A DNA stretch of 58,288 nucleotides, taken from Chiloscyllium plagiosum. Lineage: Eukaryota. This document shows positions 1 through 58,288 of the stretch, piece after piece. The notes under the pieces were generated by a model. That model was not told the DNA's origin and made no database searches. It saw only the letters and a list, made by a program, of their open reading frames with translations. The position numbers and the translations under genes are program-made. The DNA lies in contig NC_057737.1 of the NCBI RefSeq assembly GCF_004010195.1, positions 24,403,707-24,461,994 on the forward strand, read 5' to 3'. The stretch's first letter is position 1; the number at the start of each line of letters is the position of its first letter.

Positions 1-19
1 TTTTTAATTTTGATGTGTA

Positions 20-1350
20 TTTCTTCATTCACAGGACGTTGGTGAGCATCGATTGCCCTTGAGAAGGTGGTGTTAATCCATCTTCTTGAACTGCTGAAGT
101 CCCTGTGGTTTAGGTACTTGGCACACAGTGGTACTTGGCAAGTCATTCCATGGTTTTGATTCAGTAACAATGAAGGACTGATGATATAGATCCGAGTCGG
201 AATAATGACTTAGAGGTGAACCTATAGTGGTATTCCTGTGAATCTGCTGACCTTGTTCTTCAAGGTGGTGGAGGATAGAAGTTTATAAGATGTTTTCGAA
301 GAACCTCACTAAGTTGTTGAATGCATTTTTTACATGGTACAGTCTGGTGGTGGAGTGAATATTTAAGTTGGTGGCTATGCCAATTAAATAGGCTATTTGG
401 CTCCAGATTATGGGCTGGACTATTCTTAGAGCTGCACAAATCCAGCACATCATAATCTTGACTTGTATCTTGTAGCTGGCAGAAAGGTTTTGGAACTTAG
501 GAGATGAATCACTCACAAGCAGAACACTCACCTCTTGTAAGCATAGTATTTTTTTTGGTTGGGCCAATTAAGTTTTTGGTCAATGGTGATTTCTAGGAAG
601 TTGATGGTGCAAGATTCAATGATGATAATGTGTTTCACAATCAAAAGGAGGTAGTTTGAATTTCCTGTCAATTTTTTTAAAAGGTGAAGTTAACTAATAT
701 TAATTGTCACTTATCAGTCCAAGACTGAATGTTGTTCAGGCTTTGCTGCACATGGCATTGATATTTAAATAACTGAGAGGTTTCAATCAAACTTGACTCT
801 GAGTAGCAAAGTGAATATCCACACTTCTGACCTTATGTTGGACGGAAAGTTATTGATGAAGCTGTTGAAGATATTCAGGTCGAGGACACTGTCTTGAAGA
901 AGTAATGACAGTAATGTCTAGGAACTAAGATGTTTGACCTTCAACAAACACAGCGATTTTCTTTTTTGACTGGGTAAGACATCATTCATTGAAGAGTTTA
1001 CCCTGAATCTCACTGACTTCAATATTATACTGACACATGGTTGAAAGTTGCCTTGATGTCAATCAGTCACTCACACCTTATCTCTGGTATTAAGTTGTTG
1101 TGTCCCTGTTTGAATCTAGGCTTTATGGAGAAAAGAGCTGATTGATTTTGGAGAACAGAGCAGACTATCAATGTGTAAGTGAATTTTGACAGCATCTTTG
1201 ATGACACTTTCTACCATTTTTCTGATGACTGGGAGTTGAATTATGGGATAGTAATTAACTGGATTGGATTTGTCCTGCTTGTTGTGGAGAGGAGGACATT
1301 CCTATCAGATTGATACCAGTTTTGTAGCTGTAATGGAAATGCTTGGCTCT
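20..1350 (-). mobile_element. Degenerate L2/CR1-superfamily LINE 3' part
   Basis: Minus ORF 283-567 resembles the RT C-terminus (…YKIQVKIMM…LIGIATNLNIHS). Same family as 36375-37290. Confidence 0.6.
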
Positions 1351-1744
1351 GCATTAAAGTTAAATGCTACATTTGCATTTCAATTTATACTCAAATTTAA
1401 AATAATCTTTGTGTCTCTGCTCATTCTTTTTCCCAAAAAGGCAGATTTGTTAATTTCTTATAACTTAACACTCTATGTTTCTTTCTCATGACATACTCCA
1501 CAATGCATATTTTGAACTTAATAGAGATGTGATAAACATGTATGCTTTATTTCAACTTCTCTCCCGTAGACATTCTTTATTGTATTTCTTTCTTTCTTGT
1601 GTGTACCCTACCGATGCAATCGGTCAATAAAGATTTGTATCAGAAAACATAATTTGTTATTTCCACAATGTTATATCGTAAATGTTATGTTTATTGGTAA
1701 TGGAATATTGTGTCAACAGGACATGAAAAGCACAATTAAACATA

Positions 1745-2960
1745 AGAACAAAAAGTGCTTGAAAAACTTAGGAATCTGGCAGCATCTATGGAGACAGAAA
1801 CATTGTTAATATTTTGAGATCAATGACTTCTTCAGAACTGAAAGGGGTTGGAAAAATAGTACTTTTATGCTGTTCTCAAAGTGGGAGGATTGAGAGGAAC
1901 AAATAGCAAAGTAAGTGCTAATGGTGATTAAAAAAAAGCTATCTAGATGCAAAATATGTCTTAATAATAGATGTAAGAGATCAAAAATAGGTTGGCTTTG
2001 TTTAGAGTACATGTATCCAAAACAACATATTGAAGTCAGGGAGTGTAATCAAAATGGAGGACTGTGTTGATGCTCTGAAATTGTTGACTTTAATATAGAC
2101 CCCTGAAACATTGTAAAATGCCTGAGCACAAAAATGAGTTTCTGTTCCTCCAGCTTGAGTTGGGCTTCACTGGAAATAAGAGATTGACTGTTAATCAAAT
2201 GCAGGCAGCTTGGAGGTTGGGGGTCATTCTTACACAGAGACCGGAGTGTTCCACAAAGCAGTCACCCAGTCTGCATCTAGTCTTGCCAATGTAGAGGAGA
2301 TGGCATTGCGAGCAATGAATACAATAGACTAGATTGAAAGAATTGCAAATAAATTGTCTCCTCACCTGGAAGGTGTGTTTAAGGCCTTGGACTGTGGGGT
2401 GTGTGGTTGTCTTAGAAGTAATAGAGGGGTGGACAAGAGTGTCATGGTGAAAACAGTTGTTTAGAATGCTGGTGGGCTTGTAATATCTGTCTGGTGGTGG
2501 CATCCTAATGGAGCTGGCAGAAGTGACAGAGGATGATCTTTTAAGTGAGGAAACTGATGATGTGGTAAGAGAGGATGAGGGAAACCATTTTATTGTTCTG
2601 GATGGAAGGGATTGGGGGTAAAGGAAGAAGAGCTTAAAATGGGTCAGACATGGCTGCAGGTATGGTCAACAATGGGTGGATGGAATGTCCTCAGTTCAGG
2701 GCAATTATAGGACAATTTGACAGAGGCACACTATAGAGGGTGGCATTGACAATGGAATACTATTTTGCTTCTAATTAGTTTACTATAACTTGCATGTGGT
2801 CTTCTTCTTCCTTTGTCAATAGTGTAATAACTGTCATTTTCCAGCCCTGCTCAGGAGAATCATTGGACTCAAAATGTCAACACTGTTTTTCTCATCATAA
2901 GGCCTTGCTAAAACTATTGAGTTTCGGCAGAACTTTCTTCTTATTTCAGCATATGATTAT
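1745..2960 (-). mobile_element. Old Penelope-like element (GIY-YIG region) with terminal repeat pieces
   Basis: Minus ORF 2195-2503 NLVYCIHCSQCHLLYIGKTRCRLGDCFVEH is a PLE GIY-YIG endonuclease. pLTR-like sequence at about 1750-1850 and an inverted copy at about 2850-2960. Confidence 0.75.
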
Positions 2961-3557
2961 TTTGCTTTTATTACAATTAAAAATAATCTTTTTATGTTCC
3001 AGTGGGTAGAAGGTTCATTACTCTGCTTACTTTTAAGGCGTATCAGGTTTGTAAACATTTGCTGATAATGACTCATAGTTTGACGTGTCTCAGTCCAATT
3101 TTGAAGCCTGCCAATATCACCCCATTAGACTATAATGTACAGTCCAGATTACACATTTATATTTTCTATTATGTATTAAAAATGCACCTGTTTGCACTTT
3201 TAATTGTATAACACTTCTTACAATGTCATTGTTTCCCTATATATTTTCATTATCATTCCTTTGCCATCATTCTGCATTTATGGGGTCAATGTAAAATAGC
3301 AGAAAATCAAACTGAGGATACATTATGTAAAGTGAAAAATGTGACTAGAATAGTTTAAATGAAAAAAGACTAAAGACAAATGAAATCAACCAATCCTGAA
3401 TGACCAGTCAGGAAGACTGAATAAAAATAAATATAAATAAACTAGTTAAATCCTCAAAACAATTATCTGCAATACTTCATTTCTCAATAATTTAAATTAA
3501 CATTGGTCAAGATAATGTTTGTAATATTAATAAAGGAAATAAATAAATACTTCAACT

Positions 3558-4335
3558 TAGATAGGACAGTGAACAAGGCATTTGGTATGATTTCTTTTAT
3601 TGGTCAGAGTATTGAGTATAGAGGTTGGGAGGTCATGTTGTGGCTGTACAGGAAATTGGCTAGGCCACTTTTGGAATATTGTGTGCAGTTCTGGTCTCCC
3701 TCCTATCGGAAGGATACTGTAAAACTTGAAAGGGTTCAGAAAAAAATCTACAAGGATGTTGCTAGGGTTGGAGGGTTTGAGCTACAGGGAGAGGCTGAAT
3801 AGGATGGGACTGTTTTCTCTGGAGCGTTGGAGGCTGAGGGGTGACCTTATAGAGGTTAATAAAATCATGAGGGGCATGGATAGGGTAAATAGACAAGGTA
3901 TTTTCCCTAAGGTGGTCGAGTCCAGAATTAGAAGGCATAGGTTTAGGGTGAGAGAAGCAAGATTTAAAAGGGACCTAAGGGGCAGTTTTTTTATGCAGAG
4001 GGTAGTGCATGTATGGAATGAACTGCCAGAGGAAGTGGTGGAGGCTGAAGGACATAGGGCATAGGTTTAAGGTGAGAGGGGAAAGACATAAACAGGACCT
4101 CTGAGGCAACGTTTTCATGCAAAGGATGGAAGTGAGCTGCTATAGGAAGTGGTGGAGGCTGGTACAATTACAACATTTAAAAGGGATCTGGATGGGTATA
4201 TGAATAGGAAGGATTTAGAGGAATATGGACCAAGTGCTGGCAAATGGAACATTTAGGATATCTGGTCGTCATGGACAAGTTGGATCAACTGTTCTGTTTC
4301 CAGGCTGTACATCTCTATGACTCTTTGACTATGAC
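3558..4335 (+). mobile_element. CR1/HER1 LINE 3' fragment
   Basis: ORFs 3503/3726: [29 protein letters not shown]. Tail (CTATGACT)-like repeats; about 120-bp internal duplication near 3930-4160. Confidence 0.92.
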
Positions 4336-7300
4336 CACAAGTTGGAGTATGGAATTGATTTTTGTGTTATTTCCTGGCTTCAGCCTTTGTTTTAACCTGT
4401 TATGTAGATCTGATATTTTGTCCAGGAGTTTTAGATCAATTGACTGAAATAACTTATGTTGACTGATCGAACACACCTTTACTGATATGCATCCAAAGGA
4501 TTTAATTTGTAATATTTGATTGGCTGTTTTTCAAAGCAATTTGAAGTAAGACAAGAAGACAGCTGCCCCTAGCTTTATTCAGGTAATGCTTACGATGGCT
4601 GATTTTTAAAGGAAAGCACCATAAAGATAATTTTAACTGTCCATAGTTGTGCAAAATGGACAATATCAAATAGGTCTCTCATTATTGTCAAATTATTCAA
4701 AGAAAGTCTGGAGAAGTGATTTTAATTTTAATGCTATAGACAATGACAAACAAACTCAGGAGGATTTGAATCAGGAATTGTGGGAAAGCAGTTGGATGAT
4801 CATGATGTATTCAATGATTTTAGGGAAGAAAGGGATGCCAAAGAAAGGTAAGCAAATAGAATCAAAATAGGAAAGGTATGTTGAAATGAAGCATTTCTAT
4901 TAAATAAGCTGACTCTTTGATTTAGTTAATTTAACTGATCAATCTAACAATTCAGAAAATTGCATTGCAGCCACCATGTGGACTTACCTTCCACATACTA
5001 AATTTATAATACATTTAATAAAAGGTGTATACTATATTTCATTATTATTGGGATTTGGAGTTTTAAATAGAACATATGAATGTTGGTCAGATCTGTGAGG
5101 GACTGTTTTCAAAATGTGAGAAAATTATTTGGAACAGTGACCTGAATACATTGTTTCCAAGACGGTATGTAACTTAAGTGCCTGACCAGATAATGGGTGA
5201 AATGTTTATACTGCTGGGCCTATGACAGGCAGAGAAAACAGACTAGAGGTACTCGTTTATTTTTGACTTTAGAGCAGAGGTTTCAAGATTTCTGTTCAGG
5301 GGGATCAGTCACACTGTTAGAAGTGTCTTATTCCATAAAACATCCAGGTTGTGCCTCAGCTGTCCAAACTGAAGAGATTTAGTCAATCAATATTGAGAAA
5401 GATTCCTGCCAACGGACATGGAAAAACGTCATAAACCTTTCTCAGCATTCCACGGAGGAGGTCTGAAAAGATTGTTAAGTAAGATTTTAAATTATTGTAG
5501 CTGTGATATTTCATTGAGATTAGATATCTTAAAAAGATAATTTTGGGAAGGAGTTTATGTTAAGAGATTTCTAAACTTTTACATATTTTTGGACTTTTTT
5601 TCTTCTTTGTGTAATAAACTCATGTTCTGTTTTCAAAGGGCATCTATGGTCTCATGTGAATATGTTTCAGTGACTAATCACTATAGTAACCACCTGGAAA
5701 AAAATTAAATATAAGATCTGTTGAGCCAGGTTTTATTTTAAGATCTATCAGCTGGGATCATACCAGATCAAAATAAATGTCACAATAGCATTGTTATTAT
5801 ACAGCTGAATGATACAGCTGAAATTAACCTCCTGTTAAATTATTAAATATCAAAACTTATAAATTCTTACTTTTGCTGTGCTGAAATATTGTCCAGAGAC
5901 TGTGGGCTTTGGCAACTTTTATGGTGCTCAAGCTGGTTTAACAGATTGGAGCAATGAAACGAGGTCTTGCCAAAGGAACATTGAGACTAGAAATGTCGGA
6001 TTAAAAACAAAATCAGAAAGGTTAGCTTTTTCTTTGATCAGTATATACAGTTATATATATATCTACATAACTGTAACATATAGATGGATGCAAGGAGATA
6101 GTGAAATTGCCTTCAATAATTTTAATGCCCAAAAGGACTGTTGTGGGAGGGACTCAGGTATTTTTAATCTTCACCACTTAGCTAATGACACTGGCAAAAT
6201 GAATTGGCCACCTCTTGTATAAACCAATAGGTGAAAAATTGAGTGAATTCTATGATGAGGAGGAACCTACACCAACAAATTAGCACTCAGGTAATGATGA
6301 GAAAGGTGACCACCACCCCTCCGTCCACTCCAAACCACACTCCAGCTGGGACAGCAGACGATTCTTTGAGCTTTAGCAGCTCCAATGCTGGATTTCCAGA
6401 CATTACAGTTTGTAATAAAAGTGACTGGCAAGGTCTTGTTTGTACATGAGGTGGGGAAATGGAGTGCATCCTGCTGTAATTGTAAATAGGATATGAATGA
6501 AAAAGCTTAAAGTGTACAACAAGACATATTCTCTGGTAAAACTCACAATTCAAATGGTTTTGTGTTGAAAAAGTTTTATTAAAAGAAACTTTATTTACAG
6601 GAAACATTTGCCTCTTAATGAATGGTGATTCCAGTATCTGCAGTGTTTTTGTCTTTATCAAGTCAATAGTGATCTTTAGCTTGGGTTCATAAAGTATTCA
6701 TAGGTTGTATTATTTCTTTGGGTTTATTTCATTTGGTTTTCAAGGTTTTCAAGTTGCAGTATTTCTTTCGAACCTGAAACCAAGAAACCCTCTTGTAAAT
6801 GAGCTCTATCTCTCCAATGAACTAACATGCCAATTTATACGCCCAATATCTGGGAAAGTAAAGCTGACAGAACACACTTGCTATTATATCTTACTCCCTG
6901 GCAATGATCTAGGGTATTGGTAGATTAAGCATTCCATTAGGCCATGTAACTTAGATGATAGTTTACAAATTAGATTTATTGAATGGTGAAACTTAAATGG
7001 AAGAAAGAAGTTGTAACAGGTGTGATTAATTTACACTATTAAAAGAAAACCTCAGTTCTTGGTTGTATACCAAAAAAGACTCATCTCTAACTCCCCTAGA
7101 ATAAATTGCAGTAACACCTGTAATACAACATAGCTACATGATGTTGAAATCCTCAAAGAGCTTTCATGTATCACATCTTCAGTCAGTCGAACTGAGAAGA
7201 CAATCTCCTTCCAATTAGGAATTGGAATTTTTCTTGCCTAATGAAACAGTGTTGAAGCTGGAATGGGTCTTTGACTTGCCTATTTGACACCACCAGACAG

Positions 7301-7509
7301 CAATGTTTTTTTTTCCAGGCAATATCCTTCACTTGATATACAAGTGAGTTTTTCAATGATGCTCCATCATTTAGGGAGGAAGGCTGATGTAGTTTCAGGA
7401 AGGCATTCATAATATTTCCAGGTCTATATGCATTTTGAATCAAAGAAGGTGCACGAAGCAACAACAACATCTACAGCTTGACACAAGATATCCCATACTC
7501 AACCTGTCA

Positions 7510-7642
7510 GATGTTTTTACACAGTAGTGGAGCAGGGGGGACTATTCAGAGATGTTATTACACATCTCTGGAACAAATGGGACATGACCCCAGGCCTTCT
7601 GGCACAGAGGTAGGGCACTGTCATTGTAACACAAGATCCCCT
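7510..7642 (-). mobile_element. Short tRNA-derived SINE relic
   Basis: Reverse complement begins gggatcttgtgttacaatgacagtgccctacctctgtgccagaaggcctgggg (A/B-box-like head). A related + copy lies at about 52718-52800. Confidence 0.45.
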
Positions 7643-8079
7643 CAGCAACATTGAGAGAATGAATTGATACACAGCCCGCACCTGAACACATTATTAGTAT
7701 GGAATGGTAAATACCTGGGTGAAATTATGTTGTGCCACTTGGATGCTTTGCTCAATTTTTATATTTATCACAGAGTAAAATATTGCTTATGATCAGCAGT
7801 GAAACAGTTCCATAAGGCAAGGAAAACCTACCATTTGACCAATCAATCTGCAATGAGATAGATCTCATTAAACTCATCAGAAGGCATGAGATGGAGAAAA
7901 AATGAGGCATATTTACATTAAAATGCGCTGTTACAGTCTTCAAATATCCCATTTAATTGGAAGACCTTCTGCTAAAGTTACATGTGATAATCTACACTTT
8001 CAACTATCCCATCTGGATGTTCAGCCTGAAGCTTAACCATGAGATGCCTGGCACATTCAGTTAGACTACTTCTACACAA

Positions 8080-8315
8080 TCTAGATTAGAGTGGTGCTGG
8101 AAAAGCACAGCAGGTCAGGTAGCATCCAAGGAGCAGGAAAATCGACATTTCAGGCAAAAGCCCTCCATCAGGATGAAGGGTTTTCCTGATGAAGGACTTT
8201 TGCCCGAAATGTCGATTTTCCTGCTCCTCGGATACTGTCTGACCTGCTGTGCTTTTCCAGCACCACTCTAATCTAGACTCTGATCTCCAGCATATGCAGT
8301 CCTCACTTTCGCCTA
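8080..8315. mobile_element. Palindromic Penelope terminal-repeat (pLTR) derivative with hammerhead motif
   Basis: Inverted arms of about 93 nt (8080-8277). Sequence matches the PLE termini at 35605-35725 and 40383-40512. CTGATGA...GAAA core at 8186-8209. Confidence 0.8.
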
Positions 8316-8929
8316 CTTTTACACAATCTTTATTGAAACACATTTCCTCACGTTTGCCAGAACTCAAAGCCAGAAAACAGTGGCTGCTCATTGAGATCTC
8401 CATGGTCTCTCCTCAAAGTGTGTGAAGGTTTCAGATTATACATTAGTTTGTCATTTTGTGCACATTGTGTGCCAAGTTGTGTGACATGGGAAACAGATAT
8501 GGTGGCATCACCCTGCTAATGAGAAGAAGATTGTTTTAGGGCTGTGCTTAAATGTAATTGCTGAAAATGAGGTGGATACTCATACTGTAGCATCCCAAAT
8601 TCATGCCCACCTTCAACAAAGCACTTGTGATGAGGAAATTACCTCTACTTTTAGTGTGAGGGATTTTCTGACACGAAGGATGAAACAGAATTGTAGCTGG
8701 TGTATTATTTTGCCTCCCTTGTTGAAGTCATTAAACTTTTTGACATGGTGCTAACATGATTTTCTTTTAATTTGCCAGGCAAGTCAGTTTACTGAACAAA
8801 TATACAAGTCTCTATATCAAAATAAATATGTTTCATTTAAGACTTAGACACATACTTGAGGATTCGAAAAGTGTGGTGTTGGAAAAGTACAGCCAGTCAT
8901 ACAGCATCTGAGGATTCTTACCTGTAGCA

Positions 8930-10908
8930 CTATATCTAAAATGCAGCTGTGAATCTGGTCAAGTGCTGTCAGTCTGGAGCTGCCCTGAACAGTTCCTTCA
9001 TCTGAAGAATTGCCCCAGAGATGATGGATAAGTTGTCAGCCCGAAATGCCTACATGGACTTTGAGGTGCCAGTGGAAGGAGTAGTGCAGAGGAAGCCTAT
9101 CCTCTTCCTTTTGGAGGGGCAAAGGAGATTATGCCACCAGACCCTACCAGCTTGGTCTGAAGTTGCCAACAGTATTACTGTTGTGTATGTGGAGTAGAGG
9201 GACACTTTTCAATAGCCAAGTAGGTCAATGACAATCTGTGCTGCATGAGAATAAGTGCCACACCCTTCTCTCAGCTACTTCATAAATACTCTGCCTCTTC
9301 GACTGCACTTACCTCCCACTGAGTGCTGGGGACTGGGCACCTCCTCAGCACAGGCAGGAGAAGACCCATGATACTGGGAATTAACTTCAAATAAAAGGAG
9401 AAAGTGAGGGCTGCAGATGCTGGAGATCAGATTCCTGATGAAGAGATTATGCTTGAAATGTTGACTCTCCTGTAACTCAGATGCTGCCTGACCAGCTGTA
9501 CATTTCCAGCACCACACGTCTTGACAACTTTAAACAAAAGCACTTGCAGACACAGGAGTAACATGGAAGCTTTGCACAGAGGCACTGGGCAAACTGACTC
9601 AGAGGGTGTTTGGACTGTGCTGTCTCTAACATGTGGCCATCTGGCTGCCTCCATGGACAGGATGTAAAGCCAAATCCAGCACACATCGTGTCTACTGGAT
9701 AAATGCTCAGACATACATTCCATTGATTTAAGCCATTGCGGGTCAGCACCAAAGATAGGGAGAACGAGGAACCTTAATCTTCCTGCAGGTGCCCCTTCCT
9801 TACAAGAAGATAGGACAGTCCCAGTAGGCCCCAATCTAGAGGAGGCATCATATACATGTGCCCCAGAAGTCTCATCTCAGGATGCTGAGGTGGTTGAGCC
9901 TTCCAGCTTCACTCTTTCTACCATCCTCAGGCAAATTGAAGCTGAGGAGGATGCACCTACCAGTCTCACCTCACCAAAGCCCTCAAGGCTAACAGTCTCC
10001 TTTGTAGGCATGGGGATCTCGAGGGATAATCGTGGTCTAATTTCCAGACTGTTTGGATATGGAACCCCTGACCTTGACCAAACCAGTAGTCAACTGACCA
10101 TGTCTATGCCCCTGGAGTGGCAGTGAATGCTGCTCTCGACTTACTGTGCTGAGACTCCCTTGACTGAGGACTGCTGACAACCATGACAAGCTGCCTGGCT
10201 TTTTGTCTACACTAAATGCAAGGCAAGATAGTAGGACTGTGAGCCTTTAAGCTTTGGCTGAAGGGGCAAGGCAGATATACCATGAGCATTGAAGTTGGGG
10301 CAAACTGGTAAGAGAACTAGCAAGGAATCCTGACATGCAGCATGAGTTGAGTGCTCATCCTTATGTGCAAAGCATTATAATGAAAGATGCTGGTGTGCTC
10401 TAAAATTAGCATTGAAGCACAGAACCATTGTATAAGTAGATCAGAGGTGGTCCCTAAGGGTGCAGTAAGGCTGGCATGTGTCTGATGCCAATGTCTGTGG
10501 ATGGTGGGCATGGGCATTCGCTGCCCATGAGATGTGCCCTGGGATGTTGGTGACTGCTATCTAAAATGGAGGCCCAGGGGATCAACTGGCGAGCTGTAGT
10601 CGACAGGTGCCTCCTTGTCTTTAATGTCAGGAATTGTTGCCATCTAGTTTCTAATGAGTGGATGGCAGAACAGAAAATTACATATCAACAAGGTGACATT
10701 TCGAATAGTGATAAACCAATACATACAAACAGACGTAAATAGGCCTCTCGTAGCTCACTAGCATCATTACCATCTCACCTTTCAAAACTTAATTGGAAAA
10801 TTGGGCTTTTTGCTCATAATAGCGAGCATCTCATTTTTGCTGATCCCACACTAATTTCTCAACTGACTCGTCAATGCCCATGCATTCAGGGGATGGGAAG
10901 GTTCTGCT
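8930..10908 (+). mobile_element. Degenerate PIF/Harbinger-type DNA transposon with Myb/SANT-like ORF relic
   Basis: 9021-9197 translates MMDKLSARNAYMDFEVPVEGVVQRKPILFLLEGQRRLCHQTLPAWSEVANSITVV, typical of Harbinger Myb/SANT-like proteins. The right end (10300-10900) resembles 32950-33560 and 49300-49852. Nested PLE fragment at 9395-9520. Confidence 0.6.
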
Positions 10909-11007
10909 AATATTTTCTCTTCAAGCTCAAAACTGAGAAAATAAAAATAGATCCTTTGCAATGTTATGAATATAAATTATAGGAAGGGAAGAGAGAAAGA
11001 TGTGTTT

Positions 11008-11928
11008 GTCATTTACATAAATTATTTGGATGAGACTATAAAAGGCATGTTAGTAAGTTTGTGGACGACATCAAATTTGGTGGCATAGTGGACAGTGAAG
11101 AAGGTTTTCTAAGATTACAAAGGGATCTTGATCAAATGGGTTAATGGGCTGAAAAATGGCAGATGGAGTTCAATCTGGATAAATGTAAGGTATTGCATTT
11201 GAATACAACAAACAAGGTTAAGACTTATACAATTAATGGTATGGCCTTGGGTAGTGTTATGGAACAGAGGGACATAGGATTCAGGTATATAGTTCTTTGA
11301 AGTTTGCCTCACATAAAGATAGGGTGGTTAAAAAGTTGTTTAGCACACTTGCCTTCTCTGCTGACTCCTTTGCATATAGGAGTTGGAAAGTCATGTTGAG
11401 GTTGTACAGGACATTGGTGGGGCCTCTTCTGGAATACTGTGTCCAGTTCTAGTGGCCAGTTGTAGAAAGGATATTATCAAGCTGGAGAGGGTTCAGGAGA
11501 GATTTACCAGGATGTTGCCGGGTATGGAAGGTTGGATTGGCTGGGATTTTTTTCACTGGAGAATAGGAGGTGGAGAGATGACCTTACAGAAGTTTATAAA
11601 ATCATGAGGGATATAGATAAGGTTAATGGTAGGTGTCTTTTCCCTAGGATGGGGGCAATAGGAGAGAAATTTTAAAAAGATGCGAGGGACAATTTTTTTT
11701 ACATAGGGAATAGTTTGCATGTAGAATGAACTTCCTGAAGAAGTGGTGGGTGTGGGCGCAATTACAACGTTTAAGGGACATTTGGAGAAGGGCATGATTA
11801 GGAAAGCTTTGGAGGGATATGGGCACGGAGCAGGCAGGTAAGGGACTAGCTTAGTTTGGGATTACATTCAGCATGGACTGGTTGGACCGAAAGGTCAGTT
11901 TCCATGCTGTACGACTCTATGACTCGAT
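11008..11928 (+). mobile_element. CR1/HER1 LINE 3' fragment
   Basis: RT end (KFVDDIKFGGIVDSEEG…), [15 protein letters not shown], and the characteristic 3' tail gactctatgact. Confidence 0.92.
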
Positions 11929-12079
11929 GTTTCCATTAATGAATTAAATTAATGGAATTAATTAAAGATTATACAATCCTCAACATTTTTACTTGATTAT
12001 ACTGGGTATAAAAGGGCACCTAACTGAGGCAATTAAAAGATATCAGAAAAATAAAGGATTATGAGTCACTTTACTCCCT

Positions 12080-12500
12080 TCTGAACTCAACTTTGACTTT
12101 AACAATTTCAGACCATGACCATTGCTCTGATTTGTTCAGGCTGCAGATGCTGGTACCAGTTCTATTGTTGCCAATTATAGCTGCTTAATCTATCTTTTGT
12201 TTCCTTAGTTATTCCATTATCACTCACTTTGACCTTACACCATTATCTCTTTTCTTGTTTAGTCACTTCCCCTACCCATTCACAGAGCTCCCCTTTTATT
12301 TTTTCCTCTCCTTAATACCCTGTCTCTCTATCTCTCTCCCCATCGAGATTCATTTTATAACCAGCCACACCTCCAATTTTGTCAGCATGAAAAAAAAAGG
12401 CCATCCACCTGAAACATAACTGTGTTTCTCTTTTCACAGTTGCTGCCTGACCTTATTCATTTTGAGAAGCTGAGTGTGTCCAGCATTTTCTCTATTTGTT
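12080..12500 (+). mobile_element. Old Penelope-like 3' end relic
   Basis: Pyrimidine-rich UTR followed by gaaacataactgtgtttctc…tgctgcctgacc, similar to the other PLE termini. Confidence 0.45.
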
Positions 12501-12764
12501 GGTAGGATATATTGCCTTCATCCCCTTGTGATTTTGTTTATATTAGGAAACCTTTTCCTCTTTCTGATTCACCAGCTGTGCAGCATTTGCAGCATTCATA
12601 TTTTTGCTTTATGTCTAGAATGCTGATAGCTGTCCCTGCACATTAATTAGCATTTTAACCTACGCATCTAACATCTCCACAAGCATTACTGGCTTAATAA
12701 AAAAAAATCTAGCAATGTAAATGTGGCTACATTTGACACATTACTACAAATCTAAACAGGATTT

Positions 12765-13290
12765 AGAATTGTAGGATTTTGCAGCATAGAAGGAAACCAT
12801 TTGGCCAATTGCACCTGTGTGAGATAGCATCACAGAGATGGTCAGCATGGAAACAGACCCTTCAGTCCAACTTGTCCATGCTGACACGTGTATTCTAAAT
12901 TAATCTATTCACATTTGGCCCATATCCCTCTAAACCCTTCTCATTCATATACCCATCCAGATGCCTTTTAATTGTTGTAATTGTCTCAGTCTCCACCATT
13001 TACCTTTCCAATGTAGAACAATATTGCAGCTTTTCCTTCATGACTCTGCAAATTGTTTTTCCTCAAGTATATATCCAGTTGTCTTTAAAAGATCCCACAG
13101 AATCTGATTTCACCATCTGTTCAGGTATTGCCTACCAGATCTTAACAATAATTTGTGTAAAGAATGTTTCCATATTTCCCTGCAGGTTTTTTCCTGTAAC
13201 CTCCTGTCAGTGATTCCACTTGCAAGGAGAAATTATTTCTCCCTACTTTTGGAATCAAAATCCTGAATGCAACTATTAGAACAATCTCTG
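12765..13290 (-). mobile_element. Nested CR1 3' fragments (younger HER1 end 12827-13000 inside an older CR1 end)
   Basis: catggaaacagacccttcagtccaac…ggcccatatccctctaaaccc is the reverse complement of the HER1 tail. Confidence 0.7.
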
Positions 13291-14957
13291 TATATGACTG
13301 AATGCCTCCTCATCAGAGTTGTGCTCATTCAATCACTCATCAGAATTGAGGGTCTTGACTTTTTTGTATGTAAACTTTGTATTTGAGCCAATAAAAATAG
13401 AGATTCCTGTCACAATAGAAGAATGAAAGGTGAGCTTCTATGGGTTACTAGGAAGAGTGTCCATTACTACACAATCTTCAACATTTAATAGAAATAAACT
13501 GGTGCAGGATGAATTTCTCAAGAAATGTGTGTGTATATTCAGTCACTAAAAGATCAGTAGCACATTAAAAGCTGACAAAATGAAACTGCGGTATTGTTAG
13601 ATCTCCATGTACACTTGATCTAAATGCACCTTGTGAGACGGATATATGAGCTTATCATAAATCTAACCATGCTTTCTTAATTTTTGGTGTTGACAGTGTT
13701 CCAAAAAATATTGGATCCTAGTGGAGTACATCAGTCATTATGATCTCAAACCAGTTCATTGAATCTGAATTAAATCTTTCCATGTAATCAGGATATAATT
13801 ATCTTCAAGACTGGAACATTTGTCATGCTGTATAGCAACTCACTGAACAGTAAAAACCCTGGTTTCTGAAGACAGAATAAATACTTCCTGAAAATAAATG
13901 GATTTAAACCAAATTATAAGACATTCCTTAACACAAAATATAGGTAAGATGTGTACAGGTATCATAAAATGTACTTTAATAGTCAAACAGGAAATCATGT
14001 CATGCAGACACAATGGTTTTATTTCCTTCTTCAAGCTTTCATTTTTTATTTATTCTCCCAGATTGTGTATTACAATCCCTGGGTATCTGAACCCTGATCA
14101 TGTAAAAACATTTGCATAACTGCAATGTCAATTCAATTTCCCATAAATGTTGCATTAAGATACAACCACATCTAGGCCTCTCTGAACGTAGATACTGAGA
14201 AGGTTAAAGAATGTATTTACTTTGGCTATTATTAGTGAACTGGTATCCTGTTTACATTTGTAATCATTTGTCAATACTGTCAAATTTACATTACTATAAT
14301 TGTTATTATGCCAGTAATTTTAGATGAGTGGGTTAAAGATGCTAATGAAGGTGCAGGACAGTGCTAGCAACACCAAAGGCCGTTAAGCAAAAATGAGAAT
14401 GCTGCAAATGCACAGGTGTTGAATCAGAAAGGGATAAAAACATTTTATCTTATAAATAAAATTATGAGTGGGTGAAGGGACATGTTCCATTTATGCTGGA
14501 AACACTCAGCATATTTCAGTTGTAACCCTTTGTCAAAATATCCCAGTATTATCTGTTTATAATCCAGATTTTCAGTGTCTACACTTATTTTATTATTTTG
14601 CTAATGCTGAACCAACCTTTGATCTGTGTAAGTTTGTTGCTCCTGCTCTGATTCTGAAACATGTTTCCTGCTATCTTCACCCTGGTCATGGCTCCTAAAG
14701 GTAAGGTTTCAGATCGTGAGGGAATTTTTCATCACAACTTCACAGCAATCTTTATCTGTTTATTTGATTTGCTTCTGTTTTGGTTACAAATATAGAGTAT
14801 AGCAAAGCATTTTCGTGTTGATTCAGATTGAAATGCTTGAATAGTGTTACAGCAATTTTAATTTGTGGACCAGAAATATTGCTGCAGAAATAATGGGATC
14901 TGAAACCACAACCAGATCAGCCATGATCTTGAATGATTAAGCTGCCTGTAAGGGTCA

Positions 14958-15045
14958 GAAGGGCTTTTGCCCGAAACGTCGATTTCGCTGCTCTTTGGAT
15001 GCTGCCTGAACTGCTGTGCTCTTCCAGCAACACTAATCCAGAATG
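14958..15045 (+). mobile_element. Penelope pLTR fragment
   Basis: gaagggcttttgcccgaaacgtcgatt…ccagcaacactaatccagaat; the hammerhead core is truncated 5' of stem II. An older fragment lies at 15333-15425. Confidence 0.75.
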
Positions 15046-15519
15046 TAAGGGTCAGTGGCCTACTCTTGCTCCTAAATCCTATGTTAATTCTCAAGGCATA
15101 ATAAGTTCCAAATTTAATTACAATAACTGGTTCCAGCACCAAAAGAAAATTGGGATGGGGAGAATAAGACCTGCCACAAACTTGGTAACATTTTAAAAAT
15201 TGCAAAGGTTTGTAAACTGGCATCAAAGAATCATAGAGTTTCACGGAGCTGAATGTACATAAAGTGAAACATATGGGGGAACCTGCTATCCCTCTGATAT
15301 AATAGAACGAGAACACGAAGAGTAACTGGCAACGTTACCTCTGCTTTCTCTCCAAAGATGCTGCCAGACCTACTGCGTTTTCCCAACAATTTCTGTTTTT
15401 GTTTCTGACTTCCAACATCTGCAGTTCTTTGATTTTTTTTTGTAAAGTGTTCAACGCACTGTTACTGGCAGGTTTCTCCGATTTTGTGGTCAACTGAAAA
15501 GGAGTTACCAAGTCCCTCA

Positions 15520-15843
15520 TTTGTGTACCGCGGTCTGTGCAGCGACTGCTCGTGACATCACGAGGGCGTGGTGGTTCCTAGGAGACCAGAATGTTACATA
15601 GTCCCCGATTATTTACTTCAGGCTCAGTCGCGGCGCTGGCCTTGGCTCCACTAAGCCATAGGCTCGCGAAGAGCTGCTGACCCAGCTGTAAACTGTTCGC
15701 TTGCAACGCTGTCCGCCTCCCGCCTCTGCCAATCTCGGTCGCTGGCTACAGCTCCCTGCACGGAGTGGAAGGAGATGGCTCAACATCGTAACTGAGCTCA
15801 TGGCCCTTTTTTGCCTTTCTAAGAAGCCAGTTCATTCTACACA
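15520..15843 (+). promoter_or_regulatory. CpG-rich promoter / 5' leader of the AIFM3-like gene
   Basis: Local CpG enrichment in an otherwise CpG-poor window. Palindrome CTCGTGACATCACGAG (15549-15564) with a CRE-like TGACATCA core, GC box GGGCGTGG (15564-15571), X-box-like GTTCCTAGGAGAC (15574-15586). The TSS cannot be determined. Confidence 0.65.
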
Positions 15844-15868
15844 ATGGGAGCATCCAGATCCAAATCAG
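15844..15868 (+). CDS. AIFM3: AIFM3-like coding exon 1 (MGASRSKS + 1 nt)
   Basis: Strong Kozak context acaATGG and donor CAG|GTACCG. Phase 1 matches exon 2 (G|TT = Val). Lies at the end of a CpG-rich block and encodes a myristoylation consensus like the MGGCFSK start of AIFM3. Confidence 0.75.
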
Positions 15869-18800
15869 GTACCGACATTAACGAGAAAGGCAATTCCTGT
15901 TTTAATTCACAAAGCAGCTTCCACATTGGGACCCAAAGTCATGGTTTAAAGGATACAACAAAATTTACATAATGCTAAATCTTCTGATGCAATTTCATTC
16001 AGATTTCAGTATTGTGCCCTGTTTCGAGATGAGCTGGGCTGTTATCATAAACACACAGGAAAGTAACCGAATATATTTCAATTTTCTAATAAAAATGTGG
16101 TTTCTAATATATTTTAAATGTGAATTATTTGTTATTTCATTTTACTCCGCTCCATTAGACAATTGAAGTGTGCCGTATGCGCAACTTGACTGATGAATTG
16201 TACTGTATCGTAATAGTCTGGGAATAACATTCATGCGATTAACATTTTTAGTATTTTATTACGTGTATTAACTTCACATTAAATCAGGCGTGTTTTTAGA
16301 ATGAAAACTGCTTCAACAGAATTTCCTAGCAAACGTAGGATTTACACCACTAGTCGCCAGTCGATTATTTAATCCACGAATTGTGAGTGGGTTTACGGTT
16401 TACAAATGTGTTATGTCAGTTGGTACAAATCGGACGTGTATTCGGTTCATTATAAATTATTTCTCAGATGCTGCGTAGGCAATTTTAAAGTTCGATATTA
16501 ACGTCTTCATGAATATATGAAATGTTATATTGTATTTTTCTTCTCTCTTACTAATGGACCTCCACTTATATCGCGCTTGGGCAGTCGAGAATTAGGGTCA
16601 CGCAGGTGAGAAAGCTATGGGGTAGAGTGGGGTGTGGGAGAAAGAAGAGGGGAGGTGAAGGCTCGGTAGGATCAGTGCATTGGGAAAAGAAAAGGCTTGC
16701 AGTGCTAGAGAAAGAAGTGGAGGAAGAGGAGCAACAGAATTTAATGGAAGTTTCATGACATTTCTTCAGAGGTTTGGGGGGAATGGGAGGGGAATGTCAT
16801 GGGAGTTGCTCCACTTCTGCTCCTCGTTAAGCTCGGGAGAAAGAGGATTGAAAGCTTGTATAACATAGAATTCTCGTGCATTCTTTGCTGATCGCTAATG
16901 GGTATGTACATAATATAGGCTTTAACTCGTTCAATTATACCTTTTTTATATAGCTTACACACGTGTGTTTTAAGAAAAAATCCTATCATTTGACAGTTCG
17001 TCCCCACTTGATTTTAAAGTCAAGGTGAGATTTAAAATTAATAGTTGTGACATCCAAACCCTAAGGTTGGTGGACAGCAAAATTGTGTGAGAAATTACTA
17101 GTATTGCAATATTAGTCTTTCAAGGGAACCACTTATATCAAACAAAACATTTCCTTTATTTGATTAATTTTATTATACAAAACTGTAAGTAAGCAATAAT
17201 TAAGGCAGATAGTATATAACCACTTGTATATTTGTATTTGGCCAGAAGACATAGTGCTAAAGTTCTACAAGTTTTACAATATCTAGTTTATAACAGTAAC
17301 TTGTGGCTAGATACAAAACTCAAATACTTCCTGGATTGTATTTCCTTTTGGAGTTAGTCATTTTCAGAATGAGTAATACACAGGTTAGATTCTCGTTTGT
17401 CATTTTCCATTAGCGAGCAAATTTTAATAATGGCTATGTTCCATAAGTTTTGCTTCCTTACAAAGCTTATTAGTATTGATTTGTGAACAGAAATTGCATT
17501 TGAGAAATAACTTGGAAATCATTCCCTCCCTGTTGACTATATTAAATTCTATTCAACCATATAACATCCACAAGAACAGCGAAAGTTGAGAATATGTAGT
17601 TAGAAAACTATTTTGATACTTACTTGGTATTTGATAAGGTTTAATCTACCAGGAAATTTCTAGTATGGGTGAGATTGACATTTATTGGAAATCCCACTGG
17701 GAGTGGGGGAACATAAGAAATAGAAGGAGAAATGGGCTTTTTGGCTCTTTGAGTATGTTCTGCCATTCAATAAGATCATGGCTGACTTTCTGCTTCAACA
17801 CCATTTCCTGCACTATTCAGTATCGCTTAAAGTTTTTAACATTTAGAAATCAATTAATCTCAATCTTGAACATATTGAATGTTCAAGATTCACAGCCCCT
17901 TGGGTCAGCGAATTCCAAAGATTCGCTAGCCTTTGAGTGAAGAAATGCCTTCTCATCTCATGCCTAAGTAGCCTGCCCTTTGTTCTGACACTGTGCCCCT
18001 GTTTCTCCAACCCCATCCCCAGTACAAAGAAATGGGTTTCCTGTTTCTACATTGTCAAATCCTGCAGGAATTTTGTGGATTTGAATGAGATAATGTCTCA
18101 TTCCGGTAAAATCCAGAGTGTAAAGGCTCGCATCATGTAATCTTTCCTCAGAGGACGATCCTTTCAATTAGTTTGATGAATCTTGTATTTATTTTATGGC
18201 AAGAATTTTTCCATCGGCAAGAAGATCAAAACTATACACAATACTCCAAGTGTGGTCCAACCAAGACTTTGTATAACTGCAGTAAGACATTTTTACTCAA
18301 TAAGGGTCAACTGGCAATATGTGGAGCATATCCACTGAGCTGCTTTTGTTGCTTTATGGAAATTTGGATTTTGAAGTTTGCTATTTCACCATAACCTTCC
18401 AATTCATCTCTACTCTTCCTTGGTCTGCAGAATCTGAGTTGCATTTCTTTTGGATGTTAACTGTGCTCTGCTTCCCATGCTGCTTAACAATAACCTGACC
18501 AGCAGTGTTTATAAAGGGAAAGCCTTATAATTGATAATGTAAACATAATTGCTGAGATAGTCATCACAGTTGGAGATGACATATCTGTAATTCTTATGAT
18601 CCTACAGAAGTGGTGGGGGAGGGGGGGGAATCTCAAATAATTTTTGTCCATCTTTTTTCCTATGCAGTTGACCTTCCTACATTTCATGGATCTGAAAGCC
18701 AGGAAAATGAATTATCTGAGGGCAAACAAAGGCGCAAGCATAGTTTGAAAGAGAAGCCTGAGCCTTTATTTGAAAAAGAAGTTTGTTTGGCTTCTGAGAT

Positions 18801-21800
18801 GCAAGATAATGAGTAAGTACTTGCATTTTATAACCACAGTCTTCAAAATATTAGTACTTTTCTATTTAAGGACTTATCGTTTACAGACTGATTTACTGTA
18901 TTTGATTAGGCAATTGAAAGCTTTTTACCAAAGTACTTTCTTTGACTCCTGCACTGCCTTAAGGAAAATGTATTGATTGTTGAAGGTACAATTGAAATTG
19001 AAAATGTATCCATAGCATGTGCACCAATTTATATTTATCCCAATATAATAAATGTTTGCACCAGACCTTATCTTAACACATATTGAACAGATAAATCTTA
19101 GTTTCAAATACTTTCAAAATAAAGACACAATAAACCAGGATGCTGCCTGTCATTGCTTGCTTGCTTGCTTACACCAGACTGATAATAAAATGTATTAATT
19201 GTTTATTTTTTACTTTATATTGTCTTTACCCATTTGTTGTTGAAAGTCATTTTATCCATATTTCTGAGATTTGAGTGGTATTTGTGATTGAACTTCTTAT
19301 GCTACGTTATAAGACCATAAGACCATAAGACATAGGAGTGGAAGTAAGGTCATTTGGCCCATCGAGTCCACTCCGCCATTCAATCATGGCTGATGGGCAT
19401 TTCAGCTCCACTTACCCGCACTCTCCCTGTATCCTTTAATTCCTTGCGAGATTAAGAATGTATCAACCTCTGCCTTGAAGACTTTTAACATTCTGGCCTT
19501 CACTGCACTCCATGGTAGTGAATTCCACAGGCCCACCACTCTCTGGCTGAAGAAATGTCTCCTCATTTCCATTCTGTTTCTGTTTCAAATCTATTAGTGT
19601 AGCGTCCACCTAAGCCAAAGTTTGTAATGTCCAAACTATTGGCGTGTGGTGTAACCCATTTTTAATAATGTTTGGATGTCTCTTTGAATAACTTGTGTGC
19701 TGTTATGAATTGGGAACATCCCTCTCTATCCATGAGTGACTTAGGTTTAACTCTGGCATGTTGCTTCAAATTTTCTTTATTTCCACTACTATATATTTCA
19801 CATTTTTAGTAAGTACATCTCTCCCTTGTACAGACTATTTACTTTTCTCTTCATAGATTCTTGCATAATGATTCATGATGTTACTGTTATATCCTGATAT
19901 GTGTCATTATCTCATTAGCATAACCATTAAACCATGACACTCTACATGCTTCAGTTCAGATCATAGTTCGCTCTTAGTTCACCAACTCTTATTTAGGGAG
20001 GATGGCCAGAGAAAACTAATGGATAGAAATGGCTAGCTTAGCCTGCTCATCAACATGATGGCTAGATGATTGTGGCTAAGATTCCAACTTAGAACATAGC
20101 ATATTACAGCGCAGTACAGGCCTTTTGGCCCTTGACGTTGCGCCGAACTGTGAAACCAACCTGAAGCCCATCTAACCTACACTATTCCATTATCATCCAA
20201 ATGATTACCCAATGACTATTTAAATGTCCTTAAAGTGGGTGAATCTACGACTGTTGATTCCACACCCTTACTATTCTCTAAGTAAAGAACCTACCTCTGA
20301 CATCTGTCCTATATCTATCACTCCTCAATTTAAAGCTATGTCCCCGCTTTATGCTAGCCATCACCATCCAAGGAAAAGGACTCTCACTGTCCACTTTATC
20401 TAATCCTCTGATCATCTTGTACGTCTGTATTAAGTCACCTTTTAGCCTTCTTCTCTCCAACGAAAACAGCCTCAAGTCCCTCAGCCTTTCCTCATAAGAC
20501 CTTCCCTCCATACCAGGCAACATTCTAGTAAATCTCCTCTGCACCCTTTCCAATGCTTCCGCATTGTTCCTATAATGCGGTGACCAGAACTGTATGCAAT
20601 ACTCCAAGTGTGGCTACACCAGCGTTTTGTGCAACTGCAACATAACTTTATGGTTCCAAAACTCAATACCTCTACCATAAAAGCTAACACACCATACACT
20701 TTCTTAACAACCCTATCAACCTGGATGACAACTTTCAGGAATCTATGCACATAGACATCGAGATCTCTCTGTTCATCGACGCTACCGAGCCCAGTACTCT
20801 GTATTACTGTTACTCCTTCCAAAGTGGATCACCTCACACTTTTCCACATTAAAGTCCACTTGCCACCTCTCAGCCCAGCTCTGCAGCTTATCTATGTCCC
20901 TCTGTAATCTGCAACATGCTTCAGCACTGTGTACAACTCTACTGACCTTAATGTCATTTGCAAATTTACTAACACATCCTTCAACACCCTCATCGAGGTC
21001 ATTTATAAAAATGACAAACCGCAGTGGCCCCAAAATAGATCCTTGCTGTACGCCACTAGTAACTGAACTCCAGGATGAACATTTCCCATCAACCATCACT
21101 CTCTGTCTTCTTACAACTTGCCAATTTCTGATCCATACTGCTAATCAGCCTCAATCCCATGCCTCCGCATTTTCTGCAATAGCCTACTGTGGGGAACCTC
21201 ACCAAACGCTTTACTGAAATCCATATACACCACATCAAACACTTTACTACATAGGCACCAACAACATAGGTGGGAAAAGGGATGGGGATGCAAGGCAGAA
21301 ATTCAAGGACCTAGGGTGGAAGCTTAGAGCTAGAACAAACAGAGTTGTTATCTCTAGTTTGTTACCTGTGCCACGTGCTAGCAAGGTGAGGATTAGGGAG
21401 AGAGGGCAGTTGAACACATGGCTGCAGGGATGATGCCAGAGAGAGGGATTCAGATACCTGGATAATTCAATCTGGGGTAGGTGGGACCTCTACAAAGAGG
21501 ATGGTCTTCATCTGAACCAGAGGGGTACCAATATCCTGGCAGGGGCAGGGTGGAGGGGCCTATGTGGACCATGACTTGGGGCTTCTCCCCCTCCCCCTTA
21601 AGGGGAGACATCACGCATACTGTCACCTGGGAGGCAATACACCAACTGTGAGTTTTTCTAGTTCCCACAGAATCTCCTCTCTGTTTCCCCCTCACTATGG
21701 AATCCCCAGTAACTAATGTTCTACTTCTCTCCCTGCTTCTCTTGTAAGCAAAAGAGATCTACTTTATGCCAGAGACCTGTGCCCCATTGCATAGCCCCCC

Positions 21801-24800
21801 CCAACAGTATCCAAAACAGTGTACTAGTTACTGAGGGAAACTTCCATAGGGGATCCTTGCATTGTCAGCCTTTCCCTTTCCATCCCTTGACTGTAACCCA
21901 TCTACCTTTTTCCTGTATCTGAGGTATGACTACTCCCTGTCACTCCTCTCAATTACTGCCTCCACCTCCCGAATGGTCTGAAGTTCATCCAGCTCCAGCT
22001 CCAGTTCCCTAACGTGGTTTCTGAGGAGATGGAGTTGGGTGCACTTCCCGCAGATGAAGTCAGCAGGGACATTAGTGGTGATCACTACCTCCCACATTCT
22101 ACAGGAGGGACATTTAACTGCCCTAACATCCATATCCACTGTTCTGAATTCCCAAAGAGACTATTGGAAAAAAAAACTAGTAACCCTACCAAATCGGTGC
22201 ACTGAACCTTTTGTTTTTGGTTAGAGGAGGAGAATGGGTGAGAGACACAAACTAAATGGTGTTTCAGGTAAAACAATCACCCAAAATATATTACCTCACT
22301 TACTCAGCCATTCCGTGTCTGCTCCTGCTCAGCGTGCGCTCCACTTATTCATGAGGTAAGGTTTTATAGAATGAATTTACCTTCCCGGCAGCCCCCTGGA
22401 CCTCGCTGTCACCGCTTCTGCTGCAAAAATACAAAAAACTTACTTCCTGTTATCATGACTTTGGATATGCATTTAATTTAAAGTTTAATTTTGACCATAT
22501 AAATTCTTATAATTTAAATCCTTAATGTAAAGTGTTGACCATAATAAGGCAGTCACAACCCATGGCGTTTGGATGGTGTAATGAAACAAATCTCTGAAAT
22601 TTGTCTCCCAATTCCACCATCATATTTGGTGCCGTGTGAGCAATAGAATATTTGTCAGCTGACAGTGTGAAATGCTGCAGCTTATTAGAAATACAAATAA
22701 TCATTGCGTGCACTGGTGATGTACGGACATTGGACAATGAGAAATCTATCCTTTAATCTCTGAGAAATCAGACCATAGCTAGTCTTGTACTATGTACAAT
22801 AACACATCTCTAGAGTGAGAGATGTGCTTTAATTCTCAGAGTGAGTTATTCATGATGCTTTTTTTAAAAAACTGTTTGATTAAGAGTGATCTATAGTTGT
22901 TAATTTTTGCATTGTTTAATTTATGTTAACTGCTTAACAACCTGGTAAAATTGTAGAACGCTGTGCAATTGTCTGACATTCTTCTTTTATGCATTGAAAA
23001 GTTTAGATAATTGCACATGATCATTTAGTTTCCCTTCAACACCTAACTTGTAATCGGAAATATGAACTTGAAAACCTACCATTTAAGTTTTCTGTGAAAA
23101 GTAAAAGTGTGCATTATATTTGAAATTGATTCTTCCAGTCAATTAATTTAAATCCTAATTTCTTAATATGCAAGGATATATAATGTTGAACTGGTTTTAC
23201 CATTGCTTAAAAATCTCTTCCAGTGATATTTAATATTATTTCCTGTGTTTAAATTAGTTTTAACTTTTTCTGTTCCACACAGGATGCGTGAGATTGAAAT
23301 CAACAACCACAAGCTACTTCTTATCAAAGCTAATGGAGAATTTAGTACCATAGGGCATTTGTGCACTCATTATGGAAGTCAGCTGGTCAATGGTAAAAAT
23401 ATTGTATTCCATGCATATTGTTTGTAATGCTACAAATAATTTGTTTGTTAATGAACAATTTGAGGCCAATAATTTTAAAGTACATTATGCTGATCATGGG
23501 TGTCGTGATTTGTCAGTGATCTGGAATCAGAATCCGAATTAGGGAACCCTGGATGACAAGAGATATTGAGGCTTTGACCAGAAAAAAGGAGGTATGGCTC
23601 AGGTACAGGCAGCTGGAATCAAGGGAATCCCTAGAGGTTATCTGGGATACAGAAGTTTACTGAGGAAAGAAATCAAGAGGGTGAAAAGGGGGCTGAGGTA
23701 GCCTTGGCTGAGAAGATTAGGGTGAATCTAAAGAGGTTCATTAAATATATTAAAGGAAAAAGAATAACTAGAGAGAATAGGACCCCTCAAGGACGAAAGT
23801 GGACATGTATGTGTAGAGCCGCAGGTGATAGACAAGGTCCTCAATGAATTTTTCTCCTCTGTGTTTATTGTGGAGAAAGAAATGAAGCCTTGGGAACTTA
23901 GGGAAGTTAGTGGTCATATCTTGGGGACAATCTATATCACAGCTTCACAGCTACCTGATGAAGGAGCAGCCTTCCAAAAGCTAATGCTTCCATATAAACC
24001 AGATGGACTATAACCTGGTGTTGTGTGATTTTTAAGTATATCACAGTAGAGGAGGTGTTGGATGTATTAGAATGTATGAAGGTGGATAAATCTCCTGACT
24101 AGATATATTGAAGAACACTGCTAGAGATTAGAGAAGAAATTGCATAATGGTTAGCTGTTGGTGAAGCCCTAGAAGACTGGAGGGCAGCAAATGTTGTGCT
24201 CTTATTCAAGAAGTGCTGCAGAGGAAAACCTGGAAGTGTAGACTAGTAACTGGTGGGTAAGTTACTTGAGAAGCTTCTGAGAGATAATATATACATGCAT
24301 TTTGAAAGACAGAGATTGATTTGGAACGGTCGGCACAGCTTTGTGCATGGGAGATCATGCCTCACAAATTTGTTAGAATTCTTCAATGAATTGACCAGGA
24401 AGGTTGACGAGGACAGAGTGGTGGAATGTGGTCTATATGGATTTCACTAAGGCATTTGATAAGGTTCAATTAGGTAGGCTGCTCTAGATCGCATGGAATC
24501 CAGGGGGAGCTGGCAAACTAGATACACAATTGGCTTGATGGTAAGAAGCAGAGAGTAATAAGGGAAGGATGCTTTTTGGACTGAAGGCCTATGATTAATG
24601 GAGTACCTCAGAGGTTGGTGCTGGGTCCATTGCTGTTTGTTATCTATATCAACGATTTGGATGAGAATGTGCGAGGCATGATTAGTAAGTTTGCAGTTCA
24701 CACTAAAATAGGTGGTAGTGTGGACAGTGAAAAAGGTTATCAGAAATTGCAGCAGGACCTTGATCAGCTGGGGATGTGGGTGAAGAAATAGCAAATGGAG

Positions 24801-27800
24801 TTTAACACAGATAAGTGTAAGGTCTTGCATTTTGGAAAGTCAAATCAAGGCATAAGTTTCATGCTGAATGGTAGAGCCTTAATGAGTGTAGTGGAACAGT
24901 AGTGGAGTTCAGGTTCATCGTTCTCTGAAAGTGGAGTCACAGGTAGATAGGGCAGTGAAGAAGGCTTTTGGCACGCTGTCCTTCATCAGTCATGGCACTG
25001 AATATAAAAGTTGAGAAGTTATGTTGCAGTTGTACAGGATGTTGGTGAGGCCACCCTTGGAATATTGTGTTCAATTTTGGTCACCTTGCGATAGGAAGGA
25101 TGTTATTAAACTGGATAGAGTGCAGAAGATTGTACAAGTATGTATGAGTTATAGGGAATGTTTGGACAAGCTAGGACTTTTTTCTTTTGAGAGTAGGAGT
25201 CGGGGGGTGGGGGAGATAAAATAGAAGTGTATAAGATCATGAGAATCATAGATCGGGTGAATGCACTCAGTCTTTTTCCCAGGTTGCGGAATCAAGGACT
25301 AGAGAACATCAGTTTATGGTTAGAGGGGAAAGAATAAAAGGGCATCTGAGGGGGTAACTTCTTTACACAGAGGGTGATATGCATGTGGAATGAGCTGCTG
25401 GTAGAAGTGGTTGAGGCAGGTATATTAACAACATTTAAAAGGCATTTGAAGAAATACATGGGTATGAAAGGATTAGAAGAATATGGACCAAGTGCAGGGA
25501 ACTGAGGTTAGCGTTGGTGGACATTTTGTTCGGCATGGACCATTTTGAGCAAAAGGGCCTGTCTCCGTGCTGTAGGACTCTGACTCTAAATAGTAAAATT
25601 GTTTGCAGTGGTGTGATTGAGAGGGAAATATTGGCCATCACACACCACTCTGAATATTAAAGTTCTTGTGACAGATCAAACAGACACAAAACCTAAATAT
25701 ACTGCTACATCTGAGAGACTTCACACCTGAAAACAGCACACTCGGTTCTGCACAGGCTTGTCTGCTTATGCTCAAATGAATTAGTTGATTAACAATTTTA
25801 TGACCCAGATACTAGCATTTTACCAATTGAGTCCAATTTTATTCTCTGAAATACCTGTTGCTTGTTTTGCTTTTAACAGCTGTTTCAATATATTCCCCAT
25901 CTTCTTGCATCTTTAGGAGTTCTCTCACATGGAAGGGTTCGTTGTCCAAGGCATGGTGCTTGTTTTAATATAAAAACAGGTGATATTGAAGAGTTCCCCT
26001 GTATGGATGGACTACAAAGTTATAAGGTACAATTTGGATTGCTGCAATGATTTGGATAATTTGTACTGAAACTACTTATATTTAGTGAACATTTTAATCT
26101 AATAAAAATTTGCAGCTAACATCCAAAGAATTGAATTGTAAAGTAATGCCATTTATTTCTTCATGATTACATGCCATGCTGACACACTTGATTATTTTAA
26201 ATACAGAATCCATCTGAATATTGTAGGGATGGGGGCAAAGAGGTGATAAATGGTATATCTCTTTAGTGATGGATGGTGACAGCTCTACATGGCCGTAGAA
26301 CATAAGATCATATGGCAGAGGAACAGAAGTAGATTATTCAGCGCATTGAGTCAGTTCAGCCATTTAATAAGATCATGGCAGATCTGATAACCATCAACTT
26401 TCCTGTCTCTTCCTCATAATCCTTGATTCCCTTACCAATTAAAATCTGGCTATGTCAGCCTCGAATATAGCCATAGACTCATAAAGATGTACAGCATGGA
26501 AACAGATCTTTTAGTCCAACCCATCCTTGCCGACCAGATATCCAACCTAAACTAGTCCCATTTGACAGCAGTTGGTCCAAATCCCTCAAAACCCTTCCTA
26601 TTCATATAACACCACTCTTTGAGTGAAAGTTTTGCCCCTTAGATCCCTTTTATATCTTCCCCCTCTCACCCTAAACTGATGCCCGCTAGTTCAGGATGCA
26701 CTGACTCCAGGGAAAAGGCCTTGTCTATTTACCTCACCAATGCCCCTCATGATTTTATAAATCTCTAAGGTCACTCCTCAGCCTCTGATACTCCAGGGAA
26801 AACAACCCTAGCCTATTCAGCCTCTCCCTAAAGGTCAACCACCTTTCCCACCCCCATCCCCCCCCCCCCCCACCCCCACTCCCAACCCTGCGAACATCCT
26901 GTAAATCTTTCAAGTTTCATAACATGCTTCCTATAGAAGGGAGACCAGAATTGCACACACTAGTCCAAAAGTGGACTAACCAGTGTCCTGTACAGCCACA
27001 ACATGACCTCCCAACTTCTATACTTGATGTTCTGACCAATAAAGGAAAGCATACCAAGTGCCGCCTTCACTATCCTATCTACCTGCGACTCCACTTTCAT
27101 GGAACAATGAGCCTGCACACCAAGGACTCTTTGTTCAGCAACACTCCCCAGAATATACTTTGTGATCCAGCCTCAATGGTCCTCTGTGGTAAATAACTCC
27201 ACAAATTCACAATCCTCTGAGAGGAAATTCCTTCTTATCTCTCCTCTTTAAATGTGTGACCCCTTATTCCGAGATTATGCCCTCTTGCCTGAGACATTTC
27301 CATATGGGGAAACAACCTTTCCTCATTTACCCTGTCAAGTCCCCTAAGAATCTCATATGCTTTCGCAAAGTGACTGCTCATCCTTCTACCTTCCAATGAG
27401 TACAGACCCAATTGATATAAACTCTCCTCAGTAGACAGACCCCCAGTACCTAGTGAGCCTTTTCTAGACTGCATTCAATGCCAGTATTTCTTTCCTTAGA
27501 TAAGGGTTCCAAATCTATCCACTACATTCCAGCTATGGTCTGACCAGTACCTTGTATATTTTGAACAAAACCTTCCTACTTTTATACTTTATTCCCTTTG
27601 AAATAGAGGCCAACATTTGATTTGACTTTCCTGGTAACTGCTGAACTTAGATGCTAACTTCTTGTGATATGTGGACAAAGACTCCCAAATCTCTCTGTTC
27701 TGTAGCTTTCTGCAATCTTCCTCCGTTAAATAATACTGCACTCCTCTATTCTTCCTGCCAAAGTGCATAATTTCACATTTCCCCACATTATAATCTATCT

Positions 27801-30800
27801 GCAGACACTATGTCATCTTCATCACGTGCCTTTCTACCTATTTCTATGTCCTCCACAGAGTTGGTGACAGTACATTCACTTTCTTCATTCAAGACATTAA
27901 TATATATTGTAAAAAATGTGATGCTACATCAAATGCCTTCCAAAAATCTAAATATATTATGTCTGCCTTTACTCCTTTATCTATCCTGCTTGTTATCTCA
28001 CTCAAATAAATAGTTGAGATTCTCTTGATAATCATTACCATAGCACAAATTAATCAAACTATAAGTAATGGAAACCTTTGCAAAGCAGGATCATTGAATG
28101 CATTCAGGGAAAACTTTAGATTCACACTAAAACTTCCACTGGTTTTAATATACGAAACAAGCTAACTTTGGATCTCTAGTGGAACAGAGAGATCTACTAT
28201 CATGGAAAACTTGGAATTAGCTGGAGAGTTCTAAATAATGACAGATTGATTTGTTTACAAAATAAGTTATGCTCAATCATATGACATATCAATCATAACC
28301 CAATCTAGATCTGACTTTGTTTCAAATAGCCTAACAACAGGTAAATATTTGATTCTGTCAGGCTAATCACAAAAGCAATGACCTGTAAAAAGTTAAATTT
28401 TATTATAAATTTCGTCATGAGGTAGACAAAAGTCAAATGTATATCTAACATTATTCCAGGGCAAATGCTTTACATAGTCATTGAGTAATACAGCACAGAA
28501 ACAGACCCTTTGGTCAAACTCATCCATACTGACCAGGTATTCTAAACTGATCTCGTCCCATTTGCCAGCATTTGGCGTATATCCCTCTAAACCCATCCTA
28601 TTCATGTACCAATCCAGATGCCTTTTGTTGTAATTGTACCCACCTCCATCATTTCCTCTGGCAGCTTGTTTCATACATATACCACCCTTTGTGTGAAAAA
28701 AGTTTCTCTTTAGGTCATTTTTAAATCTTTCCCTGCTCACCTTAAACCTATGCCCTCTAGTTTTGGACTCCCCTACCTTGGGAAAAAGACCTTGGCTATT
28801 CACCCCATTCATGCCCCTCATAATTTTATAAACCATGATAAAGTCACCCCTCAGCCTCCGATGCTCCAGGGAAAGTAACCACAGCCTATTCAGTCTCTCC
28901 CTGTAACTCAAACCGTCCAATCCCAGCAACGTCCTTGAAAATCTTTTCTGAATCCTTCCAAGTTTAACAACATATTTTCTACAGCAGGGAGACCAGAACT
29001 GAATGCAGTATTCTAAAAGTGGCCTAACTAATGTCTTGTACAGCCGTTCACAAGTACTTGAGAGGATCACTGTGAAGTTCTACCATTTATTCCTAAATCA
29101 GCTATTTTTACAGAACTACTACCATGAAGGGAAACATTCCTGAATTAAACAGTAATGTTTAATTCTAATGAACTAGATGATAACATGCATAAATCAGGAA
29201 GACACTTCAATCTTTGCATTCTCTTATGAAGACAATGGCTGAATCTTAACAGAAATCAACTCCCATTTTTGACGACTTTCCTGGAGGCAAAGTCTAACAG
29301 ATTTTTTCACACTATATTCCCAAATGTGCTTCATTGTCTATGCACCATGCCCCTATAGTGCTGTGCTTGTTGTACTCTTGCACTTGTCTTAGTAGGAAGT
29401 ATGAATCATTGCCAGGACATACAAAAGTATTTCCAGTAAGGTGGCAGTGGAGTAGTGCTTCTGAGCCCAGCGCTTGTCCACTTTGTCTGCTTTTCATTTC
29501 GTTTCGATTTATTTCTTGCTTTTCACTTTTTTCCTTATTTTCCTCTTATTTTACTTACCTTTTTGTTGAAGAGCTCAGGTGTGGTGATGACACTGGCGAT
29601 GGCAAGTGACTGTAGCACAGACTTGAGGGGCCCAGCACAGACTCAAGGGGGCCCAGAAATACAGACTTGTGACAGTGACTTTAGAAGCAAATTTGGTTTC
29701 CCAGCAGCTTCTGCTTTGATGAAGTGGTCCTAGTGCTGACTCATGGTTGCTGCGGCAGAGGTGAGTTTGGGTTTCCAGCAAGTTCTGCGTCCAGTGCAGA
29801 TTAATGGAAGCAGAATCTGCAGCACTGCATTGGTGAGGTGGGTCTGAACCGGATTTATGGTGGCAGCACAGTCAAATATTGCTGGCAGTGGCATTGGTGG
29901 CATCTGCATTGGCAACATCCAGCAAGGTGGCTCAGTGGTTAGCACTGCTGCCTCACAGCACCAGGATCCCAGGTTCAATTCCAGCCTCTGGCAACTGTCT
30001 GTGTGCAGTTTGCACATTCTCCCCGTGTATGCGTGGGTTTCCTCCGTGTGCTCCGGTTTCCTCCCACGATCCAAAGGTGTGCAGGTCAGGTGAATTGGCT
30101 ATTCTAAATTGTCCATAGTGTTAGGTGCATTAGTCAGAGGGGTGGGTTACTCTTCGGAGGGTCAGTGCGGACTTGTTGGGCCGAAGGACCTGTTTCCACA
30201 CTTCAGGGAATCTAATCTAATCTAATCAGGACTCATAGTGGCAAGGGTATTGGTGGAAGTGAGGTGGCGCTGAAGACTGGCGACTTTTGTTGCAGTGGCA
30301 AAGGGAAACTCATGCCTGGCCACCAGGCCCATGACCCTTGGCAGAGCACTTAACAAGAAGAACTGTAATGTTGAACACTTTTTTATTTCTTCATTCTTCT
30401 GCCTTTATATTCCATGTTTTGGTTTATTTTTCTCTTTTTTTTTTTAAGATGGCACCGGAGTGGGGTGACACGAAACAACACTTTTCACTGTATTTTGTAA
30501 CAAAATATGTGTGACGATAAATAAATCAAATAAATCCCGGGATCACTTGTGCAACTGTCATATTTAAAAGCAGTTGGATCGTTGTACACCCATTCACGTG
30601 CCCTGCCCAGTTTATGGAGTTGGTAGACAGGGGGAAATTGGTAATCTGCTTTGTGAACAGGGCCTTAAAGGTTCTATGGACGAGTTGGTGTGAGGGAAGG
30701 CCATTACCTTCCCTCAGAACCAGCAGAGGAGGCCACAATATCAAATTCTGCTGTCGTGTTAGAGGTTGCCTGCTATCAGTACAACCTGGAGGACTGCCCA

Positions 30801-33800
30801 ATAATACCGGAAGAATCTCAATAACCTTCTCTGCTCAGTGAAGGTAAGTGCCACCACCTTTTCTCTGTTACCTCTCAAATCACTCTATCTCTGCTGCTGC
30901 ACCCATCTCTCATCAAGACTCATGGTCTAAAACTCTCACTCATTCAGCATTTTCTCTCACTTGCTCTCACAACCCAAACACGCCCATCACAGCTAACCCT
31001 GTGTACGTTCTGCACTACCGACTCATTTCACTTCAGACAACTCACCACTTGCACCAGAATTGACAATGTTCCAACTGCTTTCATGCAATTTGTCCCATCC
31101 CAGGAGATAACATTGCACAATTGGGCAGAGAGAGCCGGGATGGACATCTAACATGCAGCTCCTTACCCATCACTTGTGGTGCTGAGACTGTTCAGGTATT
31201 GGTGTGCTATCTCTCATTCTTGCCACTGAGTGTATACTTAACATGCCAGAACTTCTCCCGCCTGTTCACAATGCTTTCTCTCTATTGTCTCCTGTTGGTA
31301 CCCGTGGTATCAGCACACTGAGGAAGAAGCATCAGATCCTTTGGAGGATGCATCAGCAAGCCTGTCTCCTCTATCCTCCACTGGCTCAGATACTGACACC
31401 TTGGTGGATACTTTACCCAGATTAGAGTTAGGAATACCTACTACTGAGCAGTTCACTGCCATGTCTTGGCAGCTAGCCAAACACAAAGTCTTTCTGGCAC
31501 TGCTGGAGCCAGGCATCTGCTCAATACAGGACTGGAGAAGGCCCCATGTGTTGACCATCAATAACTTCATCAAAATGACAAGGAGACATGAAGCAATAGG
31601 CAGGTTTATCACAGCACTAAGCAAGCTGACATAAAGTTTGTACGACTGCACCAATGCAGTTGGCACAATACTACTACTTCTGACATGTGGCTGTCCAGCT
31701 GCCATTATAGACAAGCTGCCTTGAGAAACTAAGTACTGGACCCTCTGTTTCCTGGATATAAACATGGAACTGCATACCCTTATTCCAGCCGTTAGTGCTC
31801 AGAACCAACAGCCAGGTGACAGAGATACCTTGATCTCAGCCAGGTGCCCTTTGTCGTAAGGAGACAGTGCAGAGGAGAGGCAACATATAGTTTCCCTTGG
31901 AGTTTCATGTCAGGATACACCAGGGGTGATACTCCACTATACTCCACTACTACTCCTTGCCTGCTACCCTCCTTCCTGTGGAAAGTCAAGCCAAAGTGGT
32001 TAAAGCTGGGCAGGTCAGATTCAGCATGTCTGAGCTTTCTAGTCCAACCTCACTACGTAACACTTCATCATTTTACCCACTGAGTCCAAGGGATATCGAG
32101 TCAAAATGCCCAGACATAGAAGTGCATTGCCTTCCTGCCTTCGCCCATTGAAATCAGGCTGTGCTGACTGTTGATGACTTCCCCTCCTGCACTGCCCCTT
32201 TCCCTTCCATGCTCCATTGTCCTGCACACCTCTCTTCCCACACCCCCCTCCCCCCCCATACATGTTGAGTTTCACTCTTCACAATAGTTAGCTCATCTGC
32301 ATCCCTGTATGTTGTTGTCAGTCACCACAACTGAATTTCTCAGCTTCCCTCCAGTAGCACTGGCCCCTGACAACTCCTCCATGACTTTTAGTGGATGGAG
32401 CTCCAGGACTGGCTATGGCCCACCCCTTTGCCTGACTTGGACAGAGAGCCCTGTGTATAGCTTCCCTACTGACATACTGCAACTCTCCAGCTCGTTGCAC
32501 TGGACCCACTGGCCTGACCATGGCTCACCTCTGGACTGTGGGGGGTATAGACCCCCCTTGCCTGACTTGGACAGAGAGCCCTGTCTGGTCTGTGTATAGC
32601 TTCCCTACTGACATACTGCAACTCTCCAGCTCATTGCACTGAACCCACTGGCCTGACCATGGCTCACCTCTGGACTGTGGGGGGTATAGACCCTGATCCT
32701 GAACACCCTAAGCAGATGACTCACTGTGTCTAAACTCCTGGACTGACATTTGAAGCTGATGTTGACTTAGTTTGCTGGGTCCCCCTGACTGAAGGGTATC
32801 TCCTTTGACTTGACTGAGAACTAATGCCCTTAGATTTAGAGGCACAGCCATTTTGTTGATGTGCACGCAGTCCGTTTGCTGCATGTGAGGCTGGCACATG
32901 GTACTGGCATGAATTGACATAGCATGGCAGGATGCTGTGAGCATCCAGCTAGGTGCAGTTAGTGAGTGCTAAAGAGAGCAAACGAGGATCCCTGAGATGC
33001 ACCCTTGCTGAATCCATGAGCTGGGTGCCTGTGCCTGCATGCAAATGTTCTTCCTGCAGTGTTGCAATGAAAGGTGGCAGTGCACTCCAAAGTGCAGCAT
33101 TGAAATGCAGGAACGTCTTGGAAGTGAATCAGAGATGTGCCATGCAGGTGTGGTGAGGTTAGTACATGTTGCATGTCAAACTGTATGGACAGGGGTTGCA
33201 TGTCATCACTGCCCATGGAGCATACCCTGAGATGTTACTGTTTGGTGTCTCGGATGGAGGCCCAGAGGAGCAAGCGGCAAGCTAAAGCCACCAATTAATT
33301 AACCGCACTGAGTTTCATGTCAGAAACTATCACTGTTCAGTTTCTTTTATTTGGGTGGCAGAATGAAAAACTGCATATTAATGAGGTGTGATTAAATAAT
33401 ATTGAGATGTTATTGCATGCAAATTGGCCCCTCACTGTTCATTAGTGTCTTTTCTCGTTGTGCAATACTTGGGTGGAAATGGGATTTTTTTATTCTGAGA
33501 AGTTCACATGTGATTCTTCCAATTTTCTCATGTTATTCAGGGGCTGGGAATATTCCACCCACAGTCTTTTTCTGAGGCATAGGTCCATGCGTGATGTCTG
33601 CTTCACTCAAGTGGCCATTTCTTATGTACAAACCTGTGCAATAAGATTGAGGAGATGTGTCAGGTGTTACAATAGGACTAATCCCATCCCCATGCAATAT
33701 CCACACAAACTCTGCTTAGCAGAATCACTGCAAGGCAATCTGGGGCACAAACCTCAGATGATTAAATTATTTTCCCACTCCTGATGATTTAGGCTGTACA

Positions 33801-36800
33801 GATCAATTGGCGTGTACCACTACTATTCTAGTTGATTAGTTATTTCAGCACAGATGTTAGATCTAATCTAGATGGTAGTCAGTAATTAACAGTAGATTGG
33901 ATTGACATCATTTCCATGATTTTGAGAGCTACTGTTTGTGGCTGTTATAAAGTGTGGTTGTGCTGCAAGATCTGATGACATATGTCTCTCAGACTACTCG
34001 CTCATATTGCTTTCAGATCAGACCAAGCTTTGCCAGAAAGTAAATTGAGCTTGAATCCAATCTGTAACTGTGAACCAAGTGTCTTTTGATGAATGTGAAG
34101 GACCATAAATCTTGGGTCCCCATTTGAGACTATCTTTTACAGGAATGAAAGAGCATTCACAAGCAGCATCAATGATATAAGGCTCAAATTTTCCTTCACA
34201 TGTTTTCTGGAATGTGTTGTTCATGTAAAATGTAGTTTATACACTCATCAGTCATTTTTTTCTTGAAAAAAATTGACTTTCTTTTCATTGCCCTTCATTA
34301 TTGGTTATCTGGGCTATGAAATCCTAGCACCCCTGAATAAGTCCAGCTAACAAATAAAATAGATGAATACATTTTCTTAAACTTTGATATAATGCTAGTA
34401 TTATGTATGCAATAAATAAATCTATTCATTTCTAGTAATCTTAATGTTGTTTGTCTTTCGATTTCTACAGACTGAAGTCCAGGATGGCAAGGTTATTGTA
34501 TTCACAACTACCTCAGTAAGTTTCCGTGACTCATTGCACACTTTGGAAAAAAAAGATTGGATTTTATTATCAATTTGTATGTCCGCTGGTAAACATGATT
34601 CATTATTTTCTATGTGTTTTAAATAGGCCTTGAACACAAACAAAAGGACCCAAAACATGGTCACTCGGTCACTAGTGAATAAAAATCTCATTCTTCTTAT
34701 AGGTGGAGGTAGGTTTAGTGTCTCAATTTATAGGTTGTATTTTTTGTTACTTATGAAGTGAAATAGTTTCCATTGTTCATGACCCCAAGACTGCAATTGT
34801 CTGCCTTGACTGACTTGCGACTCCACAGGTGGTGGAAAACCAGTCAGGCAGCATCCGAGGAGCAGGAAAGTCAATGTTTCGAGCATAAGCTCTTCATCAG
34901 GAATGAGGGGTAGCCCAAGGGGGCTGAAAGATAAATGGAAGGGGGTGGGGTGGGGCTGGGGGGAAGGTAGCTGGGGATGTGATAGGCAGATGAAGGTGGA
35001 GGTGAAGGTGATAGGTCGGAGAGGAGGGTGGAGCGGATAGGTGGGAAGGAAGATGGCAAGTAGGACAGTTCAAGAGGACGGTGCCGAGTTGGAAAGTCTG
35101 ATCTGGGATACGGTGGGGGGAGGGGAAATGAGGAAACATTCCCCTCATTGGGGAGACAGGACGCCAACTTGTGGAATGTTTCAGAGAACATCTCTGGGAC
35201 ACCCATACTAAACAATCCCATCGCCCTGTGGCCGAACACTTTAACTGCCCCCTCCCACTCTGCCAAGGACATGCAATTCCTGGGTGTCCTCCACCGCCAA
35301 ACCCTAACCACACGCCTGGAGGAAGAACACCTCATCTTCCGCCTTGGGACCCTCCAGCCACATGGGATCAATGTGAATTTCACCTGTTTTCTCATTTCCC
35401 CTCCCCTCACCTTATCGCAGATCCAACCTTCCAACTTAGCACCTCCCCCTTGAACTGTCCTACCGGTCCATCTTCCTTCCCACCTATCTGCTCCATCCTC
35501 CTCTCTGACCTATCACCTTCACTTCCACCTATTCCCAGCTACCTTTCCCCCATTTCCACCCCCCCACCCATTTATCTCTCAGCCCCCTTGGGTCCACCCC
35601 CTCATTTCTGATGAAGAGCTTATGCTCGAAATGTCGATTCTCCTGCTGCTCCGATGCTGCTGTGTTTTTCCAGCACCACATACTTTGACTCTGATCTCCA
35701 GCATCTGCAGTCCTCACTTTCTCCTGACTTACTGTGGACTGCAATACATAGTCAGCAGACCCAAGTTATACAGCAAATAACATGCTAGAAAATGTGTTTT
35801 CACTTAATGTTGATAATATTTTAAGTGCTGTTGGACTTAATAAATTTCTAAAATGCAAGCATAATAACCCAATCAAATGTGATAGGATAAGCCTCACACC
35901 TCTTGGCTTGGTGAACTCAGTTTATTTATCCTGCTGCTGTTTGCCTGAAATTACTTTGTTCCCTCACAATATTCCTTGAGTGTGTACATGTGTGTGGCTG
36001 CACAGATCCAAAAATGTTCTGAGCAATGTGGTGAACAGGCTGCCTGGAACAAGGAGCACAAGCAGAGGTTGGAGTTATGCATCAAATCCCAACCACAAAA
36101 CCATGAGTGGCTGGAGAGAGCATAAAAAAAGATGAAACTGTAATTGTTGTCGCAAGCATAAGAGAGAAGTGAACAGTGATTGGATGACTGGATTAGGGGT
36201 TTTCAGAGGAACTATGTCTGCAGGTCAATTGCGTGCGCTGAAGAGTGGCAGGTGAGTAGTCAAACAAGGCCTAAAAGCCTCTAAACATCAAATGCCCAAA
36301 GTAATCCAAGTTGTTCAGTGAAAGATTATGGGAGAGAAAGACTTTGTATAACTCCCCAGTCATGGATTAGCTTTTTTGTCATTCACCTGTAGGATGTGGC
36401 CAGCAATTTCTGCCCATCTTTACCTGTCCTTGAAAGGGTTTGGTAAACTTCTTCTTGAAGCACTGCAGTCCATTTGGTGTAGGTAGATCCGCAACGCTAT
36501 GAGGGTGAATGTTCCAGGATTTTGACCCACTGATGGTGAAGGAATGACGATATATTTCCAAGTCAGGGTGATGAGTGACTTGGAGTGGGAACCTACAGGT
36601 GGTGATGTTCCAGTCTATCATTTGCCTTTGTCCTTGTCGACAGTAGTAAGTTTAGAAGGTACTGTCCAAGGAGCTTTGGTGAATTTCTGCAGTTGATCTT
36701 GTAGATGATATATACTGCTGCTACTTACCATCAGGAGTGGAGGGAGGGCCTGTTTGTGGATATGGTGCCAATCAGGTGAACTATTTTTTTTCCAGATGAC

Positions 36801-39800
36801 GTCATGCTTCTTTGATATTGTTGAAGCTGCATCCATCAAACAAATAGTATTTCATCATACTCCTGACTTGTGCCTTGTGAATTGTGGACAGACTCTAGGG
36901 AGTCAGGTGTGTTACTCACTCAGGATTCATAGCCTCTGACCTGCTTACATGGCTAATCCAGTTCAGCTTCTGGTCAATGGTAACCCGTTGGGATGTTGAT
37001 AGTGGGGGAATTCAGTGATCATAATGCTATTGACTGCCAAGGGACAATGATTAAAATCTCTCTTTTTCAGATTGTGATTGTCTAGCACTTGTGTGGTGTG
37101 AATGTTATTTGTCCCCTTCTCCGCCTAAGCCTGGATATTGTTTAAGTCTTGCAGTATTTGGGCATGGACTGATTCGGTATTTGAGGAGTCACTAATTGTG
37201 CTGATTATTATGAAATCATCATAATATTTTGACCTTTGTAATAGAAAGAAGGTCACAAGTGATTGGCTGAGCATAGTTAGGCCCAGATCATAACACTGAG
37301 CTGAAATTAGGTCAGGAGCTGAGTGGCCTTGGTGGATCTCAACCTGAGCATCGGTGAGCAGGTTATTGCTTCCTGTACAGACAGCAAAAGTATCAGAAGA
37401 GTTTTTAACGTGTCAGTACCAAGAGCATTCAGAGGAGAAAAATGTTTGCATTGTTTTTCAATAAAGGTAATATAAGTTGTACTGAACGGCATAGAAATGT
37501 GGCAAAACTTTGTACTATCCACCCTTCAATAGCATTTACATTTACTTCATAGATCCCTTACTCCCACATTACAGGTTAAGCCCCTCTGCATTGAGTGTCA
37601 GTGGTTGTACTGGGTTTCCCTCATGTGTGGATCCCACCTCTTTCCCCATACCAGAAATTGAATCTGATAGAAGTGGGAGCAAGCCGCCACATCCAGTTCC
37701 TGTCTGCCATTTTTGAAGGTTGGCAGAGTCGACCTGACCATACAAAAATCCTATCGTTTATTGTACTTTCATGTACGTTGTCAAGAGGCAGTAAGAAGTT
37801 GCTAAATGCTGCTCATGCTCTTTTTTTTATTTCCCATCTAGATGCAATTACTGCTCATACTAAATTACTCTGTGTTTTGCATGTTAAAAATTCATTTCTT
37901 ATGTTCTGCACCATAGTGAATTGCAGATCCTTGTTGTCCAAAGGGAAGTTCTGTAAGTGGCTACTCATGTCAAAAGAGAAAAGCATAAGGAGAGAGAGCA
38001 GCTCTACCTTGTGCTTAAGAATCTCATTGTGGCTGGTTTCAAAATAATAGTAATAGTGGCTTAAAAGCATTTTCTGCTGTGGGATCAAACCGCTAAGTAA
38101 AAAGAGGCTGATGATTTTAAAAGAAAATGATGTAATTTTTATTATACTTTTTACAGTAATATATTGCAGTTGAAAATATAGCTGTCTTTTAGAGATATAG
38201 AAAAAATTTCAATCCACATTGTTGTATTTTTGTTTCTGCCGTAAGGTCCAGCTTCGTTAATCTGTGCAGAAACTCTTCGCCAGGAAGGTTACACAGGACG
38301 TATCATAATAGCAACCAAAGAAATGCACTTGCCTTATGATCGTCCGAAACTCAGTAAGGTTAGTAAGATAATAAATCGTTTGTGGACCATCAATGAACAA
38401 TAAGTCAGAACGCACAATAACATCATGTTTTTGTTACTAACTTTGTGTTTTTAATAAACTTAGATTTGTAACATTGGTTAAAAGTGGGCAGCAAGATGGC
38501 ACAGTGGTTAGCACTGGTGCATCACAGCACCAGAGACCCGGGTTCAATTCCCGCCTCAGGCGACCGACTGACTGACTGTGCAAACTCCACACACATTCTC
38601 CCCATGTCTGCGTGGGTTTCCTCTGTGTACTCCGGTTTCCTCCCACAGTCCAAAAATGTGCAGGTTAGGTGAATTGGCCATGCTAAATTGCCCGTAGTGT
38701 TAGGGGCAGGGATCAATGTGGGGGAATGGGTCTGGGTGGGTTGCGCTTCGGCGGGTCGTTGTGAACTTGTTGGGCCGAAGGGCCTGTTTTCACACTGTAA
38801 GTAATCTAATCTGATCTATACAACTGGAATTGTGTTTGAAAAATGAAAGAGGTAATATTTTGTTGTGGAACGATGGTTAGAAATAAAATATTTACTTTTC
38901 TTAATGAAATTGGGGACAAACAGAACTTGTGTGCTTTTGGGGTGCTATGACTGTCCTGTGAGTTTTGAAATGCATGTTTGAAAACATGCCCTTGTCGGCT
39001 AAATCCCATCAGATGCTATTTTGATACTGATACTAGCATACACACAGTGATAGTCCGTTGGAAGTATGCAGAGAAAGCAGATTATGGCATCACTCGCCGT
39101 GCAGTGCTGATTTGTAGAAGATGTCAGTGTTGAGTTGGTCATCATTGATGGAGATGTCCCGGAAGGGGAGGGAGGTGTCTGAGATGGTCCAGGTGAATTT
39201 AAGGTCGGGTGAAATGTATCGGTGAAGTTGATGAACTGTTCAACCTCCCCATGGGAGCACGAGGTGGCACCGATGCAGTCATCAATGTAGCGGAGGAAAA
39301 GGTAGGGAATGGTGCCAGTGTAACTATGGAGGATAGATAGTTCCATGTAGCCAATAAAGAGACCAGCATAGCTGGGGCCCATGTGGGTGCCCATGGCTAC
39401 CTCTTTCATCTAGAGGAAGTAGGAGGATTCAAAGGAGAAATTATTGAGGATGAGAACTAGTTAAGCCAAACGAATTAGAGTGTCAGTAGAAGGGTACTGG
39501 TGGGAACATTGGGAGAGGAAGAAACGGAGGGTTGGGAGACCATGGTCTTGGTGAATGGAGGTGTATAGGGACTGAATGTCCACGGTGAAGATGAGGTATT
39601 GGGGGCCAGGAAAACACAAGTCTTGGAGGAGGTGGAGGGCGTGGGTGGTGTCCGGAATGTGTGGGGGGAGTTCCTGGACTGGGGGAATAGGACAGTATCG
39701 AGGTATGTGGAGATGAATTTGGTGGGCAGGAGCAGGCTGAGACAATGGGTCGGCTGGTGTAGTCAGGCTTGTGGATCGTGTGTGGTAGATAGAACTGGGC

Positions 39801-42800
39801 GGTGCGGGGTTCCTGAACTGAGGTTGGAAGCTGTGGTTGGGAGATCCCCTGAGGTGGTGAGGTTGTGTACAGTCTGGGAGATGATGGTTTGGTGATGGGG
39901 TATGAGGTCATGGTCAACGGGGCACCTGACTTCAGCGGTGTAGAGGTCAGTGTGCCAAACTACCAGTGCACCTTCTTTATCCGCTGGTTTGATGGTGAGG
40001 TTAGGGATGGAGCAGAGGGAGTGGAGGGCTGCGTGTTGTGAGGGTGAGAGGTTGGAATGGGTGAGGGGGGATGGACAGGTTGACGCGGTCAATGTCCCAG
40101 CGGCAGTTGGAACTAAAGAGGTCGAGGGTGGGTAACAGACTGGCACGGGGTGCCCAGATGGATGGGGTGTGTTGGAGACAGGTGAAGGGGTCCTCAGAAG
40201 CTGGCGGGAGTCTTGATGGAAAAAGTAAGCTCGGAGGCAGAGGCAGCTAAAGAAGTGTTCGATGTCACGACGCATATTGAACTTGTTGTTCCGGGAGCAG
40301 AGGGAGATGAAGATAAGGCCTTCGCTGAGGACTGATCAGTCGTCCTCACTGAGGGGGAGGTCTGGAGGGATGGTGAAAAGGCTTCCTGATGAAGGGTTTT
40401 TGCCCGAAACATCGATTCTCCTGCTCCTCAGATGCTGCCTGACCTGCTGTGCTTTTCCAGCACCACACTCTCGACTTTAATCTCCAGCATCTGCAGTCCT
40501 CACTTTTGCCCTGTGCAATGCTGATTGTCAACAGCAGCAGTATCATTCTGGAGCTCCATGCTGAGCAATGTTCTATTTTAACTTTAACTATGCTCAACTG
40601 AACACCAACACTGCAATCCTCCCAGTGTGACCCAATCTCCTATAAGAACTATGTATAAGGGTCATCATTCCAGATTAATTGTAGATTGATTTTCTCCTCA
40701 CTGTTGCCACAATTCTACAAGTGTTTAATGCTCTCATTTGTTTCAAAAGTCTACAGGGAGTAATGGGCAGTTGCTGAAGGACCTTTTACCCCCAGACTTG
40801 GCTGTATTAGCAGTAGAGGTAAAAACAATGACTGCAGATGCTGGAAACCAGATTCTGGATCAGTGGTGCTGGAAGAGCACAGCAATTCAGGCAGCATCCG
40901 AGGACAGGCAAAATCGACGTTTCGGGCAAAAGCCCTTCATCAGGAATAAAGGCAGAGAGACTGAAGCGTGGAGAGATAAGCTAGAGGAGGGTGGGGGTGG
41001 GGATAGAGTAGCATAGAGTACAATAGGTCAGTGGGGAAGGAGATGAAGGTGATAGGTCAGGGAGGAGAGGGTGGAGTGGATAGGTGGAAAAGGAGCTAGG
41101 CAGGTCGGACAAGTCCGGACACGTCAGGGGATCGTGTTGCTGGAGGTTAGAAACTAGGATGAGGTGGGGGAAGGGGAAATGAGGAAACTGTTGAAATCCA
41201 CATTGATGCCCTGGGGTTGAAGTGTTCCGAGGCGGAAGATGAGGCGTTCTTCTTCCATGTGTCTGGTGGTGAGGGAGCGGCGATGGAGGAGTAGTCCCCT
41301 TCCAATATTGCGTGACTTCGAGAATCACAAAATGCCATGCAAAACTGGGTAAGTTAGTGGAAGAGACTGAGGATGGGGAAGAGGCAAGCTGTCCCCGAGA
41401 GGGGAAAGAAATGCAAAAATTCCTAAAATAAGAAATGCATGTCCTGCTCATACTGGGCTTCCATTTTCAGGTATAGCAGATGAGTTGGTCTAATTTGCAT
41501 CATTTCTAGGTTTTACTGTTTTAATGTCGTCTTCTGATGCAGGAGGCCATAGCCATTGGGGTGTTCAGGAAATGATTTTCTTGCCTGAACCTCCATTAGA
41601 AACATAATACCAGATATTTGCCTTTCCGTAAGACTGTCCTCCCTACCTGCTATAGCCACAATGAAACCGCATCAAGGCAAGGACTGTTGATCTAGTAACT
41701 ATGAAGATAACTGTGGTTATGCATCTGGCACCTTCCAGGTTGAATCTGCCAATTTATGCGACATCTTCCAGTTTTCTTTCCACTATTGTGTAATGGAAGT
41801 CTCTATTCAAAGAGAGCTAACTACATTTCATTTTACGTTACCAGAACAGGCTTTAGAAGTAATATGCACTGTCGGCTGCTAATTAATAGCAAGGACACGG
41901 GCAGAGTGGCCAAGTGAAGGAAGAATGCTGCCTTCTTGAGAGAACAGGCCTTTGCACAGTGGAGACATTACCAACTCCATTCTATCCATTCCCCCCAGCC
42001 TCACCTTTCATCCCAGCCCCATCTCCCTAAATCACTACTGTGAATATCTCAACAATTGAATAATGTGTTGGAGGCCATGTTGCTTTATTGCTAAGGCATC
42101 CCATGAGCTCCACTTGTGCACTGTAATCTACAACTGTGTTGGTGGTATTCTGAGCTGCACCAGCAAAGCTGAGCTCACGTGGAAGCGCCTACTGCAGAAA
42201 GTCCATGTTGGGTGGCTGTCGCTAGTGCTATAATGAAGGTTGCAAAATTGACAGCTACTCAGCATGATTGGATTCACAAGTGGGTAAACAAAGTTCCATG
42301 ATCAAAAAGGTAAACTCTAAGTTTGTCACAACTTGTGTGCCTCTTAACATTGATCTGAGACATTGATGGCCAGCTTTGCAATGCTTCAGACATTTATTTG
42401 TACGTACATCTCTGCATATTGCTCCTTTGAGATACAGTGATGATTTAAACAGTGTGTTACAATTGTAGCCAAAATTGACCATAAACATTCAGTTTTCATC
42501 TTTTGACTTTAACTGAGACTTTCATGAATTAAAAATGATTTTAAAAAAGGACACTTCTGAGGTAGTAGGCTTCTTTGACCACCTGACAAGCTCAGGTAAC
42601 CCAATGAATATAAAAAAGCTGGCTGCCTTGGAATTACCATTTTAATCACAGGCACTGAAATTCAGTGAGAAGTCAATAAATTTGTATCTCTTGTTTAACA
42701 AAGAATTGCACGATAATTGTACATATTGAGAGATGAAAGGCAACATACAAGTGTTCTGCTTAAAATGAAACATGACATATTAACGGCATCACTTGAGCAA

Positions 42801-45800
42801 AGAAAAAGCATATTTATTACCTGCAATGGCTGTGTTTTTGTGTGTGTGGTGTCTTTTTATGGGGGGCTAGTGGTTGGGGTGGTAGGTAATCATTTTCAAT
42901 AAAGAAAATCTTGGAATTGGCTGTCCTTCATTTTTGGAGAAACTGAGGACTGCAGATACTGGAGATCAGAGTCGAGAGTGTGGTGCTGGAAAAACACAGC
43001 TGTCTAGGCACCATCCGAGGAGCAGGAGAATCGATGTTTTGGGCATAAGCCCTGATGAAGGACTTATGCCCAAAACGTCGATTCTCCTGTTCTTCGGATG
43101 CTGTCTGACCTGCTGTGCTTTTCCAGCACCACACACTCGACTCTATCCTTCATATTTGATCCAGTTATACTGAGATTAATGTGACAACTAAGTTCTAAAA
43201 TTAGTTTAAAGAAGTAAAACAGTTATTACAACTGCCTGAGAGAAATTTAATATAAAGGGAGAGCTGTGACCCCTCTTCAGCTGTTTGTAGCAGGTTGTGC
43301 TAAGGCTGTATTTGTTGTTGATGGTATGTTGCATTTGAAGATTCATTCATTGGTGTTAATAACCTGTGAGAGGCTATTGAATTTCTTACACCAATACAAT
43401 AAGGCCATGCGGTCAAAGTGAGGGGGATAGGCCGGAGTGGGGTGGGGGCGGAGAGGTCATGAAGAAGATTGCAGGTTAGGAAGGCGGTGCTGAGTTCGAG
43501 GGATTTGACTGAGACAACAAAGTCTATGATTTGCTGTTGACCCATATAGGTGGCAATGTTTAGATTATATTCATTACAAGGGAAGTTTGCTTATAATACA
43601 GCACTTGAGCAGTGGTTTTGAAGGTATGGTTAAGAGTTTGAAATGACATGTATACAAGGTTTGGTGCAAGGTTAGGTCTTGTGACTCCGAGTATCAGTTG
43701 TTTCTCTTCTGTTGAAGCTGTTATCGGTGTGGCTGTGGCAACACAAATGGACAGCTTTAATACTGAAGACATTTGGCAACCTTACAGTTTATTGATTCTG
43801 GTTGGAGTCACCCTATCTCCACCCCACCCAATCCTGAACAAAGGTGCAGACTTCCTTTTTCTCCTTATCAGATTCCATTGAAGGTGCTATCTTAGTTCCT
43901 ATGGGAACATAACTAGCTTTGTTTGCTATTATGTTCTTATTTCTGTTGCTGTTTCAATTTACTTAGCCACATTACTTTTTCCTTCCACTTGTGGGTTTGC
44001 CTCACCAGCTGCTGGCATACACAGTAGATCAACATAGCACATTGCCATTCTACATAGATTGAGGACTGCTTAGTATCAAGGTAGGATGCCCGTTTTTGTG
44101 CCTGTCATGCACAAACAGACATAACAAGGCAAGACAGGAATGCTGTGATCATGCATGTAGGCACAAAGTCAGTTGGCACCAGGAGAAGCAAGCAAGTAGC
44201 TCGGAGACGTGGCCTAGTCCAGTTTGAGTTTGGTTCTATGCACAAACTGTTCCCGCTGTAGCCTTTCAATGTTTGTTGCTGGTATGCTCTATGTTTTGAG
44301 AGAGTATTACTAGTGCAGGGGACAAAAGCTCAGATGGGCACGAGGGGTTGTCAGTTGTCAGATGTCAATGTCAGTGGGTGCATGGGGCTGGTGCCCATGG
44401 ATCAAGCTCTGGGCTGCAGTTTGGTCACAGGCAGCAGGGATCACTCAGCCAGCTGAATTTGCTGAATACCCATGCTGGTTTCCTTGTCAGGTGTTCCCTA
44501 CATCGAGCTTATTTGGTAAAATGGAAGGTTGAATATTACGAGGCAAGTTGTGCACTTACATTTAACAAGCTTAATCCCTGTCAATTGGCATCTTGTCACT
44601 ACCTATTGAGAAATTGCACCAAAAATATAAAAGTTAACCGTCAGTGGATTGCACTGCTGCCTCACAGTCCTCAGGACCCTGGTTCGATTCTACCCTCGGG
44701 CAATTGTCTGTATGGAGTTTCCACATTCTCCTGGTGTGTGTGTGTGTGTTTTTCCTCCGGGCGCTATAGTTTCCTTCCACAATCCAAAGATATGCAGGTT
44801 AGGTGGATTAGCCATGGGAAATACACGGTTACAGGGACAGGGTGGAATACTCTTCGGAAGGTCAGCGTAAACTCGATGGGCTGAATGGCCTGCTTCCACA
44901 CTGTATGGATAACACGAGTTGCTCCTGACATCAAGGTGGGCCTCACTGCAATAATCACCATGCTCTGCCAAACAATCTGCCGTTGCCCATGTCGCCGAAA
45001 CACCCATCGGATTCCACCCATTATTTTGAGTTCCATGGAGTCCTCCTTTATTTTCTGATTGCTTATTAGAGTAAATGCATAATCAGTAATTTTGCCTGTT
45101 TATATACTTCTACTCTGTACTTGTGGAGATCTCTCTCTCACACACACACTTTCTCTCTGTTTACACGTTTTGTTGTACCTTTGCATCAATCTAACGAACA
45201 GTACGTTTTATGTTTTGTCTGATCTTTGCATTAATCTCACAAACCGTATGCTTTGCAATTGAAGTAACAGTAGGAAAAAGTGGGTACATTGGGGGAAGCT
45301 AGACAACTGATTATATATTATATATTAGATTACATTGTGGAAACAGGCCCTTCGGCCCAACAAGTCCACACCGACACACTGAAGCGCAGCGGGAACAGTT
45401 TGTGCATAGAACCAAACTCAAACTGGACTAGGCCACGTCTCCGAGCTACTTGCTTGCTTCTCCTGGTGCCAACTGACTTTGTGCCTACATGCATAATCAC
45501 AGCATTCCTGTCTTGCCTTGTTATGTCTGTTTGTGCATGACAGGCACAAAAATGGGCATCCTACCTTGATACTAAGCAGTCCTCAGTCTATGTAGAATGG
45601 CAATGTGCTATGTTGATCTACTGTGTATGCCAGCAGCTGGTGAGGCAAACCCACAAGTAGACAGCTATATATCCAACTCTTAGAGTCAGGGGGTTCAAGC
45701 ACAGTCGATTAAGGGCAACCTCCCAAACCAGTCAAGGGCATCTTTTATAGGCTATGCCTGTGCTATCTAGCCAATCTAGAGAGTGGGCCACCATTAGTCT

Positions 45801-48800
45801 ATTGTCTTTGTAGCAGCCATTCCAGGGTTCGGGCTAATTCAGTCAGGGACATGTTAGCAGCACCACTCAGAGGCATCATGCCTGGGACTGTCCTGTCATG
45901 TCAGTCATTGAGGTGGGCCTGATCAGTCCACTGGGTCCATCTACAGAAAATAAGGGGGAATGGAAAGAGATCGGGGAGTACGTGGGTTTGGCCATTGCTG
46001 TGGGAGGTTACTGTATAAGCAGGTGAATACATTGTTTAGCAGGTTCCTGTTTGTCACTGGATCTTTCAGGTTCTGGGGGAAAGCCCACTAAAATTGTGAA
46101 AGGAAGCAGCAGGATTTGCAAAGAGAAGGACTAGGCAGGGTGTAACATGAGGCAGAGTTGTCCGTGTCAGGAGTACCCTGGCTTCAAGGGTGCAGCAGTG
46201 TATGACCACACCTGGCATGGTCACCTTCTATGCCAGGGACTGGGTGGAAATGGTAGGCAAGTTCAGCCGGATATAAATGGACTGAATGGAGTCTTGGGGA
46301 AGTGAGAAGCATGAAGCTTTAGGGTGGGTTGTGAAGAAGGGTATGTGGATATTTGGGGGCTCTCCAGTACATTCAGTCTGAGGATAGTAGTCATTGGAAG
46401 AGGAGTGCTCACTCTCATCTCCATCATGCTGGAGATCAAAAGTGCACAAGGGTGAAACATTGTTTTTGACCACACTTAGAGTGGGCAGAGTAATTGACTC
46501 AGTGTGTGCCTTTACAGGGAAAGGCATTGGTCACAAACTCATGCACTGTTCAGCACACACATCCACGCTACTCTCTGAGCATCCTACAGCACTGACCCTC
46601 TCTGTATGTTGTCCCTCCCTGGCACAGCCACTGATGGGTGAATTCATTGATAGCTACAATATTGTGCACAGAGGGAGCGAAATATTTGGAAGGATGAATG
46701 AAGTAGGACAAAGGTGCCAGCATGACCCAATGCCATTTGTATTATACTGACCTATTGATTTATTGTTGTCACATGCACCGAGATACAGTGAAAAGCATTG
46801 TTTTGTGTGTTATTCAGATTGCATCATAGAGTGTGCAGAATACAGTGTTACAGCCACAGAGAAGGTGCAGAGAGAGAGAGATCACCATTAACGTTTGAGA
46901 GGTCCATTCATAGCAGCGGGGAAGAACCTGTTCTTGAACCTATTTGTGCATGTATTCAAGCTTTGATATCTTCTGTCCGAAGGCAAAGAGTGCAAGAGAG
47001 TATAACTGAGATGGGAGGGGTCTTCGGTAATGTTGGTTACTTTCCCAAGACAGCAAGAAGTATAGATGGAGTCAGTGGATGGAAGGCTGGTTTGTGTGAT
47101 GTACTGGGTTGTGTTCACAACTCTCTGTAGTTTCTTGTGGTCTTGGGAAAAAACAGTTGCCAACCCACTTTGCGATGCATCCAGCTAGGATGCTTTCTAT
47201 GGTGCATCTATAGAAATTGATAAGGTCCTTGTGGCCATGCTGAACTTCCTTAGCCTTCTCTAGAAACAGAGACATTGTTGTGCTTTATTGACCATCACGT
47301 TGACATGGGTGGTCTGGACAGATTGTGGTGATCATCACTCTCAGGAACTTGACCCTCTCAACCATCTCCACCTCAGCACTATTGATGCAGACAGGGGCGT
47401 GTCCTCCATTACATTTCCTGAAGTCAATGACCAGCTCCTTTTGTATTGCTGACAGTGATGGAGAGATACACCATGCCATAAGCATTCAATCTCTTTCCTG
47501 TATTCTGCCTCATTGTTTGATGTCCAAATACAAAGTTGGTGTCATCACAAACTGGGAAATGGAGTTGGGGTGGAATTTGACCACAGTCACGAGTGTGTAA
47601 GGAGTATAGTAGGGGGCTGAGTACACAGCCTTGCGGGGCACTGGTGTTGATGATTATGGTAGAAGAGTGTTGTCACCTATTCTTGCGTTTGCAGTCTATA
47701 GGTCAGGAAGTCAAGGATCCAGTTACAGAGGGGGGGAGCTGAGACCTAAGTCTCGGAGTTTAGAAATGAGTTAGTTTGGAATTTATGAAGGCAGAGCTAT
47801 AGTCGATAAACAGGAGTTTGATATAGGTATCCTTGTTATCTGGATGTTTCAGGAATGAGTGTAGGGTCAGGGAGATGGCGCCTGCTGTGGGACCTGTTGT
47901 CAGTAGGTGAATTGCAATAGATCAAGGCAAATTGGTAGGCTTGGAGTTAAAGTGAGCCATGACTAATCTCTCAAAGTACTTCATAATTATGGAGGTCAAA
48001 GCTACCTGGCAGTAATCACTGAGGCATGCTGCATGGTTTTTCTTTGGTATTGGGATGATGGTGGTCTTCTTGAAGCAGGTGGGGACTGCAGACTGTAGTA
48101 AGGAAAGGTTAGAGATATTTTATAAAGATAGCAAATACAGTCGGTTCTGATATAACTTGATTAGTTCTGTTTTCGTGCAATCTCGTGTTATAAGAAAATC
48201 ATGCAATAGCCACGCCATTTAAACTAATGGGGCCAGAATCATATTATAACCAATATAGCTAAGGAAAGTTCACGTTCTACAAATAATGGTCTAAATTCTT
48301 CAATCGCATTAAAGCCACTTCGTGTTCAAGAAACACGTGCTACAGCAGACCAACTGTACTCCTGCCAGATGGTTCAGACAGGATCTGAGTGCATGGCCGG
48401 GGACTGCATCCAGGCCAGTCGCTCTCTGTGAGTTTGCTCTCAAGGAGGCCATTCTAATGTCTGTGGCGGTGACCGTGAGCACAGGTGCATCTGAGCAGTT
48501 GGGACAGGTGACATCGTTTCACTTACCTTTTGTTCAAAGTGACCACAGAATGCATTAAGCTTGTTTGGTATGGATGTATTGGTGCCTGTGATTTTGTGCT
48601 TTGTAGCCCATTATGTAGTGTAAACCTTTCTACAAATGACTGCGGTCCATGTGGTTAGTCTGGGTCTCAATGCTTATTTTGGTATCGCCTCTTGGCGTCT
48701 CTGGTGACCTTGCAAAGGTCATTGTTCCTTCTGCTTCCTGACCCAGACCTCCATCCATTGAGACTTGTCCGTGGCCATGAAATGCTATGGGATCAGCTGA

Positions 48801-51800
48801 AAATGCATTCAGTGCCTACACAGAAACTCGCAACCATGCGCAAGTTAAATACAGGAATGTATATTAATAAACTGAAAGTGATGTACAAGCTATTTTTACC
48901 CATTCCACAGAAGTGCCCTCAATCGTTTTTCTTCTTTTTCTCCATCCTACTACATGTGAGTGCGCTTCCTGGTTCCACAGCTGGGCTGAAGGGAGCCTTG
49001 CTGGGCTGTTGACCCCTTTGGCCTCTCAAGGTTTGGTGGGGTAACCCCATGTGCCTTTGTGTGTAGAAGGGTCAGGTATGCCAAGGGTCTGCCTATCACA
49101 GACAAATTAACCACTCTTGGTTTGAACTTCTCACACCACGGTGAGCTTCCTGGCCTTGTGTCCATACTAAACAGCAAGATAATAAATAGTACTGTAAGCC
49201 TGGTATCTCTGACTGAAAGGCAAGGTGTAATAAAGGCAAGGAAAAACAAGGTGCTGGAAGCATTCAGTTAGGCTCAGAGCAAATGTGCATTTATAAGAGC
49301 AAGTGAACAACCTGGTCCAGTCCATGAGCTGAGCAGGATGTCCCTCAGGGTACAGTATCTTTCCTGCAATATGACAGTGATAGATGCCATTGCGCACTAA
49401 GTGCAGAAGTTTGCTATCAGAGATGTGCCATGTTGGTTTTTAGACACTGACAATTATCAAGAATGCCAGTGTCTTGGAGTATATGTGGCCAGTGCCCATG
49501 GAGCATTCTGTGAGATGATGGTGCCTGGTACTTCATTTGGAAGTTCTTCAGCAGTGAGCTGAAGTTGCCAGGTACCCAATCTGATTTCCATATCAAGCTA
49601 TCTCAGCACCTAGTTTGCTTGTGGAGAGTATTAGGATAGGAAGCTGTATATTAATGAGATAAGATGTACAGCTAATAAGGTCATTTACAAGCTATAATGA
49701 GCAACTTGCTGCTGACTAGTATGAATCTCAACTCTTAGTTAAAAGAGGCAATAGATTGTTCCTAATTTTGAGTGGTCTTGCTTAAATTCCTTACACTTCT
49801 GCCATGTTTTTGCAATAGCCCATGTCCTTCAGGCCTCTTTCAGATTTTGCCCCATGTTTTTAGTTAACTAACAAATGATTTCTGACCTCTTTGAAAAATT
49901 GTTACTCTCACAGAACTGAAAACACACACATTCCCAAATAATAATATATTAAACATAATTTATCACACTAGCCTTTCATCATTAGCTTCTTGTTGATGTG
50001 TGCAAAGAATGAACATCACAATTTGAACTGGTTCAATACAGAGGTGATAGAAGTGAGCAGGCATCATAGAGTTAGCATGTCACCTGCATTGCAATCAATG
50101 GGAATAGGTTAATCGCATGACAGTCTCTACACAATTTCAGAGCTATCCAATCTTTCAGAACTCGGCAAAATAATATGTTTTGAGAATGACGATATATCAC
50201 ATCCTTTCATTTCCCTCTCACCCAACCCCCCCCACCCCAGCCAACAATGTAATGTTTAATATTCTCTCAAGGAGCTGAGGATATGAAGTAAAATCAGATT
50301 TGCCTAGGTACCATGTTTAAATCCAGAATAGAAAAATAACAATGTTATTAATTCTGGAATCATGCTTTAACAAACCATTAGGGTCATTAGTCATAACAAA
50401 GTTATTATAAAAACTGGTCCGTTGTGAATACCCTGTTTCCAGACCTAAATCGACATGTTTTAAATGGAATCAATTTAGCCAGGCTTCCTTGAGTTAACAC
50501 AGTGTGAATTTATTAATTAGCAAACATGAGAAGAATTAGTAACATAACATATATATTAAAAATAAGAAGTAAGAGGTTTTGAACCCAGATATTTGGATCA
50601 GCCTCTGAACTGTTCATTAAAATTGGAGTTGAAAGTTATGGCTGTTACACTGGAAATTATTGGCAATTTTGCCATGGGTTACTGAACACATGGTTTCACC
50701 ATCTTTAGTTTTGATGATTGGTTAAAATTCTATAGTCCTGATTCTTTTTGAATGTAATTGAATTCCAGTCTTCAGGGTGGGAAAGGGTCCCTTTGCAGAC
50801 TTTTTGACCTTGTTTCCTTTTGTCTGGTTTGCCTCACTCAGAGTGAGAGACATTTTCTTTACTTGCAACACAGGGGTGACTAAGAGAGAATATTTCAACC
50901 ATCCAACACTTGAACTCAAGCTGGCACACATGAGAATGTTTAGTCCCACTAGGACACTCCAGTAGAGTTTAAACTGGCTTTTAATCATATGTATTCTTAA
51001 AAAGGGTGACACAAAATGTTTCTTCAGTTTGGAACATAATGCACAGAGGGTGCCTTGCTATTAAGCAGTGGGTTGTCAGCCTCTCATTATTTTCATAATC
51101 ACAAGTGATTAAAATCCAATTTGTTTTGATTTGTCCTTTCCCCCTTTTGAAGGGCTGTTTTTTGAAGTTTCCTTGCACTTGTAGGTGTGCCACTCTATGG
51201 GTCTCCCTCTGTCTACAAATAGCCACTTAATTTATATCCACAACCATTTCAGACTCAACTTGGACATATAAGTTTTAAATGTTAACAGTACATAATCTGA
51301 CTTATGTTCGCGAGACATGTCATGAGCTGTTTTATGGAAATAACCGTGTGATGCCAGCACCATAACATTTATAAATATTGTACTCAACCATATCACAAAT
51401 GATTTAATTTTATAAATCACAAACACAATATGACATAAATACATACATATTCTGTATGTACTATTTGCTTATATGTAAAAAGTTTTAATTTGCTTGTTCC
51501 AGATGAGCTGTGGACATTCTAAAAATAAAGACCATTGATGCCATTTTTTTTCCACAGTATTTCAACTGCTTTTCTGCTGTTATGTGTTGGCCAAATGGGA
51601 GAATTGATGCCAACATTCATCCTTACTCCTTTACAATTTAATGAATGTGATCCCTGCACATTCTGTAATGTTTGTTGTATAATTTAACATTGGTTCCATT
51701 GTTTTGGCTCAATCTGCAGCTGGTTATGTTAATGCATGACCCTAATGCATCACAATTCTGGTGGTTGTTAGAGACCACTGATAAGATTGTAATCATGCAA

Positions 51801-54800
51801 GCTGTGGATCTATAACACAAAATATTTTTCTCAGGCTCAGGGCCAAGGCATATTACAGGCTGGGTAGAGAACAACTGGTTTTTCATTTGGTCAGTACCAT
51901 ATCTGGGAGTGCACTTTGCTAATATTTGATTAGATTAGATTCCCTACAGTGTGGAAACAGGCCCTTCGGCCTAACTATTCCACACCGACCCTCCAAAGAG
52001 TAACCCACCCAGACCCGTTTCCCTCTGACTAATGCACCTAACACTATGGGCAATTTAGAATAGCCAATTCACCTGACCTGCACATCTTTGGACTGTGGGA
52101 GGAAACCGGAGCAAACCCACACAGACACAGGAAGAATGTGCAAACTCCAAACAGACAATCACCCGAGGCTGGAATTGAACCTGGGACCCGGGTGCTGTGA
52201 GGCAATAGTGCTAACCACTGAGCCACCATGCTTCCCATTTGTATTTAGAAGAAGAAAATGCTCCCTTTCTGGATTGGCAAATTCCAAATTCTCACAGTGA
52301 CCTAGTGAATTTATTCAACCTTGACATCTAGTGAAGGTGCCCTTTGTGGATGCTAATAACCTCATGACTATAACATCTGGCAAAGCTAACACTAGAAACA
52401 TGCAATGCTGCTACGCAGGAAGGAAAATGGCTCTTGTAGTGTTGAAGAAACATCCAATGTTTTGAGCAGTAGACTGAAGAGAATTAATGGGAAATGTAAA
52501 CTGGCCTTTGACAGTTCGACTGGCAAGCAATACTGAGTAAAGAAATAGAGATATAAAGGCAGCATTAGTAAGTGAAATGGAGCCTATAAACTAACATTCC
52601 AGCTGCTCTCACTGTTGCAATGGGTGTAAAATATTTTGAAACCTCTTGATGTTGTGAAATTTGGTATATAAATGAAATAAGTTTTTCACAGGATTGACAG
52701 TAGTTTAATTTCAGGCAGAGAGTCTTGTGGAATACTGGTAATGTTCATACCTTTGAGCCAAGAGGTCTGGGTTAAACTCCTCTGCTAGACTTCTCAGCCT
52801 CTGAAGGTGTACTTAGGGCATGATTTTTTTTGTACTGTTAATCATTCCAGAAAACTTTACATCACTACTCCCCACAGAAAAGAAAATGTCTGTGTGGAGA
52901 TATGCTTTTTACAAAAAATTAGGATGTCACCACCATCCAACTTGGCATTGCTCTGGCCTTTTAGGATGGATTTAACGAGGAATGCTGATGGCTGTCTTAT
53001 GCAAAGAAGGCCTAAATATTTTGAAATCAGGCATACAATTGTAACTATTTCCTGAGCAATTTAAGATTCCTAACAAGTCTGTTGACACAAGACTAATCCT
53101 AAAGTGTATGCATAAAGAAATGAGTGAGGAAATTGCTCCTACCATGTAGTACAAAAACATCATGATCCCCACTACTGGACAAGTCGGATCTCATAATGAA
53201 ACCTGGCTTTATAGACTGCATGTTTATTTTTGCTTTGTTTCATCAACATTGTGGTTAGTCATTGAAATATATTCATATGAGGCTGAAGGTGTTCTTCAAC
53301 AACAGTGTTTCAATTTATTACACACAAGAAATAAAACAAATAAATCATGCTATTAGGACAGTTGGTAAGGTCTTTAAGCAGTATTGTTTTCCAATACTAT
53401 CCTTTAGAGAGAATCAAGTCCGGAGACATTATTCTCCTATCTCAACCCTGTAAATGTTTATTTCCCTAACTCCTTCCAGTTGTTTTTACTTGAACTGACA
53501 ATTTTACAATTCCTCTAAGTCCAGTGGTTTGACCATTCCATAATTCTAATGGCCTTTTTTTTCAATGTTAACAACTTAATGATTCTTATTCCAAACTCTC
53601 CTAGTTTGTAAGCTTCACAACCTACAGTTCAGTTTTCTCAGAACTGAACTGAACTAAACTTAACTAAAATCTGCTAGAAGAGAAACTTGATTCTGAACTC
53701 AACTCTTAATTCGTCTCAATTAAAAGGCCAGTGTTTTCTGAACTGAGTTAAAAACAAAACTAATGGCTGAATGTGCGAACAAACCAAAAAGTACAAAATC
53801 TTATTCAGTTAATGCTGCAGGAGTTTTCCCAAGCCCTTGTTTTCAGTCATACATCTTCTTGGAACTAGTGCTTTGAGGTCACTGCTCCTGAATAACTTTC
53901 TGACCTCTTTTTCTTCATAAAAAAACTTTGCAGCCAAACTCACATTTGTGTGTTTTTCCTCTTAAAAAATAATCCAAATTCCAAAAATAATATATTTTAA
54001 ATGCCTTTCAACACAATTATTCTATTACCACAATTATTGTAATTTTAGTTTTATCTTCACAATGTAAACTTGTGACATGGCCATATACTGGTTAGCCTTC
54101 ATTAAAATATAATCCATCCATTTTGCTTCACTTCCTCTTAGTGTCCTCTTAACATCTGGCTAGGATGGGGGCAAGTATTTGCATGAGCTCAGAGCTGATC
54201 GTATTAGTTTTATCATCACACATTGTCTGATTCGCGTCCACAGGAACATTCATTCAGCTAACTTATTGTAGCTCTTTAGAGTCATAGAGGCCTACAACAT
54301 AGAGTCAGGCCCTTTGGCCCAAACTGGCCCATGCCAAGCAAAATGTCCATCCACGCTAACCCCATTTCCCTACACTTGGCTCATATCATTCTAATCCTTT
54401 CCTATTCATGTATTTGTCTAATTGCCTTTTAAATGGTATTAATGTACTCGCCTCAACCACTAACATCGGCAGCTCATTGCATATGCGTACCACTCTCTGT
54501 GTAAAAGGTTCCCTTTTATTCTTTCCCCGCTAACCTTAAGATGATGGCCTCTAGTCCTCAAATCACCAACTCTGGGGGAAAAAGACCTGACTATGTTCAC
54601 CTTATCCATGCCTTTCATGATCTTATGCACCTTTATAAGGCCCCACCTTAGTCTCCTACACTCTTTTTTTAAAAAAAAAAAGTCTGGGCTTGCCCAACCT
54701 CTCCCTCTAACTCAGACTATTAAGTCCAGGCAACATCCTTGTAAATTTCTTCTGCACTCTTTCCAGTTTAATAACATCCTTCCTATAACGAGGTGACCAA

Positions 54801-55082
54801 AACTGAACACAATACTCCAAGTGTGGCCTCACTAATGTCCTGTACAACTGCAATGTAATTTCTCAACTCTTAAACTCAATGCCCTGACTGATGAAGGCCA
54901 GTGTGCCAAAAACCTTCTTCATTGCCCTTTCTTTCTTTCCCTGCAGAAAAGTATCATGATTATATTTGCTAACCAGATTATTGTATTTCTTTTAGACTTT
55001 AGACATCAACATTGAACATATCTTGTTACGGAAGCCAGAGTTCTACTCAACGAACGGCATTGAAGTGTTGATCAACAAGGAG
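15844..55082 (+). CDS. AIFM3: AIFM3-like Rieske-domain flavoprotein oxidoreductase (apoptosis-inducing factor 3-like), spliced CDS span, exons 1-8, 3'-incomplete in window
   Basis: Joined exons translate without stops: [239 protein letters not shown]. It has Rieske boxes CTHYG and CPRHG, a Rossmann motif LIGGGPAS, and the AIFM3-family motifs CAETLRQEG and PYDRPKLSK. It may be a non-mammalian paralogue (aifm4/aifm5 type) rather than the 1:1 AIFM3 orthologue. Confidence 0.9.
17710..18310 (-). mobile_element. Older CR1 LINE 3' fragment
   Basis: agaacataagaaatagaagg tail; minus ORF 17964-18167 ([12 protein letters not shown]…); atactccaagtgtggtccaacc (HLEY motif on the minus strand). Confidence 0.8.
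18668..18812 (+). CDS. AIFM3: AIFM3-like coding exon 2 (DLPTF...[12 protein letters not shown])
   Basis: Acceptor ttttttcctatgcag|, donor GA|gtaagt. Ends in the start of the Rieske fold ([11 protein letters not shown]), phase 2 into exon 3. Confidence 0.88.
19309..19575 (-). mobile_element. CR1 LINE 3' end
   Basis: (TAAGACCA)n tail followed by cataggagtggaagtaagg…ctctggctgaagaaatg. Confidence 0.8.
20091..22450 (-). mobile_element. Rearranged CR1 LINE: ORF2 3' part (20091-21240), inverted ORF1 esterase segment (+, 21249-21545), ORF1 5' part (21558-22450)
   Basis: Minus ORFs: [20 protein letters not shown]…KFANDIK (RT) and CPSCRMWE…CGKCTQL (ORF1 zinc finger/coil). The + segment encodes IGTNNIG…DGLHLNQRG (SGNH esterase). 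Confidence 0.88.
23283..23392 (+). CDS. AIFM3: AIFM3-like coding exon 3, Rieske box 1 (MREIEIN...[13 protein letters not shown])
   Basis: Acceptor tttttctgttccacacag|, donor G|gtaaaa, 110 nt, CxH Fe-S ligand motif. Confidence 0.93.
23525..25590 (+). mobile_element. CR1/HER1 LINE ORF2 fragment with 3' end
   Basis: ORFs 24253 ([12 protein letters not shown]), 24591 ([20 protein letters not shown]), 25021 ([10 protein letters not shown]); tail gactctgactct. Confidence 0.93.
23943..24036 (+). mobile_element. 94-bp Penelope-type terminal fragment with hammerhead motif, inserted into CR1 with a 10-bp target-site duplication
   Basis: TATATCACAG at 23933-23942 and 24037-24046 flanks cttcacagctacCTGATGAaggagcagccttccaaaagcta…ggtgttgtgtgatttttaag. 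Confidence 0.75.
25600..25835 (-). mobile_element. Ancient Deu-domain-type SINE relic (SacSINE1/AmnSINE-like)
   Basis: aaatattggcca…catctgagagacttcacacctgaaaacagcacactc…tatgctcaa…gacccaga…taccaattgag resembles the reverse complement of shark DeuSINEs. A similar relic lies at about 56650-56870. Confidence 0.45.
25917..26026 (+). CDS. AIFM3: AIFM3-like coding exon 4, Rieske box 2 ([37 protein letters not shown])
   Basis: Acceptor cttcttgcatctttag|, donor AAG|gtacaa, 110 nt, CxxH motif plus GACFNxxTGDIE. Not in the ORF track. Confidence 0.93.
26297..27990 (-). mobile_element. Older CR1 with a nested younger HER1 copy (about 26473-27152)
   Basis: Two tails (agaacataagatc at 26297; catagactcataaagatgtacagc at 26473). 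Minus ORFs 27235 and 27589 ([11 protein letters not shown]). Confidence 0.85.
28473..29046 (-). mobile_element. CR1/HER1 LINE 3' fragment
   Basis: Minus ORF 28393-29070: [19 protein letters not shown]…RRLRGDF. Confidence 0.93.
29470..30536 (+). mobile_element. Non-coding retroelement with Rex1/L2-type 3' tail, interrupted by an HE1 SINE
   Basis: Ends aacacttttcactgtattttgtaacaaaatatgtgtgacgataaataaatcaaataaatc, which matches the 3' tail of the Rex1 copy (reverse complement of 46755-46800). Confidence 0.5.
29920..30227 (+). mobile_element. HE1-type V-SINE
   Basis: tRNA-like head ggtggctcagtggttagcactgctgcctcacagc…ggttcaattcc, V-domain tgcacattctccccgtg…ggtttcctcccac, HER1-like tail (AATCT)n. 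Confidence 0.92.
30540..33560 (+). mobile_element. Degenerate PIF/Harbinger-type transposon with spliced Myb/SANT-like gene relic
   Basis: 30614-30843 (frameshifted): [15 protein letters not shown]…[14 protein letters not shown]…LEVA…[18 protein letters not shown]|gtaagt; second exon at 31104 cag|[12 protein letters not shown]. Right end shared with 10300-10900 and 49300-49852. Confidence 0.62.
32423..32693 (+). repeat. Tandem duplication, unit about 130 bp (2 copies; the second has a 9-bp insertion)
   Basis: ttgcctgacttggacagagagccctg…ggggggtatagaccc repeated with period 130 and few substitutions. Confidence 0.95.
34471..34515 (+). CDS. AIFM3: AIFM3-like coding exon 5 ([15 protein letters not shown])
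   Basis: Acceptor tttcgatttctacag|, donor TCA|gtaagt, 45 nt, phase 0/0; last strands of the Rieske domain. Confidence 0.88.
34627..34708 (+). CDS. AIFM3: AIFM3-like coding exon 6 ([11 protein letters not shown]...LILLIGG)
   Basis: Acceptor tgtgttttaaatag|, donor GAG|gtaggt; follows a 111-nt intron; start of the FAD-binding Rossmann motif. Confidence 0.9.
34828..35725. mobile_element. Penelope-like element, GIY-YIG 3' part (+, 35137-35725) with inverted 3' copy (-, 34828-35136)
   Basis: ORFs 35148/35171: FREHLWDT…[28 protein letters not shown]. Inverted arms of about 300 bp; hammerhead motifs at both ends. Confidence 0.9.
36375..37290 (-). mobile_element. Degenerate L2/CR1-superfamily LINE 3' part
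   Basis: Same family as 20-1350 (ttcattcac…gaagcactgcagtcc…ttccaggattttgaccca); minus ORFs 36379/36618 (GSKSWN). Confidence 0.65.
38246..38358 (+). CDS. AIFM3: AIFM3-like coding exon 7 ([21 protein letters not shown]...PYDRPKLSK)
   Basis: Acceptor tttttgtttctgccgtaag|, donor AAG|gttagt; contains the ferredoxin-reductase/AIF motif PYxRPxLSK. Confidence 0.94.
38486..38818 (+). mobile_element. HE1-type V-SINE
   Basis: Complete tRNA head, V-domain and (TAATC)n tail. Confidence 0.93.
39075..40512 (-). mobile_element. Penelope-like element RT region (-) with inverted pLTR (+, 40383-40512)
   Basis: Minus ORFs: [14 protein letters not shown]…LRYIDD (RT), [23 protein letters not shown]. Frameshifted. 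Confidence 0.93.
40817..41290 (-). mobile_element. Penelope-like element 3' end (GIY-YIG C-terminus, UTR, pLTR)
   Basis: Reverse complement gives [24 protein letters not shown], then the pLTR. Confidence 0.88.
40912..40947 (-). ncRNA. Minimal type I hammerhead ribozyme motif (best-preserved copy)
   Basis: Reverse complement ATTC-CTGATGA-AGGGC TTTT GCCC-GAAA-CGTC-GATT: conserved core, stem II, palindromic ACGT stem III, GUC cleavage triplet. Stem I is imperfect. Confidence 0.65.
42935..43144. mobile_element. Palindromic Penelope pLTR derivative
   Basis: Inverted arms 42968-43144 (agagtcgagagtgtggtgctgg…ccagcaccacacactcgactct) around a CTGATGA core at about 43052. Confidence 0.82.
43987..44258 (+). 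repeat. Left arm of 272-bp inverted duplication
   Basis: Reverse complement of 45387-45658, with 3 mismatches counted by eye. Confidence 0.95.
44641..44910 (+). mobile_element. HE1-type V-SINE (older, 5'-clipped)
   Basis: tcagtggattgcactgctgcctcacag…ggttcgattc, V-domain, ggcctgcttccacactgta tail. Confidence 0.85.
45310..45386 (-). mobile_element. 5'-truncated HE1/HER1 3' tail
   Basis: Reverse complement cgcttcagtgtgtcggtgtggacttgttgggccgaagggcctgtttccacaatgtaatctaatata…, matching the end of the SINE at 38740-38818. Confidence 0.88.
45387..45658 (-). repeat. Right arm of 272-bp inverted duplication
   Basis: Reverse complement of 43987-44258; abuts a SINE/LINE tail at 45310-45386. Confidence 0.95.
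46752..48840 (-). mobile_element. Rex1/Babar-type LINE fragment
   Basis: Minus ORFs: [14 protein letters not shown]…DPSHL…LPSDRRY…RFKNRFFP; [10 protein letters not shown]; KELVIDFRK…VERVKFL. Confidence 0.88.
48138..48356. mobile_element. Tc1/mariner(pogo)-type MITE nested in Rex1
   Basis: TA|CAGTCGGTTCTGATATAAC … GCTACAGCAGACCAACTG|TA: imperfect TIRs and a TA duplication; the Rex1 sequence rejoins across it. Confidence 0.75.
49300..49852 (+). mobile_element. Right end of the Harbinger-type family seen at 10300-10900 and 32950-33560
   Basis: Shared blocks ccatgagctg…ttcctgca…tcagagatgtgccatg…gcccatggagcat; ends agattttgccc. Confidence 0.5.
50343..51367. mobile_element. Possible solo LTR
   Basis: TGTTAT…ATAACA inverted termini around about 1 kb of non-coding sequence; no target-site duplication seen. 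Confidence 0.3.
51928..52236 (-). mobile_element. HE1-type V-SINE
   Basis: (GATTA)n tail on the left, reverse-complemented V-domain and tRNA head. Confidence 0.93.
54277..54928 (-). mobile_element. CR1/HER1 LINE 3' fragment
   Basis: tagagtcatagag tail; actgaacacaatactccaagtgtggcctcac ([10 protein letters not shown] on the minus strand). Confidence 0.9.
54996..55082 (+). CDS. AIFM3: AIFM3-like coding exon 8 ([29 protein letters not shown])
   Basis: Branch-like gctaac at about 54968, acceptor ttgtatttcttttag|, donor GAG|gtgaga. The LRxxEFYxxxGIEV pattern is expected after LSK. Confidence 0.9.
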
Positions 55083-55841
55083 GTGAGACATGACTTCGCT
55101 CTTTGTAACAGCATTGTATGACTATTCTTTGCTAAACTAATGAGTTTTTCTTTTTTAAAAAAAACCAAGTGTCACAAGTGAAAAGAGGCCTATGCCTTTA
55201 AAATTTCATCAGTGCTTTCCAGTTCAGGAGAAGAACCTTCACGATCAACTTTAATTCAATTTTGAACAAAAAGAAATGTGATCCAAATTTACTAAAACTC
55301 AAATGATTAATTTCCCAATGTATTTTTGTTTTTTCCCCATTCTCAATAATTGCAGGCTTTTCAAGAAGGTGCAGGGGGAATTCCTAATATAAATAAATAT
55401 AACTATGAAGAGAGGGAAAATAATTCTGTTAACACTATTTACTCCTGATGTTATAGTCAGTGTTAACAGATTTTGTCTGGTTGATATTTCTGAGAATTTG
55501 TACATCTTGAACACATTTCAAGAAATACTCATCAGAGAAAATGTTACTGCATTTGTAAATACTGTTGCTGCACAAAGTGATGGAAGGAAATCACAAGAGT
55601 GTCACTGCCATTAGAGAGGAGAAAAGATACCTTTAATATTTCACATTTATCACAACTCTTCGCTTGAACAATTAATCACCATTTAATCCTCCTCCAAGCA
55701 CTTTTGCACCTTTTAGCCTAAATTCTCAAAGTAGGTGCTGACTGCAAAGTGGTTTATCCAGTACAACTGTCTATCAGAAGATCACAGATGGTGCTCTGTG
55801 ATTTCCCATTATGCGCTGAGAGATGGTAAACTTCCCCTCTT

Positions 55842-56412
55842 AACATGGAACATAGAACAGAAAAGGCCCTTTGACCCGTGTTGTTGTGTCGACCTTTTAT
55901 CCTACTCTAAGATCAAACTAACCTACATACCCTTTTCATTGTACTATCACCCACGGGCCCAAGAGTCACTTACATTTCTCTGCCACTACTGGCAATGAAC
56001 TTCATGCATCCACCAATCTCTGTGTAAAGAACCTACCTCTGACATGTCCCCTAAACCTTCCTCCAATCACTTTAAAATTATGCCCCCTCCTGATAGCCAT
56101 TTCATCCTGGGGAAAGGTCTCTGGCTAGCCACTCTATCTCTGCCTGTCATCATCTTGGCTAACTTTACCAAGTTCCCTCTCATCCTTCTTCACTCCAATG
56201 AGAAGCCCTAGCTCCCTCAACCTTTCTTCATAAGACATGCCCTCCAGTCCAGACAGCATCCTGGTAAATCTCCTCTGTATCCTCTCTGAAGCTTCCACGC
56301 CCTTCCTATCATGAGGGGACCAGAACTGAACACAATATTCCAAGTGTGGTCCAACCAAGACTTTAATGAACTGCAGCATAACCTCACTGCTCTTAAACTC
56401 AATCCCCCTCAA
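55842..56412 (-). mobile_element. CR1 LINE 3' fragment
   Basis: Minus ORF 56134-56412: [13 protein letters not shown]…RRFTRML…YEERL. Confidence 0.9.
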
Positions 56413-57326
56413 TCAACTGACATGTATTCAAAAATGTAGCCCCCCACTGTGTCCTACTGCACGGAAAGAAAGCAAAGATGGAATTTTGAAACAATTTAAA
56501 GTATATAATTTATGAATTATTTTGAAATGTATTGACTATTTTGACATAGGCAAGCACAAGAGCCATTTTAGTCCCAGTAACAACACATGAAGGAAGGACA
56601 GACAGAGTTTGTACAATTGTCTTTTTAAAAAAGTTCCTTGAAAGAGGAATGATGGTGAGCACACCAAGACAGCTGCTCAGTATCTGGGATTTTTAATGGT
56701 CATCTGAACCACTGGAAACCAATAAATTCATGTTTCATCTCAAGGAATCCCTCTAACAATTCAAGACTTCCTGCAATACTGCAGTGGATTTTCAGCTTGA
56801 ACAATGAATATCTACTTTGGAGACATTAGGATTCACATCCATACCACAATAACACTCGATGAGGGTCGATTTTTTTTTTCAGGAGCTACTTTTGATCTTC
56901 AGGAACCATGTTCTGGTTTTCAGGAGCTCCTTCCCCATTCTCACCAATTCATTTATTAGGTGATGCAGTCACATTGTAACAATACCATCTGTAATTATGC
57001 TGACACATGTGATATCTGAAGTCGCACACAAGCAACTATTTAGGATCTCACAGAATTATGGCTTGCGATTTGTAAGAGTAATGATGATGAAACTCCCCTG
57101 AAACTGAATAAAATTCCGGAGTCCACACATTCTCAATTACATGTGAAATTCAGAAGATGCTGTTTGTGACTCTATGCTTCCTGGCAGGGTGTGCTTCAAT
57201 TTGATGGCAATCAATTAGGAAGCATTGAACTGATGAAAATAGGCCCTTATGTGCCAGTAGTTTCACTGTAGAAAGCTTTGGAAAAAGGCTGAAAGAATTA
57301 TATCTGGATTATGTTCTACATTTACT

Positions 57327-58160
57327 GGGCTGAATTTTACCAAAAATCATCTGCCAAATTTGGGGATCTTCATAGAACATTCCCTGACATGAGAAATTGT
57401 AATTTTCCTCAGGCAATGCTTGCTTCATGATTTATGTATCATGCATCTATGACATCGAGGATTTAACCAGCAGCAGGAGCACTCGGTGCGCAGAAACTGA
57501 CAGAATTTCCAGCACCCGCACCATATTTGTGTTCAGTGTCAAGCATCACATAGAGGAATGCATTAAAAGGCAAGGCAAGACAGAAGTACAGTGAGCCTTT
57601 GAGTTCTGAATGAGGTGTCAAAATTCAAAAAGGCAAGGCAGTGCAAGATCGATATGCTGCGAGCATCCAAATAAGCACAAAGTGAGTGAGGGCTAAGAGA
57701 CCAAACAAAGATTCCTGAAGTACAGCCTGCTCCAGTGCATGATTCAGGTGCCTTCTTCTGTGTGCAAACTGTCCTGGCACTAACCTTACAATGCAAAGTG
57801 TGGGTGAACTCCAAAGTACAACAATGAAAGAGAAATGTGTATTCTGAGTGGGTAAGGGATGTGCCATGATAACATGGTGAGGCTAGTGTGTGTCTAATAT
57901 CAACCCCCATGCACCAGGTTTGCAGATGGTCACTACCGTATAATGTGTCCACTGAGTCAGCTGGCCAAGATGGACGCCCGGGAGCCAAAACAGTGAGCTT
58001 GAGCCACCAAGTATCTCTGTGCCTTTCATGTCAGTAATTGTCACTGGTTTCTCTGTAGTAATGGGAGAACAGGAATCTGCATATAAATGAGGCAAGATTA
58101 GGCACTAAGATGGTGTAAATGCATGTAAATGGACATCTTGTCTTTCACTAGCAAGATTCT
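57327..58160. mobile_element. Probable non-autonomous Harbinger-type element
   Basis: Starts GGGCTGAATTTTACC, complementary in style to the right ends of the other copies. Its right end is interrupted by CR1 at 58162. Confidence 0.4.
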
Positions 58161-58161
58161 C

Positions 58162-58288
58162 ATAGAGTCATAGAGATGTACAGCATGGAAACAGACCCTT
58201 CGGTCCAACCCGTCCATGCCGACCAGGTATCCCAATCCAAACTAGTCCCACCTGCCAGCACCCGGCCCATATCCCTCCAAACCCTTCC
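58162..58288 (-). mobile_element. Young CR1/HER1 3' end (runs off window)
   Basis: catagagtcatagagatgtacagcatggaaacagacccttcggtccaac, with CpGs retained. Confidence 0.92.

Follow-up and report, generated by a model that had tools for sequence, protein, structure and literature searches.

The closest described systems are human. L1 insertions have been reported together with local inversions or inverted duplications that form when resected ends anneal to themselves; in one case this happened on the primary reverse-transcription end (10.1101/2024.12.14.628481). The locus analysed here, which lies in a 58,288-nt stretch of DNA (the window), is probably of the same kind as these remodelled L1 ends, combining an insertion with a local inversion and inverted duplication. 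The L1 cases are somatic or come from human cell culture, whereas here the element is a non-L1 SINE on what is likely an inherited allele. As the accessible text of the same source describes them, the L1 inversions have gaps, and the inverted duplications lie on the reciprocal end and form small hairpins; at our locus, unlike in those cases, what is probably the primary end carries both the inversion and a duplication of 272 bp, and the loop measures 1.1 kb. Somatic L1 sites also carry foldback inverted duplications of 52–220 bp of local DNA, with one jump onto pre-mRNA, according to the available portion of a further study (PMC10191854), and these resemble the present case in placing an inverted duplication of local DNA beside a new insertion. 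In the germline, insertion-mediated inversions recovered with xTea from 20 people comprised 5 with Alu and 1 with L1 (PMC8219666, available text). A SINE insertion is tied to a local inversion there as here, but through the L1 machinery, and that text describes the inversions with neither breakpoint duplication nor mechanism.

Among 18 staggered-break inversions of Drosophila, 12 have duplicated sequence that derives from a single breakpoint (PMC1885836). Their final layout is the same as that of our locus and the size of the duplication is similar; however, they are large and are explained there without retrotransposons, whereas here a SINE tail fills one junction. Recombination between inverted Alu or L1 pairs leaves a retrotransposon at an inversion end, as here, but it needs repeats at both ends (PMC2603318, in the portion available) and none was found at the left junction of our locus. 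Large reciprocal inversions with two L1 bridges, as outlined in the accessible part of 10.1101/2024.08.27.596794, do not fit the locus. For CR1-type SINEs we found no report of an insertion-linked inversion in literature searches that were thin on subscription papers and excluded supplements. Insertion-linked inversions are already known for human L1 and Alu and, if the rearrangement arose in a single event, a CR1-type SINE case would by analogy be an extension of them.

The inverted repeat and its ancestral order

The rearrangement lies within an intron of a plus-strand gene. One exon of this gene matches Rieske (Pfam PF00355, E 7.9e-06) and another Pyr_redox_2 (E 0.011, below the curated cut-off), with ferredoxin reductases among the similar proteins; a third exon has no Pfam match. 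Judging by domain order, we take this gene to be AIFM3-like, which is likely the case. No exon is touched by the rearrangement.

To the window we compared contigs from public sequencing runs. Among the 24 runs listed, 18 contain part of the locus and four were compared with positions 44259–46400: X15 from organism A, X5 and X7 from organism B, and X10 from organism C. Run X15 comes from a study other than that of the best-matching runs (X1–X4, outside the comparison), and X10 is one of the runs X10–X14 that have small word shares. Individual alignments are available for 32 listed pieces of 183,844, the shortest listed being 61 nt. The features of the locus, with the strand on which each is read, are as follows.

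43987–44258, plus strand: left arm, 272 bp; its ancestral join to the spacer is kept, gapless in all four aligned runs (X5, X7, X10 and X15)
44259–45311, plus strand: spacer (M) of 1,053 bp, present once; the relatives have it in the opposite orientation
43987–45311, no strand assigned: inverted block, 1,325 bp, consisting of the left arm and the spacer, from the contigs of organisms B and C
45312–45386, minus strand: SINE 3' tail, 75 bp, with an intact stem-loop and an AT-rich terminal repeat
45387–45658, minus strand: right arm, 272 bp; its ancestral join to the right flank is kept
43957–43986, plus strand: left flank (X), ending at 43986/43987, the inferred left new junction, where the arm match stops
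44641–44909, plus strand: a SINE copy within the inverted block, older than the tail and unrelated to it, 69–73% to other copies
45301–45308, plus strand: left member of a proposed target-site duplication; ancestral spacer sequence, lying inside X7 record 26, X10 record 6 and X15 record 13
45659–45666, plus strand: right-hand 8-mer of that proposed duplication; the right flank (Y) began here ancestrally, and three runs of organisms B and C read straight through it
38359–54995, plus strand: host intron, 16.6 kb, of the Rieske and FAD-oxidoreductase gene; encloses the inverted block

A self-search of the window establishes that 45387–45658 is the reverse complement of 43987–44258 over 272 bp with 3 mismatches (E 2e-135) and that the gap between the arms is 1,128 nt, exactly as the preliminary description had it. 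All three mismatches (44059/45586, 44092/45553 and 44150/45495) are transitions. None is a change from A in the left arm to G in the copy on the sense strand, and RNA editing as their cause was rejected on this ground. The earlier view of the event as local and single-copy agrees with the self-search, in which there is no third arm copy within the 58,288 nt, and with a summed contig depth of 11–46 in the arm bin (45411–45482) as opposed to 5.8–15.8 million in the tail bin, counted at 88% likeness and with contig depth taken as a rough guide. The same depths argue against the arm being a multi-copy terminal inverted repeat of a DNA transposon or part of a foldback element. An older, longer inverted repeat surrounding the spacer was searched for in the window and none was found, and Tandem Repeats Finder returned a single row for the window, located away from the inverted repeat.

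The relatives give the ancestral order. Record 15 of X5 follows the window from 46225 to 45387 on the minus strand and continues, gapless, from 44259 to 44727 on the plus strand; record 1 of X10 has the same join between arm and spacer, approached from the opposite side, as does record 22 of X7. X5 record 15 and X10 record 1 span position 45658/45659, reaching 272 letters to one side of it and 567 to the other; for X7 record 27 the corresponding figures are 38 and 314. Organisms B and C (three of three runs) thus have one arm, which abuts the right flank at one end and the reversed spacer at the other, and the ancestral order is reversed spacer, one arm, right flank. The left flank presumably preceded the reversed spacer, a join that we infer. 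The window instead reads left flank, arm, spacer, tail, reversed arm and right flank. These joins in the contigs of B and C mean that the 1,325 bp from 43987 to 45311 are inverted relative to these organisms and that it is the right arm that stands in its ancestral place. The window therefore differs from the ancestral order by this inversion, by a second arm copy and by the tail at the right new junction. Formerly single-copy sequence is present at both ends of the inversion in opposite orientation, as self-search and relatives' contigs together reveal, which is the layout of staggered-break inversions.

The match to the window ends at 45311 in X7 record 26, X10 record 6 and X15 record 13, and is followed there by 1,097, 803 and 25 unlike letters, respectively. 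As the contigs of B and C pass 45311 by so much unlike sequence, the high-copy tail is likely absent from them. None of the new junctions was found among the 32 listed pieces of 183,844 (runs X5, X7, X10 and X15), and the spacer end had no matches in metagenome_contigs. With listed pieces of 61 nt and longer, the lack of a tail piece among them is weak evidence on its own. A 10-mer at 43974–43983 is the reverse complement of 45272–45281; in the inferred ancestral order the pair would flank the break as direct repeats separated by 33 nt, which hints weakly that the ends were once neighbours.

The event is recent and local, and tied to the SINE tail, as had been proposed, with arm divergence below species divergence. 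The arms differ at 3 of 272 positions (1.1%, 95% range 0.2–3.2%), whereas the window differs from organism B (X5) at 52 of 1,308 (4.0%; Fisher p 0.017 versus the arms), so the duplication is younger than the species split. From organism C (X10) the window differs at 50 of 1,023 sites. Contigs of X15 differ from the window by 0–2%. In this run, record 8 passes unbroken through the join of arm and spacer at a depth of 20.8, about twice that of its neighbours, and is the sole cover of bin 45411–45482. The X15 animal (organism A) is likely to have a single arm, contigs being able to show presence rather than absence, and likely to be without the tail, as the match stops at 45311. If X15 is single-armed, as is probable, this hints that the rearrangement is polymorphic or private to the assembled lineage. 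Two further observations concern the same run. Record 8 matches as far as 45579 and ends in 34 letters that do not; from the bin boundaries, cover starts again near 45662, and CAG is present at both places. At 45580–45661 X15 may thus have lost about 85 bp or gained an insertion, a coverage hole alone being no proof of either. In addition, 5 differences between X15 record 13 and the window are packed into 28 bp (45021–45048), and at 45021 and 45023 X15 is identical to B and C.

The SINE tail and other repeats

Read on the minus strand, the tail matches four longer SINE copies in the window, among them 59 nt at 88% to 38742–38800. It is joined directly to the arm, as described before; its start, however, is 45312 rather than 45310, the relatives matching through 45311. 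The tail overlaps the target by 3 nt (45309–45311) and the arm by 2 nt (45387–45388). The 2-nt overlap was previously recognized as TG microhomology, and this stands: TG is also present at the same place in the SINE copy at 38742, and in each run 127–218 contigs track the tail to 45388 and then go on in SINE sequence. The tail is truncated at its 5' side, its 3' end is the natural terminal repeat of the element and its polarity is that of a cDNA primed at 45311. Target priming leaves a 3' end at the terminal repeat, an overlap with the target, cDNA polarity and a 5' truncation with a short overlap, although two-nucleotide overlaps are frequent by chance. The natural 3' repeat, the target-priming polarity, the 3-nt target overlap, the 5' truncation and the retained stem-loop link the tail to retrotransposition. 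The stem-loop is intact and is common to LINE-like copies at 12848–12887 and 58186–58223; it is no more stable than shuffled sequences (z -1.0).

Over 58 compared columns, 4 changes are private to the tail, and three neighbouring SINE copies have 4, 3 and 4. The chance of 4 such changes is 0.002–0.008 at the age of the arms, 0.016–0.056 at 1% and 0.07–0.52 at 1.6–2.5%. Tail-like sequence is extremely abundant, given that 41,682–52,252 records per run match 44259–46400, mostly on two SINE pieces. No retrotransposon sequence was found at the left junction, where 43400–43983 has no SINE match in the self-comparison of the window. The window contains no N and has no Rfam matches.

The longer SINE copies in the window have what we take to be A- and B-box-like motifs, that is, a tRNA-type head. 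The SINE may be an HE1-like V-SINE with HER1 as its partner LINE. HE1 and HER1 are listed for sharks and rays in PMC3747384. The tRNA-type head boxes of the SINEs in the window, and a 3' tail common to LINE-like copies, would be in keeping with such a pair, and the host is likely a cartilaginous fish. The older SINE at 44641–44909 has 8 private changes in the compared columns, and contigs of relatives enter it (X5 and X7). It has the same head and another 3' end, and contigs that leave at 44910 share the LINE-like tail; this 3' end suggests, from sequence comparison, that there are two SINE subfamilies.

Other repeats of the window lie apart from the rearrangement. A head-to-tail duplication of about 132–141 bp at 32423–32693 is 91% identical with one 9-bp indel, and no SINE tail was noted adjoining it. 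A hairpin at 42968–43144 has 86-bp arms (86% complementary) and a 5-nt loop, with relatives at 8080–8277, 9396–9549, 14958–15046, 34828–34911, 35598–35730, 40383–40510 and 40830–40947; it resembles what we take to be the ends of Penelope-like elements. Decayed LINE-like fragments, 64–84% alike and with what we presume to be reverse-transcriptase-like frames, occur at 3558–4332, 11003–11929, 20275–21235, 24426–25593, 26467–27122, 28476–29045, 54272–54934, 56017–56409 and 58160–58288.

Origin of the inversion

We lean, with moderate confidence, towards a single target-primed SINE insertion in which the cDNA end folded back on its own DNA strand and so gave rise to both the inversion and the duplication. 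The proposed course starts with a nick made by a CR1-type LINE enzyme in the antisense strand, at the boundary between left flank and spacer end (45311). From there roughly 75 nt of SINE RNA would have been copied, with priming through the 3-nt overlap with the terminal repeat. The other (sense) strand would have been cut and then resected or unwound for more than 1.3 kb. Two nucleotides at the 3' end of the cDNA could next have annealed to the strand that carries it, at a distance of 1,053 nt from the nick. A polymerase, whether of the host or the reverse transcriptase (the two are inseparable from sequence), would have continued synthesis from the folded cDNA across the arm and on into the right flank. 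The hairpin would have been opened by a nick lying 272 nt past the priming point, and the freed end would have been joined to the left flank. The template would have been DNA, or antisense RNA, rather than the host pre-mRNA. What is found at the locus is an inverted block with a tail at its breakpoint that has the natural 3' end and priming polarity, two of the defining features of a retrotransposition-induced inversion. A switch from SINE cDNA to local sequence at the TG overlap is the best account of the junction at 45386/45387. Against a single event, the tail looks older than the arms; as its 4 changes in 58 columns are unlikely at the arms' age, the RNA source would under this reading have been an already diverged SINE copy, and no such copy was found. 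We also compared the pairing of the nick-side bases with the fold-back and second-cut sites. The joints ranked 53 and 25 of 73, 63 of 111, and 4 and 31 of 62 at three probe lengths (at 63 of 111 the second joint lies outside the collapsed sites, and the best window is at the 7th percentile), and preferred self-pairing at the fold-back or nick sites gained no consistent support across the probe lengths.

The preliminary description had proposed instead a template jump, in which reverse transcription began on SINE RNA and moved to the host pre-mRNA or to nearby DNA, the resulting arm copy and tail being inserted between the two members of a possible 8-bp target-site duplication. The window alone agrees with this, having a left arm in sense orientation, the TG overlap and 8 of 9 flank matches, and a comparable pre-mRNA jump is described once in human colon clones in the accessible text of PMC10191854. 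Insertion into an empty site nevertheless fails on the relatives, which have the spacer reversed and no break between arm and right flank; the model would need a prior inversion and then a copy that ended by chance at the breakpoint and restored the ancestral join, and we regard it as scarcely credible. The empty site with one AGACARCT that had been predicted for relatives is absent, as three of three runs of B and C have the join between arm and right flank and both motifs. Both 8-mers of the supposed degenerate duplication are indeed present, but each lies within sequence common to the relatives, so the AGACARCT pair is no target-site duplication; such a pair occurs in 0.5–1.6% (9-mer) or 2–6% (8-mer) of 4,000 random neighbourhood pairs. 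L2-clade elements make duplications of 3–5 bp (PMC4245944, available text), and one of 8–9 bp would therefore be unexpected for that related clade. The jump onto pre-mRNA cannot be upheld either, because the right arm was templated by the antisense strand in the ancestral orientation and the gene is on the plus strand, which excludes the host pre-mRNA as template provided that the right flank has not been turned round relative to the exons.

Two separate steps would divide the age of the tail from that of the arms: a SINE inserted at the join of left flank and spacer early in the lineage of organism A, and a later inversion, by staggered breaks or replication template switching, that broke at or within the SINE, duplicated the arm and dropped any 5' part of the SINE. 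The 4 private changes in 58 columns suit an age of 1.6–2.5% (P 0.07–0.52), and X15 record 13 stops 25 letters beyond 45311, like a contig running into a repeat; but those 25 letters are unaligned to the window tail from the first base, and X15 is likely without the SINE. Inversions with inverted duplications at one breakpoint are common without retrotransposons (median 321 bp in D. yakuba; PMC1885836, accessible part), and human inverted duplications, with a median of 284 bp, are interpreted as replicative in the available text of PMC12350158. A break exactly at the SINE 5' end would however be required, or loss of the whole 5' part, none of which is present in 43400–43983, and we judge this course unlikely. 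An old-looking tail in a young junction is also accounted for by ordinary break repair with the tail as filler, either DNA-templated from an old genomic SINE copy or an RNA patch laid down without endonuclease cleavage, and the great abundance of SINE tails would make such a source easy to come by. Yet random filler has no cause to end at the 3' terminal repeat, with a 3-nt overlap and target-priming polarity, which makes this origin distinctly improbable. An assembly artefact, in which haplotypes were misassembled or mixed, would be in keeping with the new junctions being in none of the 32 listed pieces of 183,844, with the organism A run X15 likely lacking a second arm and with the 1.1% between the arms falling within the 0–2% by which X15 and the window differ. 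A mis-join would, however, have to create a 75-bp tail that overlaps at both ends where the relatives have no repeat and to end exactly at 45311, where three runs stop, in a window without N; we hold this to be very improbable.

Consequences of the proposed fold-back insertion

Pre-mRNA transcribed from this allele would contain a 272-bp duplex (predicted at -560 kcal/mol), a likely substrate for editing. If a single fold-back insertion produced the locus, insertion-induced local inversion, known for human L1 and Alu, would also occur with a CR1-type SINE in a vertebrate far removed from humans, and a layout that has long been credited to staggered breaks could come from the folded-back DNA end of a retrotransposon. 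A single genome, read by itself, presents the locus as an insertion with a target-site duplication, and the inversion is visible only through relatives, which calls for caution. It is conceivable, though we put it forward as a doubtful proposal, that small inversions resembling staggered-break ones arise regularly in the germline through CR1-type retrotransposition. The cDNA end would fold back across roughly a kilobase and the hairpin would be opened by a nick, so that an inversion with a mirror-image duplication results and a short SINE tail is its sole trace. If this were true, SINE-rich genomes would hold many such inversions, polymorphic and misread as insertions with target-site duplications.
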